DNA from: a virus
IMG/VR virus record: IMGVR_UViG_3300030098_001779
Span: 1-64,000 of that record
Reading direction: 5' to 3' (one strand)
DNA: 64,000 nt
The notes beneath the pieces are model-generated. The model was not told the origin of the DNA. It was given only the letters and a program-made list of their open reading frames with translations, and ran no database searches. Made by a program: the position numbers and the translations under genes. Positions 1-64,000 of this stretch are shown one piece after another; positions within the stretch are counted from its first letter, which is position 1; each line of letters opens with the position of its first letter.

Positions 1-1
1 G

Positions 2-184
2 CAGTATCAGTTTTATCGTGATGGTATAACTGATGCTTTGCTTTATGGTCGTAGAGATGAGAAGAAATTAGATGAGTTCTTCTTTAGTCATTTTTATAAA
101 AGAGGTTATGACTTTGGTCTGTGGTTGTGGAGTGAACAAGATGAAGATGCTAAAGATGAGAAAGATTATGGAGATAGAATATGA
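2..184 (+). CDS. Hypothetical protein, 5'-truncated
   Basis: Open frame from the window start (QYQFYRDGITDALLYG...) ending at a TGA that overlaps the next ATG. Confidence 0.6.
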   Translation, partial: QYQFYRDGITDALLYGRRDEKKLDEFFFSHFYKRGYDFGLWLWSEQDEDAKDEKDYGDRI

Positions 185-369
185 ATGAAGTAGAGAAAGC
201 AGAGAAATTATATAGATTGTTAGATGACTTGGCGTGGGAATTTCAAAGAATGACTACAAGTGGTCAGTCAACACTTAACGAAATATATGAAATGGTTGGG
301 ATAGAACCTATACTTCCCGAAGATACATTAGACTTTCAATACATGATCAATAGAGTAGAGGGTAAATAA
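181..369 (+). CDS. Hypothetical early protein
   Basis: 62 aa ORF, GGAG RBS, coupled to its neighbours. Confidence 0.7.
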   Translation: MNEVEKAEKLYRLLDDLAWEFQRMTTSGQSTLNEIYEMVGIEPILPEDTLDFQYMINRVEGK

Positions 370-551
370 TGAGTAATTTAATGGAATATATGATACAGAT
401 TGCAGATCAGATCCGAGAATTACAAGAAGATGCTGATAAGAAGATGGAGATTATACTCAAAGAGATCGCATTAATTCAAGCCAAATTGCATGAATTAGAT
501 GAGAAAAAAGAGTATAATAGTAATATAGATAAATATATAAAACGAAAGTAG
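369..551 (+). CDS. Hypothetical coiled-coil protein
   Basis: 60 aa, TAATG coupling. Confidence 0.65.
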   Translation: MSNLMEYMIQIADQIRELQEDADKKMEIILKEIALIQAKLHELDEKKEYNSNIDKYIKRK

Positions 552-560
552 GGCAAATAT

Positions 561-1097
561 ATGCAAGAACGAAATTCAAAACCTGATGATAATAAACCAC
601 CTTTATTATCAGAGGGGACAAGTAAAATAATATCTTTGACTAAAGAAGAAAGTTTATTCTTAGATGACTCTTTTACAGTTATTATTGATGGCGAACAGAT
701 GCGTGGCTTGACTACATTAAGAGGTATGTCAGGACAAGCAAGTGTTCCTGTATCAATGGATCTAATAAGCAAAGTCGGTAGTGCAGTATTGTTTACCACC
801 GATAGAAGTAATGGTGGCAAAGAAGCATTAGTTGAATTAGATGAAGCTGACTTACTTGCTTTAAGAGAAGTAGCAAATAGTCAAGCAAGATTTGATGGTG
901 TTTCTGTTGGATACAATCTAAAGAGAAAAGTCTTAGCTTTATTATTAGAGAATGAATATGCCCAAGAAGTCAAGAAACAAAAAGACTTTAGGTATTGGTT
1001 GAGAGCATTAAATCAACTTGCACCTAGAAGAAACTATGATCAGACTAAATGGATACAAGATATAGAAGAACTTAATGAGGAGAAGAATGGAAATTAA
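561..1097 (+). CDS. Hypothetical protein
   Basis: 178 aa ORF in operon. Confidence 0.75.
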   Translation: MQERNSKPDDNKPPLLSEGTSKIISLTKEESLFLDDSFTVIIDGEQMRGLTTLRGMSGQASVPVSMDLISKVGSAVLFTTDRSNGGKEALVELDEADLLALREVANSQARFDGVSVGYNLKRKVLALLLENEYAQEVKKQKDFRYWLRALNQLAPRRNYDQTKWIQDIEELNEEKNGN

Positions 1098-1290
1098 TAG
1101 CATCTATATTGCTATCATAGGTTGGACTTCCATTATGGTTACAATACTAACAGGACTATTATTGTATACTAATTGGAAGATTTTAAAGATAACTAATTCA
1201 ATCTATGATCAAGCAAAAGCAACAAGAAAAGAATTACAGAAAGCAAACATAATAAATAAAGATATTAAAAGATTTATTGGTGGTCGTTGA
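1075..1290 (+). CDS. Small membrane protein (likely start ATG 1087)
   Basis: N-terminal hydrophobic helix; GGAG upstream of 1087. Confidence 0.65.
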   Translation: MRRRMEINSIYIAIIGWTSIMVTILTGLLLYTNWKILKITNSIYDQAKATRKELQKANIINKDIKRFIGGR

Positions 1291-1320
1291 TGACTATCTT
1301 AAATATATTAATTTCAACAG

Positions 1321-1342
1321 GGGACTTGACAAGTCCCTTTTT
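1321..1342 (+). terminator. Intrinsic terminator overlapping the -35 box of the next promoter
   Basis: GGGACTT-GAC-AAGTCCC followed by TTTTT. Confidence 0.65.
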
Positions 1343-1355
1343 ATTTTGCTATAAT
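1326..1355 (+). promoter_or_regulatory. sigma70-type early promoter
   Basis: TTGACA-N18-TATAAT with extended TG. Confidence 0.8.
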
Positions 1356-1390
1356 GTCATTAAGTCAATAATTTATAAGTAGGAGTAGAC

Positions 1391-1642
1391 ATGAGTTACG
1401 AATATGATGAACTAAAAGAGAAAGATAAATATGAGGACACTAAGGAATATGAATTTATATTTTCAGTTCCATGCTACATGAATTATACCATAGTAGCAGA
1501 GAGTGAGGAACAAGCTAGAACAATATTATTAGATGGTGGTATTGAAATTGATGGCGAATACTTTGAGTGTCCTGATGGCGATTTATCTCTAGAGCCTGAA
1601 GATTATGGAGATGCAGAACTAATAGAACAGTTGGAGATGTAA
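1391..1642 (+). CDS. Highly acidic hypothetical protein
   Basis: 83 aa, D/E-rich, AGGAG RBS. Confidence 0.75.
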   Translation: MSYEYDELKEKDKYEDTKEYEFIFSVPCYMNYTIVAESEEQARTILLDGGIEIDGEYFECPDGDLSLEPEDYGDAELIEQLEM

Positions 1643-1818
1643 TGATTAAAGTATATTTTGAAACAGATAGTACATCAGAATTAGTGGCTACATTTGAACA
1701 TGAGAGTCATTACATAGCTTGTTTACCGATACTACAAGAATTGGCTAAACAAGAAAATTGGTTAACAGTATCAGAGTCGGTGGTTACTGAAAGACTTTTT
1801 CATAGTCAGGAGATATAA
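1642..1818 (+). CDS. Hypothetical protein (58 aa, not in ORF track)
   Basis: MIKVYFETDSTSELVATF...; GGAG RBS, TAATG coupling, fills the gap exactly. Confidence 0.7.
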   Translation: MIKVYFETDSTSELVATFEHESHYIACLPILQELAKQENWLTVSESVVTERLFHSQEI

Positions 1819-1820
1819 TA

Positions 1821-2273
1821 ATGGATCTAAGTAAATACGAACCAAAGATAGAACTAGCAGATCAGTATGAGAAGATAGGGGAATGGTTCTGTGATGAATG
1901 TAATGCTGACCAAGTATATGTTGGAGATGGTAGAATGATGTGTGCCGAACTAGATTGTGAAAATCTATTTGGTAACAATGATAGCCAAGAACATATGACA
2001 GGTAGTTACGCAGACATGAATGATTTAGATGGTCATCAAGTTGAGGAACGAATAAGCGAATTTGATGGTCGCTTAATCAATATACTTTTAAGAGAACAGA
2101 GGGAAGATCTGATGAAAGAAATACTAGATAATTATTTAGGTTCTTGGGCATATGCAACTAAGGATCAACTCATAGATGAATTATCTATGGTTTATTTAGA
2201 GGGGTTGACAGGACTAAGACGAATGAATTATAATGAATTAGAACATCAACTAGCAGACTATAAGGAGAAATAG
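1821..2273 (+). CDS. Hypothetical protein with Cys cluster
   Basis: 150 aa; CDEC...CAELDC. Confidence 0.7.
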   Translation: MDLSKYEPKIELADQYEKIGEWFCDECNADQVYVGDGRMMCAELDCENLFGNNDSQEHMTGSYADMNDLDGHQVEERISEFDGRLINILLREQREDLMKEILDNYLGSWAYATKDQLIDELSMVYLEGLTGLRRMNYNELEHQLADYKEK

Positions 2274-2274
2274 T

Positions 2275-2700
2275 ATGGGTATGCCAACAGAAGATAGTAT
2301 TAAAAAGTATAAAGAAGATGTACAAGATATGGTAGATGAATTATTGGTCAGTCTTGATGAACATACATACGAAAACAATTATACTTTATATGGGGATCAT
2401 TTAATATATCCCATGATTGTTACAACATTAGTAGATGGGGATAACTATGGAGATGTATACATGGGTGGCACAACATCAGGAGATCTATGGGATACATTTA
2501 TAGATAATCTTTCTAGAGATTATGATGGAGATGCTGACGATTATGTAGGTATAAGATCAGATCAGTATCATCAATTAACTAAACTTAATCCCTATGATTA
2601 CGATCATTTTTTACAGGGCAAGATGATAGACTTATATTGTTTTGCATATAATTTAGAGTGGGACTTTACTCACAATGTATGGGAGATTGCTTATGAATGA
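2275..2700 (+). CDS. Acidic hypothetical protein
   Basis: 141 aa, AGGAG RBS. Confidence 0.75.
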   Translation: MGMPTEDSIKKYKEDVQDMVDELLVSLDEHTYENNYTLYGDHLIYPMIVTTLVDGDNYGDVYMGGTTSGDLWDTFIDNLSRDYDGDADDYVGIRSDQYHQLTKLNPYDYDHFLQGKMIDLYCFAYNLEWDFTHNVWEIAYE

Positions 2701-2971
2701 AGTAAGAGATTATGAATTAAGAGTGTATGGAATATCTAATACAATCGGTTTAGAGAAAGATATAGATAATATGTCTGATGATGAGTGGGTAGATCTAGCA
2801 GAAGAATTTGGCTATATCTCAACACTAGATACTTTTATGCACAATGTAAATAAGGGAGTGATAGCAACTGATTATTCTGAATTAATATTTAGAGTAATAG
2901 CTTTTGGCTACCATAATAAAGAGGTTGATATAGTACCTAGTAATAAATTACACTATATGATAAGGGATTGA
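2675..2971 (+). CDS. Hypothetical protein (likely start 2693)
   Basis: GGAG upstream of the second ATG. Confidence 0.7.
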   Translation: MYGRLLMNEVRDYELRVYGISNTIGLEKDIDNMSDDEWVDLAEEFGYISTLDTFMHNVNKGVIATDYSELIFRVIAFGYHNKEVDIVPSNKLHYMIRD

Positions 2972-2997
2972 CATAGGTATTTTAAATATGATACAAT
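2968..2997 (+). promoter_or_regulatory. sigma70-type early promoter
   Basis: TTGACA-N18-TACAAT. Confidence 0.75.
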
Positions 2998-3024
2998 CTA
3001 ATTAACAACGAGTTCGGAGATAGA

Positions 3025-4065
3025 ATGAACAACGAACAATTTAAATTAGCAGAACGAAAACAATTTAGAGGGGATCTATCTAATATGGTAAATGTAGTCA
3101 ATGATTACATTAACATTGATAGACAAGATTTCTTGCAAAGCACATATACTGAATTTTCTCCTGATGAAGATTGGCTCAAATACTATGCCAAAAAAGAGGG
3201 AGAATTCTGTGCAATAGGTTGGTTAGCAATAGCCAAAGACATTGATCTACCTAGCTTTACTCATAACCTAAAACCAACAGGATATGTTTATAAAGGTAAA
3301 AATATACACACTAAATATGGGGAAGATGAGAATGGTAATTGGACTGCACTTGGACAAGAAGAAGTAGTCCATGAAGTAGATGAAAGAGCCTGTGAATGTG
3401 AATTACATACTCAACAAGATGGCGAAGATAGAGAAACTTGGGTAGAAGATGACTACTTAGATTTTGGTGTAACTTATGCAGATACAGATCATATACCTGT
3501 TCCTGAAGTAGATGATGATATATTTGGGGATACATATAAAGAATACTTTTTAAAATCTACTCTTGATTTAGATAGTGTATCTAGCAGAGCATATCAAGAT
3601 ACTAAAAGATTTATTAAAGATTTACTCTTGAATTATAGAGTACCAAATGTAATCTTAGAAGATATACAGTTGATAAATGATGATCCGACTTTTACACGAT
3701 TACATTCAATCTTGGGAGATTGTGGATCAGACTATGCTTATGATAAGTCATTCGCAGTATCCGAAGATATGTATGGTAAAAGAAGTGGAGAATGTATTCA
3801 CTTATTCAATGGTCATGGTTTAAAGATAGGTAGTTGGAAGAAGAATGTTGTAGACTATTTAAAGACTACTCAAAGTTTTGCTTGGGCAGACGAAACAGAA
3901 TTTGAGAAAATGATGGATTGTACATATCAAGCAAATGCAGTAAATTCTATTGATATGGTAAAAGCATTTTTAAATCTATTATTAACGAATGATGATTATG
4001 CAGATTACTATCTGCGTGGCGAAATGAGAACAGAAGTAGATGATGAACTAAGTGAAATCGTTTAG
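3025..4065 (+). CDS. Hypothetical acidic protein
   Basis: 346 aa ORF with RBS. Confidence 0.8.
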   Translation: MNNEQFKLAERKQFRGDLSNMVNVVNDYINIDRQDFLQSTYTEFSPDEDWLKYYAKKEGEFCAIGWLAIAKDIDLPSFTHNLKPTGYVYKGKNIHTKYGEDENGNWTALGQEEVVHEVDERACECELHTQQDGEDRETWVEDDYLDFGVTYADTDHIPVPEVDDDIFGDTYKEYFLKSTLDLDSVSSRAYQDTKRFIKDLLLNYRVPNVILEDIQLINDDPTFTRLHSILGDCGSDYAYDKSFAVSEDMYGKRSGECIHLFNGHGLKIGSWKKNVVDYLKTTQSFAWADETEFEKMMDCTYQANAVNSIDMVKAFLNLLLTNDDYADYYLRGEMRTEVDDELSEIV

Positions 4066-4068
4066 GAC

Positions 4069-4098
4069 TTGACATAGATATTTCATTTATGCTAATAT
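4069..4098 (+). promoter_or_regulatory. sigma70-type early promoter
   Basis: TTGACA-N18-TAATAT. Confidence 0.65.
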
Positions 4099-4125
4099 CT
4101 AATTAACGAAACTAATTAAGGAGAA

Positions 4126-4746
4126 ATGATTATGCCAAATTGGTGTGAAAATACAGTAGAAATATGGGGAGATGAAGAAGATATGAAAGAGTTTTATGAC
4201 TTCTTCGGTGGGCAAGATAAGTTACAAGAGAACTTTTCTTTTGAGATGATCAGTCCCATGCCACAAGAATTAGATGGGACACGCAGTCCACAAAAAATCG
4301 TACCTCAATATAAACTTGATTTATTTGAGAAATTTAAATACGAGATAGATCTTAATTCAACAGAGAAAGATTATCAAAGTCAAACAATGGTTTCCAAATC
4401 TGACGATAAATTCTTTTCTGAATTTGAAAGTGTTAATGAAATTGTAAAAGATTTCTTTTACGAATATGATGGTGCGATTAGCCGAGAAACATCTGATAGA
4501 CTTAAATCAGAATATGGACATGATAATTGGTATGATTGGAGAAACGAACATTGGGGAACTAAGTGGGACATCAAGGGAGATTGTGGAAATGATGTTGTTG
4601 ATGATGATACCTGTACATTAGTCTTTAATACTGCTTGGAGTCCACCTCAACCGATCATATATAAGTTACAGGAGATGTTTCCTAAACTACAAATATTTGG
4701 TGGGTATCTTGGAGAAGGATATGAATATGCAGGAGTATTTGAATGA
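4126..4746 (+). CDS. DUF1281-like / ferredoxin-like fold protein
   Basis: Family motifs MPNWCEN, WYDWRNEHWGTKWD, FNTAWSPP. Confidence 0.75.
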   Translation: MIMPNWCENTVEIWGDEEDMKEFYDFFGGQDKLQENFSFEMISPMPQELDGTRSPQKIVPQYKLDLFEKFKYEIDLNSTEKDYQSQTMVSKSDDKFFSEFESVNEIVKDFFYEYDGAISRETSDRLKSEYGHDNWYDWRNEHWGTKWDIKGDCGNDVVDDDTCTLVFNTAWSPPQPIIYKLQEMFPKLQIFGGYLGEGYEYAGVFE

Positions 4747-4848
4747 AACAAGATTTCTTTATAATACTCATGATGACGTTGTTCATAATGTTATTATGGA
4801 CTTTGACCGAAATGGTAAAAACATTATTTAATATAGTATCATAGAGTA

Positions 4849-4878
4849 TTGACATGGCTATATTAAAAATGTTACAAT
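4849..4878 (+). promoter_or_regulatory. sigma70-type early promoter
   Basis: TTGACA-N18-TACAAT. Confidence 0.75.
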
Positions 4879-4901
4879 ACATTTATAGTAAACAATATTG
4901 A

Positions 4902-5237
4902 TTGGAGAATATGAAAATCAAAGATATAGAAAATATAACTAACGAAATAGAAATCAGACTAACTGATTTAGGTTCTGAATTATTAGAACTTAGAACAATC
5001 AAATCTGATATAGAGAAAGTTATCAAAGATATTACTACTGAAATAGTTGGTATGTTAGAAACTATTGATAGTAAGTCATTTGAAACAGACGATCTCAAAG
5101 TTTCTAAACAAGATGTAAGTAGGACTGTTATTGATAACAATGTTGCTAAAGTTGTTATCCCTAAGAAATACTTAGATAAGATTATGAAAACAACTGAGTT
5201 TTCTAAAGTCTTAGTAAAAGAGGTTCAGAATGGATAG
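4902..5237 (+). CDS. Hypothetical coiled-coil protein
   Basis: ORF after promoter; likely start ATG 4911. Confidence 0.7.
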   Translation: MENMKIKDIENITNEIEIRLTDLGSELLELRTIKSDIEKVIKDITTEIVGMLETIDSKSFETDDLKVSKQDVSRTVIDNNVAKVVIPKKYLDKIMKTTEFSKVLVKEVQNG

Positions 5238-5418
5238 AGAAGATAAAATGGAGATTATCTTAGACTATTTTCAAGAGGGTTGGTATCAAGAAGATCCTGT
5301 TGATGAACTAAGAGCATTACATATGGGACATGAGAAACCACTTCATCAATGGTCGCATGATGAGATTGATAATGAGTATGAAATGGCAAAAGAATACTTA
5401 AAAGACATTGACGATTAA
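5230..5418 (+). CDS. Acidic hypothetical protein
   Basis: 62 aa, GAGG RBS. Confidence 0.7.
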   Translation: MDREDKMEIILDYFQEGWYQEDPVDELRALHMGHEKPLHQWSHDEIDNEYEMAKEYLKDIDD

Positions 5419-5491
5419 AAACGATATCTAGATACCATATGAGTCGCTAAAACGCTTGTAAGACGATTTAAATGGCTCATATGCAGTATTT

Positions 5492-5707
5492 TTGAGGGGT
5501 ATTCCTATGGAACATAGATATAGATTAGTGGTGGAGAAAACAACAGAATATCATTTTGATATTAGCAGTAATGATGTTGATGATATCCAAACTAAAGAAG
5601 AAATAATACAATTAATTATTAATAAGAAATATAATTTACCTAAGAAAGCATTTTCAGAAAAACTTAGAGTAATATCTTGTGATGATAGTCAAGAACTATC
5701 AATATGA
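5492..5707 (+). CDS. Hypothetical protein
   Basis: ORF in operon. Confidence 0.6.
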   Translation: MRGIPMEHRYRLVVEKTTEYHFDISSNDVDDIQTKEEIIQLIINKKYNLPKKAFSEKLRVISCDDSQELSI

Positions 5708-6038
5708 AAGAGGACGTATGAAAACAGAATTTAAATACTATGGTGTGCCAAAAGCGATCATGGATAAATTTGAGGGCAATCTTTTCGTTGCTAGTGATTT
5801 TATCAAAGTAGCAAAAGAATGTAACATGGCTTGGACTGAAAAACAGTATCATGCTATCAAAAAGAATATTAATCATACTGTAAATAATATTAAGAAAATT
5901 AAAGTATGGTCGGATATAAGAGATTTAGTTTACATATTCCAAGAGGGATATAATTACAGATCTACTGAAAAACATGGTGTGTTTGATTACTATCCATGCA
6001 GTAGAGATTTAAAATTCAACATGAAGAAAGGTAGATGA
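5679..6038 (+). CDS. Hypothetical protein (likely start 5718)
   Basis: GAGG RBS upstream of MKTEF. Confidence 0.65.
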   Translation: MMIVKNYQYERGRMKTEFKYYGVPKAIMDKFEGNLFVASDFIKVAKECNMAWTEKQYHAIKKNINHTVNNIKKIKVWSDIRDLVYIFQEGYNYRSTEKHGVFDYYPCSRDLKFNMKKGR

Positions 6039-6042
6039 TATC

Positions 6043-6207
6043 ATGGATAGATATGAATTAATAGATGAATTAGCACAATTACTAATTGATGAGCAGAATA
6101 TGGATTTATTTGACATAGTAGTACAGGGTTTGGATACTTGGTCAGACGCAGATATAAAATCCTTAGCAGATGATTATTCTTTAGTAATGAGTGTTGACAA
6201 TGCTTAG
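6043..6207 (+). CDS. Acidic hypothetical protein (54 aa, not in ORF track)
   Basis: MDRYELIDELAQLL...; fills intergenic gap. Confidence 0.6.
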   Translation: MDRYELIDELAQLLIDEQNMDLFDIVVQGLDTWSDADIKSLADDYSLVMSVDNA

Positions 6208-6415
6208 TGAAATATTGTATGATGAAAGTATCAACGATTTAGAAGGTATACTTAAAATGGAGAAATGGGAGAAAAGAGATAAGAAACGAAATACTAAAAA
6301 GAAGTTTAAAGACTTTAAAAATAACATAAAGTCAATAAGCGTTCTTGCAGAGATCTCAACTAAACCTGTTTCTAAAAAGAGGTATAGAAAAGATAAGGGT
6401 ATTGACAAGACATAA
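6191..6415 (+). CDS. Basic hypothetical protein (likely start 6257)
   Basis: Lies downstream of promoter TTGACA 6194-N18-TATGAT. Confidence 0.5.
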   Translation: MLTMLSEILYDESINDLEGILKMEKWEKRDKKRNTKKKFKDFKNNIKSISVLAEISTKPVSKKRYRKDKGIDKT

Positions 6416-6431
6416 TTGAATATGTTATAAT
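6402..6431 (+). promoter_or_regulatory. sigma70-type early promoter
   Basis: TTGACA-N18-TATAAT. Confidence 0.8.
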
Positions 6432-6464
6432 ACTTGTATAGCAACTAAAACAGGATATAAAACA

Positions 6465-6950
6465 ATGAGTTTTAATAAAGCACGAAAGACAATAGAATGG
6501 CACAATGAAGGACATCAATTATCACAATGGGCAAAAGCTGATTATGGATTTGATAGTCAACACAATAATTACGAGATTACAGGTAATGGTAATCCTACAA
6601 CTATTGAGGGTTTAGAAGAAGAATACAATAGAGTAGGGTGGAAACAATGTACTGAATGTGATGAGAACGAATTGACACCATACGTTGAATGGAGATTAGT
6701 ATCTGATGACTATGATGAAGATCAAGCTGATGATAGTGAGTGGAACTTAGAAACAGTAGGACATATTGGTAAAATATATCCTATGGCTCATTCAACTGAA
6801 TTAAGTTGTTTAAGTGGTGGTGGAAAACCATGCTTTCTATGTTTAGAAACCATTACAGGTAAATGGGCAGTTGATGAGGGTTGCCCACATATTCAACTAA
6901 AAGAAAATGGTAAATGGGTAACTAAGTATGACTTTAGTTACTATGGTTAA
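6465..6950 (+). CDS. Hypothetical protein with CxxC motifs
   Basis: 161 aa. Confidence 0.75.
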   Translation: MSFNKARKTIEWHNEGHQLSQWAKADYGFDSQHNNYEITGNGNPTTIEGLEEEYNRVGWKQCTECDENELTPYVEWRLVSDDYDEDQADDSEWNLETVGHIGKIYPMAHSTELSCLSGGGKPCFLCLETITGKWAVDEGCPHIQLKENGKWVTKYDFSYYG

Positions 6951-6964
6951 AAAGTTAATATTTT

Positions 6965-7206
6965 AAAAAAGGGTTTTGGAACATTTATGAAATGTTGATC
7001 AATGGATTAAATGTGAGTGGCAGAACTTTGGGTTGGTATCCCAAATTGCAGATTGGCAAACGAACTGACGAACAAGTGTTTGAGGTCGTGATGAGATCGT
7101 ATGTGTAGAGTATAAAGAAAGCGAGTGTTCAAAGCAGAACTTACTACTCACAGGACATCAGAGGACATAAAATCTCAATTCCTCTCTCTTACCAAAACCT
7201 TTTTTT
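6965..7206 (+). ncRNA. Candidate structured ncRNA (~240 nt)
   Basis: Gap with no ORF of 60 aa or more, closed by a 15-bp terminal stem AAAAAAGGGTTTTGG/CCAAAACCTTTTTTT; internal hairpins. Confidence 0.45.
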
Positions 7207-7212
7207 AAGGTA

Positions 7213-7242
7213 TTGACACAACAATATCAAATATGTTATCAT
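7213..7242 (+). promoter_or_regulatory. sigma70-type early promoter
   Basis: TTGACA-N18-TATCAT. Confidence 0.7.
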
Positions 7243-7270
7243 GAGGATAACAACGATTTAAGGAGATTAC

Positions 7271-7684
7271 ATGGCTTTAACATGGGACTTACGAAATGTA
7301 GACTTACCACAAGAAACTTTATATGTAAAAGAAGATAGTGGAGAAGAACATTTAAATCCAATCACTTGGGCAATCGTTTGGTCAACTATATTTATAGGAT
7401 TTAATGAAATAACTGAAAAGAATTTAAATGATTGGCACAGACGAATGAAACAATTAGAGATAAGTGGAATGGGATTGCTTGGAGAGAAAGATAGTGATGT
7501 AAAGCGTATGCCGAATTTAAGAGAACTCAAATTACACATTGGTTTAAAAACTAATGGTTCTTTGATTAAGAAAGGTTCAGCGTGGAATAGAGAATTAGTA
7601 AGACAAGTTAATCTTACTGCTGATACTATAATTAAACAAGAAAGAGAAGAACTAGCAGAAGTGGAGAAATCTGATGAAGATTGA
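7271..7684 (+). CDS. Hypothetical protein
   Basis: 137 aa, AGGAG RBS. Confidence 0.8.
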   Translation: MALTWDLRNVDLPQETLYVKEDSGEEHLNPITWAIVWSTIFIGFNEITEKNLNDWHRRMKQLEISGMGLLGEKDSDVKRMPNLRELKLHIGLKTNGSLIKKGSAWNRELVRQVNLTADTIIKQEREELAEVEKSDED

Positions 7685-8063
7685 TATAACAAGTGAAACA
7701 AGTGGATACATGAAGATTGGAGATTGGGTAGTCTATGTTGATGACAGTACAGGAGAGAAGATCATTCACTCTTGGATAGAAAATGATATTAAATATGATG
7801 CAACAGGACAACGAAGTGGAGAGATCTTAGAACACTCTAAGAAAGGTACTAGAACAGTTGATTATAGCGATCATGAAGTCATGGTTAAATTTAGAGAGAA
7901 TAGAAACTACATCAATGATATGCTTGGAGAACACAAGTACAGAGTAGGTAGTATTTTATATAACTCAAATGGTCATGAGGTCAGAGATCTCAATGGCAAT
8001 GCTATTTTTATTGATAGCCATTTTTTATCACATTATGACGATATAGAAATTGAGGTATCATAA
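7674..8063 (+). CDS. Hypothetical protein
   Basis: 129 aa, overlapping start. Confidence 0.75.
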   Translation: MKIDITSETSGYMKIGDWVVYVDDSTGEKIIHSWIENDIKYDATGQRSGEILEHSKKGTRTVDYSDHEVMVKFRENRNYINDMLGEHKYRVGSILYNSNGHEVRDLNGNAIFIDSHFLSHYDDIEIEVS

Positions 8064-8293
8064 TGGAGAGTTGGGAGAGAAAAGATACTAATAGACAACT
8101 TAAATTGCTTGGAGAAATTAACTTAGAATTTGAAGTGTTGAAAGAAACCAACGCTGAAAATATAAAAAGAGTAGAGGATTTCATAGAGGAATATAAAGAG
8201 GTCATAAATAAATTATCATATGTAGATATCTATAAACCTATTGAGAAAGATTTAAGAGATCTACTAGAAAAACATTTTCCATTAATGACTTGA
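8063..8293 (+). CDS. Hypothetical protein
   Basis: 76 aa, TAATG coupling. Confidence 0.7.
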   Translation: MESWERKDTNRQLKLLGEINLEFEVLKETNAENIKRVEDFIEEYKEVINKLSYVDIYKPIEKDLRDLLEKHFPLMT

Positions 8294-8319
8294 CATGGTT
8301 ATTTCTAATATGCTACAAT
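8290..8319 (+). promoter_or_regulatory. sigma70-type early promoter
   Basis: TTGACA-N18-TACAAT. Confidence 0.75.
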
Positions 8320-8347
8320 GTTTATAGAAACAATAACAGGAGAATAA

Positions 8348-8725
8348 ATGAATAGCTTAATTGCAAACTTATCCCCATATGCAGATGAAGAAGAAACTTA
8401 CGCTTTTGAATATGATATAACAGAGGAATTTACACAACATCTTAATAAAGTAGTAAATGTAAAAGGTAAGGATCTCACATGGGCAAGATTAACAGGTAGT
8501 AAAAAATTCTACTTAATTGAACCTTTGGATATCGTAAAACAATTAGTACCTATAAATACTGATTTTACTTACCGAATGGAGAAAGTGGGGAAGATGAAAT
8601 ATAAAGTAGCAAGTTCAAATCATGATAGTACAGAATATTATGATATAGAAATAACTGATGGTTTATCTGATGAAGAAATTGTGAGAATGGAATTATCAGA
8701 TGAACTATTGACAGAGCATTATTAA
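8348..8725 (+). CDS. Hypothetical protein
   Basis: 125 aa, AGGAG RBS. Confidence 0.75.
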   Translation: MNSLIANLSPYADEEETYAFEYDITEEFTQHLNKVVNVKGKDLTWARLTGSKKFYLIEPLDIVKQLVPINTDFTYRMEKVGKMKYKVASSNHDSTEYYDIEITDGLSDEEIVRMELSDELLTEHY

Positions 8726-8737
8726 ATATGCTATAAT
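8708..8737 (+). promoter_or_regulatory. sigma70-type early promoter
   Basis: TTGACA-N18-TATAAT. Confidence 0.8.
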
Positions 8738-8766
8738 GTAATTATCAGAACAATAACAGGAGAAAC

Positions 8767-9177
8767 ATGATAAAAGACATAGAGGTAAACACTAAAAGTT
8801 TAACCACTTTAATAGAAGATATCTATGACAGATTTGATGCTCTTGAAGATGATGAGGGTAAATCAAAATCTCAACAAGCATTGATTATGACTTCTTTCTT
8901 TGAAAATATACAGAAGAAGAAAGGATTATCTGATCATTTAGTTGAAAAGTTACAGAATGATAAATTCAAACTTACAAGACAGATAGATAAATTGAAGAAT
9001 GAAATCGCAGTATTGGAACAAGTCTACGATAATATTCAACATAAATATCTAAGCGTGGGAAGGGGAATAGATAGTATACATAGCGTATTAAAAAGATTAG
9101 CATTTGATGATAAACATCAAGTATTTAAAGATGATCTATTAGTAAAGCTATGGAAGATTAAATCAGATTGGTATTGA
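8767..9177 (+). CDS. Hypothetical coiled-coil protein
   Basis: 136 aa, AGGAG RBS. Confidence 0.75.
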   Translation: MIKDIEVNTKSLTTLIEDIYDRFDALEDDEGKSKSQQALIMTSFFENIQKKKGLSDHLVEKLQNDKFKLTRQIDKLKNEIAVLEQVYDNIQHKYLSVGRGIDSIHSVLKRLAFDDKHQVFKDDLLVKLWKIKSDWY

Positions 9178-9203
9178 CAAGCATATAATCAATATGATAT
9201 AAT
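9174..9203 (+). promoter_or_regulatory. sigma70-type early promoter
   Basis: TTGACA-N18-TATAAT. Confidence 0.8.
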
Positions 9204-9323
9204 CATTATGTAGGGTAAATAAAGAGATGTATGAAGTCTAATGGTATGTTAAAGAGCCAATTCACACTCATCTCACAGAACACTTTACAAGAAATAAACA
9301 ATAAATAAACTATTAAATGGAGT

Positions 9324-9806
9324 ATGATAATGGCAAATAAGCTAAAGATCAGAAAAGCTGATGATTGGCACTATAATCTAGGATTTGAGGTAAATTCTAT
9401 GAATACTGTACAGAAATCAGACAATAAGTACATAAAAGTAAGCGATTTGACTAATGGTACGATATTTAGAGGTAGAACAATTCCTAGTAGGATTGTATGC
9501 TTTTATAATATAAAACCACTAGAAATATCGTGGAAATATGATACTGCTAAAAAGCAAGAAGAATGTAGTGGGAGAAGTGATTATTGTTATCTAGTTAGAG
9601 ATGATTATTACTGTCCTAGTGGGTTCTATCTATGCTTACCTCATAATAATATAGTGGATTGGAGAGTATCAGGATTGGATCATTACTTTCTTTCCCCACA
9701 GGAATTTGAGGAAGATCACAAGATGACAATGCAAGAATATGGTGTTATTCAAAAAGAAGAACACATGAATTCTTACAATGCAGTTAAATCAAAACTAGGG
9801 TATTGA
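9324..9806 (+). CDS. Hypothetical protein
   Basis: 160 aa. Confidence 0.75.
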   Translation: MIMANKLKIRKADDWHYNLGFEVNSMNTVQKSDNKYIKVSDLTNGTIFRGRTIPSRIVCFYNIKPLEISWKYDTAKKQEECSGRSDYCYLVRDDYYCPSGFYLCLPHNNIVDWRVSGLDHYFLSPQEFEEDHKMTMQEYGVIQKEEHMNSYNAVKSKLGY

Positions 9807-9832
9807 CAATGGTACTTTGATTATGATATAAT
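9803..9832 (+). promoter_or_regulatory. sigma70-type early promoter
   Basis: TTGACA-N18-TATAAT. Confidence 0.8.
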
Positions 9833-9862
9833 ATAATTATAAAGATAAGTAAAGGATCAAAA

Positions 9863-9997
9863 GTGAGAACACTAGAAGAAATAAATAAAGGTTGTACTAA
9901 CTGTACAATACCTGAAATAATGTTATGTTCTAAATGCAGAGCAGAGCATAAAAGAACCTTAGCAAAGCTATATAGCCAAGCTAAAATATATAATTAA
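9863..9997 (+). CDS. Small Zn-finger-like peptide (44 aa, not in ORF track)
   Basis: GTG start after AAGGA; CTNC...CSKC. Confidence 0.55.
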   Translation: MRTLEEINKGCTNCTIPEIMLCSKCRAEHKRTLAKLYSQAKIYN

Positions 9998-10002
9998 TCC
10001 TG

Positions 10003-10045
10003 AATAGAGGGTTAGGTTTTATGGTTTTTTCCCTAACTCTCTATT
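10003..10045 (+). terminator. Hairpin at the convergence of the + and - early regions
   Basis: 14-bp stem AATAGAGGGTTAGG/CCTAACTCTCTATT. Confidence 0.6.
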
Positions 10046-10133
10046 ATATCATAAACCACCACCCCCTGTCAAGTACCCCTATATACGATATATCAATAAC
10101 TCCTATTAAATATATTGCTATATAAAAAATTTT

Positions 10134-10245
10134 AGGGAAGTAAGGAGGGGTATATATGGAAGGGAAGGAGAGGAAGAAGGGGTTAGGATACAGGAAGGAA
10201 GGGAGAGGAAAGGCGAGGAAAGGGAAAGGAAGGAAGGGGAGAAAG
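10134..10245 (+). repeat. Polypurine GGAAGG-like tract
   Basis: ~110 nt, mostly G/A, ending at a half site of the motif; a second tract at 10907-10954. Confidence 0.8.
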
Positions 10246-10274
10246 CCGCATAACTCCCACCCCTAGAGGACTGC

Positions 10275-10784
10275 TTAAAAACAGTCCCCTTTGGTGTCAT
10301 CAAAGATATTATTTTCTCCACTTATGTATCTCTGGTAATTCTTGTATGCTTGTTGTAATCCCCATTCATACTCCATACCCATTCCAAACGATCTTTTAAA
10401 CCAGATGTGGTCAAAGTCGTATACATCATCAACAACAATTTCACCAACTGTTGAAAACCATTGGGCAAGGTGTGGAGAAATGGCAAAATGTTGCATTACA
10501 TCACCTTGTTTCCACTCAATCAGCTCCTGTTTATATTCATCTTCTAATTGGTCTAGAGTCAAGACAGGATCAAAATTGTTCCTGAAGTCTTCCATGTCTT
10601 CGGAGGTGATAGCGTTTTGAGTAGCAATCCAAAGTTTTTCATGGGGTTCTTGTGTGTCATCTTGATACCAAATATCCATAACTTGATTTACAAGGTGATA
10701 AACATTATTATCAATCCATTTTTTAAAGTCTTGATCTTGTGCTAAATCTGTTTTTTGTTGTGTCATTTTAATGCCTTTCTGCAT
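10275..10784 (-). CDS. Hypothetical cassette protein (likely start 10766)
   Basis: Own promoter 10808-10837 (TTGACA-N18-TATTAT). Confidence 0.75.
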   Translation of the reverse strand: MQKGIKMTQQKTDLAQDQDFKKWIDNNVYHLVNQVMDIWYQDDTQEPHEKLWIATQNAITSEDMEDFRNNFDPVLTLDQLEDEYKQELIEWKQGDVMQHFAISPHLAQWFSTVGEIVVDDVYDFDHIWFKRSFGMGMEYEWGLQQAYKNYQRYISGENNIFDDTKGDCF

Positions 10785-10979
10785 TGGTTTATTTATTAAC
10801 TAATCTCATAATATCACATTTAACAGTTCTGTGTCAATATGTCAATATAGCGATATATCTATAACTCCACCTACTATCATTATATCATATATGGAAGGGG
10901 TGTGTCAAGAGGGAAGCAAGGGAAAAGGAGAGTAAAGGAAGGAAGGACAAGGGGTGCCATAACTCCCCAGAGGGGAGGA

Positions 10980-11249
10980 CTATGCCTCCCACTCTGCCTG
11001 TTCCTTTCTTGCATATTCAAGGTCATCCTCTAGAAGTTCTTCTAGTTGCTCCCATGAAATCCATCCCATGTAAACCATTTCTTGGATAAGAGCTGGTTTT
11101 AATCCATTTACTGGAACTAGATCTTCGTCATATTCTCCGATATGAGAAGTAATATCTACGAAGGGGTGATTTCCTTCAAATGAGTCAGCAAACTCAATTA
11201 GGTCGTTTATACTTATATTCAATTGTAGGTTTAAAAATTCCTTATTCAT
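10980..11249 (-). CDS. Acidic hypothetical cassette protein
   Basis: 89 aa; promoter 11292-11321. Confidence 0.75.
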   Translation of the reverse strand: MNKEFLNLQLNISINDLIEFADSFEGNHPFVDITSHIGEYDEDLVPVNGLKPALIQEMVYMGWISWEQLEELLEDDLEYARKEQAEWEA

Positions 11250-11407
11250 TTTTAATTCCCTTTTTGTTTTTTTATTTATTTCTTATATATAATAGTAGCA
11301 TATTTTTCCTAAATGTGTCAACAACTGATATATCGTATAACTCCAATAAAATGCGGGGGGACAGGGGAAAAATTGAAAAACCCTGTCCATGTGTCCCCTA
11401 GTTTAGT

Positions 11408-11638
11408 TTATATAGCCAATTTTCTTTGCTCTTTTTCTTCTTCCCAGATCACGCTTTCTACTGCATCTCTGAACCTTTGCTCATCAAATCGGGGATTATC
11501 TTCTCTGAAAACTTCACACATTGATTGGTATAAACTATCAGCATCAATGTAATGATATCCTTTTTCTCTAGCATCTCCCATAAATCTAATGCTTTTCTTC
11601 CACACTCCAACGAATTTTATGTAATCTTTCTTAGTCAT
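11408..11638 (-). CDS. Hypothetical cassette protein (MTKKDY...NPRFDEQRF)
   Basis: AGGAG RBS before ATG 11638; promoter 11668-11697. Confidence 0.75.
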   Translation of the reverse strand: MTKKDYIKFVGVWKKSIRFMGDAREKGYHYIDADSLYQSMCEVFREDNPRFDEQRFRDAVESVIWEEEKEQRKLAI

Positions 11639-11744
11639 TTTTCTCCTTTGTTTTTCCTTATATACATATAATAACATATTTCTTATAGGTAATGCAATAG
11701 TACCGCTACCATGATATATCACATAACTCCCAAAAAATTTAGTT

Positions 11745-12058
11745 CAACAGGCGTGGCAAGGGTGTCAGATGAATGAGAACTCACTTTCAAACTTAGCCTT
11801 ACGATTTGAGGTGTAATCGTGATACATCAGGCTCAACACTGGCTTTCCTTATACCATTCCTAGGATATGGTGGAAGCATCAGGTGATACATCTGGCTCAA
11901 CGTCATTGACCACAGGGATCTGCAAGATACTCTATCTCTATTCTTTTTCTGAACTCGCATTAGAAGTCCATCATGATTAAGTACAACTAATAATTTTCGT
12001 AACCCTTAAAGTTTCTGTTTAGGTTGCGATCCTAAGAGCCTACTAACCACGCCTACTA
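11745..12058 (-). ncRNA. Candidate structured ncRNA (~310 nt) occupying a cassette slot
   Basis: Promoter 12156-12185 with no ORF of 60 aa or more downstream; 12-bp terminal stem; two 19-nt direct repeats. Confidence 0.55.
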
Positions 12059-12214
12059 TATTGTTAAACACAAGATTGATGATCGGTTGTTATAGATCAT
12101 TTCTGTCCACATTCCCTACTTCGTTGTATTTCTACTTCCTCAACCTTGTAATATAAGTATACCATATTTAATAAACCCATGTCAATACTGATATATCATA
12201 ACTCCCCACCCCTA

Positions 12215-12244
12215 TTGACTCAACTATTTTAAAAATGCTATAAT
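12215..12244 (+). promoter_or_regulatory. sigma70-type promoter of the inverted cassette
   Basis: TTGACT-N18-TATAAT. Confidence 0.75.
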
Positions 12245-12282
12245 ATTAGAGTAAATAAAAAACAAGTAGATAAGGACTACTA

Positions 12283-12531
12283 ATGAATTCAATAGAACCA
12301 AATGATATCAAGAAGGGTGATATCGGATACTTAAAAAATGGGTGGAAGTTTGAAATGATGGATAACAAGAAGGGTAATATCAGAATGGCAATGGTACATG
12401 GCGACTTCCCTGAAATGGGTAGCATCTATACCCATGATATAGCCTTCATTGAAAAAGATGGCGATGATGTTCCTGTTAATGCTTCACGCTATGAGAAGCA
12501 AACAACTATGATTAGAAATTTAGGTTTCTAG
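12283..12531 (+). CDS. Hypothetical protein (inverted cassette)
   Basis: 82 aa, AAGGA RBS. Confidence 0.75.
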   Translation: MNSIEPNDIKKGDIGYLKNGWKFEMMDNKKGNIRMAMVHGDFPEMGSIYTHDIAFIEKDGDDVPVNASRYEKQTTMIRNLGF

Positions 12532-12621
12532 TCTATGGAATATATATTACTCATAGGAATTTTTCTATGGTGGCTCTCTTTATAAGAGCCACTATGGAGT
12601 TATGTGATATATCAGCACACC

Positions 12622-12843
12622 CTAGTTAATGGGTATATAGAAATCCATATTTCCAGAGTTCTCCTCACCTCCCACAATACTGATGAAATCCCTTTGCGTG
12701 GGATCCTCAACATCAAAAGGGTGTGGCTCTACCCAGTAGCAATAACCACAGATAACCACTTCATCACCCTGTACATCAGCCACCAATCCCCAAGATGATA
12801 TTTGATTGATTATTAAGTTGCAGAAGTTACATTCTTTATCCAT
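12622..12843 (-). CDS. Small Zn-ribbon-like protein
   Basis: CNFC...CGYC; AGGAG RBS. Confidence 0.7.
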   Translation of the reverse strand: MDKECNFCNLIINQISSWGLVADVQGDEVVICGYCYWVEPHPFDVEDPTQRDFISIVGGEENSGNMDFYIPIN

Positions 12844-12991
12844 TTTTTTAAATCTCCTTAAATCGTTTTGCCTGTATTTTTTACAGAGCTCAATTTAATA
12901 ATACCAAAGTTAAAATAAATGTAAAGAGTGGCGGCACCCTGATATATCATATAACTCCCCAATATATATCATTTCAACTGGGGATTAGATT

Positions 12992-13240
12992 TTACCAATC
13001 TATAGTATTAATACCGAATTCAGCATATCCTTTTTCAATATTTTCATCAGGATCATCTTCATGATCTAAACTTATTGGCAGTACAACTGCAGAGTCTGGT
13101 ATTGGTTGTCCATAATCATCAGTAACATCAGACGCATTTAAACAATCTAAAAGATTTTTTTCATCTATATCTTCTTTAGACCATAACGCTAAATTCTGTA
13201 ATTCATGTTCAACTTGTGCATTTTTTATTTCATTTAACAT
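12992..13240 (-). CDS. Acidic hypothetical cassette protein
   Basis: AAGGAGGTG RBS; promoter 13265-13292. Confidence 0.75.
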   Translation of the reverse strand: MLNEIKNAQVEHELQNLALWSKEDIDEKNLLDCLNASDVTDDYGQPIPDSAVVLPISLDHEDDPDENIEKGYAEFGINTIDW

Positions 13241-13338
13241 TTTTTTATCACCTCCTTTAATATAAGTATATCATAGGTAGGTAATATGTCAAAGACTGAT
13301 ATATCATATAACTCCCCGAAAAAATCGGGGGGTAGTGG

Positions 13339-13560
13339 CTAGTCCATGTATTGATTAGTTACATGCCCTAAAGGACTATCAGTAGTTAATCCTTGAACAC
13401 CTTCATCAAATGCGATGAAAACTTTTTTCCAAAGTTGCCCACTATCAGAGTAGAAATATTCATCTCCCTCTGCTTTAATGCCATTTTCTATTATGGCTTG
13501 TGCTAAATCTCTGTATCCTTCATTGATTGCCATTTCTTTATTTATTTCTGCGTAAGACAT
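13339..13560 (-). CDS. Hypothetical cassette protein
   Basis: AGGAG RBS. Confidence 0.75.
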   Translation of the reverse strand: MSYAEINKEMAINEGYRDLAQAIIENGIKAEGDEYFYSDSGQLWKKVFIAFDEGVQGLTTDSPLGHVTNQYMD

Positions 13561-13755
13561 TTTTTTCTCCTATTGGTTGTTTATTTAACTTACATTTATA
13601 AGTATACCAGAATATAAAAATTATACAATAGCAATTTTATACCGATATATCATATAACTCCAAAAAAATGGGGTGGTGGCTGAAATAATCCCGATCCTAT
13701 GTTTCTGATGATCGGTTATAGTGTCTTCCACTTTTTCAGCCATTACCCTTTTATA

Positions 13756-13884
13756 TTATTGTTGAGGTATATTTTCTTCTTCTAAAAGTTTTCTCCACTG
13801 CTCTCTGATTTTTGCTTGTTCAGGTGTCAAGATTTTTTCATCTGTTCCCTCGTTTAGCAAATCTTCAAAACTTTTCTCTTTCAT
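13756..13884 (-). CDS. Small protein (42 aa, not in ORF track)
   Basis: MKEKSFEDLL...; ATGA overlap with the upstream ORF. Confidence 0.55.
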   Translation of the reverse strand: MKEKSFEDLLNEGTDEKILTPEQAKIREQWRKLLEEENIPQQ

Positions 13885-14012
13885 TTTTTATTCCTTTTTA
13901 ACTCGTTTTTATATTTTTGTATTGCCTCTTTTTTAGAGTAATAGTAATAAATTCGTCTTCCTATATCTCCGAAAATTACTAACGCTCCTTCTCTGTTTTT
14001 TTCTATAATCAT
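13881..14012 (-). CDS. Small protein (43 aa, not in ORF track)
   Basis: MIIEKNREGALVIFG...; AAGGA RBS. Confidence 0.6.
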   Translation of the reverse strand: MIIEKNREGALVIFGDIGRRIYYYYSKKEAIQKYKNELKRNKK

Positions 14013-14022
14013 TTTTTCCTTT

Positions 14023-14181
14023 CTATCTTCTTGGGTTCTGTCGTTCCAATGTCTGTTTTACTATTAATCTTTTAATTTGGTTTTTAGTTAATCCTTTTGG
14101 CTTTGCTTTTGAACCTTTCACAACTGTGATACATTCTCCATTCTTGCCACTTGGTTTTACTTCTAATTTTATTCTAGCCAT
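14023..14181 (-). CDS. Small basic protein (52 aa, not in ORF track)
   Basis: MARIKLEVKPSG...; AAGGA RBS, promoter 14214-14243. Confidence 0.6.
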   Translation of the reverse strand: MARIKLEVKPSGKNGECITVVKGSKAKPKGLTKNQIKRLIVKQTLERQNPRR

Positions 14182-14340
14182 TTTTTTCCTTTGTTTATTT
14201 ATTTGTTAATATAATAATAGCATATTTTCTTTAGGTGTGTCAACAAGGTATGTCCACATGATATATCATATAACTCCCACTTGGGTGGTGGTGGCAGTAG
14301 AGAAAAAATGAAAAAACTCTATCTGCCCCACTCTAGTTTA

Positions 14341-14583
14341 TTAAATAGCTTGTGCTAGATTTAATACTACCACTTCGGTTCTCTTTGACATTTCAAAGTG
14401 GTGGTCGCAACATATTAAACTATCACTTATTTCCTTTGGGTTTCGTTTAAAGATATCTGTGATTGAGAATTTCTTCTTATCAGGACAATCAAACCATTGT
14501 CGCCAATATCCTTTGTCTTTGTCTATTTCATAGTGAACATTCTCATTCTGCTCACCAAACTTAAATGTACCTTTAACCTTCAT
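14341..14583 (-). CDS. Hypothetical protein
   Basis: Promoter 14618-14647. Confidence 0.7.
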   Translation of the reverse strand: MKVKGTFKFGEQNENVHYEIDKDKGYWRQWFDCPDKKKFSITDIFKRNPKEISDSLICCDHHFEMSKRTEVVVLNLAQAI

Positions 14584-14650
14584 CTTTATTCCTTTGCTAG
14601 TTTTCTTATCTACTTATATTATATCATATATAGTGGTGGCTTGTCAAGGG

Positions 14651-14851
14651 TTAATACTCATCGTCCCATGCTTTCTCAAACATCATCTCATTAACCTCAT
14701 CTAGGTTCACAAACAACTCTCTCCATAGGTTTTCAGTTTTCCTACTCTCCCAACCCTCATTCCGAGTGTCATTGAGTTCCTTCACTAAGTCAATAACCAT
14801 AGTGTCAAATATAGTTTTTCTATATTGTTTAGTTTCTTTACAGTAATTCAT
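14651..14851 (-). CDS. Hypothetical protein
   Basis: Promoter 14881-14910. Confidence 0.7.
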   Translation of the reverse strand: MNYCKETKQYRKTIFDTMVIDLVKELNDTRNEGWESRKTENLWRELFVNLDEVNEMMFEKAWDDEY

Positions 14852-15432
14852 TTTTACCCCTTATAATAGTTACTAATAACATTATATCACATTTGATATA
14901 GCCATGTCAACAATAACCCCCTATTGTGCTATTTTAGGTGCTAGTTTTAGCTAATAAAGGGGTTCTTAAAAAAAATACTAATTTTTTAAAAAATGGCTTT
15001 TTGAAGGGTGGGGGGTCTAATATTTGAAAAAACGGAAAGGGTCCCATGTACAGGGCTAATTTTTTTAAAAATAAAAATTTGTAGAAAACGGCGTTTAGCT
15101 CTATGCTAGGTTGGCGTTTTAAATAAAATGTATTATTGCAGATACTATTATAGCTAACAATACTGCTAATCCTATTCTAGTCACTATACTTGAGCTAAAT
15201 AGTAAACAACTAATTCGTTGGATGCTTTGTAACTGGGGTGGTAGTAATCATCTTCAATGTGGATTACATCTTCTAATCTATAGGATTCTGATCTTGTGAA
15301 TAATGCTTTTAAGAATTTAGTCAATTAAACCTCCTTTACTAATTCTTTCTATGTATATTATATCATATCAAGGGGTGGGATTTCAATATGTTGTATTACA
15401 TAAATGTTAACAATGTATTAAGTATAGGAGGG

Positions 15433-15462
15433 TTGACTCAGCTATCAAGGTTGTGCTATAAT
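15433..15462 (+). promoter_or_regulatory. sigma70-type promoter, divergent from one at ~15357-15386
   Basis: TTGACT-N18-TATAAT. Confidence 0.65.
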
Positions 15463-15576
15463 ATACTATATATAATATATATAATAGAAAAGGATAGTAT
15501 AGTATGATTAGAAATATATTTATTACTTTAGTAGTATATCTAACATTTATCTGGTTAGTCTTAGCAGGACTACTGA

Positions 15577-15801
15577 TTGAGTAGATTAGTGCTACTATTG
15601 TTCCTAGTGTCAGTATGCATATTATCACTGCCCGACCTAGTTAACTTAGAAAAGCACTCAGATGATTTTGCACAGATGGCATGGAATAGGATCAAGCGTG
15701 ATATATTTCGTGAGTCGCCTTCGGCTCCTCAAAAGTATGTGGGATTGCCGCCGCCGACCATTACCCGTGACTCCGTGACACAAGTGATAGGAAATTCTTA
15801 A
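15577..15801 (+). CDS. Possible small membrane/secreted protein
   Basis: TTG start after AGGA; hydrophobic N-terminus. Confidence 0.4.
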   Translation: MSRLVLLLFLVSVCILSLPDLVNLEKHSDDFAQMAWNRIKRDIFRESPSAPQKYVGLPPPTITRDSVTQVIGNS

Positions 15802-15815
15802 AAAGATAGTATAAT
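15790..15815 (+). promoter_or_regulatory. Putative phage late promoter
   Basis: GGAAA-N13-AGTATAAT, recurring before late operons. Confidence 0.6.
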
Positions 15816-15820
15816 AGTAT

Positions 15821-16243
15821 ATGTATACATACAAATGCACAGTTACAAAAATTATTGATGGTGACACAATCGATGTGGACATCAATTTAGGATTTGACGT
15901 TGTTCTGACTAAACAGAGAATAAGGTTGATGGGTATTGACACGCCAGAATCTAGAACTCGTAACTTAGAAGAAAAAGAACGAGGACTATTATCTAAAGCA
16001 TATATGGAAAACAAATGCCCTGTAGGTTCTAGTATTACTTTAAAATCTCTAGACAGAGGTAAGTTTGGTAGAATATTAGGAGAGATATGGGAAGCAGATG
16101 TAGATTCCACGACTGTTGAACCTTTAAACAAGAGAATGATTACAGATGGGTTTGCAGTAGAATACTATGGTGGTAGTAAAGATGAACTTGAAGCCAAGCA
16201 TATGAAAAATAAAGAAATACTAATCGCAAAAGGATTACTATAA
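15821..16243 (+). CDS. Thermonuclease (SNase-family) nuclease
   Basis: IIDGDTIDV, RIRLMGIDTPESR, GKFGRILG motifs. Confidence 0.9.
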   Translation: MYTYKCTVTKIIDGDTIDVDINLGFDVVLTKQRIRLMGIDTPESRTRNLEEKERGLLSKAYMENKCPVGSSITLKSLDRGKFGRILGEIWEADVDSTTVEPLNKRMITDGFAVEYYGGSKDELEAKHMKNKEILIAKGLL

Positions 16244-16246
16244 ACG

Positions 16247-19200
16247 ATGCCAAATATTGAAGCCTTGACAGAAAAACTAATGAAAGATCCTGACTTCAAA
16301 CCAAAAGCAGGCAAGACTAAACTTGAAACTGCTCAAGAAGAAGCAACTCAGAGAATGAATCAGCATAGAAAAAATGCTGCTGCATTAGCTTTAGCTGTAG
16401 AAAATAAAACTGCTATTGAAGCTCTTAGTGACCATGCTGAAAAACAAAAAGAATTAAAAGAAGTAGATGAGATGGTATTTGGTGTTCCTAGTGAGAGTGA
16501 TAGAGAAGCTATGGAACGTGAATTAGATTTAATAGAATTAAATGTTGATACAGATATAAAATTAGCTCCTCCACCAAAAAATACAAGTAGTCAAGTAAAA
16601 GAAGAATTAAAAACTATAATTGATTTACATTTGGCTACAAAAGAAGATACGGAAAACTTTGAGTTTGAAATTGCAAAACCTGCAAAATTACAAGATTTAG
16701 ATATAACAAAGGCATTTACAAATTTAGCTAAAGAATTAGGTTTAGGTGATGAAATCACAAAAGATAAATTAAAGCCTATAATAAGAGAAACTGCTATGAT
16801 AGTCATGAACTTAAAATATCAGTTTAACAGACCTAGACCTTTTCAATTAATGGATTTTCATGAAGTAGAATTTGAACCTGCAGATTTTAAATCTTCTAAA
16901 ACCCCTGCTTATCCTTCAGGACATTCTTTTCAAGGAACTTTAATAGGTCAAATATTATCTGATCTTTTCCCTATTTACGAAGAACAATTTAAAAAACTTG
17001 GAAAGTCTATTGGGGATAATCGTGTAATATTTGGAGTACATTACCCTTCTGATAATTATGCTGGAGTAGAACTAGCAAAACAAGTGTATCCATTTGTAAA
17101 CTTTGATAAGTTAGGCTTTCAAGCTATTCCACAAGAATCAGAACCTTTAGAAAAAGAGGACAATCCTAGAATACCTAGAAAAAAAGGACAGCCTGCAAAA
17201 TCAGATAAACACTCTGATTTATATACAGATGAAGATCCAAAAGACACAATTCAAGGATTAGGGTTTAAAGATGTAAAAACAGCAGAGGCATCTGTGAATA
17301 AAATAAAAAAATCTGGTAGAACTCATGCTCATAAGATACAAGCTGCTGTTGCTATGGAACAAAGAGCAAAAGCTGCTGGTAAAACTACAGCCGCAGGCGT
17401 ATATAGAAAATATATAAATGAGATGAAAGAAAAAACACAGGAGAAAGAGATTGAAAAACATTCTGAAGAACATCACACTGTGGAACATACAGCTGAAGAA
17501 AAACCATTTAACTATGATGACGCAATAGAATCCATAGGAACTCAAATAGAACAGATTAAAAATAAAATAAAAACTGGTGATTATGGCATAGAAAAAGCTG
17601 ACATGCCTCTAGAAAAAGCTACTCCTTTAGAAGTTCTTACAACTGGAGCTGCACTTGCTGCTGGTGGAGTCGCATTGTGGGATTTATACCAAACTTTTAA
17701 AAATAATAAAAGATTAACTAGAGATCAAAGAATTGAATTAGACGAAGCATTAGAGGCAAACGAAGAAGAAATAAAAAATATTCAAGTAAACTTTAATGAA
17801 GATCAAGAATTACCAGATTTAGAAGACACAGACAATGTTGCTGAAATAGTTGAAGCTGCTAAAGATCCAGAAAAAGCAGAAGATGTTGTAAAAAAAGTTA
17901 GGAAGAAAAGATGGGATGCAGGAAAAACTGCAGAAGAAAAACAGAAAATAAAAGAAGAAAGAGATAGGAGAAGAGCAGAGAGAGAAGAGAGAGGGGAGAC
18001 ATCACCTTTAGCTCCTGTTGGAGAACTTACTCCTGAACTAGAAATAGACTCTGTGCTTAGACAAGCAGAAGATTCTGGATTAATAGATCACATACATGAA
18101 CAAATAGAAGGGCATGGTAAAGATAACCCTTTCCATACTAAAGAAGATACTGAGAAAGCTATAAGAGCTAAATATAAAACACCTGAAAAGATGAAAGAAT
18201 ATTTAGGTAAACAACACGGTAAATTTGAAACATTTAAAGCTAAAGCTGAACAACAAAAAGAAAAAGATGATCAAAAAGCTGCTGAAAATCAACAGAAGAA
18301 TGAAGCTAATAGTGCTAAATGGGACATAGATGAAAATGTAAGTTCTGAAGATGCTGCTAAATCTATAAGAGAAATGTTACATCACCAAGAAAAATATGGT
18401 GGTAAGGGTCAAATGAGTTCAGCTCAAAGAGCTCACATTAAAGAACAAATAGATGAAGCTAAAGCTAGACTATCTCCAGATGATACAGAAAAATTAGCTA
18501 GAGAGATTCAAGATCATAATGATGAAAAAAAGAAACCTAAGAGTGAACAAGACACATCAAAAACTTTCGGTAGTTCAGATTATGAACAAAATGTTTTAGG
18601 TCAGACTCCTAAAAAAGAAGATGAGCCTGAAGAAGATAAAGACTACGAAGGTAAAGATATACCACCAGAAAGAAGAGTATATGGTGATCCTCCTGAAGAC
18701 ACTAATGTAAAAACTTATCAAGGACCAGAAGGTGGCTCTTTTTACGATAGAGATGAAGCTGAATCTAAAGAAACAGGTGATGATAGTGCCACAGGTGCAA
18801 AAGGTGAAGATGGAAAAGCAGTTCCACCACCAGTAAGAGAAGGTGATAAAGTTTCTCAAGATGCTCCAGTAGGTCAAAAAGCTGAACAATGGGGTAAATC
18901 TAAAAAAGGATTTATAGCAAGATTTCTAGAAGCTGAAAAAGCAGGATATGAAGCAGCAAAGAAAGAAGATAAAAAAGGTGACTTAAAAGATATATTTAGG
19001 CGTGATATTAAAGATGCAGTTACAGGAAAAAGTTTAGTAGACCAACTAACTTACTCTATAGCTAGATCAAGAGGATATGATAAAAAATCTGCAGAAACTG
19101 CAAAACTGTCAAATCAGGTCAGAGCATTAGTGAGAGCTACACAAATAGGTAAAGTAATTGCTAGAAAGACTCCGGGTTTTGAAGCCGAAGCAAGAGTCGC

Positions 19201-19345
19201 TGCTGGAGCAGAGGCTAGGCAGAATAAAGAAGCCTTAAATAGAGAGATGAAAATAGCTAGACAACGAAGAGATGGACAGCTAGATACTAAACTAGATAAG
19301 GGTGAAATAAAAAAACTACAGGATTTTCTAAGAAAGCGAGTATAA
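16247..19345 (+). CDS. Large multidomain protein with PAP2/acid-phosphatase-haloperoxidase domain, probably virion-associated
   Basis: KYQFNRPRP, PAYPSGHS, RVIFGVHYPSD triad; charged low-complexity remainder. Confidence 0.75.
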   Translation: MPNIEALTEKLMKDPDFKPKAGKTKLETAQEEATQRMNQHRKNAAALALAVENKTAIEALSDHAEKQKELKEVDEMVFGVPSESDREAMERELDLIELNVDTDIKLAPPPKNTSSQVKEELKTIIDLHLATKEDTENFEFEIAKPAKLQDLDITKAFTNLAKELGLGDEITKDKLKPIIRETAMIVMNLKYQFNRPRPFQLMDFHEVEFEPADFKSSKTPAYPSGHSFQGTLIGQILSDLFPIYEEQFKKLGKSIGDNRVIFGVHYPSDNYAGVELAKQVYPFVNFDKLGFQAIPQESEPLEKEDNPRIPRKKGQPAKSDKHSDLYTDEDPKDTIQGLGFKDVKTAEASVNKIKKSGRTHAHKIQAAVAMEQRAKAAGKTTAAGVYRKYINEMKEKTQEKEIEKHSEEHHTVEHTAEEKPFNYDDAIESIGTQIEQIKNKIKTGDYGIEKADMPLEKATPLEVLTTGAALAAGGVALWDLYQTFKNNKRLTRDQRIELDEALEANEEEIKNIQVNFNEDQELPDLEDTDNVAEIVEAAKDPEKAEDVVKKVRKKRWDAGKTAEEKQKIKEERDRRRAEREERGETSPLAPVGELTPELEIDSVLRQAEDSGLIDHIHEQIEGHGKDNPFHTKEDTEKAIRAKYKTPEKMKEYLGKQHGKFETFKAKAEQQKEKDDQKAAENQQKNEANSAKWDIDENVSSEDAAKSIREMLHHQEKYGGKGQMSSAQRAHIKEQIDEAKARLSPDDTEKLAREIQDHNDEKKKPKSEQDTSKTFGSSDYEQNVLGQTPKKEDEPEEDKDYEGKDIPPERRVYGDPPEDTNVKTYQGPEGGSFYDRDEAESKETGDDSATGAKGEDGKAVPPPVREGDKVSQDAPVGQKAEQWGKSKKGFIARFLEAEKAGYEAAKKEDKKGDLKDIFRRDIKDAVTGKSLVDQLTYSIARSRGYDKKSAETAKLSNQVRALVRATQIGKVIARKTPGFEAEARVAAGAEARQNKEALNREMKIARQRRDGQLDTKLDKGEIKKLQDFLRKRV

Positions 19346-19346
19346 T
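19321..19346 (+). promoter_or_regulatory. Putative late promoter (variant)
   Basis: GGATT-N13-AGTATAAT. Confidence 0.45.
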
Positions 19347-19351
19347 AGATT

Positions 19352-20854
19352 ATGGACATATTAAAACGATGGTTAAAATTAAAAAAAGCACAGAGGGTGA
19401 GGAATCCTTGGGCTGTGGCTACGGCTTTAAATCAAGGTAAACACACAGGTAACTCTGGTACATCTAAAGGTGCTTATGTTGCTGGTATTAATAGAAATGA
19501 ATGGAACTCACCAGAAGGTATGGAATCAGCTGCAGAGAGATCTGCTGAATATCATGGCATGAGTCCTAAAAGAAAAAAAGGTCACAAATACTCTGCAGCT
19601 AAAAAACAAAATGAAAACAAACCTCTAACAGCAAAACAAAGAGCAGCAACACCTAAAACGACTGCAAAAAAGACTACAGCTAAGAAAACTACTACAGCAA
19701 AAACTGAACCTAAAAAATCTAAATCTAAAAAAACTACTACTCCAAAACCTAAAACTAAAGGAGTATTTTCAGATATTAAAATCGCAGATACAAATAGAGA
19801 TACTATAGACAAAGTATATAAAGATATAAAAGATAAAATTAAAGAGTTCGGTTCAGCTTCAAGAGGTACTCCTAATACAGCCGCAAAAAGAAAACAAAAA
19901 GCAGATGGTCTTAAAAAGATAACAGATCAAACAAATCAAGATTTAGCGGACTTAGAAGGAGAAATAAAATTTGATCCTAGTGAGAAAAATATTAAAGCCT
20001 TTAAAGATTTAGCTGGTAAAATAGAAACAGCTGCTGATAAATTTAATTCAGATTTCCCTATACAAAAATCATCTACATCTAGAAAACTACTTAATATACT
20101 AAAAGAAAGTGTAACAGTAGACAATGATCAACTAGAAAAAGACTTTACCAGTGCTTTATATCAAGCTATGAAGAAACATAAAAAAGACTTCGGTGTTCCT
20201 ACTGGTAATAATGAAATATTAAAAGGCGTAAAAAATAAACAAAAACCTGAAGAGGTTAAAAAGATTATGGACTTACCTAATTTTACAAAAGTTAAAAATG
20301 CACCTCAAGTAAAAAAAGGTATTACAGATTCATTACTTGCAATGTTAGCTGGATATAAATTAACACCAAAAGTAAATCCGGGTGAAATGACTCCTGCACA
20401 ACAAAGACAGTGGGAGAGAACATTACAAAATCAAATGAGAAGAAAGAATATCGATATAGATAAAGATATTTTCAAACAATTACAAAACTTTTATAAAGAC
20501 AAATCAGATACTTATACAAGAAAGAAACCTGCAAAGAACGGAGTCAAGGTAGAAAAAATTCTTACATCACCTCCGTTTCAAGGAGCAGAGTTTGACCCAG
20601 TTTCTCACAGATGGAAGAAACCGGGAGAAGTTGCAGCTCAAACTGGAAATGTAAATGTAGGTACTGGTGGTAAAAGAAGGGTTAGAGGTGCTGGTACAGG
20701 GGCTGCTCAACGATCAGTAGGTGGACATGCTAGAGGTATAAGAAGAGCAGAAAGACTAGGAGTAGCTGCAAGAGGTAAAGCTAAAGGAAAATCCGCTTCA
20801 GCTAAAAGATCAGCTAGAATTAAAGCATTTAAGAAATTAACAAGAAAGAGATAG
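19352..20854 (+). CDS. Very basic Lys/Arg-rich protein, putative internal head DNA-binding protein
   Basis: KTTAKK repeats, basic C-terminus. Confidence 0.6.
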   Translation: MDILKRWLKLKKAQRVRNPWAVATALNQGKHTGNSGTSKGAYVAGINRNEWNSPEGMESAAERSAEYHGMSPKRKKGHKYSAAKKQNENKPLTAKQRAATPKTTAKKTTAKKTTTAKTEPKKSKSKKTTTPKPKTKGVFSDIKIADTNRDTIDKVYKDIKDKIKEFGSASRGTPNTAAKRKQKADGLKKITDQTNQDLADLEGEIKFDPSEKNIKAFKDLAGKIETAADKFNSDFPIQKSSTSRKLLNILKESVTVDNDQLEKDFTSALYQAMKKHKKDFGVPTGNNEILKGVKNKQKPEEVKKIMDLPNFTKVKNAPQVKKGITDSLLAMLAGYKLTPKVNPGEMTPAQQRQWERTLQNQMRRKNIDIDKDIFKQLQNFYKDKSDTYTRKKPAKNGVKVEKILTSPPFQGAEFDPVSHRWKKPGEVAAQTGNVNVGTGGKRRVRGAGTGAAQRSVGGHARGIRRAERLGVAARGKAKGKSASAKRSARIKAFKKLTRKR

Positions 20855-20863
20855 GAGATTACT

Positions 20864-21325
20864 ATGGCTATTAAAAAGAATAAAAAGAAAACTACTGAAA
20901 AAGTGGTAGAAAAAAAGCCGAGATATGCAACTTTGGCTCCGCAAGAAGAGATAGAAGAATCTAGAGAAGCTACACTAAAAGCTAAAAAAGCAGAAGATGC
21001 AGCTAAAAAAGAAGAATCTAAAAGATATGAAACGCGAATATTTATAAAGAAAGAACCTATAGCTAAAAATATTCATGTAGCTACTTATGCTTATCATGAA
21101 TCTAGCAACCAATTGTCTATTACATATGGACAAGATGGAGTAGCTGGAGCAGATATAGAAAATTTATTTATAAGTGACGCTTTAATAATTGATCCTGAAA
21201 CTAATGCTAAATCAATGGTAAGTAGAACTGATAATCCAAAATTATGGATACAAAGTTTATACAAAGCTAACTTAGGTAGACCATACATAGCAGAGGAGGC
21301 AGTATCATATTATGAAACTGAATAA
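20864..21325 (+). CDS. Hypothetical protein
   Basis: 153 aa, AGGAG RBS. Confidence 0.75.
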   Translation: MAIKKNKKKTTEKVVEKKPRYATLAPQEEIEESREATLKAKKAEDAAKKEESKRYETRIFIKKEPIAKNIHVATYAYHESSNQLSITYGQDGVAGADIENLFISDALIIDPETNAKSMVSRTDNPKLWIQSLYKANLGRPYIAEEAVSYYETE

Positions 21326-22247
21326 TTTTTTTGAGAAAAGTAAAGTACAAAAAAAGGTAAAACAAGTAATATCGTTCAACAATGAAGCTAAAGAAAACGA
21401 ATTACAAAATACTATCGATTTACTTCATACTGAATTAAAACATTATAAAGGTGTTGAGTCTGCGAATGATCATCTCAGACATACTAACAGCACTTATATG
21501 AGGGAAAAATCAAATTATATAGAAGAAATTGATAAGCAAAATACTGAAATACAAGAATTAAAACTTATTATTAGTGATCTAGAACCGAAAGCAACTGCTG
21601 CGGAAGACGCAATGAAAAGTTCTAAAAGTCATCAAGATGCTTTAAATCAAGCAAAACATGATTTACAACAAGTAAAAAACAGTAGATTGCAGCAAGATAA
21701 AAATATTGATATGCTTTCTAAAGAAAGATCTGAATATCAACTTGCATTAAAAAATGTAGAAAAGCAATACGAAATAGAAAAAAGGGCACATAAAGATGTA
21801 AATGATAAATATCAACATTTACAAAAAGAATACAAAAAGGTGTTCGGTTTTTCAGAAGAAAATAGTAAAATAAATATAGAGGTACAGAAAAAGAATAGGG
21901 ATTTAGAAAGAGAACGTAATTTTTTAAGAGATACTTTAGTTGGTATGAAAAAACAACTAGCTCAGAAAGATAAAAATACTATCGATTTAGAAAATTGGGT
22001 GACCTCTCTAAGAGAAACAATCCTAGAAAATGGAGACAAAGATCAAGAATTTACTTATAAAAAGATAAGTGAATTAATTTTTGATCATTATACAAGATAC
22101 AAGAAAGACTTAGAAAAGCCTAGATACATGTCGATGGAATCGATAGCTAGAAAGGAAGGGTTTAAAATACCCGGACCTACAGCAGCGAGTAATTATAACA
22201 AATTACATCTAGGTAATGCTAAACCAACATTATTAAAGTTTAAATAA
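21312..22247 (+). CDS. Long coiled-coil protein
   Basis: 311 aa, heptad-rich. Confidence 0.75.
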   Translation: MKLNNFFEKSKVQKKVKQVISFNNEAKENELQNTIDLLHTELKHYKGVESANDHLRHTNSTYMREKSNYIEEIDKQNTEIQELKLIISDLEPKATAAEDAMKSSKSHQDALNQAKHDLQQVKNSRLQQDKNIDMLSKERSEYQLALKNVEKQYEIEKRAHKDVNDKYQHLQKEYKKVFGFSEENSKINIEVQKKNRDLERERNFLRDTLVGMKKQLAQKDKNTIDLENWVTSLRETILENGDKDQEFTYKKISELIFDHYTRYKKDLEKPRYMSMESIARKEGFKIPGPTAASNYNKLHLGNAKPTLLKFK

Positions 22248-22257
22248 GGAGAAAACG

Positions 22258-22578
22258 ATGCCAAAACCTTTTCGACAAGAAATCGAATTGCTTCAAAACT
22301 ATGGTAGTCACAAGACGTTTACTTTCACTACGTCTGGTTCCTCTGCTGAAACAGTGGTGGATATTGGATCTAATTTTGAGGAAGTAAATAAAATCTCATT
22401 TGTTGTAGAACTCGCAGATGCATTTATAGCTTTTGATGAAGATGCGACTACTTCATCTATGCTTATTCCTCAAAACGAGGGATATTTTGATGAAGGAATT
22501 TGGATTCAAGATAAAATCAGTATTATACGATCTGGTAGCACAAATGCGAGAATCAGAGGTATAGTCTGGGGTAGATAA
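22258..22578 (+). CDS. Putative virion structural protein
   Basis: Beta-rich 106 aa upstream of fibre genes. Confidence 0.6.
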   Translation: MPKPFRQEIELLQNYGSHKTFTFTTSGSSAETVVDIGSNFEEVNKISFVVELADAFIAFDEDATTSSMLIPQNEGYFDEGIWIQDKISIIRSGSTNARIRGIVWGR

Positions 22579-22593
22579 ATAGGGAGCAACTAA

Positions 22594-25500
22594 ATGCCAA
22601 AAAGTAGAGGGATACAAGGTGGACTAACCAGAGGTCGACTATTTGATACTAATATAAAAGCAACTCAGATAGATGAAGATATCTTTTCTGACCAAGAGCT
22701 ATTGTCTTCTATTGCAGGAGATGATTTAGTATTAGTTCTTGACGTATCTGAAACACCAGATAAAGTTAAATATATTACTAAAAGTAATTTCGTTACTGGT
22801 ATTACTGGAGTAACAGTCACTGATAACGAATCTACTAATGAAGATAATTTACTTACCTTTGTTGCAGATGCAGCTACATCAACTGGATCTCATGAACTTG
22901 AAATGGATGGAGATCTTACTTATAATCCATCTACAGGTAACCTTTCCGCTACACAATTAACAGGTGCTTTACAAACTGCATCACATCCTAATGTGACTAC
23001 TCTTGCTGGTGTAACAGCTATGGGTTCAGTATCAAATGCTCTAACTCTTACTTATAGTGATGCAACTTTATTTCACGATGCAAATAATGCAGACACCTCT
23101 TTTACAATGGGTACAAGTGCTACTGAAGCACTAAAAATAGAAGTATTAAATGGTGGATCTAATAAAACTGCAGAGTCTATTGCCTTTACTTCTACAACAG
23201 CATCAGGAACTGGAGATCACGGTAAGTTTACATTTAGTGTTGATGAAGCAACTGCAATGTTTACAATTGATGATGGTGGAGTAAGTATAGCTGAAAGTGG
23301 TGCTTATGAAATAAATGGCACAGCAATATTATCAGACTCGTCAGGCACTTTAACATTACAAAATGTAGATGCCTTAGATGCTACAACAGAATCAACTATA
23401 GAAGCAGCTCTAGATACATTATCTAATCTAGCTTCTGCTACAGCCTTGACTACAATAGGTTCAGCAGGAGCTACAACAAATTTTGCAGCTGGTGATGTTA
23501 CCTTCTTTAATCCTGTTAACGATGGTAATCCTACACTTAGTTTAGGATCAGATAGTAATGAAAGATTAAAAATAACATCAACTTATGACTCTGGAGCTCA
23601 GACATTAGATAAAGTTACATTTGAGACTGCTGCCGCTTCAGGTAGTTCAGACAAAGGTAAATATGTATTTAACGTGGATGGTACAGATATATTCGATATT
23701 GATGATTCAGGTATAAATTTAACTTCTGGTAAATCAGTTAGAGTAGCTGGAGCAGCTGTTGTAGGTGGCGTTAATGAGTTTGCAGCTGGAGCGGTAGCAG
23801 ACGGAGATTCATTTATATTTTCAGATGCTAATGATAGCAACGCAACTAAAAAAGATGCTATAGCAGATCTTGCAACATTATTCGCAGGAACAGGATTAAC
23901 AGCATCTAGCTCTGTCATATCAGTTGATGCAGCACAATCAGGTATTACATCATTAGGAACATTAACAGGTTTAACTTTAGATGGTGATAAAAACGTAACA
24001 CCGGGTGATGGTGCTATGATACATCTTGATACATCTACAATTACAGATAATAATACGTCAGGTTCAGGAACTGCGGCATTATATACACATGTAAGATTTG
24101 AGGCACCTACTTTAGCTGCTTCTAATTCATCTGTAACAACAACTACAGCAAGCACTGTATACATTAGTGGTGCTCCATCAGCAGGAACAAATCAAACTGT
24201 ATCAAATGGATTAGCATTATTCGTGGATGCAGGAAATGTAAGATTTGATGGCGACATTATCATGGGGACTAATACTGCTGGTAATTTATTAATTGCTGAT
24301 GGTAGTAACTTTAGTTCAACAGCAGTTGGTGATTTATCCGAAATATCTACAGTTGCATCTGACGATGTGTTACTTGCAGTAGATACATCAGGTGGTGGAC
24401 TAAAGAGAATTACAAGGTCAACACTTGTAGCTGGTCTTGCTACAGGTAGTGAAATATCAAATGTTGTTGAAGATACTTCACCACAACTTGGTGGCGACTT
24501 AGATGTAAATGGTAATGGTCTAGTATCTACTTCAAATGGTAATATAGCACTTACACCAAACGGTTCAGGTGTTGTTAGAATAGATGGCTCTAATGGTATT
24601 GACATGGAGTCAGGAGCTATATCAATTAAAAACTCTGGGGCACAGTCTTATGTAAGATTTTATTGTGAAGTAAGTAATGCACATTATGCCCAATTACAAG
24701 CACCAGCACATGCAGATTTTGGTGGAAATATAACTTTAACTTTACCTGCAACTACAGATACTCTTGCAGGTTTAGCAGCTACACAAACATTTACAAATAA
24801 ATCTTTTGGTAGTGATGTAGATATATTTGAAGATGCAAACAACGCTGATGTAACATTAAGAATGGGTACAAGTGCTACAGAATCTTTAGCTATTTCAGTA
24901 TTGAATGGTGGTTCTAATAAGACAGCCGAGTCTGTTACATTTACAACTGCTACAGCATCGGGTACAAGTGATCATGGTAAATTTACATTTAATGTGGACG
25001 GCTCAGACATTTTTGATGTTGATGATTCGGGTATTAACTTAGCATCAGGTAAAACATTTAGAATAAATGGAACTGCTATTTCTTCAGCAGTTATCACTGC
25101 ATTAAATAATGCAACTGAAAATGAATTAGTAACTATTGGTAGTACAACTACTGAACTAGATGCAGAAACAGCTTTAACATTTGACGGAACTGATTTAAAA
25201 TTACTTAAAGATGCAAATAATGCGGATGTATCATTCGTATTAGGTACAGCTGATGCAGAATCATTGACAATACAGGTATTAAATGGTGGTTCCAACAAGA
25301 CTGCAGAAGAGATACACTTTAGTACAGCGACTGCATCGGGTACAGCCAATCATGGAAAAATGGTGTTTGATATTGATGGAACTGATCAATTTGAAATTAA
25401 TGATAGTGGTGTTACAGTTACAGGCGATTTAACAATTACTGGTGATGATTTATTTATGAACACAAACACAGCAGGACACATTCTTGTTGGTGATGATACA

Positions 25501-26328
25501 AATTACAATCCAGTAGCTGTAAGTGGTGATGTTAGTTTAGCATCAAATGGTGCAGTTACAATAGCAAATGATGCTGTTGAGTCAGGAATGTTAAATGACA
25601 ATATTATATCTGGGCAAACTGAAATATCATCAGGTCTAGCAGATGCTGACGAGTTACTATATTCAGATGCTGGAACTCTTAAAAGAGTAGGACTAGACAC
25701 ACTTACAGCTCACATACAATCAGGTATTGGTGGTGACATTACAGGCGTAACAGCAGGAGTAGGTTTATCGGGTGGTGGTAGCTCAGGTGCAGTAACACTT
25801 ACATTAGACTTATCTGAATTAAGTTCTGTGACACCAGCATCAGGAGATAGTTTGTCTACATTAGATAGTGATGGAGCAAACGAACAACTTACAACAGTTG
25901 ACAACCTTGCTACGTTATTTGCAGGTGATGGTCTAGCAGCATCTAGTGCTGTATTAGGCATAGACTTAGGCACTAACTCTGGACTTGAAATATCAAGTAA
26001 TAAATTACAAATAGCAAAAGGTATATCGCAACACGATGTACCACAGTTTACATCAGGTGTAGCAGATAATGATTTCTTACGAGTAGATGGCACAGTTATT
26101 GAAGGTAGAAGTGCATCAGAAGTCTTATCCGATATAGGTGGTCAAGCAACATTAACATTTGGTATTTCAAACACCAATGCAGTTAAAATTGATAGTGCCA
26201 GTGTAGCTGATGATGAATACGCTAGATTTACGGCAAATGGTTTAGAAAGTAGAAGTACAACAGAAGTAGCTTCTGACATAGGAGCTTCTACTAAAGGATT
26301 TGCTGTGGCAATGGCTATAGCATTATAA
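22594..26328 (+). CDS. Long tail-fibre-like protein with internal repeats
   Basis: G/T/S/A/D-rich; repeated DANNAD...LNGGSNKTAE...HGK units; C-terminal KGFAVAMAIAL. Confidence 0.75.
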   Translation: MPKSRGIQGGLTRGRLFDTNIKATQIDEDIFSDQELLSSIAGDDLVLVLDVSETPDKVKYITKSNFVTGITGVTVTDNESTNEDNLLTFVADAATSTGSHELEMDGDLTYNPSTGNLSATQLTGALQTASHPNVTTLAGVTAMGSVSNALTLTYSDATLFHDANNADTSFTMGTSATEALKIEVLNGGSNKTAESIAFTSTTASGTGDHGKFTFSVDEATAMFTIDDGGVSIAESGAYEINGTAILSDSSGTLTLQNVDALDATTESTIEAALDTLSNLASATALTTIGSAGATTNFAAGDVTFFNPVNDGNPTLSLGSDSNERLKITSTYDSGAQTLDKVTFETAAASGSSDKGKYVFNVDGTDIFDIDDSGINLTSGKSVRVAGAAVVGGVNEFAAGAVADGDSFIFSDANDSNATKKDAIADLATLFAGTGLTASSSVISVDAAQSGITSLGTLTGLTLDGDKNVTPGDGAMIHLDTSTITDNNTSGSGTAALYTHVRFEAPTLAASNSSVTTTTASTVYISGAPSAGTNQTVSNGLALFVDAGNVRFDGDIIMGTNTAGNLLIADGSNFSSTAVGDLSEISTVASDDVLLAVDTSGGGLKRITRSTLVAGLATGSEISNVVEDTSPQLGGDLDVNGNGLVSTSNGNIALTPNGSGVVRIDGSNGIDMESGAISIKNSGAQSYVRFYCEVSNAHYAQLQAPAHADFGGNITLTLPATTDTLAGLAATQTFTNKSFGSDVDIFEDANNADVTLRMGTSATESLAISVLNGGSNKTAESVTFTTATASGTSDHGKFTFNVDGSDIFDVDDSGINLASGKTFRINGTAISSAVITALNNATENELVTIGSTTTELDAETALTFDGTDLKLLKDANNADVSFVLGTADAESLTIQVLNGGSNKTAEEIHFSTATASGTANHGKMVFDIDGTDQFEINDSGVTVTGDLTITGDDLFMNTNTAGHILVGDDTNYNPVAVSGDVSLASNGAVTIANDAVESGMLNDNIISGQTEISSGLADADELLYSDAGTLKRVGLDTLTAHIQSGIGGDITGVTAGVGLSGGGSSGAVTLTLDLSELSSVTPASGDSLSTLDSDGANEQLTTVDNLATLFAGDGLAASSAVLGIDLGTNSGLEISSNKLQIAKGISQHDVPQFTSGVADNDFLRVDGTVIEGRSASEVLSDIGGQATLTFGISNTNAVKIDSASVADDEYARFTANGLESRSTTEVASDIGASTKGFAVAMAIAL

Positions 26329-26335
26329 ATATGAC

Positions 26336-26361
26336 GGAAAAAAGACTAATAATAGTATAAT
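26336..26361 (+). promoter_or_regulatory. Putative late promoter
   Basis: GGAAA-N13-AGTATAAT. Confidence 0.65.
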
Positions 26362-26381
26362 ATATATAGGAGACTAAATAA

Positions 26382-26708
26382 ATGGCACAAGATTTTGAAA
26401 ATAGCATAGCCAGAGATACTGGCACTTCAGGGGCGACCATCAGAACTGCTAATAGTGATGACGCTATTGTAGGATTACGCCTTGCTAATATCCATACAGC
26501 AGCAATTACTGTAGATGTATTTATTGAACGAAGTAGTGCTAATTATTTTTTAGTTAAAGGTGCCACTATCCCTGCTGGCTCCTCTTTAGAACTTATCGAT
26601 GGGGGAAGTAAAATAGTTTTAGTAAGTGGTGATGCATTAAAAGTAGACTGTAACACAGACAATGCGTTAGACGTATGGTGCAGTGTAGTAGACACAATTA
26701 GCGAATAG
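26382..26708 (+). CDS. Virion structural protein (fibre-associated)
   Basis: 108 aa; IPAGSSLELIDGGSKIVL motif of small proteins that follow AMAIAL-type fibres. Confidence 0.65.
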   Translation: MAQDFENSIARDTGTSGATIRTANSDDAIVGLRLANIHTAAITVDVFIERSSANYFLVKGATIPAGSSLELIDGGSKIVLVSGDALKVDCNTDNALDVWCSVVDTISE

Positions 26709-26719
26709 GAGATTGACAT

Positions 26720-27964
26720 ATGGCATATATTGGAAATCAACCTGCTGAAACACCAGTAAAAGAAATTTTAGAAACCGATATAAAAATTGGTGAAGACGAT
26801 CAAACTAAAATTGACTTTGAAACTGCTAATACAATTAATTTTTATGCTAATAACGCTAAAGAAGTTGTCTTAACAGAGAATAGTCTTACGCCGGGCACAA
26901 GTGATGGAACAGCTCTAGGAACTACAAGTCTTATGTGGTCTGATTTGTTTCTTGCTAGTGGTTCAGTAATAAATTTAAATAATGGTGATGTGACATTAAC
27001 ACATTCTGCTAATACATTAACAGTTGCTGGAGGCACATTAGCCACAGCAGCACTAACAGCTTCTACAGGTACTTTCTCAGGAATCTTAAAAACTGACGAC
27101 ACTACAGAAGCAACATCTACCACTGACGGTTCTTTACAAACAGATGGTGGTTTAAGTGTTGCTAAGGATGCAGTTATGGGAGATGATGTGCTATTATTAT
27201 CAGACAGTGCCGTGCTTAAGTTCGGAGCTGACTCTGATACTACACTTACTCATACAGACGGAACTGGTTTGACTTTAAACAGCACCAACAAGTTAACTTT
27301 TGGGGATGCTGCTTCTTTTATTCAACAGTCAAGTGATGGGGTATTAAGAATAGATGGTGAGGCTACTGTAGATATTAATGCATCTACAGCAGTAACAATT
27401 AGTAATGATCTTAAACTAGATAGTGATTCAGCTGTGTTGGGGTTTGGAGCTGATAATGATGCTACAATAACTCACGCAGATGATGCAGGATTAACATTTA
27501 ATTCTGCCACAACATTTTCATCATCAATAAATTTAGCTTTAGATGCCCATCTTGATAGCACACCGGGTGATGAAAAAGTATCTGGTATAACTGCTACATT
27601 TCAAGCAGGTGAAGCATTAGAAAGAGGAGAGTGTGTATATTTTAAAGCATCAGATTCTAAGATGCATAAAGCTGTAGCAACAGCATCAGCAACTTCAAGA
27701 TGTGTTGCATTAGCAGCAGAAGATCTTTCAGCAGATGCTAATGGTAAATTTTTACTCTATGGTTTTATAGAAGATAATGGTACTTTCCCAGCATATACAG
27801 TTGGAGGCACAATATTTACACCAGAAGCAGAAACATCTTCTCAAAATGTACCTGAACAAACAGCTCCAGATAGTGATGGAGATTTTGTTCAAGTATTAGG
27901 TTTTGCAGTAACAGCAAACAAATTATTTTTTAATCCAAGCAACGATGTAATAGAACACGCATAA
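26720..27964 (+). CDS. Tail fibre protein, module 1
   Basis: MAYIGNQP start; paralog of 29948. Confidence 0.7.
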   Translation: MAYIGNQPAETPVKEILETDIKIGEDDQTKIDFETANTINFYANNAKEVVLTENSLTPGTSDGTALGTTSLMWSDLFLASGSVINLNNGDVTLTHSANTLTVAGGTLATAALTASTGTFSGILKTDDTTEATSTTDGSLQTDGGLSVAKDAVMGDDVLLLSDSAVLKFGADSDTTLTHTDGTGLTLNSTNKLTFGDAASFIQQSSDGVLRIDGEATVDINASTAVTISNDLKLDSDSAVLGFGADNDATITHADDAGLTFNSATTFSSSINLALDAHLDSTPGDEKVSGITATFQAGEALERGECVYFKASDSKMHKAVATASATSRCVALAAEDLSADANGKFLLYGFIEDNGTFPAYTVGGTIFTPEAETSSQNVPEQTAPDSDGDFVQVLGFAVTANKLFFNPSNDVIEHA

Positions 27965-28980
27965 TGGCTAACGAAATAGAAAAAGTAAATGCAAAAGCAA
28001 TAACCAGCATTGAAACATTAAACGGTAAAACAGACTCTAATATTGAAAAAATAAATGGTTTAGAGTTTACAGGTTTATCTGCTGGTACTTGGTCTAGTAG
28101 TAGTGCTGCATTAGGTACTGCTAGAACTAGATTTTATTCTGCACAAGGTTCTACAAGAGCTGCTATGGCAGTAATTGGTGGGCTTAATACAAGTGGATTA
28201 ACAGGTAGATTAGCTACTGAAGAAGAATATGATGGCTCTGGAGACTCTATAAGTAGTGGGCAATCTATTGGTATTTCAGGAATGATGGGGGGTGCTGGCT
28301 CTGCAACAAGTGCTGTAGTAGTAGGTGGAACTGATAATGGAAGCTATGTGGGTAAAAGAGACTCTTACGAATTTAGTGGTGGTAGTTGGTCCTCTATAAC
28401 TAATTTAAGCAAAGTTGTAGGACAAGGACACTACTGTGGTGGTATTTCTGAAAATGATATTATGATGCTTGGTGGTACAGCTAGTGGTGGTTGTGATTTA
28501 GACAATACAAGGTCAGAATCATGGGATGGTAGTAGTTGGACAGTTGAAACTGCCTTTGCTGGAAGCACCTATGGTCCAGCTTATGGATATGGTGGTGGTG
28601 CTGGACATAATGACTTTAGAATGGCTTGTGGTTATTATACACAAGGCACAGGTGGTTGTAGTAGAGCAAATGGACAACAAAACTATTCTTATGATGGTTC
28701 TTCATGGAGCGATGATGGAAATGCAACTACAACTGGTAATAGTGGTTGGGGTGGTGGATCTACAAGCTCTTTTGCGTATTATCACTTTAATGGTAGTGGT
28801 GCTGCTACAACATATCTTTTTGATGGTTCTGCTTGGTCAGCAGGAGGTGCAAATAGTAATGATAGATATGCACCTGACCAAAATCACCAAACAACTAATG
28901 TAGATACAGCATCTTTCGGTGGAGGAACAGGAAGTGGATATAGTGCTGCTTCAACAACAATAAGTTTATATGATAGATAA
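27964..28980 (+). CDS. Kelch/beta-propeller-like virion protein, module 1
   Basis: GG...E(Y/W)DGSSW repeats. Confidence 0.7.
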   Translation: MANEIEKVNAKAITSIETLNGKTDSNIEKINGLEFTGLSAGTWSSSSAALGTARTRFYSAQGSTRAAMAVIGGLNTSGLTGRLATEEEYDGSGDSISSGQSIGISGMMGGAGSATSAVVVGGTDNGSYVGKRDSYEFSGGSWSSITNLSKVVGQGHYCGGISENDIMMLGGTASGGCDLDNTRSESWDGSSWTVETAFAGSTYGPAYGYGGGAGHNDFRMACGYYTQGTGGCSRANGQQNYSYDGSSWSDDGNATTTGNSGWGGGSTSSFAYYHFNGSGAATTYLFDGSAWSAGGANSNDRYAPDQNHQTTNVDTASFGGGTGSGYSAASTTISLYDR

Positions 28981-29279
28981 TGGCTAAATATTACGAATTT
29001 ACAAATTTTACATTTACTACAGGGCAATACAATGGTATGAGCCCTGTTATACTTACGCCTACTTTAGTAAGATTAGAAGAAGGTAGAAGTTTAGATAGAT
29101 GGCTTGCAAATAATACAGGCTACACAGAAAAGACCGAAACAGAAGCTAAGGCATTGTGGAAAACTTATGCTGAAGGGCAACTTGATGAAGATACAAGAGC
29201 CCCAGAACTTGATATTGAACCATCAACACATAGAGTTTTGACTGACTTAGACGGAGCATGGGAGGATATTAATGGATAA
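28980..29279 (+). CDS. Small protein, module 1
   Basis: Positional paralog of 33382. Confidence 0.65.
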   Translation: MAKYYEFTNFTFTTGQYNGMSPVILTPTLVRLEEGRSLDRWLANNTGYTEKTETEAKALWKTYAEGQLDEDTRAPELDIEPSTHRVLTDLDGAWEDING

Positions 29280-29892
29280 TTTTCCAGTATTATCAAAAGA
29301 ACAAAATAAAGAGCTTACAGAATTAAAACAAGAATTAAAAGAAACAGTAGAAAAAAACCAGATATATAGAACAGAAATTCAAATGAGATATTCTGTTTTG
29401 CAAGATGGTAAGCAACCAACTAATGCTGCTAAATATTGGCAATGTGTTAGAGAACAAGCTGCGATGTATGACGAACTTACAAGAGATTCTTTTGCATTTA
29501 GAAATTTAATGATTGATTTAGATGAAGCTAAAGATAAATTAAGTAAAGAATCTAATGAATTTGAAAAACGTAGATTAGAAGTAAAAATAGATGAACTTGA
29601 ATTTAATAAAAATACTATACTTAGAATAGGAAAAGATAGATTTAGAGAAATTAAACTATGGTCAAAATTAAAAAAAGAATTTGATGATGGTAGTTTTGAT
29701 AGCACAAATGTACATGAGTTTGATGTGCAAAAAGAAGCACACCAGATAAGATTAGAAAACAGGGCTGTTACATTAACAAATGGTAGTAATCAAGCAGAAG
29801 TTTTAAATGTTGTTGGACCTTTAGCAACTATGAGTGAAGAACACAAGCATTTATTAGATCCGAAAGAGTTTAAAAAACTTAATAAAAAATAG
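29272..29892 (+). CDS. Coiled-coil protein, module 1 (possible fibre chaperone)
   Basis: YRTE..MRYSVL.DG..PT.A.KYWQ.VREQ shared with 33662. Confidence 0.75.
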   Translation: MDNFPVLSKEQNKELTELKQELKETVEKNQIYRTEIQMRYSVLQDGKQPTNAAKYWQCVREQAAMYDELTRDSFAFRNLMIDLDEAKDKLSKESNEFEKRRLEVKIDELEFNKNTILRIGKDRFREIKLWSKLKKEFDDGSFDSTNVHEFDVQKEAHQIRLENRAVTLTNGSNQAEVLNVVGPLATMSEEHKHLLDPKEFKKLNKK

Positions 29893-29902
29893 TTAAGTAG
29901 TC

Positions 29903-29928
29903 GGAAATCTATAAAAAATAAGTATAAT
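29903..29928 (+). promoter_or_regulatory. Putative late promoter
   Basis: GGAAA-N13-AGTATAAT. Confidence 0.65.
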
Positions 29929-29947
29929 AAAACAAGGAGATTTTATT

Positions 29948-30973
29948 ATGGCATATATAGGTAATAAACCACCAGTTGTAGACAATTTAATAACTGATAT
30001 AAAAATCGGAGAAGATGACGAAACTAAGATAGATTTCGCAGATGCTAATACTATAAACTTTCATGCGAATAACTCGAAAGAAATGGTATTAGTTGAAAAC
30101 GCGTTGACTCCGGGAACAAGCGATGGTATTGCATTAGGTACGACTAGCCTTATGTGGTCCGATCTATTTCTTGCAAGTGGTAGTGTTATAAATTTAAATA
30201 ACGGTGATGTAACACTGACACACTCCGCTAATACCTTGACTGTAGCAGGAGGTACACTTGCGACAGCAGCATTGACTTCAAGCACTATAACTGCGAGTGG
30301 TATTATAAAAACTGATGATACAACAGAAGCTACCTCTACTACAGATGGATCACTTCAGACAGATGGAGGTTTATCAGTAGTAAAAGACGCAGTATTTGGT
30401 GATGATGTCCTATTATTGTCTGATAGTGCTGTGCTTAAATTTGGGGCTGATTCAGAAGCAACAATAACTCATGCAGATGACGCTGGATTAACATTTAACT
30501 CTACTACAACATTTCAAGATGTGGTACTAGCAGATGATAAAACAATTACATTAGCAGATGAAGGTCAATTAATATTTGGGGATACTGCTCCATCAGCAGA
30601 TCATAAAGCAACTGGTGTTGTAGTTTCAATAGCATCAGGTGAGTCAGTAACAGCATTTAACGCTGTATATATTAGAAGCGATGGTGAAGTTGGTCCAGCA
30701 GATGCAGATGCAGCAACAAGTATGCCTGCAATAGGTGTAGCTTTAGAATCAAAGAGTGATGGACAAGCTACTAAAATATTAATATCTGGTGTATTAAGAG
30801 ATGATACATATAACTTTACACCGGGTGCAGATTTATTTATTGGTACAACGGCAGGAGAAATAACTGCAACTGCTCCATCAGGTTCTGGAGATACGGTACA
30901 GAAAATTGGAGTAGCTTTAACAGCAGACTCAATATATGTAAACTTTAATACAACAGAAGTATTATTAGCATAA
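29948..30973 (+). CDS. Tail fibre protein, module 2
   Basis: N-terminal ~170 aa nearly identical to 26720. Confidence 0.7.
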   Translation: MAYIGNKPPVVDNLITDIKIGEDDETKIDFADANTINFHANNSKEMVLVENALTPGTSDGIALGTTSLMWSDLFLASGSVINLNNGDVTLTHSANTLTVAGGTLATAALTSSTITASGIIKTDDTTEATSTTDGSLQTDGGLSVVKDAVFGDDVLLLSDSAVLKFGADSEATITHADDAGLTFNSTTTFQDVVLADDKTITLADEGQLIFGDTAPSADHKATGVVVSIASGESVTAFNAVYIRSDGEVGPADADAATSMPAIGVALESKSDGQATKILISGVLRDDTYNFTPGADLFIGTTAGEITATAPSGSGDTVQKIGVALTADSIYVNFNTTEVLLA

Positions 30974-30982
30974 GGAGAACTT

Positions 30983-33376
30983 ATGGCAGATATAAGTAAA
31001 GTAAATGGTGTTGAAGTCGGCAACATTAGTAAAGTAGATAATGTTGAAACTGGTAATGTAAGTACATTGTTATCAGGTGAGTTTCCTGCACAACAATCAG
31101 ATCCAGCCAATGTTGATATGACATCGGGTGATAATGACCATCCAAATGGCAACACTGCATCAGACCAAACATGGGGTCCAGCATCAACTGTCGCTACGAT
31201 TAGTGGTACACAATATCTTTGTGTTGCTTATGGTGACCAAAACGATGGTGATAAAGCAAAAGTTAGAATTGCAACATGGAATGGTTCTGCATTAAGTTGG
31301 GGAGATGAAACCACTATACATTCATCAGGTTCTTCTTATGCAAATGGTATATGCTTTGACCCGAACAATAATAGAATTATTGGCAGTTTTATGGTTTCTA
31401 ATGGTGGTCAAAATTATAACGACTACCATGCTTACGGAGCAGGTATTGCTACATCAGGTAGTGGGGCTCCAAAATTAGAAAACATAGATGATGTGAGTGA
31501 TGTATATCACCCATACGATGATGGTAGTAGCACTAACTATAACCAAACAGGTAAACACGTTGGTAATGTGATTTATGACGATAATGCTGACAGAGGTTTA
31601 ATGTTTTTTGAAAAAGGTGGTCCTGATAGTGGTTCAAGTCATGGTGGAGATTATCACGATTTCGTAGTGGCTTCCATAACATTTGATGATGTAAGTAGTA
31701 ACAATAATATAACAGTATCAGATTTGTCAGTTGTAAAAGATGAAGGTGACCACGGATACGCAAGTTATGACCAACTTAGGAATAGAGTTGTTTATTTAAC
31801 ACAAGATGAGTCAGGAACTTATCAAGCAGAAGCAGGTACGATAACAGGTACAGGTGCTACGCATACAATTGCAAGCCCTACACAATACGCAGACCAAAGC
31901 GTAATTAATCATGGTAATTTTAGTGGTGGTAGTAGTCTTGCTGGTCATGTATCTGATACTCATATGCAAACTATAGTTTTTGATGATACTAATAATGTAC
32001 ATCATGTTCTTATGTGGGATGATGTGGTAAATGACTGGGTAGTAACTAATTTTTCAGTAGGTGCAGATAACAGTATTACATGGGCAACTTCTAATGGTCA
32101 ACCTCTTAGGTCAAATGGTTTAATAGATCAATTTGCTGGTGCCATGACACAAGGCGAAACAGACCCAACTAATTTTTCGTATAGTCATGGTGATGGGCAA
32201 CCATATTTTTCTTTTGGTTTTGGTTATAGTAGCAAGAGAGGTAGATTAGTAATCACGGGTCCATCATCATCTAACAAAACTAATGTCGTAACAAGAGCAG
32301 TAGGTTTGGTATATAGTCCCACTACTGGTTATAACTATACTGGTAATTATCACGAAATACTTACAAATTCACAAGGTGGGGGTGGTTATCAAATTTCTAC
32401 ACCGAGTGGTAGTCATGCAACAGATGAAACATTTTTAAGTGGTGGAGTATTATTTTTTCATTACAGGCAAAATAGTGCTGTAGGTGGTGTTGTATATGGT
32501 TATGACCCCGGAGTAGGTCAAAGAACTGCTAGTGGTGGAATATTTAGTGCTTCAAATTCAGTTTTATCTACTGCAAGAACTAGATGTAATGGTTTTGGCA
32601 CATCAAGAATCGCTTGTATAGCTGTTGGTGGTTCTAATACAAGTGGTACATATCTAGCATCAACAGAAGAATATAATGGTAGTGTTATAGTGGCAGGTGG
32701 TAATATAGCAACTGCAAAAAATCAACCGGGCTCATGTGGCACATTAACTGCTGGTTTTGTACATGGTGGTTGGACAGGTAGTGGAAGTAAAACATCAGAA
32801 GAATATGATGGTTCATCTTTTACAAGTGGTGGAACATCAAGTTCAATAGGTGGTGATGGTAGTCGTGTAGCAGGAACACAAACTGATGCGTTAGGAGCAG
32901 GTGGATATATTAGTGTTTATAGAGATGATGTAGAATCATATAATGGTTCTTCTTGGTCTACAGAAGCAGACTCACCGGCAAATATAAATTATGGTGGCAT
33001 GGCAGGTACAGGGCATGAAGATGCTTTTTCTTTTGGGGGATATCCGGGTTCTGTTTCATCTGCGACTTACAAATACAACGGCAGTTCTTGGTCAACATTA
33101 AATTCAATGTCTAATGGTCGTTTCAGTTATCAAGGTGGTGGAACAGGAGAAGACTTTTTACTTTTTGGTGGAGATAGAATAGCTAATAATGATGGAGAAA
33201 TATGGAATGGTACAAGTTGGGCAGCTTCTGCTACAAATGGTCTATCTAGTCATGACTTATATTCAGCTACACCAGATACAGACTGTGGTGGAACATCAGC
33301 ATTAGTATCTTTTGGTGGCGGTACTGGTACAGCAACTGGCACTGGACAAAATAAAATAGTACATCACGATAGGTAG
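30983..33376 (+). CDS. Kelch/beta-propeller-like virion protein with inserted domain, module 2
   Basis: C-terminal ~290 aa paralogous to 27964. Confidence 0.7.
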   Translation: MADISKVNGVEVGNISKVDNVETGNVSTLLSGEFPAQQSDPANVDMTSGDNDHPNGNTASDQTWGPASTVATISGTQYLCVAYGDQNDGDKAKVRIATWNGSALSWGDETTIHSSGSSYANGICFDPNNNRIIGSFMVSNGGQNYNDYHAYGAGIATSGSGAPKLENIDDVSDVYHPYDDGSSTNYNQTGKHVGNVIYDDNADRGLMFFEKGGPDSGSSHGGDYHDFVVASITFDDVSSNNNITVSDLSVVKDEGDHGYASYDQLRNRVVYLTQDESGTYQAEAGTITGTGATHTIASPTQYADQSVINHGNFSGGSSLAGHVSDTHMQTIVFDDTNNVHHVLMWDDVVNDWVVTNFSVGADNSITWATSNGQPLRSNGLIDQFAGAMTQGETDPTNFSYSHGDGQPYFSFGFGYSSKRGRLVITGPSSSNKTNVVTRAVGLVYSPTTGYNYTGNYHEILTNSQGGGGYQISTPSGSHATDETFLSGGVLFFHYRQNSAVGGVVYGYDPGVGQRTASGGIFSASNSVLSTARTRCNGFGTSRIACIAVGGSNTSGTYLASTEEYNGSVIVAGGNIATAKNQPGSCGTLTAGFVHGGWTGSGSKTSEEYDGSSFTSGGTSSSIGGDGSRVAGTQTDALGAGGYISVYRDDVESYNGSSWSTEADSPANINYGGMAGTGHEDAFSFGGYPGSVSSATYKYNGSSWSTLNSMSNGRFSYQGGGTGEDFLLFGGDRIANNDGEIWNGTSWAASATNGLSSHDLYSATPDTDCGGTSALVSFGGGTGTATGTGQNKIVHHDR

Positions 33377-33381
33377 GAATT

Positions 33382-33669
33382 ATGATTTATTTTTATGCAC
33401 AACCATTAGAAAATTACAAACACACAGATGCAAAAAGATTTAAACTTACAGGATATCCGGGTGGTATATATAAAGCAATAGATAACGCTGATCATGGTGG
33501 TGGCATAGAACATTGCACAGAATGGGTAGAAAAGTATGGCTACACAATTAAAACAAAAGCAGAAGCACAAGAATTAGTAAATGCTGGTATAATAACCTTA
33601 AATAACTTAATGTCAGATGAAACATTAGGTGGGCAAACACCAGTACAAGGAGGGATAACACTTGAATAA
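33382..33669 (+). CDS. Small protein, module 2
   Basis: W...GYT.KT..EA motif shared with 28980. Confidence 0.65.
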   Translation: MIYFYAQPLENYKHTDAKRFKLTGYPGGIYKAIDNADHGGGIEHCTEWVEKYGYTIKTKAEAQELVNAGIITLNNLMSDETLGGQTPVQGGITLE

Positions 33670-34285
33670 TTTTCCAATGTTAAAAAAAGAAGATAATAAA
33701 TTCTTAAAAGAATTAAAAGCAGAATTAGAAGATACGCATAACAAAGCACAGTTGTATAGAACTGAAACTGAAATGCGTTACTCTGTGCTTAATGACGGTA
33801 GATTTCCTACAAAGGCAAGCAAATATTGGCAAGCTGTAAGAGAACAAAATGTATTTTATACTAATCTTAGAATGGAAGCGTATCAATACAGAAAACTTTT
33901 AGTTGAAATAAAAAAACTAGAGAGAAGTATTGAAAAAGAAAGAGATAATTTAGAATTAGAATTACTAGAAATAGAATTAGAAGAAAAATTGTGGGATAAA
34001 GATGAAAGAGAAAGAATGGGTGCTGACAGAGTGAGAGAAATAGAACACTGGTCTAGAATAAAAAAAGAACTAGATGATGGCACATTTGATACACAAAATG
34101 TTGATACTCATCAAAAAGAATCTCTTAAATTACAATTACAAGAAAGAGCTAAAAACTTGACACCGGGTAGTAGTCAAGGTGAAATGATAAATGTACTTGG
34201 TCCACTAAAAACAATAGATGAAGACTTCAAAAAACAAATTGAAGCACAAGAAAAGGCGATGTTAAATGGCAAAAATAATAGTTAG
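33662..34285 (+). CDS. Coiled-coil protein, module 2
   Basis: TTG start; paralog of 29272. Confidence 0.75.
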   Translation: MNNFPMLKKEDNKFLKELKAELEDTHNKAQLYRTETEMRYSVLNDGRFPTKASKYWQAVREQNVFYTNLRMEAYQYRKLLVEIKKLERSIEKERDNLELELLEIELEEKLWDKDERERMGADRVREIEHWSRIKKELDDGTFDTQNVDTHQKESLKLQLQERAKNLTPGSSQGEMINVLGPLKTIDEDFKKQIEAQEKAMLNGKNNS

Positions 34286-34568
34286 AAATTCAGATAATAA
34301 AGTTCAAGTCCTTGTTCCTAATAGTTCAGATGTGACATTAACAGATACAGAATGTACTTATGTTAAATCGAATGGCATAAAAACTACTGCTATTGATATA
34401 AATAGTACAACACATACTCTAATTGAAGATGTAACAGAACCGACTAAATTTCATGCTAATTGTTTTACATATATTGATGGAACTTGGACAATACTTACTG
34501 ATGCAGTAACAAGTATGAATAAAGGTAGAGCCTTATATGATATACCTGAATTAGAAGTAGAACTTTAG
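34266..34568 (+). CDS. Small tail-associated protein
   Basis: C-terminal FTYIDGTW. Confidence 0.6.
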   Translation: MAKIIVRNSDNKVQVLVPNSSDVTLTDTECTYVKSNGIKTTAIDINSTTHTLIEDVTEPTKFHANCFTYIDGTWTILTDAVTSMNKGRALYDIPELEVEL

Positions 34569-34579
34569 AATAAACGGTT

Positions 34580-34647
34580 GTAAATCTGTATAAATTTAGT
34601 ATAATAATAAGAGGGACTTGACTTGGCTAGGTCAATTATGTTATAAT
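34580..34647 (+). promoter_or_regulatory. Tandem late-type and sigma70-type promoters
   Basis: GTAAA-N13-AGTATAAT (34580-34605), then TTGACT-N18-TATAAT (34618-34647). Confidence 0.6.
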
Positions 34648-34663
34648 ACTCTTAGGAGGAGTA

Positions 34664-35029
34664 ATGAAAAAGCTATACAGTAAATGGTCTGGAGAAGAAT
34701 ATCAAGTTCCAGAGCTAACATATAAAGTTCATTTTAAAAGAACTAAAACAGTAGAAGCAAAAATAAGAAGATATGAAAAGAATAATACTGCTTATTTTTT
34801 AACTACAAATGCTTTAGAAGATAAAAAAATAAAATGGATTGCAAAAGGTAAACATTTTACGCATGAAGGTCTAGATGAAAGAGTTTTTGGTAAAAACGAA
34901 GAACTTTTTATAGATGGATCTGGATGGGTAAGTCAAAATGGTAAACATTTAATATATGGGAGAACTAAAAAACCCATACATATTAAAAATTTAGTTCCAG
35001 AATTATGGACTATAAAGAGAAGAAAATAG
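34664..35029 (+). CDS. Hypothetical basic protein
   Basis: AGGAGG RBS. Confidence 0.75.
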   Translation: MKKLYSKWSGEEYQVPELTYKVHFKRTKTVEAKIRRYEKNNTAYFLTTNALEDKKIKWIAKGKHFTHEGLDERVFGKNEELFIDGSGWVSQNGKHLIYGRTKKPIHIKNLVPELWTIKRRK

Positions 35030-35268
35030 GAGGACATATGTCAGAAATAGATATACAAGGTGATTTAACTTTATTAGAAGCAGAGTTAAAGGCACTAACA
35101 GAACAATTGCAGAAACTAGAAGAACAAAGAGTGCAATTAATAACTAAATTACAACAGTTACAGGGAGCAGCAGCTTATTTAAGAGGTAAACAAGAACCTA
35201 CACCTGATCAAACTGTAGCAGAAGCGTTAGAAGAGAAGAAGGAAGAAGAATCAACTGATAACGAATAG
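35005..35268 (+). CDS. Small coiled-coil protein (likely start 35038)
   Basis: AGGAGG before ATG 35038. Confidence 0.7.
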   Translation: MDYKEKKIGGHMSEIDIQGDLTLLEAELKALTEQLQKLEEQRVQLITKLQQLQGAAAYLRGKQEPTPDQTVAEALEEKKEEESTDNE

Positions 35269-35277
35269 GAGGGCTAA

Positions 35278-36396
35278 ATGCCATCTACTGTAGAACAATA
35301 TTTTGATAAAGTGGAAGTATTTGATGGTAGCTCATTTACAGATAGAACACTAGAGGCACAGTCACCAGCTGGTACAGCATTTGCTATACTAGAGGGAACT
35401 GACGACTTCTTATATCTAGGAGATGCCTCTAAATTTGATATGGCATTATTTGATATTGCTACAGCTGGTAGTTTAGGAACTCTTAAATATGAATACTTTA
35501 ATGGATCTGCTTTCCAAGAATTTATACCCATGTCTGGAACATACCAAAATGATCCTGACGATAATGAAAGCACATCATATGGATTTGGTGAAGATGGAGC
35601 AGAACTATTTCCTGTAAACAGATTAGGAAATTGGGCTGAAACAACTATAAATGGAGAGTCTGCTTTTTGGATTAGAATTAGTAGTCCTACCAGCACATCA
35701 ACGGCACCTACCATAAAGAGTATTAAAAAGCGTGGATTACAAGCATATTGTACTACAGCAGATGTATTTCAACTATTACAGTTAGGAAATGTCATAGGTG
35801 GAGATAATTTTACTTCATCTACAACACCTAGCCTATCTGCAGTAGAAAACTACATCCACGAAGCCCAAGCTAAAATAGATTACTATACTAGAAAGTCATG
35901 GAGACCTAATATAGCTTATCAAGAGTACCATGAATTTAACGTAAATGGTTTTAAATTAGATAGGCTTGATCCATATAAATTAGTAAAGCTACAAATTTGG
36001 AATGGTGCATCTTATGATACTAAAGATCAAGGTAGAACTCAAGACTTTTTCTTAGTACCAAATACAGGAATGGTTCAGTTTTCTAGATATTTTTTACTTC
36101 CTGCAAGATTTACTTCATATAATGCTCCAGTCTTTAGATTTGGAGGAGGTGAATTTACTATGCCTATAAAGGTTACTTATTTTTATGGTCGAGATATAAC
36201 AACAGACGGTAGAGATGGAGCTTTAGTAACAGATTTAACTAAAAAATTAGCAGCTATTGATGTTCTTAGACATGCTGACTACGGTGGAGTATCAGTAAGT
36301 GGTATGGACAGAGTGCAAATAGCTCAAAAAATTGATGCATATACTGCAGAAACAGCAGAGCTTCTAGATTCTCTCCGAGCATTTGAGGTATTTTAA
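35278..36396 (+). CDS. Head-tail adaptor/neck protein
   Basis: YCTTADV...IHEAQAKIDYYT...IKVTYFYG pattern and position. Confidence 0.6.
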   Translation: MPSTVEQYFDKVEVFDGSSFTDRTLEAQSPAGTAFAILEGTDDFLYLGDASKFDMALFDIATAGSLGTLKYEYFNGSAFQEFIPMSGTYQNDPDDNESTSYGFGEDGAELFPVNRLGNWAETTINGESAFWIRISSPTSTSTAPTIKSIKKRGLQAYCTTADVFQLLQLGNVIGGDNFTSSTTPSLSAVENYIHEAQAKIDYYTRKSWRPNIAYQEYHEFNVNGFKLDRLDPYKLVKLQIWNGASYDTKDQGRTQDFFLVPNTGMVQFSRYFLLPARFTSYNAPVFRFGGGEFTMPIKVTYFYGRDITTDGRDGALVTDLTKKLAAIDVLRHADYGGVSVSGMDRVQIAQKIDAYTAETAELLDSLRAFEVF

Positions 36397-36830
36397 TGTC
36401 TAATGAACCAATGGCAGCTAAAGAATTTATTGATGAATTAAATTCTCAGTGGAATTCAAGTAATGTAACTGAACCTAATTACATCGTAGTTACTGGTGCT
36501 AATGAACAAATAAGATATGATCTAAATAAAGGTGATTATATTATTGCTAGACCGGGAACTCAACAAGAAATTCCAATAGGTAACTACAAATATGCTGATA
36601 GAATATATGAAGTTGATTTAGAAGTCTATACAAATAATAGTAGACAGAGATTATATAACTTAATGAAAGAAATAAGAAGAATTTGCCATGTCAGAAGACA
36701 TAGTTTAACTAATTTTCAAAGAATTACATTTCAAAACTTTAGAGAAGATATGGATGAAAATGTAAATGTTTGGAGTGCAACTATAGACATAGAGCTAGTA
36801 AATAGTGCTATTCTGTTGGAAAGTTCGTAA
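36396..36830 (+). CDS. Tail terminator/completion protein
   Basis: Size and position before the tail tube gene. Confidence 0.55.
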   Translation: MSNEPMAAKEFIDELNSQWNSSNVTEPNYIVVTGANEQIRYDLNKGDYIIARPGTQQEIPIGNYKYADRIYEVDLEVYTNNSRQRLYNLMKEIRRICHVRRHSLTNFQRITFQNFREDMDENVNVWSATIDIELVNSAILLESS

Positions 36831-36843
36831 AATTTAGTATAAT
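36818..36843 (+). promoter_or_regulatory. Putative late promoter
   Basis: GGAAA-N13-AGTATAAT. Confidence 0.65.
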
Positions 36844-36860
36844 AATATAAGGAGAACAAT

Positions 36861-38615
36861 ATGGCTATACTACGAAGTGATCAATCACAAGTGACATTTG
36901 CGGCTGAAGCTGCCCAAGGAGGAGATCCTGAGTTAAATTCAGGTACTCGTCATACGGGTGGTTTTAATGGGTTAATCAACGACAGTAATGATTTACCTGC
37001 AGGAAGCACACAAATCACCTACGATAATGGAACTAACACTCTATATGTAGGGGATTTTATTAGAATTGGTAATGTAAATGCAGGAAGTAGTGAGTCTAGC
37101 AGTGATGCTGACACATCTACAGCTACTGAATATGAAATAAGAAGAGTAGTTCACTTTACAGGAACTACTGCAGGTATTATATTTTTAGATAGACCAACAG
37201 CTTTTTTTCATGCAAATAACGAAATTATAATAAATATAGAATCTACAGCTAGTACAGGATCTGTAAGTTATATTACAGACGTACCGGGAGTGTATGAAGC
37301 AGTTAGCGTGCCTGATATGGCACCTACTATAGAGCCTAGATACTTCTTAGGCACTACTGCAAAGAGACAACCTGCTGAATTTTATGCTGGACAACAATCA
37401 TTTTCAGGGGGTATATCAGATATGGTTTTACTTAACGCAAATCCTTTAAGATTTCCGATAGGTAAAATGACAACTGTACCATCGTCTGTAGCATCTGATA
37501 CTATTTTACTAGATGGAGCTGTTAAAAAAGGTGATATTTTTATTGATTGTGATGGAAGTGATGTGGGTAACTTAGCAGTAAACGATTATATCCAAATTAC
37601 AGATGATTCTGGAGGCACAGATACTTCAGAAGTTAGACAGATAATTGCAGAACCCGGAACTGATATATTTAGATTAGATAAACCATTAAGGTTTGATCAT
37701 GCAGATAATACTCAAGTTCATGAAGTTTCAGGTGGAGCTTCTCCTACAGGGCATTTTACACATACTATTACTCCTACAAATGACTTAGACACAATCTCTA
37801 TGCATGTGCATATGAGAGATAGTGGTGAAACTGCAGCAAATGACTTCAATAGAAGATTCTTTGGAGGAATGGTAGACTCAGCTACTATATCTGCAGATGA
37901 AGGTGGACTGTTAGCTTTTGGATGGGATACTATAAACTTCTTAGGTATGACACACAACCAAGCTGATCAAGCTACTGTAGGTAATAATATATACGCTGAT
38001 GGTGGGGGTTCAGAAGATGCTGGTATGCCTAAGTATTCTATAATGAATAGTATTACATCTAGTGATATAAACTTCCCTTCAAATAATCCATATTATTTTT
38101 CACAAGGATCTATCTCATTATTCGGACAAGAAATTGCTAGAATAAGAAGTTTTAACATTAATATTTCTAACTCAACAGAACCTAGATACTATATATCAGG
38201 CAGACATGGTAGAAACAGAGGACCGAATGAAATTAGAGAGGGAAGAAAAGCATATACCATGAGCTGTACATTAGCTCTACCAGATACAACTTCTGCATCA
38301 GCAAACACATTTACTGGTACTACAGGTGCATTAGAAATATTCAAACAGTTGCTTCTTGAAGGTAACTACGGTGATGCAGCTGGAGCCAAAGGTTTCGCGG
38401 TGCAAGTAGTATTTACAAGAGGAAGTAACGACTCAATAACCATTGATATTCCGGGAGATGGCTCTGCAGGAACTGGTATAAACAATCAAGGAGCATTTAT
38501 AACAGGTGCTCCACACAATATTACAGGAGATGGATCTGCGATGCAAGTAGATGTAGATATGATTTTCAGAGATTTGAAAATTACTGTTCTAGATTCTACT
38601 CCATCTTATGCATAA
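36861..38615 (+). CDS. Major tail tube protein with inserted decoration domains
   Basis: Position; IRSFNINISNS...EIREGRK tail-tube-like motifs. Confidence 0.65.
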   Translation: MAILRSDQSQVTFAAEAAQGGDPELNSGTRHTGGFNGLINDSNDLPAGSTQITYDNGTNTLYVGDFIRIGNVNAGSSESSSDADTSTATEYEIRRVVHFTGTTAGIIFLDRPTAFFHANNEIIINIESTASTGSVSYITDVPGVYEAVSVPDMAPTIEPRYFLGTTAKRQPAEFYAGQQSFSGGISDMVLLNANPLRFPIGKMTTVPSSVASDTILLDGAVKKGDIFIDCDGSDVGNLAVNDYIQITDDSGGTDTSEVRQIIAEPGTDIFRLDKPLRFDHADNTQVHEVSGGASPTGHFTHTITPTNDLDTISMHVHMRDSGETAANDFNRRFFGGMVDSATISADEGGLLAFGWDTINFLGMTHNQADQATVGNNIYADGGGSEDAGMPKYSIMNSITSSDINFPSNNPYYFSQGSISLFGQEIARIRSFNINISNSTEPRYYISGRHGRNRGPNEIREGRKAYTMSCTLALPDTTSASANTFTGTTGALEIFKQLLLEGNYGDAAGAKGFAVQVVFTRGSNDSITIDIPGDGSAGTGINNQGAFITGAPHNITGDGSAMQVDVDMIFRDLKITVLDSTPSYA

Positions 38616-38642
38616 GAAATAAAGTAAAGATAAGGAGGACAT

Positions 38643-38987
38643 ATGGGTTTCGATTTAGCAAAATATCAAATCAAATCTGATCCTAGTGAAGTAACAGTTG
38701 ATATCCCTGAAACAGGAGATAGCTTTGAAGTGACTGTAAAACCTTTAAGCTGGAGCAAACAGAATCAACTTCTGTCTAATTCAGTTATTATAGGTAAAAA
38801 TGGAGTCACAAGTTTTGATGGAGATGCTTATGTTAAAGCATATCTAAAAGAATATATAGTAAAAGCTCCATGGGGACCAACAAATGAAGCCTTTCTAGTA
38901 TCTATTGATTCTAGATTAGGTAAAGCACTAGAAAATTTAGTACCAAAAGTTGATGAATTAGATACTGATGAATTAAAAAAAGCGTAG
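38643..38987 (+). CDS. Tail assembly chaperone (gpG-like)
   Basis: Between tube and tape measure; ends in a slippery A AAA AAA. Confidence 0.7.
   Translation: MGFDLAKYQIKSDPSEVTVDIPETGDSFEVTVKPLSWSKQNQLLSNSVIIGKNGVTSFDGDAYVKAYLKEYIVKAPWGPTNEAFLVSIDSRLGKALENLVPKVDELDTDELKKA
38975..38981 (+). other. Programmed -1 frameshift site
   Basis: TTA AAA AAA GCG TAG; the -1 frame AGC GTA GAT GCC TTT TTG is continuous with ORF 38996. Confidence 0.7.
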
Positions 38988-38995
38988 ATGCCTTT

Positions 38996-39232
38996 TTGAA
39001 GGGGCATGATTCTGATCTACAAAGTGAGGAAAAAGTAATTTTAGGTTATTGGTCTCTCACTATCAGATTGCTTCAATTAGGCATACCTTGGGATTTTATC
39101 CAAGAGTTAAGTTTACCACAAGTTATAATGGTAACAACGCTTGCGGCTTCTATGCTCGAAGTTGAGAAAGAAAAAAACGTAAATGTTGATGCTGCTTATT
39201 CAGGAATGGCAGCCTATTATGGAGGAATGTAA
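38996..39232 (+). CDS. Tail assembly chaperone extension (gpT-like)
   Basis: No RBS; in -1 frame of the upstream ORF. Confidence 0.65.
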   Translation: MKGHDSDLQSEEKVILGYWSLTIRLLQLGIPWDFIQELSLPQVIMVTTLAASMLEVEKEKNVNVDAAYSGMAAYYGGM

Positions 39233-39235
39233 CCT

Positions 39236-40417
39236 ATGACCATGGAAAGGGGTGCCGGTAGACTCGGCAGAATTAGAAGAGCGGCTTCAGTTGCGGCTGC
39301 AAGTCCGGGTAGAACTGCGTTAAGAGCAGGAGCTATTGGTGGAAACATAGCTACATTCGGAGCTTCAGGATTTCTTGGTAAAACCTTAATGGGTATTAAG
39401 AAAGATATTTCTAGTCCTAATGGTGGTTTCTTTAAAACTCTTAGTAAAAATAAAGCGTTTTTAGGTATTAACTTTGGAGTAGGTTCACTACTAAAGCAAT
39501 CACAGGTATTTACTGGTATTATAGGATCAATATTACAGATAATTGGTGCAATGGTGGATGCATTTATAGCTCCATTTATAGTCCCATTGTTTGTACCTTT
39601 AGCTAAAAAAGCAGGATCATTCATTCCTAAAATTCAAAAATATTCTCAACAACTAGCAGAAAAATGGGTTCCTAGAATTCAAGAAGCCTTTCAAAATTTA
39701 ACTGGTGGAAAAGGACCATTTTTAGAAAGATTAAAAGAATTTATATTTGGTTTCTTAGATGGAGTACCTGAATTCTTAAATGATGTATTCGCTGGAATGG
39801 GTTTTGACGAATTTGGAGCATCAGTTGAAAGATATTCTCAGATGGTTGCAAATGTATTTAAAGCTCTATATAATATTATTTTTGATTTGATAATACCGGG
39901 CTTTGATAAAATAGGTGTTTTAATTGGAAATGTAATAGGTGGATTTAATGATTTAGGAAATGCTTTTGAATATGTTATTGCTTTAACTAGAGAAGCATTT
40001 GGAAAATTTCAATTAGGTATAGAAAATTTATTAGATATAGTAAAATTAGGTAGAATGAGTGATACTGAAGAAGCTATGTTACAATCAGATATAGAAAGAT
40101 TCGGAGCTACTAGAGACGAAATAGGAACTGCAATGTCCTTATCTAGACAAATTAGAAACATGGAATTTACTGATGAAGCAAATGCAGCAATGAAGAATAG
40201 ATATGGTATAGATGCTAGAACTGTACATTCAGGTGAAACTAGAGGATTACTGCAAGAAGGATTTACTCAAAGTGAAATACAAAATATGATTCAGGCTTTA
40301 TTCATGGATACGATGAAAACTGGTGGTAATGTTAACTTTAAATTCGGACAAGAAGGTGGTATGTTTAATAACTTTGGATCATTAATGTCAGCAGGATTTA
40401 GTAGTAACGGAAAATAA
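39236..40417 (+). CDS. Tape measure protein (short)
   Basis: Follows the G/GT chaperones; amphipathic and hydrophobic helices. Confidence 0.6.
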   Translation: MTMERGAGRLGRIRRAASVAAASPGRTALRAGAIGGNIATFGASGFLGKTLMGIKKDISSPNGGFFKTLSKNKAFLGINFGVGSLLKQSQVFTGIIGSILQIIGAMVDAFIAPFIVPLFVPLAKKAGSFIPKIQKYSQQLAEKWVPRIQEAFQNLTGGKGPFLERLKEFIFGFLDGVPEFLNDVFAGMGFDEFGASVERYSQMVANVFKALYNIIFDLIIPGFDKIGVLIGNVIGGFNDLGNAFEYVIALTREAFGKFQLGIENLLDIVKLGRMSDTEEAMLQSDIERFGATRDEIGTAMSLSRQIRNMEFTDEANAAMKNRYGIDARTVHSGETRGLLQEGFTQSEIQNMIQALFMDTMKTGGNVNFKFGQEGGMFNNFGSLMSAGFSSNGK

Positions 40418-40429
40418 ATAAGGAGAATT

Positions 40430-40975
40430 ATGGCAGAAGGAACACTATCAATACTATTAAGAAACGGAACACATGCCGCAGCTACGAAAAGATTAGCTTT
40501 GAAATGTGATAATATTAGTATTCAATTAGGTAGAACACCTATTCAGGTTCCTATTCCCACAACCACGCCACAGTTAATTGACTTAGGTACTATTAGACCT
40601 ACAATTTCTTGTGCTGGATTGGTTGATACTGTAGGTGGAGATACTACAAATACATCAGATACAGCTGAAGTAAGAGGAATGGCTAGTTTTAGTTACAATG
40701 ATGGATCTAGCAGTCAGACTTATTTTATACCATATAAAAATTATTTAGAACAATTCATATGTGAAGAACTATATTCTTCAGATAAACTCGTACAAGTACA
40801 GATAGGTGATCCTAGTGTAGGTATTGGTAGTTCAGCTAATGGTTTTTCAACTGGTGGATCTATTTATGAATGTGCTGTACAAAGTTGTAACTTTACATTA
40901 GTGCCGGGATTTGAAGATAGATATCAATTTGCATTACAATTCGTAGCAAAAACTGCAAATCATGTGTTTGACTAG
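40430..40975 (+). CDS. Distal tail (Dit-like) protein
   Basis: Position and size. Confidence 0.5.
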   Translation: MAEGTLSILLRNGTHAAATKRLALKCDNISIQLGRTPIQVPIPTTTPQLIDLGTIRPTISCAGLVDTVGGDTTNTSDTAEVRGMASFSYNDGSSSQTYFIPYKNYLEQFICEELYSSDKLVQVQIGDPSVGIGSSANGFSTGGSIYECAVQSCNFTLVPGFEDRYQFALQFVAKTANHVFD

Positions 40976-40983
40976 GAGAAAAG

Positions 40984-43900
40984 ATGGCAAAATTAGCAGA
41001 GCTTTATTACTGGACAGGAGATAATCCTAACCACAATATTACAGATCAATGGAAGAGAGCAGAAACAGCACAATCTGGAAATGCTCTTAACTATGTTGAA
41101 TTTACCCATGAATTAGGTAATCCTGCAGAGGCATATATTACTTTACTCAATCCAGTCCCTAACCCTTTCTCAGGAACACTAGATAAGAAAACTGGTCCAC
41201 TAAATATTTTAACAGCTTCTGAAGATGATGGCACAGCAAGTGCTGTATTTGCAGATTTACAAAGAGTATATTTAAGAGATCCTGAAACAAAAATTATATT
41301 AATAGCAGGGCGAATATATGATATTGAAAACGATTTTAATAAAATGCAAGGACATACAGTAAATCTTAGAGTAAAAGATGAACTAGAAATGTTAAGAGGT
41401 GTATATACCAAAGATTTAAATGAATTTTCTATAACAGGTGGTAGTACAAAAAGATCAGATGTAATTAAAACATCTCTTATTGGTAATGCTGCATTTAATA
41501 CACCTGCCGCATTAGGACTATCTAATAAAGTAGATACATCAGATTCTAATAGATTCAATGATTCTTTAAGAACTTACCCTACTAATTATGTTGGAAGTAT
41601 AGATTCAAAAAAATCCAACTCTAATTTACTAGGTATGATTGCAGAATTAGCTCAAGAAGATCCTAATGATAGTACAAGCACAACTATTGCAGATAATTTT
41701 GGATATGATTACTATATTGACCATAACTTCCAATCTGTAGACAATAGTGGAGCAGATACAACAACCCCACCAACACCACATTTAAATTATTTTCCAAGAG
41801 GAACAAGACCAAATTCAAATGTATCAAGTTTTGGTTTAACAGTTGAGTTTCCTACAACAGGAACTTTTGCTGAAACAGGGCAGAAAGTGGCAATGTTAGA
41901 TGACTTTGACTTTGAACGCCCTAAAAATGAAATATTTACAGATTGTACTTTAGATGGAATTAAAAATAAAGAGGGTGAATTTACTAAAAACTTTGAAGTT
42001 ATTAATGTTTCAAGTATAAGTGGTACATTTACATGGTCAGAAAAAGAATTTTCAAACGAAATAGATAGAACAAAAGTTGCTGGTACTTCAGCTGCGGAGA
42101 CTTTAAATTTATTAAATGCAGATGGTTCTGGTACTCCTACACCAGTAGCAACAGTTCAATATCAAAGTAAAACAAGTGGAAGTGGATATTTATTAATATC
42201 TGATTTGCTTGCTGCTTTTCCTTCAGGCACTACACAGGTCATGTTAAAAGGAGCTTCAAGTAATACAACTTGTTTATTTACTCCTAGCACAGATAGACCT
42301 AGAGAACAATTAGGTGTAAAAAGAACTTTTAGAACTAAATATGGATTGGAAACTGATGTAGATAACATTAGAAAAAAGATAGCTGGTAAACTTTCTAGAT
42401 CAGGAGCAAGTGGAACAGATATCCTAAGAGGAAGTTTTGCTTTTCCAAGGATGCCATATTTTTTTAAAGATGTAACACCAACTAGCAGTAGTAGCACTGT
42501 TTGTAATATGTCAATTAATCCAGAGTCTTTTGGGTTTGAAAAAGGTATGACAATAGGTACATTAGATTCATCAGGCAATATAGAAGATTTTAGCTATGCC
42601 TCAAACACTTCAAGTAGTTCTATTACTACTACAGGAATATCTGATACTTCTGGAAGTGCTGGATCTTTCTCTGGTTCTACCACAGCAAGATTTTTTGTGC
42701 CTGTAAGAGCAGGAGATATGATATTTGTATCAAATCCAACTGAAAGTGTAACCAGTAATATGTTAGTTACTAAACTTGAGTTCAGACAAGGAGCAGGTTT
42801 AGGACATAGTACAAGAGTAGAGGTAGTAGGTAAAGATGCAGCTGTTGGTGGCAAGGTGCCTAAGATAACTGTATCTAATGTTGATAATGGTGCAGGTACA
42901 GAAGGAACTAGAGTAGCAAGAGGAACATTTAATTTTAGTTTTCCAGATGATGGTTCAAATAATTCAGTAAAATTTACACCTAATGCATCTAATAAACACG
43001 ATCAAATTGACGTAAGTGCAGGTATATTACTATTTGATAATGGTGAAAAATTTGCTATAAGTGCTCATACTTTAACTTTAGGTACACTTTTTGACCCTGA
43101 TAATCCTGCTTCAACAACATTTAATATATATTTTGACCCTGACGCATCTGAAACACAATTTCAAATAGTATTACAGAATGGTTTTGATGCAGTTTCAGAT
43201 CATAATACAACCCTCATAGGTTGGGCAAGAGCTGATGAAGATCCTGCTGGTATAGTTGAATTTTTAATAGGTATAAATCCAGATGGTCAAAGTATTGGAC
43301 TGTCTACAGAAATACATAGCCCGAAAAACTCTGTATCTGTAGACTCAGGTGGATTAACAATAAGAGAGGGTGATGAGACAGATTCTTTCTTAAACTTTAC
43401 TAAATTAGTTAGCACCACTGATACTAATGTTTTAAAAATGTTCGTAGCTGATGCTTCTACATTTAATGGTAACACAGCAACAGGAGGTTCAGGTACACCA
43501 ACTGTAAACATGCAAATGTTTCTCGCTAATAGTAATTCAACTATGACTATTGGTAGTCTCGGTAACTTTGTTCTAAGACCTCATGCAAATGATGCTGTAT
43601 TAGGAACATCTAGCAGAGGTTGGAACACCATATATACTCAAAATTTATATTCTACTTCAGGTGATTTACAGCTAAAAAGTGGAGTAAGTTCTGCTAGTGG
43701 GGTTACTTTTGGAGATGGAAGCACTGGTGGTATTATAACTATAGGGACTGAAAATTCTTCTCAAAGCACAAGTGGTTTAAGTGAAGGTGGTAAAATCTAT
43801 GCTAAAACTGATAGTAAATTATATTTTAGAGCTCACGGCGATGGCACTGAGTATGATCTAACTGGCGGAGGAGGTGGTGGATCAACTGCATTAGATGATA

Positions 43901-44961
43901 TTACAGCAGGTGATGCCGAATCTACACTAGCTACAACAGCAGGTAATATAATAATAGATGCACAGGGCACTGACACTGATGTGATTATTAAAGTGGATGA
44001 TGCTGATACATCAGTCGATGCAGTTACATTTGATGGTAGTAATGCAGGAACAGCTTCATTTAATAATAGAGTAAGAGCTGCTGATGGTAGTGCTAGTTCC
44101 CCTACATTTAGTTTTACTGGGGATACAGATACGGGTATGTATAAATACGCTGCAAATGCACCCGGTTTTTCTACTCAAGGAAGTTTAGTTGCATATTTTG
44201 ATGATGATTATTTCTATGTAAAAGATGGACTTGTTGCTATAGATGACACTAATACATTCATAAATTGGGGAGTAGACTCGACTTTTGGTTTAGCGGATTC
44301 AATATACTTTGTTACAGGTGGCACTACGAATACAGTACACTACAATGGTTATGTATTTGCAGCTGAGGGTTTTATACCTTCTCTCACTGACACAGATACT
44401 TATGTAGATAATGGTGGGGCAAATGTTTTAAGAATAATAGCAGGTAATGCTACTGCAGCAGAATTCACAAATGATGGTTCAGACAATATGGAAGTGGGTA
44501 TAGCTGGAATACATAGCAATAGCTATAATTTAATAGTTAGAGGAAGTGCTGCTAAAACAGCTGGAGGCACTACATGGGTAGATGCATCTGATGATAGAAT
44601 AAAAACTGACGTGTTATCGCTTACAGGTGCAACTGAAACATTAAAAAAATTAAATCCAATATCTTTTAAGTATACAGATGAGTGGAGAACTGCAACAAAG
44701 AATAAATCTCACACTATGCATGGTTTCTTAGCAAGTGATTATGAGAATACTTTTCCAGATTTTACAGATGTCACTGATTTAAAATTAGTTAAAACAGCCG
44801 ATGATACTTACAAAACAAAAAGTAAAAGTGAAGAAGTGGGAGATGACGAAACTATAATGTATGAGGATGTTAAATTTATTGATACTACCTCATTAGTGCC
44901 GCATTTAGTTGCATCAATAAAAGAATTAGAAGATAGAATAACTAAACTAGAAGGAGAATAA
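40984..44961 (+). CDS. Tail tip/central fibre protein with C-terminal intramolecular chaperone (peptidase S74)
   Basis: SDDRIKTDV...LNPISFKY...HGFLA...LVASIKEL. Confidence 0.8.
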   Translation: MAKLAELYYWTGDNPNHNITDQWKRAETAQSGNALNYVEFTHELGNPAEAYITLLNPVPNPFSGTLDKKTGPLNILTASEDDGTASAVFADLQRVYLRDPETKIILIAGRIYDIENDFNKMQGHTVNLRVKDELEMLRGVYTKDLNEFSITGGSTKRSDVIKTSLIGNAAFNTPAALGLSNKVDTSDSNRFNDSLRTYPTNYVGSIDSKKSNSNLLGMIAELAQEDPNDSTSTTIADNFGYDYYIDHNFQSVDNSGADTTTPPTPHLNYFPRGTRPNSNVSSFGLTVEFPTTGTFAETGQKVAMLDDFDFERPKNEIFTDCTLDGIKNKEGEFTKNFEVINVSSISGTFTWSEKEFSNEIDRTKVAGTSAAETLNLLNADGSGTPTPVATVQYQSKTSGSGYLLISDLLAAFPSGTTQVMLKGASSNTTCLFTPSTDRPREQLGVKRTFRTKYGLETDVDNIRKKIAGKLSRSGASGTDILRGSFAFPRMPYFFKDVTPTSSSSTVCNMSINPESFGFEKGMTIGTLDSSGNIEDFSYASNTSSSSITTTGISDTSGSAGSFSGSTTARFFVPVRAGDMIFVSNPTESVTSNMLVTKLEFRQGAGLGHSTRVEVVGKDAAVGGKVPKITVSNVDNGAGTEGTRVARGTFNFSFPDDGSNNSVKFTPNASNKHDQIDVSAGILLFDNGEKFAISAHTLTLGTLFDPDNPASTTFNIYFDPDASETQFQIVLQNGFDAVSDHNTTLIGWARADEDPAGIVEFLIGINPDGQSIGLSTEIHSPKNSVSVDSGGLTIREGDETDSFLNFTKLVSTTDTNVLKMFVADASTFNGNTATGGSGTPTVNMQMFLANSNSTMTIGSLGNFVLRPHANDAVLGTSSRGWNTIYTQNLYSTSGDLQLKSGVSSASGVTFGDGSTGGIITIGTENSSQSTSGLSEGGKIYAKTDSKLYFRAHGDGTEYDLTGGGGGGSTALDDITAGDAESTLATTAGNIIIDAQGTDTDVIIKVDDADTSVDAVTFDGSNAGTASFNNRVRAADGSASSPTFSFTGDTDTGMYKYAANAPGFSTQGSLVAYFDDDYFYVKDGLVAIDDTNTFINWGVDSTFGLADSIYFVTGGTTNTVHYNGYVFAAEGFIPSLTDTDTYVDNGGANVLRIIAGNATAAEFTNDGSDNMEVGIAGIHSNSYNLIVRGSAAKTAGGTTWVDASDDRIKTDVLSLTGATETLKKLNPISFKYTDEWRTATKNKSHTMHGFLASDYENTFPDFTDVTDLKLVKTADDTYKTKSKSEEVGDDETIMYEDVKFIDTTSLVPHLVASIKELEDRITKLEGE

Positions 44962-44962
44962 T

Positions 44963-45160
44963 ATGCCAGATATAACAGTAAGTTTTACAGATGCTCAATG
45001 GACTAGAATAGTAGCAGCAACATCTCACATAAAGGGACCATCAATAACAGATAATCCGGGAGATGTAACTGTAGATTATTTTTCTACGTTGTGGAAACAA
45101 ATGGTTTCTAATAAAGTAAAAGAATATGAAAAGCAGCAAGCATCAGTTGATGACTTCTAA
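44963..45160 (+). CDS. Hypothetical protein
   Basis: AGGAG RBS. Confidence 0.7.
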   Translation: MPDITVSFTDAQWTRIVAATSHIKGPSITDNPGDVTVDYFSTLWKQMVSNKVKEYEKQQASVDDF

Positions 45161-45422
45161 ATTTAATAAAGAAAAAGCTCTAAAAAGTTTAGATGTATTA
45201 TTTGATATATTTAAAGATATATCTACAAATGCTGACGAAGTTTTTAAAAAGAGATGTCCTTATAAAAATGCAAAGTCTAGATGTACTGCTAAATTTGAAT
45301 GTAAAAATCAATATAATATTAAGAAATTTGGAGAAAGCCCTGTTTGTACAGGATCAGATTTACTTGATTACAGACCAGCGTGGATACCAGATAAAAGATT
45401 AAATTCTAATAATGAGACTTGA
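45126..45422 (+). CDS. Cys-containing hypothetical protein
   Basis: CPY...C...C...C. Confidence 0.65.
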   Translation: MKSSKHQLMTSKFNKEKALKSLDVLFDIFKDISTNADEVFKKRCPYKNAKSRCTAKFECKNQYNIKKFGESPVCTGSDLLDYRPAWIPDKRLNSNNET

Positions 45423-45792
45423 TACTAAAGTAATTAAATATAGGAATCAAAACCCTTTTATGTCAACACGTCAGATTGCAAGAGAGGTTGGAGCTTCTGT
45501 AAGTTGGGTGCATAACATATTAAAAACAGCTAACTTACCTACAAACCCACCTAAGAAGAAAAAGATTACTTATATCTGCCCAGAATGTAAACAACTTGTT
45601 AATGCTAGACGTAAATTCTGTAGTGAAAAATGTAAATACAACTATAGAAATCCTTTACTTACTTGTCATTATTGCCACGCAAAGTTCAGAAGATCTAGGT
45701 CAAGAGTAATAGCAGCCATAAAAAGAGGCTGTGATCACATATATTGTGACCAAAAATGTACAAATAGAGCAAAAAGAGACAAAATTACTTGA
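45412..45792 (+). CDS. HTH plus Zn-finger DNA-binding protein
   Basis: STRQIAREVGASVSWVHNIL; CPEC...FCSEKC; CHYC...YCDQKC. Confidence 0.75.
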   Translation: MRLDTKVIKYRNQNPFMSTRQIAREVGASVSWVHNILKTANLPTNPPKKKKITYICPECKQLVNARRKFCSEKCKYNYRNPLLTCHYCHAKFRRSRSRVIAAIKRGCDHIYCDQKCTNRAKRDKIT

Positions 45793-45818
45793 CACGCCTA
45801 CCCCAAATATGATATAAT
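45789..45818 (+). promoter_or_regulatory. sigma70-type promoter
   Basis: TTGACA-N18-TATAAT. Confidence 0.8.
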
Positions 45819-45824
45819 TAATAA

Positions 45825-45956
45825 TGTATTAAGGAATAAAGTTATTATTCTGAAGTCGCCCTTGACTACAACTGAGAGTATCAGGGGCAAGAGAGAGAAA
45901 CTCAGAACTCTCTCTAAGACATAGTGCGAATTAATAACATTTATTCCATTAATACA
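45825..45956 (+). ncRNA. Candidate structured RNA with kissing loops
   Basis: ~26-bp closing stem plus two hairpins with complementary loops CUGAG/CUCAG. Confidence 0.6.
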
Positions 45957-46035
45957 ATGATACGGATGGGGAGATGCAGATAAATCATTGGATTACTGCA
46001 CTCCCCTCTCTATAAATTAATTATTAGGAGGAGAT

Positions 46036-46446
46036 ATGACAATAGCAACGAAAACAGCTGACCCTTTTGACATTTTTGCAGACTTTTTTAGTGATAAGTG
46101 GGTGGGTTCAACAATCCACAAGTATCCATTGGATGTAATTGAATCAGATACAGGGTATGAAGTCAAAATTTCACTACCGGGTGTAGAAAAGGGTAACCTT
46201 TCTGTAACCTTAGATAAAGACACTTTAATAATAGAAGCAACAACTTCTGAAACTAAGAGTGATAAGAACAAATATTTATACAGAGGTATAAAGACAGGTT
46301 CTTATAAAAAACATATTTCAGTAAAAGATTATGGTGTAGATTCTAAGAAGATTAGCTCTAGCTACAAAAATGGAATCTTAACTATAACTTTACCTAAACA
46401 TAAAGAAGCTAAACCTCAAACAATACAAGTAGCCATGGAGAGTTAG
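46036..46446 (+). CDS. hsp20: Small heat-shock protein (Hsp20 family)
   Basis: PLDVIE...LPGVEK...YKNGILTITLPK. Confidence 0.9.
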   Translation: MTIATKTADPFDIFADFFSDKWVGSTIHKYPLDVIESDTGYEVKISLPGVEKGNLSVTLDKDTLIIEATTSETKSDKNKYLYRGIKTGSYKKHISVKDYGVDSKKISSSYKNGILTITLPKHKEAKPQTIQVAMES

Positions 46447-46449
46447 CAA

Positions 46450-46983
46450 ATGGAGATAAACGATGAATTGATTAGGCAATGGGAACCTAAGATTCATAAA
46501 ATGCTCCAAACATCGTATGTAGTAGGGTATGATCGAGAAGATTTAGCACAAGAACTTAGAATCGCTATTATGAAAGCGGCTAAGGCATATAAAGCAGACA
46601 GAGGTAGCATCTTTCATACCTACTTACATACCACGATGGTAAACACGATCAGAACTTTAATCAGTAAGGCACAGAAAAAGCCTATGACTGTAAGCTATGA
46701 TGAAACATTTTTAGACTATGAATCTGATTTTTTACCTGATTTTATAGCAAAAGCTATTGGATATGAGGAAGAATGGGAATTACTAGAACTAAAAGATGAA
46801 TTATCAAAGTTTAATTTATCTGAACGTGAGAAAAGATTTGTTGAGTTAAGATTAGAAGGTTGGACTATGGATGAGATATCTGATGATATTGAGAAATCTG
46901 CATACAGAGTGCGTCAAAATCTTAGAACAAAGGTAGAGAAGATATTTTATGGTCAAGAGAACAAAGAAGAAGAGTCAATATAA
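46450..46983 (+). CDS. Phage sigma70-family RNA polymerase sigma factor
   Basis: Region 2 REDLAQE..AAKAY..RGSIFHTY; region 4 LSEREKRFVELR..GWTMDEIS. Confidence 0.85.
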   Translation: MEINDELIRQWEPKIHKMLQTSYVVGYDREDLAQELRIAIMKAAKAYKADRGSIFHTYLHTTMVNTIRTLISKAQKKPMTVSYDETFLDYESDFLPDFIAKAIGYEEEWELLELKDELSKFNLSEREKRFVELRLEGWTMDEISDDIEKSAYRVRQNLRTKVEKIFYGQENKEEESI

Positions 46984-47380
46984 TTCAAACGATTTATTTA
47001 AAGAATTTGAAGCGTTATATTCTAAGCAACATAAAAAAGAATATAAGGCTAGAAACTTTATTGGTAATGAAATGAAGTCTTTAAAAAATCTTTTGGAGAA
47101 ATATTCTGTATATGAGATACTATCAGCAATGTATAATTGCATAATTAGAAATCCTGATAGTATTTCTGTTAACTATTTTGCAAATGGTATTAAGTATTAT
47201 CTAACAGACTACGATCCGCAATTGTATTGGTCTGTTGTATCCTCTCCAGATCCTAGTATGAAAAAGAAGTGGAGAGCTTTTACTATTTTAAATTCTAAAT
47301 GGTTACCTACTGCGACAGATAAGAAAAGATTAAAAGCACTAGAAGAGCAATTACAAGGAGCTATAAATGAAGAGAAGTAG
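46949..47380 (+). CDS. Hypothetical protein (possible replication factor)
   Basis: 143 aa upstream of helicase. Confidence 0.65.
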   Translation: MVKRTKKKSQYNSNDLFKEFEALYSKQHKKEYKARNFIGNEMKSLKNLLEKYSVYEILSAMYNCIIRNPDSISVNYFANGIKYYLTDYDPQLYWSVVSSPDPSMKKKWRAFTILNSKWLPTATDKKRLKALEEQLQGAINEEK

Positions 47381-47603
47381 AAAAGGGGGGTTGACACGGA
47401 CCCACACAAAAGTGTATAATAATAATATAAATAATATATATAGAGTTATAAGTATACATAACAAAACTAAACATATAACTATTATTGGAACATATGATTG
47501 TATTAATGCAGCTAAATTAATGGCAGATGATCTAGCTAATAAAGATGTTAAGTGTTATGTACATGGAGATGATAGTAGAGTTTTACACATAGCAGGAGAG
47601 TAG
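47367..47603 (+). CDS. Hypothetical protein (start uncertain)
   Basis: Contains promoter TTGACA 47391-N18-TATAAT. Confidence 0.5.
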   Translation: MKRSRKGGLTRTHTKVYNNNINNIYRVISIHNKTKHITIIGTYDCINAAKLMADDLANKDVKCYVHGDDSRVLHIAGE

Positions 47604-47604
47604 A

Positions 47605-48858
47605 ATGGAAAGTTATGAATACATAGAGTCTGGGATATTACTTAACTTAAATGATAAGGAATCTCTCAAAAAATTTAAACACTCAGCAAAAGATTTTGCT
47701 AAACACGGGGAAGCATTTAAATTCATAAATAAACATTTTGATGATTATGGTACATTTCCATCATCAGATACTTTAGTAGAAAATTATCCTACAATAGATA
47801 TTACTGCTAACAGTCTTAACTTAGATTATGCAATAGATTCTTTCAAGAACCAAGTATTATTTAGGACTATTGTGTCAGCATTTCAATCCAACAAAGAGTT
47901 ATTGAAAGAAGATGCTAAAAAAGCCTTATCACATATACAATCTAACTTAAATGATATTGAAGTTGTATATGATGAAGATGTAGTAGCCTATGATACTTTG
48001 GCAGAAGATAGATATTCAGAATGGCAAGAAAAAAGTAAGAAGAGAAAAATGGGAGAAGGTATGATGGGTATTCCTACTCCTTTCAAGTCACTAAATAAAA
48101 CAGGGGTTGGATGGATGCCGGGAGAACTTATAGCAATGTTTGCAAGACCTACAGTAGGTAAGACATGGATGTGTATCCAAGTTGCTGCAACTGCAATGAT
48201 GCATGGACATAAGACATTGTTAATCTCTACTGAGATGCCTACAAGTGCTATTAGTTTAAGAGCTGATGTAGTGTTAGCTAAGATGATGGGATATAATTTC
48301 TCACACTCTGCTCTTAGAACAGGTAGACCGATAGACGAAGATAAATATAAAGAGTTTTTACAAAAACTAAATGGTAGACCACTATTAATATGTGATCACA
48401 TACAAGGAGAAAGTAGCATCTCACTAGAAAGTATTGCTAGTTTGATTAGAAAACACTCTCCTGAGTTGGTTGTATTAGATGGTATATACTTAGTTTCATC
48501 AGGCGATGGTAGAAAAGCAATGTGGGAGCAATCTCATTCATTGTTTTATGGTATGAAAACTCTAGCTCTTAGCACTAATACTCCTGTATTCGTATCAACA
48601 CAAGCGACTAGGGAAGCTGCAAATATGTTTGAGCCACCTAGAGCAGATCAAGTAGCCTTTGGAGATGCGTTAATTCGTTCTGCAGATGTTGCTATGGCAA
48701 TGTGTAGAGTAGAGGATGAAGAAGATAAGAGATTAATTCAATACCAAAAATACAGAGATGGGGTTCTCGGATCAGATATCTCTATAATGGACTGGAAAGT
48801 CGATACAGGACATATAGAAGAGACTGAGGAAGACATTTTTAACAACGGAGACTTTTAA
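47605..48858 (+). CDS. dnaB: Replicative DnaB-like helicase
   Basis: ARPTVGKT, ISTEM, VVLDG, STQATR. Confidence 0.92.
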   Translation: MESYEYIESGILLNLNDKESLKKFKHSAKDFAKHGEAFKFINKHFDDYGTFPSSDTLVENYPTIDITANSLNLDYAIDSFKNQVLFRTIVSAFQSNKELLKEDAKKALSHIQSNLNDIEVVYDEDVVAYDTLAEDRYSEWQEKSKKRKMGEGMMGIPTPFKSLNKTGVGWMPGELIAMFARPTVGKTWMCIQVAATAMMHGHKTLLISTEMPTSAISLRADVVLAKMMGYNFSHSALRTGRPIDEDKYKEFLQKLNGRPLLICDHIQGESSISLESIASLIRKHSPELVVLDGIYLVSSGDGRKAMWEQSHSLFYGMKTLALSTNTPVFVSTQATREAANMFEPPRADQVAFGDALIRSADVAMAMCRVEDEEDKRLIQYQKYRDGVLGSDISIMDWKVDTGHIEETEEDIFNNGDF

Positions 48859-48867
48859 GGAGGCGAT

Positions 48868-49059
48868 ATGAAAGTTCTAGGAATGATCATGAAATATTAC
48901 AGTCTTTTCAATAAGTATTCAGATGTGATACCTGAAGTGGTACAACTTGTAGATACTGCAGTAAAAGCAGTAGAAGATAAGAAAATCACTAAGGCAGAAC
49001 AGAGTGCTTTGATGAAAGAGTATTGGAACGTGATTAATAAAATAAAAGAGGCTAAATAA
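48868..49059 (+). CDS. Hypothetical protein
   Basis: AGGAGG RBS. Confidence 0.7.
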   Translation: MKVLGMIMKYYSLFNKYSDVIPEVVQLVDTAVKAVEDKKITKAEQSALMKEYWNVINKIKEAK

Positions 49060-49922
49060 TGGTAAATTGGGCACAGTTACTATTAGAAAATGGAATAGAC
49101 GTACCTAGTGAGCATGAAGAATTCTCAATTAGGTGTCCTTTCCACAATGATAGTGTAGCTTCGTGTTCAATAAATACTGAGAAAGGCGTATGGATTTGTT
49201 TTGCAGGTTGTGGAGCAGGTTCATTAGAGAGTTTCTTAAAAAGATACTTAAGATCTGATGCTATTGATATAACAAAGTTATTGCTTGAAAGCCAAGCTAA
49301 CTTTAGTGTTGACATATTTGATGATCTAGAGGAGACTATCAAAGGTAGACCTGAGTATTTTATGGAAGCTGATACATCTAGATTCCCAATATGGGCATAT
49401 GATAGAGGTTTTACAGAAGAAACTTTGAAGAAGTGGGGATGTGGAAGCACAGAGTATAATGATTTAGTTATACCAATACATGATATAGATGATAGACTTG
49501 TAGGATCTGTTACTAGAAGGACAAATGCAGTCCCAAAGTATATGTATTCTAAAGGTTTACAGAAGTCTAGAGTCATGTTTGGAGCTAATAAATTAGAAGG
49601 ACATCATAAATACATTTGTATTACTGAAGGTTCTTTAGATACTATGTGGCTAACACAAAATGGATATCCAAGTGTTGCAATTTTAGGGGCAACCATGTCC
49701 AAAGCACAATTGGATATACTGCGATCATTACAAACAGAGGAATATATCTTATGTTTTGATAATGATGCAGCAGGACAAAAGGCGATATCAAGAGCAATGC
49801 TTGACATATCGACCAGTTTTATGGTATCATATATAAAGATGCCAAAGAAATATAAGGATGTACAAGATGTACGTTCCGAGGCATTACTCAAAGAAGTAAT
49901 AGCAAAACGACATTATTGGTAA
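49059..49922 (+). CDS. dnaG: DNA primase (CHC2 Zn finger plus TOPRIM)
   Basis: CPFHND...CFAGC; TEGSLD; FDNDAAG. Confidence 0.92.
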   Translation: MVNWAQLLLENGIDVPSEHEEFSIRCPFHNDSVASCSINTEKGVWICFAGCGAGSLESFLKRYLRSDAIDITKLLLESQANFSVDIFDDLEETIKGRPEYFMEADTSRFPIWAYDRGFTEETLKKWGCGSTEYNDLVIPIHDIDDRLVGSVTRRTNAVPKYMYSKGLQKSRVMFGANKLEGHHKYICITEGSLDTMWLTQNGYPSVAILGATMSKAQLDILRSLQTEEYILCFDNDAAGQKAISRAMLDISTSFMVSYIKMPKKYKDVQDVRSEALLKEVIAKRHYW

Positions 49923-49935
49923 AGGAGGATTTACT

Positions 49936-50622
49936 ATGTCAGGAATAGCAAAAATTTTGCAAAAACGTGAAGCACTACTAAATCCATCAGAAAATCAATC
50001 TCTAGGAAAAGAGATTTGGTTCAAAGATGGAGATCAAGCATTTCTTACTCCAATTGCTTCAGGAGAAGAAGGGGATGCACTATTAGATGAAATCTATCTG
50101 TATACATACAGGTCAGGAAACCGATGGATTAACTTACTATCAGATGATTCAGTAGACACAAGCTCTGTACCATCTGATTCTAGACCATCACACAAGTTTG
50201 CTTTTTGGGCATATGTCCATGAAATCTATCACTCTGAAAAGAAAATGGATGATTGGGAGGAAATAGAAGGTCCAGCAGGCAAGAAAATGTATAAGCAAAC
50301 TGTTAACGATTTCAAAGTTGTACCTTTAGGCTTCGGAAGAAGTGACTACATTTGGAACCAACTTGTAGATGTCTACAATGATTGGGGTAAATTAGACAAA
50401 GGTGTAATTAGAATTAAAAGAACAGGTGCAGGTATGTATGACACCTCATACACTATCGCAGCTACAACTAGAGATACAGTTGTACCTGAAGATAGAAAAG
50501 CTGAAATTAGCGAATTACCATCTATCAAAGATTACTACATGGATAGATATGGTAACGCACCTGAAGGCGATAACGAAGTTGCTACATTTAGCACTGATGA
50601 TACAGAGGATGACTTATTTTAA
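49936..50622 (+). CDS. Single-stranded DNA-binding protein
   Basis: IKRTGAGMYDTSY motif; acidic tail ending DDLF; replisome position. Confidence 0.7.
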   Translation: MSGIAKILQKREALLNPSENQSLGKEIWFKDGDQAFLTPIASGEEGDALLDEIYLYTYRSGNRWINLLSDDSVDTSSVPSDSRPSHKFAFWAYVHEIYHSEKKMDDWEEIEGPAGKKMYKQTVNDFKVVPLGFGRSDYIWNQLVDVYNDWGKLDKGVIRIKRTGAGMYDTSYTIAATTRDTVVPEDRKAEISELPSIKDYYMDRYGNAPEGDNEVATFSTDDTEDDLF

Positions 50623-52593
50623 ATGATAATCAAAGATCAAAATACATTTAATGAGATACTTCCTACGCTGGATAATCATTCAGTTGTGGTGGATGTAGAG
50701 ACAAATGGTTTTGATTCCTATGGTATACATCAAATATGTGGAATCGGAATCGGATTTGGTAACAACTCAGACTCGTACTACTTCCCTTTCCGACACCAGC
50801 ATGTAGGAACTAACCTTCCTAGCGAGTGTTTGGCAGCCTTAATTGCGTGGCTCAATAAATCCAAACACCTTGTTGGTTATAATATCAAATTTGATCTCCG
50901 ATTCCTCGAGAAAGAAGGTTTAGTGGTAAAAGATAAAGAATTAGTAGATGTACTTACTATGGTAAGGCTAACAGAACCATCTACTGTTAAAGATCTAGAT
51001 CTTACTAACACTATAAAAAGAAGCTATGGAGAAAGTCATGCTAGTTATGATATAGAAACTAAGAAACTCTTAAGGTCTAATAAGTGGCATAAGGACTTCT
51101 CTATGGCTCCTGTAGACGTTTTAGGACCTTACTGTGAGAAAGATGTCATCTATACAGCTAAACTGTACAATGACAGGGCGAAATTGATTAAAGAATCAAA
51201 TCAAAATGACATTTGGAAGATGCAGATACAATTAACTAAGGTATTATATGCTATGGAAGGGCGTGGCATAAAGATAAATAACACTTATGTTAAAGAAACT
51301 ATGACTCAAATAGAAGATCGGAAGTCTGAGATAGAAAGTAGAGTCATAAATCTTGCAGGTAAGGAATTTAATCTGAATAGTACGCAACAATTAGGCGAGA
51401 TACTCAACGAAAGAGGTATAACATCGCCTGAGAAGACTGCAAAAGGGCAACAATCATGGAATGAGGCAGCGTTAGTACAAATAAATGATCCTATCGCAGG
51501 ATATGTAAGACAATATAGAGCTTTAGAGAAGTTAAGGTCTACATATTTAGAGCCTTTTCTAGAATTAGATGAATTACATACTACTTTTTGCAATTGGGGT
51601 ACATTGACAGGCAGATTGTCGTCTAGAAATCCTAATTTACAGAATATTCCTAGAAATCATTTCAATTTAGTTGACAAACAGCTATCTGAAGCCGATAAAC
51701 AGGAGCTAAAGGGTAGAATTAACGCTACACTAGCAGCGAAAGGGCAAACAAGTAGAGTAGAAGGACTAAGTGATGAGGTGTTAAACACTTGGACATTCGT
51801 TGGGAACGAATCTTTTGATAAATCTCAAGAGGGACAGATAGCAATTAGAAATATATTTGTACCTAGAGAAGATTATTCACTTATATCTTTTGACTATTCA
51901 CAAATGGAAGTTAGAGTATTCCTAAGCTATCTACAAAACGAAGAAGTAAATCAAATGCTTACAAAGTCTAACGTAGATTTTCATGGAGAAGCTGCAAAAC
52001 TTGCATTTAATGTTACAGAAGATGACGATACATTTAAGATGTTTAGACAAACTGCTAAAAGTATTACCTTTGGAACTATATATGGTATAGGTAATCAGAA
52101 GTTAGGTATACAATTAGGTGTACCATCACAAGAAGCGGCAGATTATAAGAAAAGATATTTTGATGGGATCAAAGGGTCTAGAGAGTTCTTCAATGCAGTA
52201 GTTAGAAAAGTAGAATTATTAGGACAGATTAAAAATAAATATGGTAGAGTATATAAAATACCTAAGAATTTAGGTTACAAAGGTATAAATTATCTAGTAC
52301 AAGGCACAAGTGCTGATATTCTTAACGAAAGAATGATAGAAGTACATGGTTTATTAGAAAATTTTAAGAGTAATCTATTATTACAAGTGCATGATGAAAT
52401 AATATGTGAGATACATAAGGATGAAATAGAGCTATTACCAAACTTAATTAGAGATGTGTTAGTAGAGAATACTCTACGCATACCTTTAGAAGTTGACATA
52501 GAGTTATGTGAGCCATCATGGGCAGTAAAGAAAGATTATGCATATACATTATATCATGAAAAAGAATTAGTAAATAGTATAGATTGGAGCTAA
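50623..52593 (+). CDS. polA: DNA polymerase family A (3'-5' exo plus polymerase)
   Basis: DVET, YNIKFD, TGRLSS.NPNLQNIP, DYSQMEVR, AKSITFGTIYG, QVHDE. Confidence 0.95.
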   Translation: MIIKDQNTFNEILPTLDNHSVVVDVETNGFDSYGIHQICGIGIGFGNNSDSYYFPFRHQHVGTNLPSECLAALIAWLNKSKHLVGYNIKFDLRFLEKEGLVVKDKELVDVLTMVRLTEPSTVKDLDLTNTIKRSYGESHASYDIETKKLLRSNKWHKDFSMAPVDVLGPYCEKDVIYTAKLYNDRAKLIKESNQNDIWKMQIQLTKVLYAMEGRGIKINNTYVKETMTQIEDRKSEIESRVINLAGKEFNLNSTQQLGEILNERGITSPEKTAKGQQSWNEAALVQINDPIAGYVRQYRALEKLRSTYLEPFLELDELHTTFCNWGTLTGRLSSRNPNLQNIPRNHFNLVDKQLSEADKQELKGRINATLAAKGQTSRVEGLSDEVLNTWTFVGNESFDKSQEGQIAIRNIFVPREDYSLISFDYSQMEVRVFLSYLQNEEVNQMLTKSNVDFHGEAAKLAFNVTEDDDTFKMFRQTAKSITFGTIYGIGNQKLGIQLGVPSQEAADYKKRYFDGIKGSREFFNAVVRKVELLGQIKNKYGRVYKIPKNLGYKGINYLVQGTSADILNERMIEVHGLLENFKSNLLLQVHDEIICEIHKDEIELLPNLIRDVLVENTLRIPLEVDIELCEPSWAVKKDYAYTLYHEKELVNSIDWS

Positions 52594-52594
52594 C

Positions 52595-52771
52595 ATGGAT
52601 GTTAAATTAAAGAAAGGCGAAACATTTGAAAAGATGTTAAGACGCTTTAGTAAGAAAGTACAAAAAGATGAGTTGATAGATACTTATAGGAAGAAGCAAG
52701 TCTTTGAACCTAAAAGTATAAAGCGACAACAACAAAAAGCAAACAAATTAAGAAAAAGTAGGGAATCATGA
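52595..52771 (+). CDS. rpsU: Ribosomal protein bS21 (58 aa, not in ORF track)
   Basis: MDVKLKKGETFEKMLRRFSKKVQKDELIDTYRKKQVFEPKSIKRQQQKANKLRKSRES matches the bS21 pattern. Confidence 0.85.
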   Translation: MDVKLKKGETFEKMLRRFSKKVQKDELIDTYRKKQVFEPKSIKRQQQKANKLRKSRES

Positions 52772-53091
52772 ATCTACACGATAAATTAACTGAATACTTA
52801 GAGCCGAGTGAAGAATCGGTTATGTTATATGATGAGTATGAAGATGCTTTTATTGGACTAGGATATAAACAATTTAGAGGTCCAGTAGCAGTTTATGATG
52901 CATCAAAGTGCATAGACATACTAACAGAACAATTTAAAGAAGATCCTGATTACGATGGAGATGAAATGGATGCTTTAGAAATGGCAGTGGAGTATTTTGA
53001 TTACAATACAATGGGTGCGTGGTATGGAGAAGATACACCAGTCTTTGTAACAGCTACTTTAGAAGAAATAGAAAATAACGTAGGAGAATAA
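52768..53091 (+). CDS. Conserved phage hypothetical protein
   Basis: DAFIG...AVYD..KCI...EYFDYN..GAWYGE.TP. Confidence 0.75.
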   Translation: MNLHDKLTEYLEPSEESVMLYDEYEDAFIGLGYKQFRGPVAVYDASKCIDILTEQFKEDPDYDGDEMDALEMAVEYFDYNTMGAWYGEDTPVFVTATLEEIENNVGE

Positions 53092-53092
53092 T

Positions 53093-53473
53093 ATGACAGC
53101 AGGATGGATAAACCCAAAAGCTCCTTATGATTTTACACAAGGAGAATGGGAAGATTATAAGAAGAACTACCCAAATTTATCTTGGGGAGAATATAAACAA
53201 ATGAAAGAATGGGATGTAGAAAACAGAATGGCAAAAGTGCCTAATAAAAAATATAGCTTTATAGAAGCATACAATAATCCAATTGATCCTGACCATTACT
53301 ATTTTGAAATAGAACCATGGGACTTTATACATGCAAATAAACTTGACTTTGCACAGGGTAATGTGATAAAATATATATGTAGGTATAAAAATAAGAATGG
53401 TATTGAAGACCTCAAGAAAGCAAAACAATATATAGAAATGTTAATTGAGAAGGAGCTAAATGGCAAGACGTAA
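53093..53473 (+). CDS. DUF3310-domain protein
   Basis: PDHY..IEPWDFI..F.QGNVIKY..R..KNGIEDLKKA..Y. Confidence 0.85.
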   Translation: MTAGWINPKAPYDFTQGEWEDYKKNYPNLSWGEYKQMKEWDVENRMAKVPNKKYSFIEAYNNPIDPDHYYFEIEPWDFIHANKLDFAQGNVIKYICRYKNKNGIEDLKKAKQYIEMLIEKELNGKT

Positions 53474-53597
53474 TTGGAGAAAATGCTACGACTGTGGCAT
53501 AAAGATAAATGTAAAGAAACAAGCAAAGTCTGGACACGATTATGATTGTACAGCTTGCTACTTAAAAGAGAGAAGGAGAGCTAGAAGAGATGGCTAA
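53460..53597 (+). CDS. Small Zn-finger protein (45 aa, not in ORF track)
   Basis: MARRNWRKCYDC...CTAC; AGGAG RBS. Confidence 0.65.
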   Translation: MARRNWRKCYDCGIKINVKKQAKSGHDYDCTACYLKERRRARRDG

Positions 53598-53811
53598 AAT
53601 AGGCGTAAAATTAGGATTCACTTATAGAGTAGGAGACCTAAACAACAATCAATATGGAAGAATAGATCTAGATATACATGATATAGACACTGATCTTCCT
53701 TTAGATGAACAACTCACTAAATCAAAAGAATATGCTGATAAGATATTTGAATCTGTAAAAGATCAAGTAGATACAAACTTAGATAAGATTTTGGAGGAAA
53801 CTAATGAGTGA
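53590..53811 (+). CDS. Hypothetical protein
   Basis: 73 aa in operon. Confidence 0.7.
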   Translation: MAKIGVKLGFTYRVGDLNNNQYGRIDLDIHDIDTDLPLDEQLTKSKEYADKIFESVKDQVDTNLDKILEETNE

Positions 53812-54052
53812 GATGACTAGAGCACAAGTTTTAGAAGATGTTCTAAAAGAACGAGAAAGACAGGACTCCATGTATGGCGACCAGACTAAACATTCAGATA
53901 TGTATTGGAATGTGATTGCCACAGAAGAAAATGGAGAGGTAGCTAGAGCAATATGGGAAGAAGATGATGGACACATGTATGAAGAAATTATACAAGCATG
54001 TTCTGTTTACTTTGCATGGGCAGAAGCTATAAGAGCTAGAGGTGATAAATGA
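53804..54052 (+). CDS. MazG-like NTP pyrophosphohydrolase
   Basis: ERERQD...EENGEV...EEIIQ. Confidence 0.7.
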   Translation: MSEMTRAQVLEDVLKERERQDSMYGDQTKHSDMYWNVIATEENGEVARAIWEEDDGHMYEEIIQACSVYFAWAEAIRARGDK

Positions 54053-54990
54053 AAGATACAGCAGAAAAAGCAATACAAGATTTACTAAAAGACAAGAATC
54101 TTAACTTAACTATGGGCGACAGTAACGTATTTGACTATGGTAGAATACCTTTTGGTATACCAGCATTAGATACTTTAACAGGTGGTGGCATACCAAAGAA
54201 AAGAATGACCTTAATATATGGTCCGACTAACGTAGGTAAGTCATACTTATCATCTCAGATAGTTGCACAAGTACAGAAACAAGGTGGTAGAGCAGCTTGG
54301 ATAGATACAGAACTATCATGGGATGCTGATTGGATGGCTAAATGTGGTATAGATGCAAGTAAAGTAGTAGTAGGGCAACCATCAAGTGGTGAACAAGCTA
54401 TGGATTCTATAAAAGCATTAGCTACATCAGGTGAGTTTGATGTAATTGTATTAGATAGTATAGCAGGTTTAGTTCCTGCTCAGAATATGGATGAAGACTT
54501 TTCGTTTAGTCCTATGGCATGGCAAGCGAGATTTGTTAACTCATCATTACCAAGACTATTACCTAGTCTCCACAATGGTACAGCTTTAGTATGCATCAAT
54601 CAAGTAAGAGCTAGTATGGGACCTGTCGCATTAGAAAACATGCCGGGTGGTAAAGCTCAAACTTACTTTGCTCATTTCTTACTAGAAGTTAGAAGAAACG
54701 GGTGGATTGAAGAATCTGGTGAGAAAGTTGGCTTTGATATGCAAGTAAGACTAAGAAAGACTAAAGTAGGTGGACAAAACTGGAAGTCTGCTGCAGTTCC
54801 TTTCAGAGTTGATGGTGGTATAGATATACTAGAAAGCTACATAAGAGAAGCTATTGAACAAGGATTCATCAAAAAGGCAGGAGCATGGTATACATATGAA
54901 GATGTCAAAGCTCAAGGTATGAATGGTCTTAAACAGATCTTTATAGATACACCTGAGTTAGAGGAGCAACTTATAAATGACATTTCCTAG
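54049..54990 (+). CDS. recA: RecA/UvsX-like recombinase
   Basis: GGGIP, GPTNVGKS, IDTE, VLDSIA, INQVR, KAGAWY. Confidence 0.92.
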   Translation: MKDTAEKAIQDLLKDKNLNLTMGDSNVFDYGRIPFGIPALDTLTGGGIPKKRMTLIYGPTNVGKSYLSSQIVAQVQKQGGRAAWIDTELSWDADWMAKCGIDASKVVVGQPSSGEQAMDSIKALATSGEFDVIVLDSIAGLVPAQNMDEDFSFSPMAWQARFVNSSLPRLLPSLHNGTALVCINQVRASMGPVALENMPGGKAQTYFAHFLLEVRRNGWIEESGEKVGFDMQVRLRKTKVGGQNWKSAAVPFRVDGGIDILESYIREAIEQGFIKKAGAWYTYEDVKAQGMNGLKQIFIDTPELEEQLINDIS

Positions 54991-55285
54991 AGATTATACT
55001 GAACAAGAAATGAAGGTAGCAGAAGTTCTAGATACAACAGGACTCAGATATGAAACTCAAGCTCCATTTGGTAAATATACTGTAGACTTCTATATAGCAG
55101 AAATAGATACAGTTGTTGAAGCAGATGGAGTCATGGGGCATTTAAGAAAAAAAGATAGGCAAAGAGATGCTGATTTAAAAGAAATGGGTGTAGAACATAT
55201 TATTCATATTAGGTCAACTACTAAAAGTAATATCAAGGAGGAAGTATGGCAGGCATTAAACAGCTTGGAAAAAAAGCAAACGTAA
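54977..55285 (+). CDS. DUF559/Vsr-like endonuclease
   Basis: Q..GKYTVDFY...VVEADG..H...DRQRD..L. Confidence 0.8.
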   Translation: MTFPRDYTEQEMKVAEVLDTTGLRYETQAPFGKYTVDFYIAEIDTVVEADGVMGHLRKKDRQRDADLKEMGVEHIIHIRSTTKSNIKEEVWQALNSLEKKQT

Positions 55286-55923
55286 GAGGTGTACAAGATA
55301 GATGGTTATTAAAAGCTATAGATCAACATCTTACTAAAAAGCAAAGTCCTCCAAGAAAAGGTGTATTCTTTCCATCATCGGTTTCCAATCCTTGTGATAG
55401 ATTTGTCTTCATGGCATATAATGGACTATTAGAATCTTCTACAATAGATGGTACTTTGGCTAGAATATTCGATAATGGTGGATTCCTAGAGGACCGAATA
55501 AATAAATACTTTACAAATATGGGTATATTAGAAGGTAGAGAAATATCTTTGAAAAGCACTATGCCACCAATATCAGGTCGTATGGACTTTTTAATTAGAC
55601 ATGAAAAATATGGGCAAGTGCCTGTAGAATTAAAGTCTATAAATGCTAGAGGCTTTGAGAGTTTAAAAGAAGCTAAACCTGAGCATGTTTTACAATTACA
55701 TACTTACATGAACTTATGGAATGATAATAACAAATCAACACCTGTAACACATGGAATTGTATTGTATGAAAATAAAAATGATCAGAAACTAAAAGCATTT
55801 TTAGAAGAACTTAGTCCCAAAATTTGGGATGATATATTAACTAGACTACTTAATATAATGGGCATGGCGACCATACCTGAGAAATGTACAGGAAATAAGT
55901 GGTGTAAATGTAAGGAGGTTTAA
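55246..55923 (+). CDS. Cas4-like PD-(D/E)XK exonuclease
   Basis: N-terminal C; GRMD...ELKS...QLHTY; C-terminal C..C..C. Confidence 0.8.
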   Translation: MAGIKQLGKKANVRGVQDRWLLKAIDQHLTKKQSPPRKGVFFPSSVSNPCDRFVFMAYNGLLESSTIDGTLARIFDNGGFLEDRINKYFTNMGILEGREISLKSTMPPISGRMDFLIRHEKYGQVPVELKSINARGFESLKEAKPEHVLQLHTYMNLWNDNNKSTPVTHGIVLYENKNDQKLKAFLEELSPKIWDDILTRLLNIMGMATIPEKCTGNKWCKCKEV

Positions 55924-56420
55924 TGGAAGACGAGAAATGGACTCCAATAAAAGCTCTAGGAAGAGCTAGAAAATCGATTAGTGAATTAGCTATTAATGAA
56001 TTAGTGATTGACAAATCTGATAAACCTGAATTAATGTTTTCACAAGTATACAACGCTAACAATGAAAAGTTAGAAGAATTTTTAGTGATGTATAGTGGAT
56101 ATAAAGCATACTTAGAAACGGAGATTGCAAAAAGAGAATCAGAAAGAAATGCTTTAGAAGCAGCTTTTGAAGAAGGTTACTCTAAAGCAATGTATACTTT
56201 GTATCAAGAAAGAGAAAACGAAGGTAAAAAGAAACCTGTAAAGGATGAAATTAGAGGTGAGATCTTTAGTAAATATCCGGGACTTGAAAACAGGAGAAAA
56301 GAAATAATAGAGAAAGAGATAGCTGTAAAAGAACTATCAGGACTATTGAACACATATACAACTGCATATAACACTATAAGTAGAATTGTAGCTCTACGAA
56401 CATATGGGGGTGAGAAATGA
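55923..56420 (+). CDS. Coiled-coil protein, possible UvsY-like recombination mediator
   Basis: Helical; located in recombination cluster. Confidence 0.5.
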   Translation: MEDEKWTPIKALGRARKSISELAINELVIDKSDKPELMFSQVYNANNEKLEEFLVMYSGYKAYLETEIAKRESERNALEAAFEEGYSKAMYTLYQERENEGKKKPVKDEIRGEIFSKYPGLENRRKEIIEKEIAVKELSGLLNTYTTAYNTISRIVALRTYGGEK

Positions 56421-56884
56421 TACTCGGATTAGACTGTTCATCAAGAGCAATACATGGTGCTGTTGTTGATGAACATGAAAACTTAGTAATGCAATTTAGG
56501 ACAGAGAAACCTGACAATAAAGCTGAATTTAATACTAGATTCTTAAATATTGTTGATAATTTTGCAAAGATATTAAGTAAAATAAATATAGAAAAGGCTT
56601 TTGTAGAAGCTGCGATTTATATACAAAACCCAAAATCCACGATTGAAATAGCTAGGGTTGTAGGTGGTGTTCAAATAACATGTCATAAAAATCGCGTACC
56701 TTGTCAATTAGTAGATAATACAAAGTGGAAAAAAGAAATAGTAGGCAAAGGCAACTGCTCTAAAACACAAATTATGGAATTTGCTGTAGATAAATGGGGA
56801 GATGTCTTTTTAGAACAAGATTATGCTGATGCAGCATGTATTGCATTATATGGATTAAAGGAGAGCAGAGATGGGGATTCCTAA
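56417..56884 (+). CDS. ruvC: RuvC-like Holliday junction resolvase
   Basis: ILGLD...FVE...WKK.IVGKGN.SK...D.ADA..IA. Confidence 0.88.
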   Translation: MILGLDCSSRAIHGAVVDEHENLVMQFRTEKPDNKAEFNTRFLNIVDNFAKILSKINIEKAFVEAAIYIQNPKSTIEIARVVGGVQITCHKNRVPCQLVDNTKWKKEIVGKGNCSKTQIMEFAVDKWGDVFLEQDYADAACIALYGLKESRDGDS

Positions 56885-57371
56885 AGGATATAAGAAAACT
56901 AGCGATGATATGAAATTTTACTATTCATCACCTAGAAAGCAAAAGAAGACTAAACCTAAAGACAGTTTACCTAAAGGTATGACTGCAAAAGAATTTAAAG
57001 AGAAATACGCCAAAGTAGTTTGGTGTGATTATTATTCTTGTATACATAATGAATCTCCTGAAGGAGCAAGTAGAAAAATAGGAACTATATTAGAAAATCC
57101 TAACTATGAACCTCTTGGAACTAAAGATGAATCTTGGAGAGGTATATGTAATAAGAAAGAAATAGGTATAAGATTCAAAACTATAACAGGATCAGGTAAC
57201 TTAAAACACAAAGTTCCAGAGTGTTTCAATGCCGCATCTAATAAAACAGGTAGAGTTGATATGAGTAAATTTTTACAAGGTGGCTCTGCAATAGGTGGTA
57301 GCATAGAATCACAAAGTGGTGATCAAGGTTATACAAACTATTCATTTGGTTCTAAATGGGAGGGTAAATAA
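56871..57371 (+). CDS. Cys-containing hypothetical protein
   Basis: 166 aa. Confidence 0.7.
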   Translation: MGIPKGYKKTSDDMKFYYSSPRKQKKTKPKDSLPKGMTAKEFKEKYAKVVWCDYYSCIHNESPEGASRKIGTILENPNYEPLGTKDESWRGICNKKEIGIRFKTITGSGNLKHKVPECFNAASNKTGRVDMSKFLQGGSAIGGSIESQSGDQGYTNYSFGSKWEGK

Positions 57372-57874
57372 TGCCTAAAAACTATCCTGAAGAAGTAAAA
57401 TTAGCTGCTCTTGAATTATTTTTAGACAATAAAACAGGGGAACAAATAGCTACAATTGTAAATCAAGAGTTTGATCTTGAATTAAAAGCTCCAACTATAT
57501 ATGCTTGGGCTAAAAAGTATGATTGGAAAGGTGAAAATGCTTCTATGACAACAAAAGCAAAAGAGATAGTTAAAGAGAAACAAAGTCAAAGAATAGCTAG
57601 ACTACAAAATGAACATCTAGATTCTTATGAAAAGATGAGAAAGAAAGCTGAATCTGAACTAGAATTTTTAGATTTTGAAAGAGCTTTTGAAGCAGTTAAA
57701 GCTATGGATATTGGTATACAAGGTGAAAGAAAAACCATGGAAGGTATGGTAAACTTACAGTTTGTACAAGATGTTCTAAGTGTATTAGTAGAAGAAATTA
57801 CAGATCCAGACGTAATAACAAAAGTTGCAAATAGATTGCGAAGATTAGTTGCGGAGCGAGACGACATTGAATAA
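57371..57874 (+). CDS. terS: Terminase small subunit
   Basis: N-terminal HTH (TIYAW..YDW), immediately upstream of TerL. Confidence 0.7.
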   Translation: MPKNYPEEVKLAALELFLDNKTGEQIATIVNQEFDLELKAPTIYAWAKKYDWKGENASMTTKAKEIVKEKQSQRIARLQNEHLDSYEKMRKKAESELEFLDFERAFEAVKAMDIGIQGERKTMEGMVNLQFVQDVLSVLVEEITDPDVITKVANRLRRLVAERDDIE

Positions 57875-59516
57875 GAAAGATGAATTAGTTACATTTGATG
57901 ATGCCTTTAGTAAATTAGCTGAAGGTATTACTACAGGTAATACATCATATCAAGTTGGTAGTTTCTATGAGTTTCTTAGAGATACATGGTCACAAAGTTT
58001 TGATAATCCTGAATACTTTAATGCTTGGCATGTTGGTGTTCTTGCCGATGATATTGAAGATTGTCTAGAAAAAGGTCTAAATTATGTAGCAGTGTTACCA
58101 CGTTTTCATTTTAAATCTACTATTTTAGGGCATGCTTTCAGTGTTTGGAGACTATTGAAAGCTAAAAGAGACATGTCTATACTTTATTTATCTTATAGTG
58201 ATGGTATGGCAAGATATCATTTACAAGAAATAAATAAAACAATAAATAGAAATCCACAATTGTTGGATATGATGGACAACCGATCTCCAAAAGCAGATTA
58301 CTCATTTAGATACCATGTAAATAAAAAACCAGTAGAAATCATGCATGGTGGATTATTCTCTTTCAAAAGAGGTATGCATGTTAATGGTGCTTTAATTGCT
58401 GATGACGTATTGAGAGATCCTGAAAACCCTCTTAACACAGGTCAGATAACTAAGGTTGAAGATCATTTTATGACAGAAAGTTTATTCATCCCACTAAAAG
58501 GTGTACCTGTAATTGTACTAGGTACTCCAATGATGCCGGGAGACTTACTGAGTAATTTACAAAAAGATGACAGATTTAAATCAAGAGTGTTGCCAGCGTT
58601 AGATCCAACACCAGATAGAAGAGTATTGATGCCAGAACTATACAGTGAGAAGTGGCTACTAGATCAACAAAAAGCAAGACCTAAGTCGTTTGCTTCAGAG
58701 TTTTTGCTAGTACCTCACTTCGCAACTGAAGCGTACTTTAGTGAAGATGACATTGTAAAATGTGAAGATGAAACACTAAAAAGCTATTCTGCACATCAAA
58801 CTTTTAAAACTGAAGCAGGTGACCAATTGTTTGCAGGATTTGATGTAGGTAAAAAGAGACACCCATCTCATCTGGTTATATTTAGAAGAAGGGGTGATAA
58901 GATAGAACAAGTACATCAATCTTGGTTAGATGGATGGAGCTATTCAGATCAGATACAATATTTGAATGAAATAGCTGAAAATTACAACTTAGAGAAAGGT
59001 TACATAGATAATACAAGAGGGGAACTAGAAGATAGAGGACTAGATCATGTCTGGCACTCTATGACATTCTCACAGAAAAGTAAACGAACTATGGCTCAGA
59101 TTTTTGAAGAATATGTATATTCTGATAATCTAACCTTAATAAAAGATGAAAGACAGAAACAACAAATATTATCTGTTAGTAATGACCTTAAAGCACCAGA
59201 GACTCCGATGGGGCATGGAGATGCGTTCTTCTCAATAGCTATGGCATTACAAGCAGCTTACGAAACAACCCTTTACAGATACGAAAGTTTAGGTAGTGCT
59301 ACTGATTGGCTAGAGGCAGTATCACCTGAAGAAAAAAATACTGTAAAAGAACAAACTAAGTTACCTGACCTGTCAAAATGGACAGGAAATGAGTATAATA
59401 ATAAGACAGATAAAATACAAAAAGCCCCGAACCCAAACTGCGATGAGATGGTTTGTATGCCGAGCTTTTGGGTAGAAGAAAGAAATTTATGCCTGTACTG
59501 TGGGTACAGAGGATAG
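57849..59516 (+). CDS. terL: Terminase large subunit
   Basis: PRFHFKST Walker A, IADD Walker B, GTP, GFDVG, HGDAFF nuclease motifs. Confidence 0.9.
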   Translation: MRSETTLNKKDELVTFDDAFSKLAEGITTGNTSYQVGSFYEFLRDTWSQSFDNPEYFNAWHVGVLADDIEDCLEKGLNYVAVLPRFHFKSTILGHAFSVWRLLKAKRDMSILYLSYSDGMARYHLQEINKTINRNPQLLDMMDNRSPKADYSFRYHVNKKPVEIMHGGLFSFKRGMHVNGALIADDVLRDPENPLNTGQITKVEDHFMTESLFIPLKGVPVIVLGTPMMPGDLLSNLQKDDRFKSRVLPALDPTPDRRVLMPELYSEKWLLDQQKARPKSFASEFLLVPHFATEAYFSEDDIVKCEDETLKSYSAHQTFKTEAGDQLFAGFDVGKKRHPSHLVIFRRRGDKIEQVHQSWLDGWSYSDQIQYLNEIAENYNLEKGYIDNTRGELEDRGLDHVWHSMTFSQKSKRTMAQIFEEYVYSDNLTLIKDERQKQQILSVSNDLKAPETPMGHGDAFFSIAMALQAAYETTLYRYESLGSATDWLEAVSPEEKNTVKEQTKLPDLSKWTGNEYNNKTDKIQKAPNPNCDEMVCMPSFWVEERNLCLYCGYRG

Positions 59517-61407
59517 GAAGGAGATCACATTGGTCACGCAATTAACACAACAAGCAGAAACAGTTGCATCAAGTCGATACTATTTAAAGGACGAAAACAA
59601 CGAAGTTATTGAAACAGCAGATGATATGTTTGAACGAGTAGGTCAAGCAATCGCAAAAGTAGACATGGAACTCTATGGTAAGTTAGCTGCTGAAGCAGCA
59701 CTAACAGCTGTAGATTTTACAGACATGATGAAGAAATTAAAATTTGTACCTAACTCTCCTACTTTAATGAACGCAGGGACTGAACAAGGAACTTTATCAG
59801 CATGTTTTGTATTACCTCTAAAAGATAGCATGGAAGATATTATGAAGACTGCTCATGATATAGCCATGGTACAAAAGTTTGGGGGAGGAACAGGATTTGC
59901 TCTTAGTGAATTAAGACCAAGAGGTGACCGAATAAAAACAACTCACGGTATTGCATGTGGTCCAATACAAGTATTACAAACACTATCTAGGGTATCATCT
60001 ATGATTACCCAAGGTGGTAAAAGAGATGGTGCTAATATGGCAGTGATGTCAGTATACCATCCAGATATATTAGAATTTATTGACTGTAAAAAAGTTGAAG
60101 GTGAAATACATAACTTTAACATATCAGTAGGGGTAGATGCAGACTTTATGAAAGCAGTACAAGCTAATCTTAAATACCCATTAATCAATCCAAAGAGTAA
60201 ACAAGTAGTGGGTGAGTTAAATGCTAGAGAAGTATTTGATAAAATAGTATATGGAGCTTGGAGAAATGGTGAACCGGGCATGATATTCTTAGACAATGTA
60301 AACAAAGATAATCATGTAAAAGCAGAATATGGCGAAATGATTGCTACAAACCCTTGTGGTGAACAACCTTTACTAGGAAATGAGTCATGTAATTTAGGTT
60401 CTATTAATTTAGCAAAGTTTTTTCATGAAGATTACAATGATGTTGATTGGAGAGAACTAGAAAAAACTGTTAAAAGTGCTGTACATTTCTTAGATAATGT
60501 GATAGATGCTAACAAATATGCAACCCCTGAGATAGAAAAAATGACTAAATCTACAAGAAAAATAGGTTTAGGCGTAATGGGATTCGCAGATTTGCTAATT
60601 CAGCTAAAAATTAAGTATAATAGTATAGAAGGGCGTAAATTAGGTAAAGATATTATGTCCTTTATAAGAGACAAAGCTGATGCAGAGTCTAAAAAAATAG
60701 CTAATGAAAGAGGTACTTTTCCTGCATGGAACGAAAGTGACTATGGAGAAGATGAAAAATACAGAAATGCTTGTAGATTAACAGTAGCTCCAACAGGAAC
60801 TATCTCTATGTTAGCAGATACTTCTAGTGGTATAGAGCCTACATTTGCTCTAGCTTGGAAAAAGTCAAACATACTAGAAGGACAGACTTTGTATTATGTA
60901 AATAAATACTTTGAGGCAGATGCTAAAAGACATAACTTCTATTCAGAAGATTTGATGGAGCATTTATCTCAAGGCGGTTCTTTACAAACAAGAGAAGATG
61001 TGCCACCATGGGCGAAGGATATATACATCACTGCTCCTGAGATATCTGCTGAGGATCATGTAGAGATGCAAGCAGCTTTCCAAGAGGATTGTGATTCAGG
61101 TATATCAAAAACAATTAACTTCCCTAATGAGGCAACTATCGCTGATGTTGAAGCTGCTTATGTACATGCTTGGAAGCTAGGTTGTAAAGGTATTACAGTC
61201 TACAGAGCTGGTAGCAGACAGATTGAAGTCTTGGTAAAAGGAACTGAAGAAAAAGAAGAAAACGATAGTACAGAACAAATGAGTTTCTTTGATATGGTTG
61301 AGACACCAGAATCAACACCTGAGTGTTGTGAGTCTCCTAACATAGTTATGGAGTCTGGCTGTGAAACTTGTAAAGTCTGTGGATGGAGTATGTGCCATGT
61401 CGCTTAA
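59500..61407 (+). CDS. nrdJ: Class II (B12-dependent) ribonucleotide reductase
   Basis: [36 protein letters not shown]; C-terminal Cys cluster; no beta subunit nearby. Confidence 0.88.
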
Positions 61408-61630
61408 TAGAACCTTTAGTATTTTTACTAATATAATAGAGAAAGCAAAAAAGAAAAAATCATCAGTTAATCAAGCTGGTAATTACACTAAACCTGCTAT
61501 GAGAAAAAGGCAGTTCGCTGCTATCAAAGCTGGTAGTAAAGGTGGTGCTCCCGGACAATGGTCTGCTAGGAAAGCACAATTACTTGCACAAAGATATAAG
61601 AAAGCTGGTGGAGGATATAGGAAGAAATAA
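61361..61630 (+). CDS. DUF5872-like protein, N-terminal half (likely start 61397)
   Basis: YTKP..R...GSKGG.PGQWSARKAQ...YKKAGGGY. Confidence 0.7.
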   Translation: MKLVKSVDGVCAMSLNRTFSIFTNIIEKAKKKKSSVNQAGNYTKPAMRKRQFAAIKAGSKGGAPGQWSARKAQLLAQRYKKAGGGYRKK

Positions 61631-61905
61631 TGGCTAAGACTGAAGGACAAAGATCTCTTAGCAGATGGACTGATCAAGATTGGGATTACGTTACTGCTAG
61701 AGATAAAAAGAAACCTAAAAGTAAAAGAGGTAGATATTTACCTAAAAAAGTACGTCAAGGTCTAACTGCGTCACAGAAAGCTGCTACTAATCGTAAGAAA
61801 CGAAAAGCTGGTGGTGTAGGTAGTCGTGCTAAATATTCAAAAAAAGTAGCAAGTAGAGTTGGAGCAATTAGCAAACTCTTAAATTATGTAAAAGGACTCA
61901 GATAA
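61630..61905 (+). CDS. DUF5872-like protein, C-terminal half
   Basis: QRSLSRWTDQDW...GRYLP...KAATN.KKR. Confidence 0.7.
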   Translation: MAKTEGQRSLSRWTDQDWDYVTARDKKKPKSKRGRYLPKKVRQGLTASQKAATNRKKRKAGGVGSRAKYSKKVASRVGAISKLLNYVKGLR

Positions 61906-61908
61906 TAC

Positions 61909-61938
61909 TTGACAAAGCTACGTCAAATATGATATAAT
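61909..61938 (+). promoter_or_regulatory. sigma70-type promoter
   Basis: TTGACA-N18-TATAAT. Confidence 0.8.
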
Positions 61939-61969
61939 AGAGTAAAGTATAGAAAACAGGAGGTCAATT

Positions 61970-62422
61970 ATGGCTATTGGAAGTTTACTAAGAGACAGAG
62001 ATATACAGTATGTTGCAATCAAAGATGATGCAACTAAAACATGGAGAATATTAGATACATGGAGCCCAGCATTAAAGGATTTTGATTCTGAAGATGATAT
62101 TCCAGATGATAGTGCTGCAGTATCTATTATAACAGAAGCTGCATTTATTGCATTGATTAAGGAAGCAACTCGTTTAGGTGTGTTAGAAAATGCTTCTTTA
62201 GGCGGTGGCGAAGTAAATGATGAAGATTTACTTGCATTAGAGCGTGAAAATCAAGAATTACACGAAAAACTGTCGAAAATGGAGCAAAATGTAGTAAAAT
62301 ATAAAGAGGAACCAAAAAAACCTCAATACTCAGAAAATTATGCGATAAAGGATAGAGCTATTCAAGCTATTATAAATCTTGCAGGTATGGCTGATGTAGA
62401 AAAAATAAGTGAGGATAAATAA
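61970..62422 (+). CDS. Hypothetical protein
   Basis: AGGAGG RBS. Confidence 0.8.
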   Translation: MAIGSLLRDRDIQYVAIKDDATKTWRILDTWSPALKDFDSEDDIPDDSAAVSIITEAAFIALIKEATRLGVLENASLGGGEVNDEDLLALERENQELHEKLSKMEQNVVKYKEEPKKPQYSENYAIKDRAIQAIINLAGMADVEKISEDK

Positions 62423-62424
62423 TT

Positions 62425-64000
62425 ATGGCAAAACTATCAGAATTTCTTCCAGATGTTCCAGAGGTTGCTAAAACAATTGCTAGTTTAAACGAACAAATTA
62501 ACATGTTGCAGTTGTCAAAAGCAGCAGGTGATACCGGACAAGCTCCGACTATCGGTCTTGATCATGTTGTAAACACATGGGTCAGACATCAGATGGCATA
62601 TCGTCAACAACTTGTAATGGATTTACAGACTATTACTTATTCTGTACAAGAAATACGAGGTCCGTTGACACATATCACAGGTGAAGTATTTAGACGTGGT
62701 ATGAAGATAAAGCCTAAAGTAAAAGATCCTGATAAATCACAATTAGTAAGATTTAGTAAGTTCCTCACTGATTCAAACGTATTTGACCAAAGTCTTGAAG
62801 AAGTTTTAAGACAATTTCACTATGATTTAAACTCTATTGATGATGCCTTTTTATATTTAGCAAAAGAATATGAAGAACTACCTAATGGTAAACTAGGTGC
62901 AAAAGTAAAAGAAATCAGAAGGTTGAACCCTGCATTAGTAGAATTTGACTTAGATGCAGCAGGTTTACCTAAAAATGCACATTTCTTATGTCCTATAGAC
63001 AGGACTGATGTCGCTGAAGAACCGGGTACGTCTAAAAAAGGTTACAAGAGAATACCTGCAATGTATAAGTATTACCACAGAAACCAACACATGTACTTAG
63101 CAGATTCAGAAGTAATACATCTATCTAAGTTCTCACCATCTGAAACTTATGGATGGTCACCTATATTAACAGTATTTGAAAAAGCCTTAACACTTATAGG
63201 TATGGATAAAAACTTATACCGATACTTCTTTGAAAGAAAGATGCCTGCTTCTATGATCATGGTAACTACTGATGATCCTGAAAGTTTAAGAAGGGAAAGA
63301 GCACATATAGCGGCTCAAACAAGACTTGACCCTAACTTTATACCTATGGTAGCAGTATCATCAAGAAACAATAGAGGTAGAGTTGACATGGTAAGATTGT
63401 TCCACACATTACAAGAGATGGATTACTTACCAGTAAAACAAGAAATAAGAGAAAGAATTGCATCTATGTGGGGAGTATCTCCTACATGGCAAGGAACACC
63501 TGAAGCATTTGGTGGAATGTCAGCAACTACACAAAACTTAACAGTGATGAGTAGAGTGGTAGAATCAGATCAAAGACTATTCCATGAAAAAGTATTCCCA
63601 GAATTGTTAAAAGCGTTTGGTGTAACTGATTATGAAATAGAATTACCTAGACCTGAAGAAAAAGCAGATGCAACTATAATCTCTCACACTCAACAAAAAG
63701 TAGCTATGGCAAGTCAATTAAGTCAATTAGGATTCACTGTTGAATTAAAAGAGAAAAATGAAACTGACATGCTAGAGATTGACTTCGTAATAAGTGGTGA
63801 ACCAGTTCCAACTGCTAAGATGCAAGGTGAACAACAAGCTATGCAGTTAGAACAACAGCAACAACAGATTGAACAAGCTAAACAACAAGCTGAAATGGCT
63901 CAGATGCAAGCAGTTCTTCAAGAAGAATCTGAAGAGCCTACAGGCGAAGATGATGTTGAAAAGATGGAGAAAGGATATCCATTTAAAAACCTAGATGATT
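62425..64000 (+). CDS. Portal protein, 3'-truncated (not in ORF track)
   Basis: Open to window end; EVIHLSKF.P..TYGWSPI...YFFERKMP...RERIASMWGVSP portal motifs. Confidence 0.85.
   Translation, partial: MAKLSEFLPDVPEVAKTIASLNEQINMLQLSKAAGDTGQAPTIGLDHVVNTWVRHQMAYRQQLVMDLQTITYSVQEIRGPLTHITGEVFRRGMKIKPKVKDPDKSQLVRFSKFLTDSNVFDQSLEEVLRQFHYDLNSIDDAFLYLAKEYEELPNGKLGAKVKEIRRLNPALVEFDLDAAGLPKNAHFLCPIDRTDVAEEPGTSKKGYKRIPAMYKYYHRNQHMYLADSEVIHLSKFSPSETYGWSPILTVFEKALTLIGMDKNLYRYFFERKMPASMIMVTTDDPESLRRERAHIAAQTRLDPNFIPMVAVSSRNNRGRVDMVRLFHTLQEMDYLPVKQEIRERIASMWGVSPTWQGTPEAFGGMSATTQNLTVMSRVVESDQRLFHEKVFPELLKAFGVTDYEIELPRPEEKADATIISHTQQKVAMASQLSQLGFTVELKEKNETDMLEIDFVISGEPVPTAKMQGEQQAMQLEQQQQQIEQAKQQAEMAQMQAVLQEESEEPTGEDDVEKMEKGYPFKNLDD

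Follow-up and report, generated by a model that had tools for sequence, protein, structure and literature searches.

Promoter-early stem-loops (PeSLs) have been described in T4-type phages as single intergenic composites, in which a stem-loop stands directly upstream of a sigma70-like early promoter. They separate small ORFan genes within a hyperplastic region, and close relatives have had cassettes inserted, deleted, replaced or displaced at them (Arbiol et al. 2010, PMC2839356; Comeau et al. 2014, PMC4122927). The position of the crossover within the element varies (PMC2839356, PMC4122927), and what separates stem-loop and promoter is no more than a generally AT-rich stretch. In integrons promoterless cassettes share a common promoter and are separated by attC sites, which are imperfect inverted repeats of 57-141 bp conserved in structure, and an IntI tyrosine recombinase and attI stand beside the array. 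The stoperators of the cluster A mycobacteriophages, as far as they are described in PMC9283540, are short asymmetric sites with many intergenic copies spread over the genomes of temperate phages, where they serve the immunity repressor, a two-domain monomer with bipartite recognition.

The locus reported here lies in the early region of an uncultured marine phage with a genome of 82,411 bp (G000), of which a stretch of 64,000 nucleotides is referred to as the window. In its best reading it consists of PeSL-like junctions that carry an extra invariant box, and it is found outside the T4-like phages. Whereas PeSLs have been described in T4-like myoviruses, the DNA polymerase of this phage is of family A (28% identical to its best cultured-phage match), and the phage also has a SU10-type capsid protein match, a match to Phage_tube_2 and an ECF-like sigma factor. 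It appears to be lytic, and no lysogeny module or repressor was found, apart from two sub-threshold Pfam hints of DNA-binding domains.

Read on the gene strand, the box is GGAGTTAT-N0-2-GATATATC, 18 bp long in its full-length form, and is composed of GGA and a 7-1-7 near-palindrome (GTTATAT-G-ATATATC). Exact counts agree with the preliminary description, with 10 matches at 10087-14277, nine on one strand and one inverted (12596), as well as two half sites. Its statement that the motif occurs nowhere else in the window can be extended to the whole genome, which contains no full box outside the array, and in which all 12 occurrences of GGAGTTAT are accounted for by the 10 boxes and the 2 half sites. 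For the palindrome GATATATC the window has 11 occurrences where 1.86 are expected, 10 of them inside the array, and 100 dinucleotide-preserving shuffles gave no match to the box pattern. Copies vary at two central positions only or in length (three copies in G000), and none with 2-3 substitutions was found in G000 or in its complete relative G001. Conservation is confined to the invariant 18-mer, the flanks having ≤0.6 bit per position.

The same box was found in G001 and in nine fragments. Lineages whose DNA has diverged to 66-87% identity elsewhere share the identical box sequence, as do many independent metagenomes, and in one further lineage both full copies are of a GATATC version. Among the matches listed no host genome carried the box in multiple copies. 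Gene conversion (concerted evolution) could contribute to this uniformity. For a dimeric regulator an AT-rich inverted repeat closed by G/C, such as the type 7-1-7 operator of the Fur family, is expected. We take the box to resemble such an operator in layout, and its sequence presumably matches none of the Fur, PerR and Zur consensus sequences. Unlike in a Fur-type operator, only one side of the palindrome has the conserved GGA extension; a symmetric dimer does not account for this extension, which is not part of the palindrome.

The unit previously reported for the minus strand was also seen, namely box, -35/-10, small ORF or ncRNA, hairpin and next box, and in 9/10 boxes a sigma70-type promoter is placed on the GATATATC side. 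These promoters score 10-12 of 12 and follow the box by 3-26 nt. In transcription order (minus strand unless marked +), the first box (14260..14277, GGAGTTAT-AT-GATATATC) precedes by 16 nt a TG-extended sigma70-type promoter, TTGACA / TATTAT (14214..14243), and lies upstream of a cassette of three genes of 52, 43 and 42 aa belonging to families F00 and F27 (13756..14181). Three boxes of the consensus form come next. The box at 13644..13661 is followed after 15 nt by TTGTAT / TG-TATACT (13601..13628) and by the 73-aa ORFan F03 (13339..13560); that at 13298..13315 after 5 nt by TTGACA / TATACT (13265..13292) and by an 82-aa ORFan, cassette x (12992..13240); and that at 12941..12958 after 15 nt by TTTACA / TATTAT (12898..12925) and by the Cys-rich 73-aa ORFan F04 (12622..12843). 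The only inverted copy, a GT variant (12596..12613, +), stands at a convergent junction after the hairpin of the plus-strand cassette, which encodes the 82-aa ORFan F01 (12283..12531, +), and has no adjacent promoter. The promoter of this inverted cassette (12215..12244, +) and that of a non-coding cassette (12156..12185) are divergent, and the box between them, a 16-nt length variant (12190..12205), is 9 nt from the former, counted from its GGAG edge, and 4 nt from the latter.

The non-coding cassette (11731..12155), presumed to encode an ncRNA, has a GT variant of the box at its 3' end (11713..11730), and 15 nt further TTGCAT / TATTAT (11668..11697) precedes the 76-aa ORFan F12 (11408..11638). 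An AC variant (11327..11344) follows, with a promoter 5 nt after it (11292..11321) and an 89-aa ORFan, cassette y (10980..11249). A half site GGAGTTAT(G) at the hairpin after this ORF (10959..10966) borders a polypyrimidine tract (10869..10958) containing the promoter 10908-10879, the first of a tandem pair. Between this promoter and the second one (10808..10837) lies a 17-nt variant of the box (10852..10868), at about +5 to +22 of the upstream promoter. The 169-aa ORFan F06 (10275..10784), with only close homologues known, comes next, and after it a second half site GGAGTTAT(G) (10250..10257) stands at the start of another polypyrimidine (YCCTT-rich) tract (10104..10249). This tract leads to the last box, again a 17-nt variant (10087..10103), and 14 nt later to the last promoter (10043..10072), which has no ORF behind it. 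None of the 10 cassette proteins had a match in Pfam or PHROG. Metatranscriptome contigs cover four cassettes, which records their presence in an RNA library.

Most boxes have a hairpin directly 5', and the GGAG of the box is often the 3' arm of that hairpin. When nine of these stretches were folded, the hairpins of seven were matched or exceeded in stability by only 0-11 of 200 shuffles, and those of the other two (13658-13720 and 11727-11790) were no better than their shuffles. Few hairpins satisfy the criteria for intrinsic terminators and most are without a U-tract. Distances between box and -35 fall into three clusters (3-6, 14-16 and 25-26 nt), and over 23 promoter families they follow a period of 10-10.5 nt with a resultant of R=0.72 (Rayleigh p about 7e-6). 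The 'long' junctions contain a GGGTA element which also precedes the -35 of box-less promoters, so the stepped spacing may be inherited instead of selected. Some boxes in L074, L091 and G001 face the other way with respect to the same promoter, with a broad spacing of 4-9 nt between the GGAG edge and the -35. They may also be promoterless, as at 12596 and at 21600 of G001, and at orthologous positions the box persists even after promoter loss. The earlier observation that the sigma70 promoters of the 1-10 kb region lack the motif holds for the strong promoters at 1326-9832 (+) and also for those at 14647, 14910 and 15386 (-). We read the array as the 'boxed' portion of an early hyperplastic ORFan region.

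The comparison of relatives that the preliminary description had proposed gave a positive result, since in G001 (75-80% identical to G000; 66-87% in DNA elsewhere) and in the fragments the cassettes are reordered, inverted, inserted, deleted and replaced, with junctions often exactly at the box. The boxes span 4.2 kb in G000 and 5.8 kb in G001. Cassettes common to both genomes differ in order, with F00, F01 and F12 relocated, and in G001 F01 is forward and flanks the ncRNA cassette on the opposite side. The homology of the ncRNA cassette itself begins and ends exactly at the outer edges of its two boxes, while both of its neighbours differ in G001. A 373-bp cassette of G001 is missing in L053 by an indel that is exact from box to box, so that one box and the matching flanks remain; such a deletion, as in PeSLs, leaves a single chimeric element. 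Cassette x is a further indel, present in the window and represented in L074 by a single box. In G002, G003 and L044 an unrelated sequence takes the place of cassette y, the left junction being the 3' edge of a box and the right one the half site at 10959. Moreover, the box is found inverted between homologous flanks, in an in-situ 'flip' that exchanges about 40-47 bp and not the 18-bp box alone.

Crossovers are not restricted to the box. In the relocation of F00 the crossover lies within the promoter spacer, and some others fall inside promoters or cassettes, so that the crossover point varies within the element as it does in PeSLs. The box-less 1-10 kb region is also rearranged relative to G001, with breakpoints at its promoters (43% of alignment ends are ≤30 nt from a strong promoter, against 12% expected). 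Because this region shuffles and the F00 crossover lies outside the box, the box is dispensable for shuffling. PeSLs form excised mini-circles during infection; here the contigs of four public runs on the array contained no joints, and contigs cannot show rare circles.

From these sequence comparisons we consider it probable, by no great measure, that the junctions are PeSL-like composite regulatory elements with an added operator for a putative DNA-binding protein. Each cassette would be self-contained, with its own promoter, one or more small genes or an ncRNA, and a stem-loop, and the stem-loop, box and sigma70 promoter would together form one composite junction. As the junctions recur and resemble each other, recombination between them would rearrange the cassettes by deletion, insertion, swapping and relocation. 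This recombination would most simply be driven by homology or microhomology through the RecA-like (54049-54990) and RuvC-like (56417-56884) proteins of the phage, both encoded inside the window; within each junction the longest identical stretch is the box. The position of the stem-loop directly upstream of the promoter, the location between small ORFan genes and the kinds of rearrangement are those of PeSLs. The invariant near-palindrome between stem-loop and promoter is not, and neither is its restriction to a part of the early region, its invertibility or its occurrence without a promoter. Of the recombination-driven array first proposed, the analogy to PeSLs holds because relatives show gain, loss and reordering of cassettes at the motif. 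The remark that no recombinase is visible holds for site-specific enzymes, of which none was found among the ORFs scanned, and not for general recombination.

The box is most likely the operator of one sequence-specific DNA-binding protein, encoded by the phage or by the host. Such a protein would control the boxed early promoters jointly, by shut-off, delay or insulation, and would set them apart from the box-less early promoters. A regulon of this kind, which fits the invariance of the box, the near-palindrome and the stepped -35 spacing, is something we infer, because the scans identified no binding protein. Pfam gave only two sub-threshold hints, RHH_8 in 7271-7684 and a YlxM-type HTH in 8063-8293, and a fold model of the 137-aa protein encoded at 7271-7684 had no structural match. 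A simple face-specific activator was also considered; it leaves unexplained both the boxes inverted relative to the same promoter and the promoterless ones.

A bound protein might instead act in the manner of stoperators, halting RNA polymerase that has passed the weak hairpins, isolating the cassettes and later silencing the array. The box always lies just behind the hairpin of a cassette, where transcription from the upstream gene arrives, and the scarcity of terminator-like hairpins would suit this role, as would the position of box 10852 downstream of a tandem promoter and the retention of a box at the convergent junction 12596 in an orientation following the plus-strand gene. The many copies, the short asymmetric intergenic site and the bipartite recognition are also shared with stoperators as PMC9283540 describes them. 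Nevertheless this role is unlikely, as the orientation of the box is not strictly tied to transcription, being reversed with respect to the oncoming gene at three L074 junctions and at some in G001, and the boxes are limited to 4-6 kb of a phage without visible lysogeny genes, whereas stoperators are genome-wide and oriented with transcription. It is very improbable that the box works in transcripts as part of a terminator, a processing site or a SD-AUG mini-ORF (GGAG-N4-AUG). The GGAG does often pair in the preceding hairpin and is followed by ATG in the consensus, but the box lies upstream of promoters and in both orientations relative to genes, the ATG is missing in the AG, AC and 17-nt variants, and the whole near-palindrome is conserved. 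To a selfish or neutral junction module, spreading and homogenised by gene conversion, we assign a low probability. Copies that are all-or-none, the swapping of the module as a unit in either orientation and the lineage with its own version of the box agree with it, but the identity of the box between diverged lineages, the stepped spacing and the persistence of the box at orthologous positions do not.

The array also resembles those of integrons in having single-gene cassettes split by a recurring site and varying in content and order among relatives. A specialised enzyme could accordingly excise, integrate and flip cassettes or boxes, and the exact box-to-box indel with homology stopping at the box edges, the inversion between homologous flanks and the invariance of the 18-bp site are what such an enzyme might produce. 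A candidate is a 1105-aa fusion protein encoded just past the window, 50 kb from the array (G000 64095-67412), with a TopoIB/tyrosine-recombinase-fold domain. Its match to Pfam Phage_integrase (E 2e-4) does not reach the curated cut-off, and the best sequence matches in PDB are poxvirus and Deinococcus TopoIB (E about 0.09). However, box-less junctions shuffle too, other crossovers lie inside promoters or cassettes, and the flip exchanges more than the box. The box contains no CCCTT and is not built like the core site of a tyrosine or serine recombinase, with paired arms and a spacer, and it is short where attC is a long structured repeat. Each cassette has its own promoter, unlike in integrons, and among about 90 ORFs scanned there was no integrase, resolvase, transposase or HNH/GIY-YIG gene and no IntI-type integrase adjoining the array. 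The lack of joints in the contigs points weakly in the same direction. The integron-like alternative raised in the preliminary description is for these reasons not supported, and we regard a dedicated recombination site as improbable. We attach equally little probability to the box being the target of an unrecognised DNA-transaction enzyme, possibly the virion-associated fusion protein with the TopoIB-like domain or a nuclease of a new kind, which would actively cut out, insert and invert both early-gene cassettes and junction modules. If a dedicated enzyme were involved, this would be a lytic phage with an integron-like engine diversifying its host-takeover genes.

To our knowledge, descriptions of PeSL-type junctions were until now confined to T4-like phages. 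If the PeSL-like reading is right, the same logic in an unrelated and abundant lineage of uncultured marine phages suggests a general route by which host-takeover genes are diversified. Other conserved junction elements, present in more distant relatives, support the idea of a general phage strategy. In addition, the invariant box singles out one discrete group of early promoters and provides a defined 18-bp bait for their regulator. The presence of boxed and box-less junctions in one genome is a natural experiment, which could separate what regulation needs from what recombination needs.

The pattern GATATATC-N0-2-ATAACTCC, here called the box, has ten exact matches in the window, of which nine share a strand and one (12596) is inverted, and none in 100 shuffles. 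All ten lie where the preliminary description had placed them (10087-14277), and its claim that the motif is absent elsewhere extends to the entire genome (G000; 82,411 bp, complete according to CheckV), of which the window is bases 1-64000 and the remainder of which holds no further copies. On the gene strand the box reads GGAGTTAT-(AT)-GATATATC, and GGAGTTAT occurs 12 times in G000, all inside the array, as the ten boxes and the two half sites (10250-10257 and 10959-10966) already recognized. Read directly from the sequence, the box is GGA plus a 7-1-7 near-palindrome (GTTATAT-G-ATATATC), and its copies vary at two central positions only or by 1-2 nt in length (three copies in G000). No degenerate copies were found in G000 or in its complete relative G001 when up to four substitutions were tolerated. 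The box array is real and strongly non-random.

The genes at 10-16 kb are directed along the minus strand, as judged from GC skew and sequence. On this strand the unit runs from stem-loop to box, spacer, promoter, Shine-Dalgarno (SD) sequence and then ORFs or a non-coding stretch, in agreement with the order of motif, promoter, small ORF, operon or ncRNA, and hairpin proposed earlier. The stem-loop closing the previous cassette sits upstream of most boxes; of nine stretches that were folded, seven were more stable than all except 0-11 of 200 shuffles and the remaining two were not, and few array hairpins qualify as canonical intrinsic terminators. The promoter, of a strong sigma70 type with a TG-extended -10, lies 3-26 nt from the box and is followed by an SD and one to three small ORFs, or by a non-coding stretch of ~430 nt. 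None of ten cassette proteins matched Pfam or PHROGs, and cassette proteins had no match in NCBIfam.

Promoters of the same class without a box number 11 on the plus strand at 1-10 kb, where their lack of the motif had been noted before, and three on the minus strand (14.6-15.4 kb). Box-less early promoters of G001 (contig L285; 5528, 6149, 9369, 9933, 11903 and 13180) and of contigs L287 and L288 (5869-9934) share a (T)AGGGTA extension directly 5' of TTGAC. Boxed promoters with a long spacer have GGGTA in that spacer as well, and the G-rich spacer is this GGGTA element common to early promoters; G-rich/CCACCAC blocks near boxes were rejected as an array feature because they are not enriched in the array. 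At the array end, consensus promoters at 9803-9832 (plus) and 10043-10072 (minus) converge across ~200 bp with no convincing ORF between them, and may be an antisense pair or a source of transcriptional interference. Polypyrimidine tracts dense in YCCTT lie on the minus strand at 10104-10249 and 10869-10958 (10 and 7 per 500 nt; genome mean 1.2, and 13 at ~79500-80500 of G000), with tracts at syntenic places in G001. A staphylococcal-nuclease homologue (15821-16243, plus) is encoded beside the early array, on its upstream side.

Relatives were located by exact-pattern scans in which multi-copy occurrences were counted, single-copy matches in viral and metagenome contigs being treated as chance. 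G001 (81,307 bp) carries 12 boxes, all within 21600-27414, and is collinear with G000 for most of its length at 66-87% DNA identity. The other multi-copy carriers are two IMG/VR fragments, G002 and G003, and seven marine metagenome contigs. Among the matches listed for bacterial and archaeal genomes there were single chance copies in unrelated taxa and no host regulon or prophage with the box. At the nucleotide level the array matched none of 50,697 phage records, the 1032-aa PAP2-domain protein retrieved G001 only, and the 169-aa ORFan F06 had close homologues only. In the literature the motif strings returned unrelated papers only, and nothing comparable was reported for phiEco32-like phages.

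When the ORFs were clustered into families across these contigs, the cassette order in G000 was F18, F00, F03, x, F04, F01 (inverted), ncRNA, F12, y and F06, and that in G001 was F04, F25, F03, F00+F45, F12, an ORF-less cassette, F48+F18, ncRNA, F01 (forward) and F06; in G003 and contigs L044 and L095 the ncRNA cassette is followed by F00. Single junctions are sharp. Alignment of the ncRNA cassette between G000 and G001 starts at the outermost base of one box and stops at the outermost base of the following box, and its neighbours are unrelated on both sides. A 373-bp cassette of G001 (24252-24606) is absent from contig L053, in which a single box remains and matches, in its left and right flanks, the sequence on the outer sides of the two boxes in G001. 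This cassette (L015:4252-4606) has a promoter of its own, lacks a conserved ORF and carries at its 3' end a ~16-nt repeat (ATTCTTTACTGGACAC) in 3-4 tandem copies. Moreover, the single-ORF cassette x (12992-13240) is absent from L074, and G002, G003 and L044 have unrelated sequence in place of cassette y (10980-11249), with the left junction at the box 3' edge and the right junction at the half site. The gain, loss and reordering of cassettes at the motif, which the preliminary description had set as its own test, are seen in these relatives. These junctions were judged by individual inspection in place of an alignment-end-point test, as end points in the array are only ~3-fold enriched at boxes because many alignments end through divergence. 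Public-run contigs aligned to the array showed no joints, and the frequent ends of Logan contigs at boxes are not evidence given their depth of ~3x.

The ncRNA cassette (11731-12155, minus) has no ORF and no Rfam match; the sole match from the Rfam search of 9000-16500, a sub-threshold one to PrrB/RsmZ, fell inside the 89-aa ORF and was discarded. Contigs of one marine metatranscriptome cover F06, the ncRNA cassette, the F00 cassette and F18, with a depth of 109 for the ncRNA contig (11945-12145) vs 5-18 for the other cassettes; being assembled contigs and not reads, they indicate presence in an RNA library only and say nothing on transcript ends. This high depth suggests an abundant putative ncRNA.

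Shuffling does not depend on the box. Where F00 has moved between G000 and G003, the crossover lies in the promoter spacer, 32 nt past the box, and the second gene after F00 differs between lineages. Compared with G001, the box-less early region at 1-10 kb has been shuffled as well, with 43% of alignment ends within 30 nt of a strong promoter vs 12% for random positions. The early region as a whole thus recombines at its regulatory junctions, which argues against the integron-like reading, as does the lack of an integrase, resolvase, transposase or homing endonuclease among ~90 scanned ORFs. The earlier remark that no recombinase is visible stands for the first three of these classes but not for recombination proteins at large, since G000 encodes RecA-like and RuvC-like proteins that could be the agents of junction recombination. 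In addition, a 1105-aa poly(A)-polymerase/HD fusion (G000 64095-67412) has a sub-threshold Phage_integrase match in its C-terminal half, for which the best PDB matches, all weak, are poxvirus and Deinococcus TopoIB. The cleavage site of poxvirus-type TopoIB is (C/T)CCTT, and CCCTT is absent from the box; a link of this TopoIB-like domain with the YCCTT-dense tracts is conceivable.

The box is invariant between lineages whose DNA is elsewhere no more than 66-87% identical, and its copies are all-or-none; this calls for either sequence-specific selection or strong homogenisation. A DNA-binding protein acting with the promoters is suggested by the near-palindrome, the confinement to one block of early promoters and the stepped spacing to the -35: box to -35 distances cluster at 3-6, 14-16 and 25-26 nt, with a periodicity of R=0.72 at a 10-10.5 nt period (23 promoter families, p about 7e-6). 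As GGGTA occurs both in the long spacers and in box-less promoters, this stepping may partly reflect two inherited junction types. Several observations complicate a simple activator model, namely these GGGTA spacers, the conserved GGA outside the palindrome, boxes retained at promoter-less places (12596, a convergent junction, and the array end of G001) and the opposite orientation of the box before the same F03 and F04 promoters in L074 and L091, where alignment shows the exchanged module to be ~40-47 bp and not the bare 18-mer. The promoter-less copies would fit a box acting as a roadblock or insulator, by analogy with stoperators (PMC9283540), but the reversed orientations do not, and we consider this role unlikely. 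An ECF-sigma promoter within the box, an antisense promoter, sites for IHF, NtcA, LexA, CRP, NrdR or Zur, iterons and T5-type nick sites were rejected for misfit in sequence, spacing or distribution. No DNA-binding protein could be assigned to the box; a candidate is a 137-aa early protein (MALTWD...GLKTN; 7271-7684, plus) that shows a sub-threshold RHH hint and, with 73 homologue clusters, is widespread in marine metagenomes, Tara among them. Its confident AlphaFold model (pLDDT 85) had no fold match in the PDB by Foldseek.

Metagenomic homologues are many, among them a distant relative of 82.9 kb. With the 137-aa protein as anchor, more distant relatives were fetched. Two of them have different, longer conserved junction elements between small early genes: three TGATAG(T) repeats downstream of a terminator in L292 (52-2726), and a ~100-bp composite of two hairpins with a GCTTTCATTTCACTACGCCGC core in L289 (9086-11500). 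The closer lineage L288 (IMGVR_UViG_3300037586_001921) has GGAGTTAT-A-GATATC, with a palindrome one TA step shorter, in both full copies seen before the contig end (11987-12002 and 12747-12762), and this version also adjoins a polypyrimidine tract. Separately, L287 and L288 repeat AGGAGAACGCATGA (SD, 5 nt, ATG) 4-5 times at 3548-4565, a conserved translation-start region common to several small genes.

In T4-type phages, PeSLs (promoter early stem-loops) are composite terminator-promoter elements between ORFans, at which deletions leave one chimeric element and crossover points vary (PMC2839356, PMC4122927). G000 and its relatives likewise have terminator-promoter composites between ORFans, deletions that leave a single box and variable crossovers, and the rearrangement pattern in the relatives bears out the PeSL analogy drawn in the preliminary description. 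Unlike PeSLs, these junctions have an extra operator-like box, and the phage lineage is unrelated to T4. From the elements of L292 and L289 and the box version of L288, the last with only two copies, the junction sequence appears to be lineage-dependent. On the sequence comparisons made here, a PeSL-like junction with an additional operator-like box is the best description of the element.

Follow-up and report, generated by a model that had tools for sequence, protein, structure and literature searches.

What does a phage encode where a strong early promoter is followed by about 400 nt without a substantial reading frame? This question is raised by a locus in the genome of an IMG/VR phage (82,411 bp, 33% G+C), of which the first 64 kb are the window analysed here. 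Positions 10000-15500 of the window form a - strand block of short early units, in which each unit begins with a motif, GGAGTTATATGATATATCA, and continues with a near-consensus TG-extended sigma70-type promoter. This cassette-boundary motif precedes every early promoter, and eight copies and one inverted copy of it lie within 11300-14300. The first-pass annotation had read one of these units as a phage ncRNA, a structured RNA of about 310 nt carrying twin 19-nt repeats and driven by a strong - strand promoter at 12156-12185. We found that this promoter (TTGACA, an 18-nt spacer and a TG-extended TATACT) indeed matches 11 of the 12 consensus positions and belongs to a group of about ten early promoters of this type in 10000-15500. 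Its -10 element and TG show no variation across all homologs. Upstream of it, on the same strand, lies a copy of the cassette-boundary motif (12189-12207; GGGGAGTTATGATATATCA), which includes the 10-bp palindrome TGATATATCA. The RNA is transcribed from its own near-consensus sigma70-type promoter, and its gene is one unit within the phage's array of self-promoted early cassettes.

We infer that transcription starts at A12149, 7 nt past the -10 element. The 3' end is placed in a U6 tract (11737-11732, - strand), a probable site of intrinsic termination that lies 4 nt past the helices closing the RNA; the U-run is kept in all homologs, and a U-tract ending is common to other cassettes of the block. 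The predicted transcript of about 418 nt (11732-12149, - strand) is longer than the 310 nt first proposed and comprises two domains. Conservation among the homologs extends over the same span, and contigs from RNA libraries fall inside it. Just beyond the U tract, a further copy of the cassette motif (11712-11730, - strand) introduces the next cassette, which has its own promoter and a gene for a 76-aa protein (11637-11408).

The RNA is present in RNA libraries. More than half of the sampled words of a 4.5-kb stretch at this locus were detected in nine marine DNA runs, and parts of the stretch are present in two marine metatranscriptome runs of one study. Two contigs from the RNA libraries match the unit exactly, one of 374 nt (11768-12139, depth 40) and one of 201 nt (11945-12145, depth 109); other phage contigs in both RNA runs have depths of 2-19, all of these being assembled contigs, which do not give strand, true ends or true levels. 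Contig ends lie within 4-10 nt of the predicted start at one side and just within the closing helices at the other. Several stretches of the flanks are not covered at all in the RNA runs, yet are spanned in a DNA run, and the downstream 76-aa gene has no cover in either RNA run. These observations are hints of a discrete, abundant RNA species.

Whole-unit homologs, found by conserved-word scans, have 77-99.8% identity and occur in marine viral and metagenome contigs of one clade only. The nearest, L020, is 99.8% identical, followed by L004 (whose sequence is the same as that of L022), L023 and L018 at 96-97%, the Tara Oceans scaffold L027 at 94.6% and L013 at 85%. The most divergent ones, L008, L021 and L026, have 77% identity, and L008 belongs to an 81,307-bp phage genome with the RNA unit in single copy. 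An nhmmer search over 149 loci gave no further homologs of the unit, and searches with patterns (five conserved blocks and one two-gap pattern) together with a metagenome scan returned the same clade plus chance matches only. The longest invariant block, AUAGAGUAUCUUGCAGAUCCCU (11912-11936, - strand), was among the search patterns. No similar DNA was detected by blastn of the locus against the 50,697 phage records of INPHARED. A search of the whole window with the 4227 models of Rfam 15, a check that the first-pass annotation had proposed, gave no matches at the gathering threshold, and at E up to 10 on 11300-12600 it gave three chance-level matches, all outside the RNA. Since there is no match in Rfam or INPHARED and the scans return only the same clade, the RNA family is new and, on present data, confined to one marine phage lineage without a cultured relative. 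The phage DNA polymerase is less than 28% identical to that of any listed phage, so that no cultured relative and no host could be assigned.

The unit does not behave as a protein-coding gene. Between 12150 and 11745 there is no ORF of 60 aa or more, as had been noted from the window, and the longest frame has 53 aa (11960-11799, - strand). Indels of 1, 2, 5, 6, 7 and 24 nt among the homologs disrupt every reading frame, and no ORF is conserved; a conserved short ORF, which the first-pass annotation had named as grounds for giving up the RNA reading, is thus not found. A small-protein gene or a dual-function RNA could still be sought in two places, the 53-aa frame and an 18-aa frame (12112-12056). 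The 53-aa frame has no Shine-Dalgarno sequence; L027 retains only 24 aa of it, and L013 and L008 lack it. In favour of the shorter one, a mini-frame of 18 to 24 codons ending near 12056 is found in all lineages. However, its start (ATG or GTG) and its C-terminus vary, it suffers a 2-nt deletion in L008, and it has no usable Shine-Dalgarno spacing. In addition, the two substitutions in helix P1, described below, fall on second codon positions of the mini-frame and are non-synonymous, yet both preserve pairing. We therefore regard a peptide product as extremely unlikely. The RNA gene evolves under selection for base pairing and not for a peptide.

We then examined the fold of the RNA. Taken singly, the RNA sequence is not predicted to fold more stably than its shuffles (z = -0.2 for the - strand, +0.2 for the + strand); the case for structure therefore comes from comparison, not from thermodynamics. 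Covariation in homologs, which had been suggested as a check, was tested on 64 pairs in ten helices of alignment A3, which has nine distinct rows. Standard pairs fill 97.2% of the cells, compared with 34-44% for slid partners and 93.7% for column shuffles. Thirteen of the 64 pairs are changed on both sides, compared with 0-2 for slid partners and 4.5 +/- 1.6 for shuffles, none of 500 of which reached 13. This signal is limited, since it comes from about five independent lineages that all belong to one phage clade, and the fold was derived from the same sequences as were tested. The many G-U pairs make the fold specific to the - strand, in agreement with what had been remarked for the pairing of the ends. 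Structure-preserving evolution, together with the lack of a conserved ORF, the promoter and the presence in metatranscriptomes, strongly supports a phage ncRNA, and we consider it very probable that the structured ncRNA is real.

The RNA consists of two domains, a 5' hairpin domain that is paired from +1 and a domain of about 330 nt that is closed by three stacked helices. The 5' domain (80 nt, 12070-12149, - strand) is closed by the 10-bp helix P1, in which ACAAGGUUGA (12149-12140), starting at the predicted +1, pairs with UCAAUCUUGU (12079-12070). P1 is 100% paired, and two one-sided changes keep its pairing. In L008, a 24-nt insertion is located in the apical part of this domain. The large domain begins with a 7-bp outer closing helix, GUUUAAC/GUUGAAC (12069-12063 with 11748-11742), which has all seven pairs in all seven lineage representatives, including changes from U.G to U-A and from G-C to G.U. 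Next comes the core closing helix, AGGCGUGG/CCACGCCU (12054-12047 with 11756-11749), with a compensatory change from G-C to A-U in L008 and L021. The third is a long-range helix, UAAGGGU/ACCCUUG (12008-12002 with 11763-11757), which is 100% paired and in which both partners of two pairs have changed. On the 3' side, the strands of these three helices (ACCCUUG-CCACGCCU-GUUGAAC) form an unbroken 22-nt run (11763-11742, - strand), and the helices therefore probably stack on one another. A 12-bp pairing of the RNA ends had been proposed before. Its 8-bp core is retained here, with the compensatory change in L008, while its outer four pairs (UAGU/GUUG, three of them wobbles) fail in L008 and are better replaced by the 7-bp helix.

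Inside the closing helices, a hairpin UUAGG/CCUAA (12035-12019, - strand; helix 5) is 100% paired, with both partners changed in three of its five pairs; in its 7-nt loop NUCGCAA, the UCGCAA part is invariant. A resemblance of this loop to an anticodon loop was considered and dropped for lack of support. A helix UGAUG/CGUUG joins 11973-11969 to 11902-11898, at the start of the first 19-nt repeat (R1), and in L008 it shows changes from G.U to A-U and from U.G to C-G. The UGAUG strand is followed by a hairpin GACUU/GAGUU with a 7-nt loop (11968-11952), the whole element spanning 11951-11973 on the - strand. An alternative pairing of 11994-11985 with 11968-11959 is also compatible with the homologs. 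Towards the 3' end, a hairpin ACGAU/AUCGU (11801-11820, - strand) overlaps the last 2 nt of the second repeat (R2); its pairs are invariant and its loop is variable. About half of the large domain, including its most conserved blocks and both 19-mers, has no supported pairing, and no pairing of the invariant blocks 11936-11912 and 11800-11764 or of the 19-mers survives homolog comparison. Four candidate pairings of the repeats were rejected because their mismatches are uncompensated across lineages, namely R1 with R2, CAGAUG/UCAC of R1 with CAUCUG/GUGA, R1 with GAGUAUCUUGC, and AGCCU of R2 with AGGCU. As a separate observation, GGCUC (12040-12036) and GAGCC of R1 make a candidate pseudoknot, which is invariant and hence can give no covariation signal. 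CCUG in R2 is able to pair with UAGG. A 16S-like AUCACCU in R1 found no support and was dropped. A 13-nt similarity in L123 was traced to the leader of an unrelated gene and set aside.

The segment between the two repeats had been predicted to fold as a hairpin, and this prediction holds, with covarying stems. The long hairpin (11842-11877, - strand) has an outer stem GCUUCC/GGAAAGC and an inner stem ACCAU/AUGGU. The inner stem is AUCAU/AUGAU in L027 and CUGUU/AACAG in L013, giving compensation in four of its five pairs. In the outer stem, UUCC/GGAA is replaced by UUUG/CAAA and a C-G pair by A-U at alignment columns 327-360, giving three compensated pairs (two in the 64-pair test and the pair of columns 327-360). 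Above these variable stems, the 9-nt loop AUCCUAGGA is unchanged across the homologs except in L008, which has a shorter 8-nt loop, GCCUAGGA. The loop contains the self-complementary hexamer CCUAGG (11864-11859), one of only three 6-nt palindromes in the RNA, and the self-complementarity extends to UCCUAGGA in most lineages. A self-complementary hexamer thus sits in an apical loop on a covarying stem, as in a kissing-loop site. The unconstrained loop-loop duplex is calculated at -12.4 kcal/mol. CCUAGG never varies in the five lineages, and covariation is hence silent on loop-loop pairing. Homo-oligomers of OLE, GOLLD and ROOL RNAs are held by symmetric kissing loops with palindromes that are conserved or covarying (PMC12286853), and dimerisation of HIV-1 and oskar RNAs is driven by 6-nt palindromic apical loops with unpaired flanks (PMC7357161). 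By analogy, the invariant CCUAGG loop suggests kissing-loop dimerisation, although a role as protein site or tertiary contact would explain its conservation just as well. We hold dimerisation of the RNA through CCUAGG to be a tentative proposal, somewhat more apt to fail than to succeed.

The twin 19-mers are located exactly where they had been reported, R1 (GUUGAGCCAGAUGUAUCAC) at 11883-11901 and R2 (GUUGAGCCUGAUGUAUCAC) at 11819-11837, both on the - strand. They differ by one mismatch and lie 64 nt apart, so that 19 nt of each 64 are shared. Two copies appeared in none of 100 shuffles, and no third copy with three or fewer mismatches was detected in the whole window. The two repeats have different histories among the homologs. 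R1 is nearly invariant, with a change from A to U in L013 and from U to A in L027. R2 matches R1 (bar the one mismatch) only in the window and in L020; in other lineages it ends in GUAGCAC, in L027 and L013 it reads GAUCC, and L008 shows an additional base. This weakens the idea of twin identical sites, as only the window and L020 keep R2 as a copy of R1. Variation within the decamers NGAUGUAUCA of both repeats is confined to positions 3 and 8, and in L013 both repeats carry an identical A to U change at corresponding positions, a concerted change that fits a shared ligand or gene conversion. The earlier suggestion of duplicated protein-binding modules accordingly keeps some room, with near-identity of the modules restricted to two sequences and no partner identified.

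It had also been suggested that the repeats mimic the CRISPR repeat of the host and trap Cas proteins, as an RNA anti-CRISPR (Racr) or a mini-array would. Two direct repeats 64 nt apart in an early region of a phage, behind a strong promoter, invite this comparison, and known Racrs are highly expressed from their own promoters (PMC10651486). However, when the 19-mer, with K at the variable site, was searched in 185,579 species genomes, we obtained 31 single matches against about 35 expected by chance. A second copy at four or fewer mismatches was present at none of these loci and no CRISPR array contained the 19-mer, a result to be read with the host not identified and perhaps unrepresented among these genomes. 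Moreover, the shared length is 19 nt only with differing flanks, the would-be spacer is the conserved covarying hairpin, and R2 drifts among relatives. R1 starts 248 nt past the predicted +1, inside a 418-nt structured RNA, rather than in a small RNA body close to the promoter. Little credence is left for this reading.

A second suggestion was that the RNA mimics a type III antitoxin, like the pseudo-ToxI of phages, and that its repeats neutralise a host endoribonuclease of the ToxN type. Phage-encoded repeat RNAs that neutralise ToxN-type enzymes are known (PMC3475682), and the twin repeats are real. Type III antitoxins, however, consist of short repeats arrayed in tandem, from which pseudoknotted monomers are cut (PMC5086642). 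No array was detected by Tandem Repeats Finder at a score of 30 or more, and therefore the defining organisation of a type III antitoxin is missing. Beyond the 19 of 64 nt that are shared, the remainder is unique conserved structure, and there is no Rfam match. An antitoxin mimic is as improbable to us as the CRISPR-repeat mimic.

Two other explanations for the repeats fare slightly better, and both are nonetheless very unlikely. The RNA could be an aptamer of pseudo-symmetric build, with each repeat lining one of two similar pockets, and could soak up a small molecule, for instance an immune signalling nucleotide. The internal duplication around a central hairpin, the invariant blocks that stay unpaired in every model, and the very high apparent RNA level for a unit without a downstream gene would all agree with this. 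On the other hand, the RNA does not resemble the Rfam riboswitch classes, the context gives no clue to a ligand, and R2 is variable at several positions. The repeats might instead act as DNA, as weak copies of the cassette-boundary operator that are bound by a phage regulator of the early promoters. This reading arises from the finding that UGAUGUAUCA, within R2, differs from the motif palindrome TGATATATCA by a single mismatch; positions 11820-11829 group with the two motif palindromes, and the motif precedes every early promoter. Against it, the decamers of other lineages agree with the palindrome in no more than 7 or 8 of 10 positions, the remainder of the 19-mer is unlike the motif, and R1 is almost invariant at the RNA level, including its parts beyond the decamer.

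The genetic neighbourhood of the RNA bears on whether it acts in cis or in trans. The RNA might be a leader or riboswitch that controls the downstream 76-aa gene, which is on the same strand with a start codon about 95 nt from the U tract. However, a full motif and a promoter intervene, the closing helices and the U tract end the RNA, and the larger RNA contig stops at 11768 with the gene uncovered in both RNA runs. In L004 and L008 the RNA is followed by different genes, the downstream cassette is missing from one DNA contig, and whole cassettes are omitted at the motif in DNA contigs from another run. The RNA unit is independent of its neighbours. We consider a cis-acting leader highly improbable, and the RNA is probably trans-acting.

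No dedicated protein partner emerged from the neighbourhood. In three lineages the RNA has a gene for an 82-aa protein close by, which is inverted in the window and on the same strand as the RNA in L008. The protein is a small beta barrel whose KOW/Tudor-like matches are weak. It was rejected as a dedicated partner because its relatives also occur without the RNA and without the cassette motif, in 26 further viral contigs. None of the nine small early proteins around the RNA, nor a + strand ORF (9324-9806), matched a Pfam family, and no relatives of a neighbouring 1032-aa protein were found in a related-locus search. An RVT_1 domain, as expected beside a template RNA of the retron or DRT type, was absent from the 82-kb genome at E up to 0.1. 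The 82,411-bp genome, the window included, has no tRNA or tmRNA according to ARAGORN. A role as an antisense regulator of phage genes was also rejected, as matches of 12-16 nt in the phage genome were at chance level only.

The closest known systems are orphan ornate RNAs of phages, and the present RNA is of the same general kind, differing in size, genomic setting and sequence. Like GOLLD and ROOL, it is encoded by a phage, is several hundred nucleotides long and has an elaborate conserved structure with no known partner protein. GOLLD and ROOL are expressed during infection, as the present RNA would be. They build homo-oligomers through symmetric palindromic kissing loops (PMC12286853), for which the present RNA has a candidate loop. 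In contrast, it has no match to their Rfam models, it is 418 nt long compared with about 580 to over 800 nt, and it lies in an early-promoter cassette of a genome without tRNA genes, whereas GOLLD and ROOL lie near tRNA islands. In OLE, a palindromic apical loop (L9.3) in a covarying hairpin serves as a dimer bridge (PMC12286853), a function that we propose by analogy here. However, OLE comes from bacteria (Bacillota), has protein partners and forms an Rfam family of its own, to which there is no sequence or model match, and its palindrome covaries, whereas that of the present RNA is invariant.

Other RNAs offer likenesses of mechanism. The HIV-1 DIS and the oskar 3'UTR have a 6-nt self-complementary apical loop with unpaired flanks and an A on both sides (PMC7357161), as does the loop described here, although its 5' flank is A-U and not two purines. 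They belong to a eukaryotic virus genome and an mRNA, and the comparison is one of mechanism, not of homology. The pRNA of phi29 is also a phage RNA from an early promoter that self-assembles by loop-loop pairing (PMC7357161), and the present RNA may resemble it in this respect. The pRNA forms rings through two different complementary loops and is confined to phi29-like phages, and there is no Rfam match here; since the present RNA has a single palindromic loop, it is predicted to form dimers, not rings. Racrs would be comparable as small, highly expressed phage ncRNAs with their own promoter that act as decoys for a host defence protein (PMC10651486), but they are defined by a likeness to CRISPR repeats, none of which was found here, and the present repeats are deep in a large fold. 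ToxI and phage pseudo-ToxI would likewise be comparable as repeat-bearing RNAs, in the latter case of phage origin, that neutralise a host protein by mimicry (PMC3475682), but RNAs of the ToxI type are processed from tandem arrays into pseudoknot monomers (PMC5086642), and the present RNA has no tandem array.

The reading that we prefer is a two-domain structured early ncRNA that would act in trans as a scaffold or decoy, possibly as a dimer; as a composite, this reading stands at about an even chance. The RNA would be made early in infection. Two RNAs would join head to head through the palindromic loop CCUAGG, as the 9-nt loop with this invariant self-complementary hexamer has kissing-loop geometry. 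The 19-nt elements flanking the hairpin would be two copies, or four in a dimer, of a recognition site for a host or phage protein, and the abundant RNA would titrate the protein that recognises them. That the RNA sequesters a protein through the 19-mers is, taken by itself, a conjecture that we find rather unlikely. A bolder version, an RNA-only counter-defence sponge in which a palindromic-loop dimer or particle soaks up a defence factor or a signalling nucleotide in 19-nt pockets, is a long shot. If true, it would be a much smaller relative in kind of the GOLLD and ROOL assemblies.

To our knowledge, only a few large structured phage RNAs of unknown function have been described, and none has an assigned role. 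The present RNA adds one of 418 nt, a size small enough for chemical probing, mutagenesis and cryo-EM. Its gene has a clean promoter and terminator and sits among early host-takeover genes, not among tRNAs. Practical features are its apparent abundance in ocean metatranscriptomes, a simple, mutable candidate dimerisation loop and a duplicated element. The distribution in one clade limits the general reach of the finding. If the RNA is merely a stable RNA specific to this lineage, it nonetheless merits an Rfam entry as a new family. If it is a decoy or a self-assembling RNA, it would represent an RNA-based early function in the conflict between phage and host in a widespread marine phage lineage, and would offer a tractable model for why phages make ornate RNAs.

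The predicted structured non-coding RNA (12149-11732, minus strand) was recovered differently in the two marine metatranscriptome runs. In one run, only its 5' half was assembled, as a contig covering 11945-12145 at a depth of 109, while the other run yielded the RNA at nearly full length (11768-12139) at a depth of 40, lower than that of the 5'-half contig. The contig restricted to the 5' half could mean that the RNA is processed and its 5' part persists as a stable fragment, or simply that the assembly was interrupted there.

We found that the 5' domain of the RNA has a CUAUAAC..CCGAUCAUCA sequence in common with a structured element of about 95 nt (13770-13662, minus strand) at the 3' end of a neighbouring multi-ORF cassette. 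This element finishes with a long terminal stem followed by A and U7, and several cassettes end with GCCAC..CCCC ahead of a U tract. Within the second 19-mer repeat (R2), the decamer UGAUGUAUCA (11820-11829) differs by one mismatch from the motif palindrome TGATATATCA (11712-11721 and 12189-12198). Since the match falls to just 7-8 of 10 positions in other lineages, this sequence likeness is probably a coincidence. We also considered a stem-closed leader of about 110 nt in a related 81-kb phage (L123:10440-10590, minus strand), which lies downstream of a TTGACT/TATAAT promoter and contains GTTGAGCAATGTA, a loose resemblance to the 19-mer. This leader is followed by an ORF and, apart from this likeness, is unrelated to the RNA.

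The only inverted cassette carries an 82-aa ORF (12283-12531, plus strand). Its product is modelled by AF2 as a small all-β barrel (pLDDT 82), with weak KOW/Tudor/PWWP-like Foldseek matches (E about 0.1). Relatives of this protein are encoded on 28 viral contigs; in 26 of these (31-63% G+C) both the RNA and the motif are missing. In the related phage genome L008, the 82-aa gene is located downstream of the RNA and on the same strand. No tRNA or tmRNA genes were found in the whole 82,411-bp genome (G000).

We compared the early cassettes across 10966-13906 with DNA contigs from another marine run. Whole cassettes are absent from these contigs, which join 10966 to 11354, 11351 to 11742 and 11641 to 13906, and the cut points lie at or beside the GGAGTTATATGATATATCA motif. 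Related phages therefore differ in which cassettes the array contains, and recombination at the motif and promoter is probably the source of this polymorphism.

Follow-up and report, generated by a model that had tools for sequence, protein, structure and literature searches.

Genomic context of the hsp20 leader

The window, i.e. the whole stretch of 64,000 nucleotides that was analysed, comprises the first 64 kb of an IMG/VR virus record of 82,411 bp that is rated complete. Its G+C content is ~33% and all ORFs of 200 aa or more lie on the + strand. A gap of 243 nt is present between a 126-aa HTH/Cys-rich ORF (45412-45792) and the hsp20 gene. On the 5' side of this gap, a tail-fibre-like protein of 1325 aa that contains an S74 chaperone domain is encoded. 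On the 3' side, hsp20 is followed in one operon by the gene of a sigma-70-family factor, two small ORFs and the genes of a DnaB-like helicase, a primase and PolA (assignments by Pfam and PHROGs). With structural genes on one side and replication genes on the other, the leader gap divides the two sets. The phage encodes both a terminase large subunit and PolA. The coordinates of the promoter, of the leader elements and of the first two operon genes are listed in Table 1.

Homologues of the sigma factor (n = 897) are plentiful in marine metagenomes, including Tara, and the contigs that carry them are often 80-90 kb long. The Hsp20 cluster has 53 members in ENA and Logan assemblies. Among GenBank phages no match was obtained by blastn, and the best identity found for PolA by tblastn was below 28%, so that no cultured relative or host was found. 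The phage is an uncultured marine phage of 82 kb.

Table 1. Positions in the window of the promoter, the elements of the leader and the first two genes of the operon.
Feature	Position	Strand	Details
Early sigma-70-type promoter	45789-45818	+	TTGACA at 45789-45794, 18-nt spacer, TGaTATAAT; TATAAT at 45813-45818
P1, 5' strand	45825-45852	+	Begins at the predicted +1; folding, alifold and pair counts
Core (upper P1, internal loop, three-way junction)	45837-45942	+	~106 nt; boundary ambiguous by 1-2 nt (AT microhomology)
GUC of the junction-closing helix	45855-45857	+	Partner GAC at 45918-45920
Hairpin A	45858-45888	+	11 bp, 1-nt bulge; loop AACUGAGA at 45870-45877; CUGAG at 45872-45876
Hairpin B	45890-45915	+	8-9 bp; loop AAACUCAGAA at 45898-45907; CUCAG at 45901-45905
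GAC, 3' strand of the junction-closing helix	45918-45920	+	Pair counts on variants
P1, 3' strand	45925-45956	+	Single-nucleotide bulges; folding, alifold and pair counts
Hairpin 2	45960-46013	+	-22.6 kcal/mol; core GGGGAG at 45968-45973 / CUCCCC at 46001-46006
Shine-Dalgarno sequence AGGAGGAG and hsp20 ATG	46027-46038	+	Shine-Dalgarno sequence at 46027-46034, ATG at 46036
hsp20, first gene of the operon	46036-46446	+	Pfam HSP20, 2.2e-19
Sigma-70-family factor gene	46450-46983	+	Pfam Sigma70_r2, 1.2e-10

Promoter and transcription of the leader

The promoter agrees with the consensus at 12 of 12 positions and has an extended -10 element (TG). From its position, the +1 is predicted at T45825 or G45826. 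It is kept in all relatives, including those with different leaders. The early mRNA is made by the host RNA polymerase from this consensus sigma-70 promoter. About 30 promoters of the window fit TTGACA-18-TGnTATAAT at 11-12 of 12 positions. Nearly all of the others reach a Shine-Dalgarno sequence (SD) within ~15-30 nt, and the folds downstream of them are weak (-2 to -14 kcal/mol over 70 nt). A long and strongly folded leader is found only at the hsp20 promoter among these ~30.

Stand-alone leader contigs that are identical to the window were found in two metatranscriptomic runs of one study. As these are assembled contigs from a single study, their ends (45826-46030 in X16, starting at the predicted +1, and 45836-46031 in X15, both ending in the SD), the lack of cover at 45300-45825 and 46032-46357 and the k-mer depths of 17.6 and 10.4 (compared with ~5.5 for hsp20/sigma pieces) are not readable as RNA ends, silence or abundance, respectively. 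The contigs are a lead only, according to which the leader may accumulate as a discrete RNA species. In the first-pass annotation the leader had been placed behind a transcription start site, at the head of an operon with hsp20, sigma factor and replication genes. The consensus promoter, the operon as annotated with Pfam and PHROGs and the occurrence of the leader in contigs of RNA runs agree with this placement.

The leader is non-coding, since it contains no meaningful ORF and since its indels are not multiples of three. A uORF within hairpin 2 was considered and rejected because its frame differs between variants.

Fold of the leader RNA

The leader is a genuine structured RNA of the transcribed strand without a described family. 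P1 comprises ~26 bp, interrupted by three 1-nt bulges, and is separated by a small internal loop from the GUC/GAC helix, which closes a three-way junction with hairpins A and B. The three strands of this junction have 0, 1 and 2 unpaired nucleotides. Hairpin 2 follows in the 3' direction and is connected to the SD by an AU-rich spacer. The elements described in the first-pass annotation were all recovered at the same coordinates, including the complementary CUGAG and CUCAG in the loops of hairpins A and B.

The minimum free energy (MFE) of 45825-45960 is -47.0 kcal/mol, compared with -21.9 +/- 3.5 kcal/mol for dinucleotide-shuffled sequences (n = 200; z -7.2), none of which is as stable. For the whole leader the MFE is -70.6 kcal/mol (z -7.0). 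The MFE structure of the junction domain is identical to its centroid.

The fold bears directly on the idea of a riboswitch or RNA thermometer that controls the translation or transcription of Hsp20 and the sigma factor, as had been suggested from the sequence. In bacteria, thermometers such as ROSE and fourU are common in the leaders of hsp20 genes. Additionally, the CU-rich leader strands CUCCCCUCU and CUCUCUCUAA are partly complementary to the ribosome-binding site (RBS), and the best leader:RBS duplex has -10 kcal/mol. However, neither the MFE nor the centroid structure shows pairing between the SD and the leader. CUCCCC is indeed part of a further hairpin, as had been noted, but its proposed alternative pairing with the RBS amounts to only -8.3 kcal/mol against -22.6 kcal/mol for hairpin 2, which makes the anti-SD alternative 14 kcal/mol weaker. 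Between 4 and 42 °C the predicted accessibility of the SD stays at 0.30-0.34. This value is explained by weak pairing with hsp20 codons 9-12, partners in the coding region that are not conserved between variants. An SD that is free of the leader and equally accessible at all these temperatures speaks against a thermosensor.

A riboswitch finds no better agreement. The junction with its 0, 1 and 2 unpaired nucleotides has no ligand-sized pocket, a P1 of 26 bp would not plausibly toggle, and the Rfam riboswitch and thermometer models gave no match even at E = 10. Furthermore, the element is confined to a narrow clade; it is missing from near relatives, among them a sister lineage without the core, and from all more distant ones (see below). 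Since neither P1 nor the junction overlaps hairpin 2 or the SD by even one nucleotide, they do not appear to constitute a switch. Altogether, a sensor of either kind is most improbable.

Natural variants and covariation

Seven distinct junction-carrying leaders were collected by protein-anchored scans and pattern scans of IMG/VR and metagenome contigs. They correspond to only ~3 lineages with a mean column identity of 94%, and the structural support that they provide is good but shallow. Standard pairs occupy 99.4% of the pair cells of these variants, compared with 42-50% after a shift of the partners by 1-3 columns. Compensatory changes on both sides are present in six pairs, two of them in P1 (AU to UA and GC to AU), one in the GUC/GAC helix, where C-G becomes A-U in three of the seven variants, and three in hairpin 2. 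No variation is seen in the 15 bp at the base of P1.

The inner hairpins vary without loss of pairing. In hairpin A one U.G becomes U-A, and in the L008 type the bulge of this hairpin is displaced while its 11 pairs are retained. The L002 type has one extra nucleotide in each strand of hairpin B, which adds one base pair. Several further pairs alternate between G-C or A-U and G.U, and the G.U pairs fall on the + strand (alifold). Only one of the 19 terminal-loop columns is variable, compared with 10 of the 23 other unpaired columns (Fisher P = 0.006, a test that is weakened by the relatedness of the sequences). This difference in the alignment suggests that the sequences of the terminal loops are constrained.

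The same comparison bears on a role at the level of DNA, namely an operator for a dimeric regulator (e.g. the upstream 126-aa HTH protein) or a part of a replication origin beside the replication genes. The arms of the stump that is left without the core (see below) form a 25-bp near-palindrome centred on GAATTC, which extends from +1 to +25, a classic position for an operator. The invariant basal 15 bp of P1 show no covariation, and the fold of the minus strand is almost as stable as that of the plus strand (-44.7 vs -47.0 kcal/mol). However, the half-sites are ~120 bp apart in the window lineage, and the compensatory changes in the inner hairpins and the G.U pairs make sense only for an RNA of the + strand. 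In addition, the leader stretch is present in RNA libraries. A DNA-level element is thus very unlikely.

The three-way-junction core is an optional module

The core is absent as a clean indel from five contigs of a sister lineage, which stem from different samples (L011, L012, L103, L104 and L106). At this position these contigs contain only UGUAUUAAGGAAUUCUAUUAAUACA, which corresponds to the base of P1 closed as a small hairpin. They share with the window the promoter, the first 11-13 nt, hairpin 2, the SD and hsp20. In the L011 type, hairpin 2 is present with additional compensatory changes. As judged by blastn, the core-less genomes are collinear with the window on either side of the indel; downstream, the collinearity extends over 4.2-7.6 kb at 89-90% identity, and genes are neither gained nor lost. 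The three-way-junction core is an insertion/deletion polymorphism of ~106 nt, a finding that is new here. As the core is missing in close relatives, it is an optional add-on to the leader.

A second, independent indel is located between the 126-aa ORF and the promoter and comprises a 68-aa FmdB-like zinc-ribbon ORF. Three combinations of the two indels were seen: the junction without the ORF in the window, both in L102, and the ORF without the junction in L106. The upstream FmdB-type gene was also considered as a partner of the junction. This was rejected because the junction occurs with the gene in L102 and without it in the window.

Relatives with 75-77% identity of the sigma factor, and several with ~50%, keep the promoter together with the hsp20 or the sigma gene. 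The leaders of these more distant relatives are 50-60 nt long and have one small hairpin but no core. Some hairpin is present between the promoter of the hsp20 operon and the SD of hsp20 in all relatives. A covariance model of the RNA described here (R1) gave nothing credible at 69 sigma-linked loci. Elsewhere, long gaps upstream of sigma were found only in L042, which has a tRNA-like stretch (z -1.3), and in L067 (z +0.25). Neither is significantly structured and both were therefore rejected as comparable leaders.

Scanning the whole 82-kb genome with R1 revealed a single copy. A pattern of the core found no locus in IMG/VR beyond that of the hsp20 leader, an SD-anchored pattern found six loci in metagenome contigs with no new junction variant, and a profile scan of IMG/VR for Hsp20 returned the same contigs again. 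Two patterns run against prokaryote genomes (one per species, 185,579 species) gave 0 matches. The leader module is an optional, clade-restricted and dispensable orphan RNA motif.

Parsimony does not distinguish between a gain of the module by the window lineage and a loss through slippage in the sister lineage. The module might accordingly be a neutral or selfish, MITE-like insertion of 106 nt in the apex of a leader hairpin, or else a dispensable palindrome that was deleted by slippage in the sister lineage. The clean presence or absence, the AT microhomology and the imperfect terminal inverted repeats of ~15 nt are in line with such an origin. Size and architecture are like those of Correia or ERIC-type elements (PMC2649163, PMC2229807), and the operon functions without the core in a circulating lineage. 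On the other hand, the module is present in a single copy in its 82-kb genome, and neither IMG/VR nor the 185,579 prokaryote genomes searched with the two patterns yielded further copies. Moreover, the compensatory pairing of the inner hairpins and the invariant terminal loops point to selection on the RNA and not to decay. A purely neutral or selfish insertion is therefore considered unlikely, albeit with an appreciable residual chance.

Complementarity of the terminal loops

Five Watson-Crick pairs can be formed between CUGAG of hairpin A and CUCAG of hairpin B (duplex of -6.8 kcal/mol). In random loops of leader composition, five such pairs arise with P = 0.027. The complementarity is real but, taken alone, only modestly unusual. 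CUGAG and CUCAG are identical in all seven variants; covariation thus says nothing for or against their pairing. Among the transcripts of the phage, trans targets of either loop were limited to 9-mers at chance level.

The loops raise the question of whether the RNA acts in trans. The junction domain or the ~205-nt leader might be a free small RNA that engages in head-to-tail kissing, in the manner of phi29 pRNA, or that titrates a host or phage factor. Its layout is pRNA-like, with two complementary loops and a junction of 0, 1 and 2 nt, and no unpaired positions are more conserved than those of the terminal loops. P1 is a possible site of excision, and leader-only contigs occur in RNA libraries, which is a lead only. 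However, the loops show no covariation, their pairing has the chance probability given above, and beyond chance 9-mers no extended complementarity to other phage transcripts was detected. The sister lineage does without the element, which excludes an essential role in packaging. Furthermore, the pRNA model of Rfam found no match, and genes of a terminase large subunit and PolA are present in the phage. Taken together, a free trans-acting RNA is distinctly unlikely.

More specifically, a junction RNA that is cut out at P1 could form rings or chains by kissing of CUGAG and CUCAG between molecules and act as an accessory scaffold, decoy or sponge, but not in packaging. We regard the chances of this assembly as slim.

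Proposed role of the module

Since the module is dispensable, present in a single copy, under selection for its structure and insulated from the RBS, it is most simply read as an accessory cis-acting element. Our preferred interpretation, which is tentative and to which we give somewhat less than even confidence, is a lineage-specific, non-essential processing or stability element that acts in cis on the early mRNA and is not a sensor.

The basal leader, common to the whole clade, consists of a hairpin at the 5' terminus and the highly stable hairpin 2. Placed at the apex of the 5' hairpin, the ~106-nt module converts it into a duplex of 26 bp capped by a three-way junction. The long duplex of P1 is of the type of double-stranded RNA that is bound or cut by the RNase III of the host, and it might be recognized in this way. 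The junction domain, probably compacted by an intramolecular contact of CUGAG and CUCAG, may provide a nuclease-resistant body. Hairpin 2 would then stand at the 5' end of the downstream message and shield it.

Several points temper this interpretation of the module as a cis-acting element. The three single-nucleotide bulges could keep RNase III from acting on P1. As the seven variants represent only ~3 lineages, loop conservation has a weak statistical basis. The module could be neutral, and since the core is absent in a viable sister lineage, any benefit must be small or conditional.

If the module alters the fate of the early mRNA, the two lineages constitute a natural experiment with and without it, in near-identical phages and upstream of the genes with which the infection programme begins. 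It would then also be an example of phages that acquire and tune control at the level of RNA. If the loops pair between molecules, the leader would extend pRNA-like self-assembly beyond the phi29 group for the first time and would offer RNA nanotechnology a new building block. The narrow distribution, the dispensability and the uncultured phage limit the immediate importance of the leader motif.

Comparison with known systems

An Rfam search, which had been recommended in the first-pass annotation, returned 0 matches at gathering thresholds over the window, and a permissive search returned only a sub-threshold match to Ocean-VII and noise. This match (RF03092, on 45875-45920) has a score of 19.5 bits and E = 0.0014 on 261 nt (cmscan), whereas the gathering score is 53.5 and true members of Ocean-VII score 57.8-69.4 bits. 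Shared features are GAGUAUCAGGG, a purine/pyrimidine hairpin led by AGAG and a terminal AGAC, and both RNAs come from marine viral sequence. In true Ocean-VII, however, the 41-nt motif forms only the 3' terminus of a much larger conserved RNA (at least 230 nt), in which several helices covary. At the Ocean-VII loci the shared stretch is unpaired, and their overall architecture is different from that of the leader. R1 matched nothing at the true Ocean-VII loci. In view of the sub-threshold score, the different wider RNA and the lack of a match to R1, homology to Ocean-VII is not claimed.

The similarity to the pRNA of phi29, to which the first-pass annotation had drawn attention, holds for the layout and does not extend to membership in this family. 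According to the description of pRNA in PMC4201828, both RNAs have a bulged helix of the 5' and 3' ends, a tight three-way junction and two arms with complementary loops. Both are encoded by phages and stand under an early promoter. The pairing loops of the leader are both terminal, whereas pRNA has an internal (CE) loop as one of the two. The leader is part of an mRNA in the middle of an 82.4-kb genome with TerL and PolA, and not at the genome end as in the protein-primed podovirus of ~20 kb; the window phage has four times the size of a phi29-like phage. The pRNA model (RF00044) gave no match to 45600-46200 or 45800-46060 even at E values up to 10. As the core is absent from sister phages, an essential role in a packaging motor is ruled out.

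Purine and lysine riboswitches likewise have adjacent junction hairpins with terminal loops that may lock the fold by pairing. The leader, however, has no binding pocket in its junction, its P1 of 26 bp is much longer than that of these aptamers (4-8 bp), and it has neither an expression platform over P1 nor the wide phylogenetic conservation of these riboswitches. With ROSE and fourU elements it has in common that a structured leader precedes a gene of the hsp20 family. It differs from them in that the SD is located outside the helices of the leader, melting is not predicted and the models do not match.

The closest parallels to a cis-acting element are found in early phage mRNAs and in transcribed inverted-repeat elements. 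The early mRNAs of T7 and SP82 carry RNase III sites or 5' stabilisers, and the module has a comparable position at the head of a phage early operon. Correia elements are transcribed inverted-repeat hairpin insertions to which RNase III binds and which it cleaves or protects (PMC2649163). Like Correia and ERIC elements, the module is an insert of ~100-130 nt with long terminal inverted repeats that forms a long duplex in an mRNA leader and is present or absent between near-identical genomes. Unlike them, it occurs in a single copy with no dispersed family found, and its interior is a conserved three-way junction instead of a simple loop. With regard to a MITE, the module has imperfect arms of ~15 nt and AT at both junctions, a 2-nt repeat which in AT-rich DNA also fits a deletion by slippage. 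With regard to RNase III, the predicted P1 offers the requisite near-continuous double-stranded RNA of about two helical turns or more, with its ~26 bp and three 1-nt bulges.

Promoters in and around the hsp20 operon

Approximately 30 near-perfect promoters of the form TTGACA-18-TGnTATAAT are distributed over both strands of the window (1326–61945). The 18-nt spacer and the TG extension are present in nearly all of them and the Shine-Dalgarno sequence (SD) follows 15–30 nt downstream in most cases. They form a class of early promoters that is very uniform for an uncultured phage.

The second perfect promoter of the operon precedes the helicase gene (Table). The weak promoter-like site falls within the 3' strand of P1, the 26-bp stem of the leader. 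Transcripts from this site would begin shortly upstream of hairpin 2.

Table. Positions of additional promoters, reading frames and RNAs
Feature	Location	Strand	Description
Second perfect promoter	window 47391-47420		TTGACA-18-TATAAT; inside the operon, where the 143-aa and 78-aa ORFs meet
Weak promoter-like site	window 45931-45958		TTAATA-16-TACAAT; 9/12 consensus match
126-aa ORF	window 45412-45792		upstream of the hsp20 promoter
FmdB-like zinc-ribbon ORF, 68 aa	L106:3134-3336		after the 126-aa ORF, ahead of the hsp20 promoter
tRNA-like stretch	L042:840-1030		GGUUCGACUCCUC T-arm; in the long gap that precedes the sigma gene in this distant relative
Larger RNA containing the Ocean-VII motif	L127:8323-8760	-	
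Larger RNA containing the Ocean-VII motif	L141:18-455	-	
Larger RNA containing the Ocean-VII motif	L159:4801-5238	+	

Regions flanking the leader

The 126-aa ORF ends within the hsp20 promoter's -35 box. Its C-terminal half is Cys-rich, and its match to the Tc3-transposase helix-turn-helix is below threshold (E = 4.7e-4, failing the Pfam cut-off). The FmdB-like ORF is also found upstream of the promoter in L011, L012 and L103 (loci without the RNA core), in L102 (with the core) and in the relatives with 75–77% sigma identity; it is absent from the window lineage (at 45792). The indel of this ORF is independent of the RNA-core indel.

When the first 40 nt of hsp20 are included in the fold (window 46020–46072), the SD is predicted to be weakly paired with hsp20 codons 9–12 (GACCCUUUUGA). 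This partner is not kept in variants with a Pro to His exchange.

In L042 the long gap holds this tRNA-like stretch and no structured leader.

Comparison with Ocean-VII RNAs

The true Rfam Ocean-VII motifs at L127, L141 and L159 score 57.8–69.4 bits. At these loci the motif is only the 3' end of a conserved non-coding RNA that is much larger, at least 230 nt long, and for which Rfam has no model. This larger RNA contains several hairpins that covary, as well as the conserved loop GUUCGACUAAGGGAC, and in L159 a TTGACA-17-TATAAT promoter is located directly upstream of the RNA.
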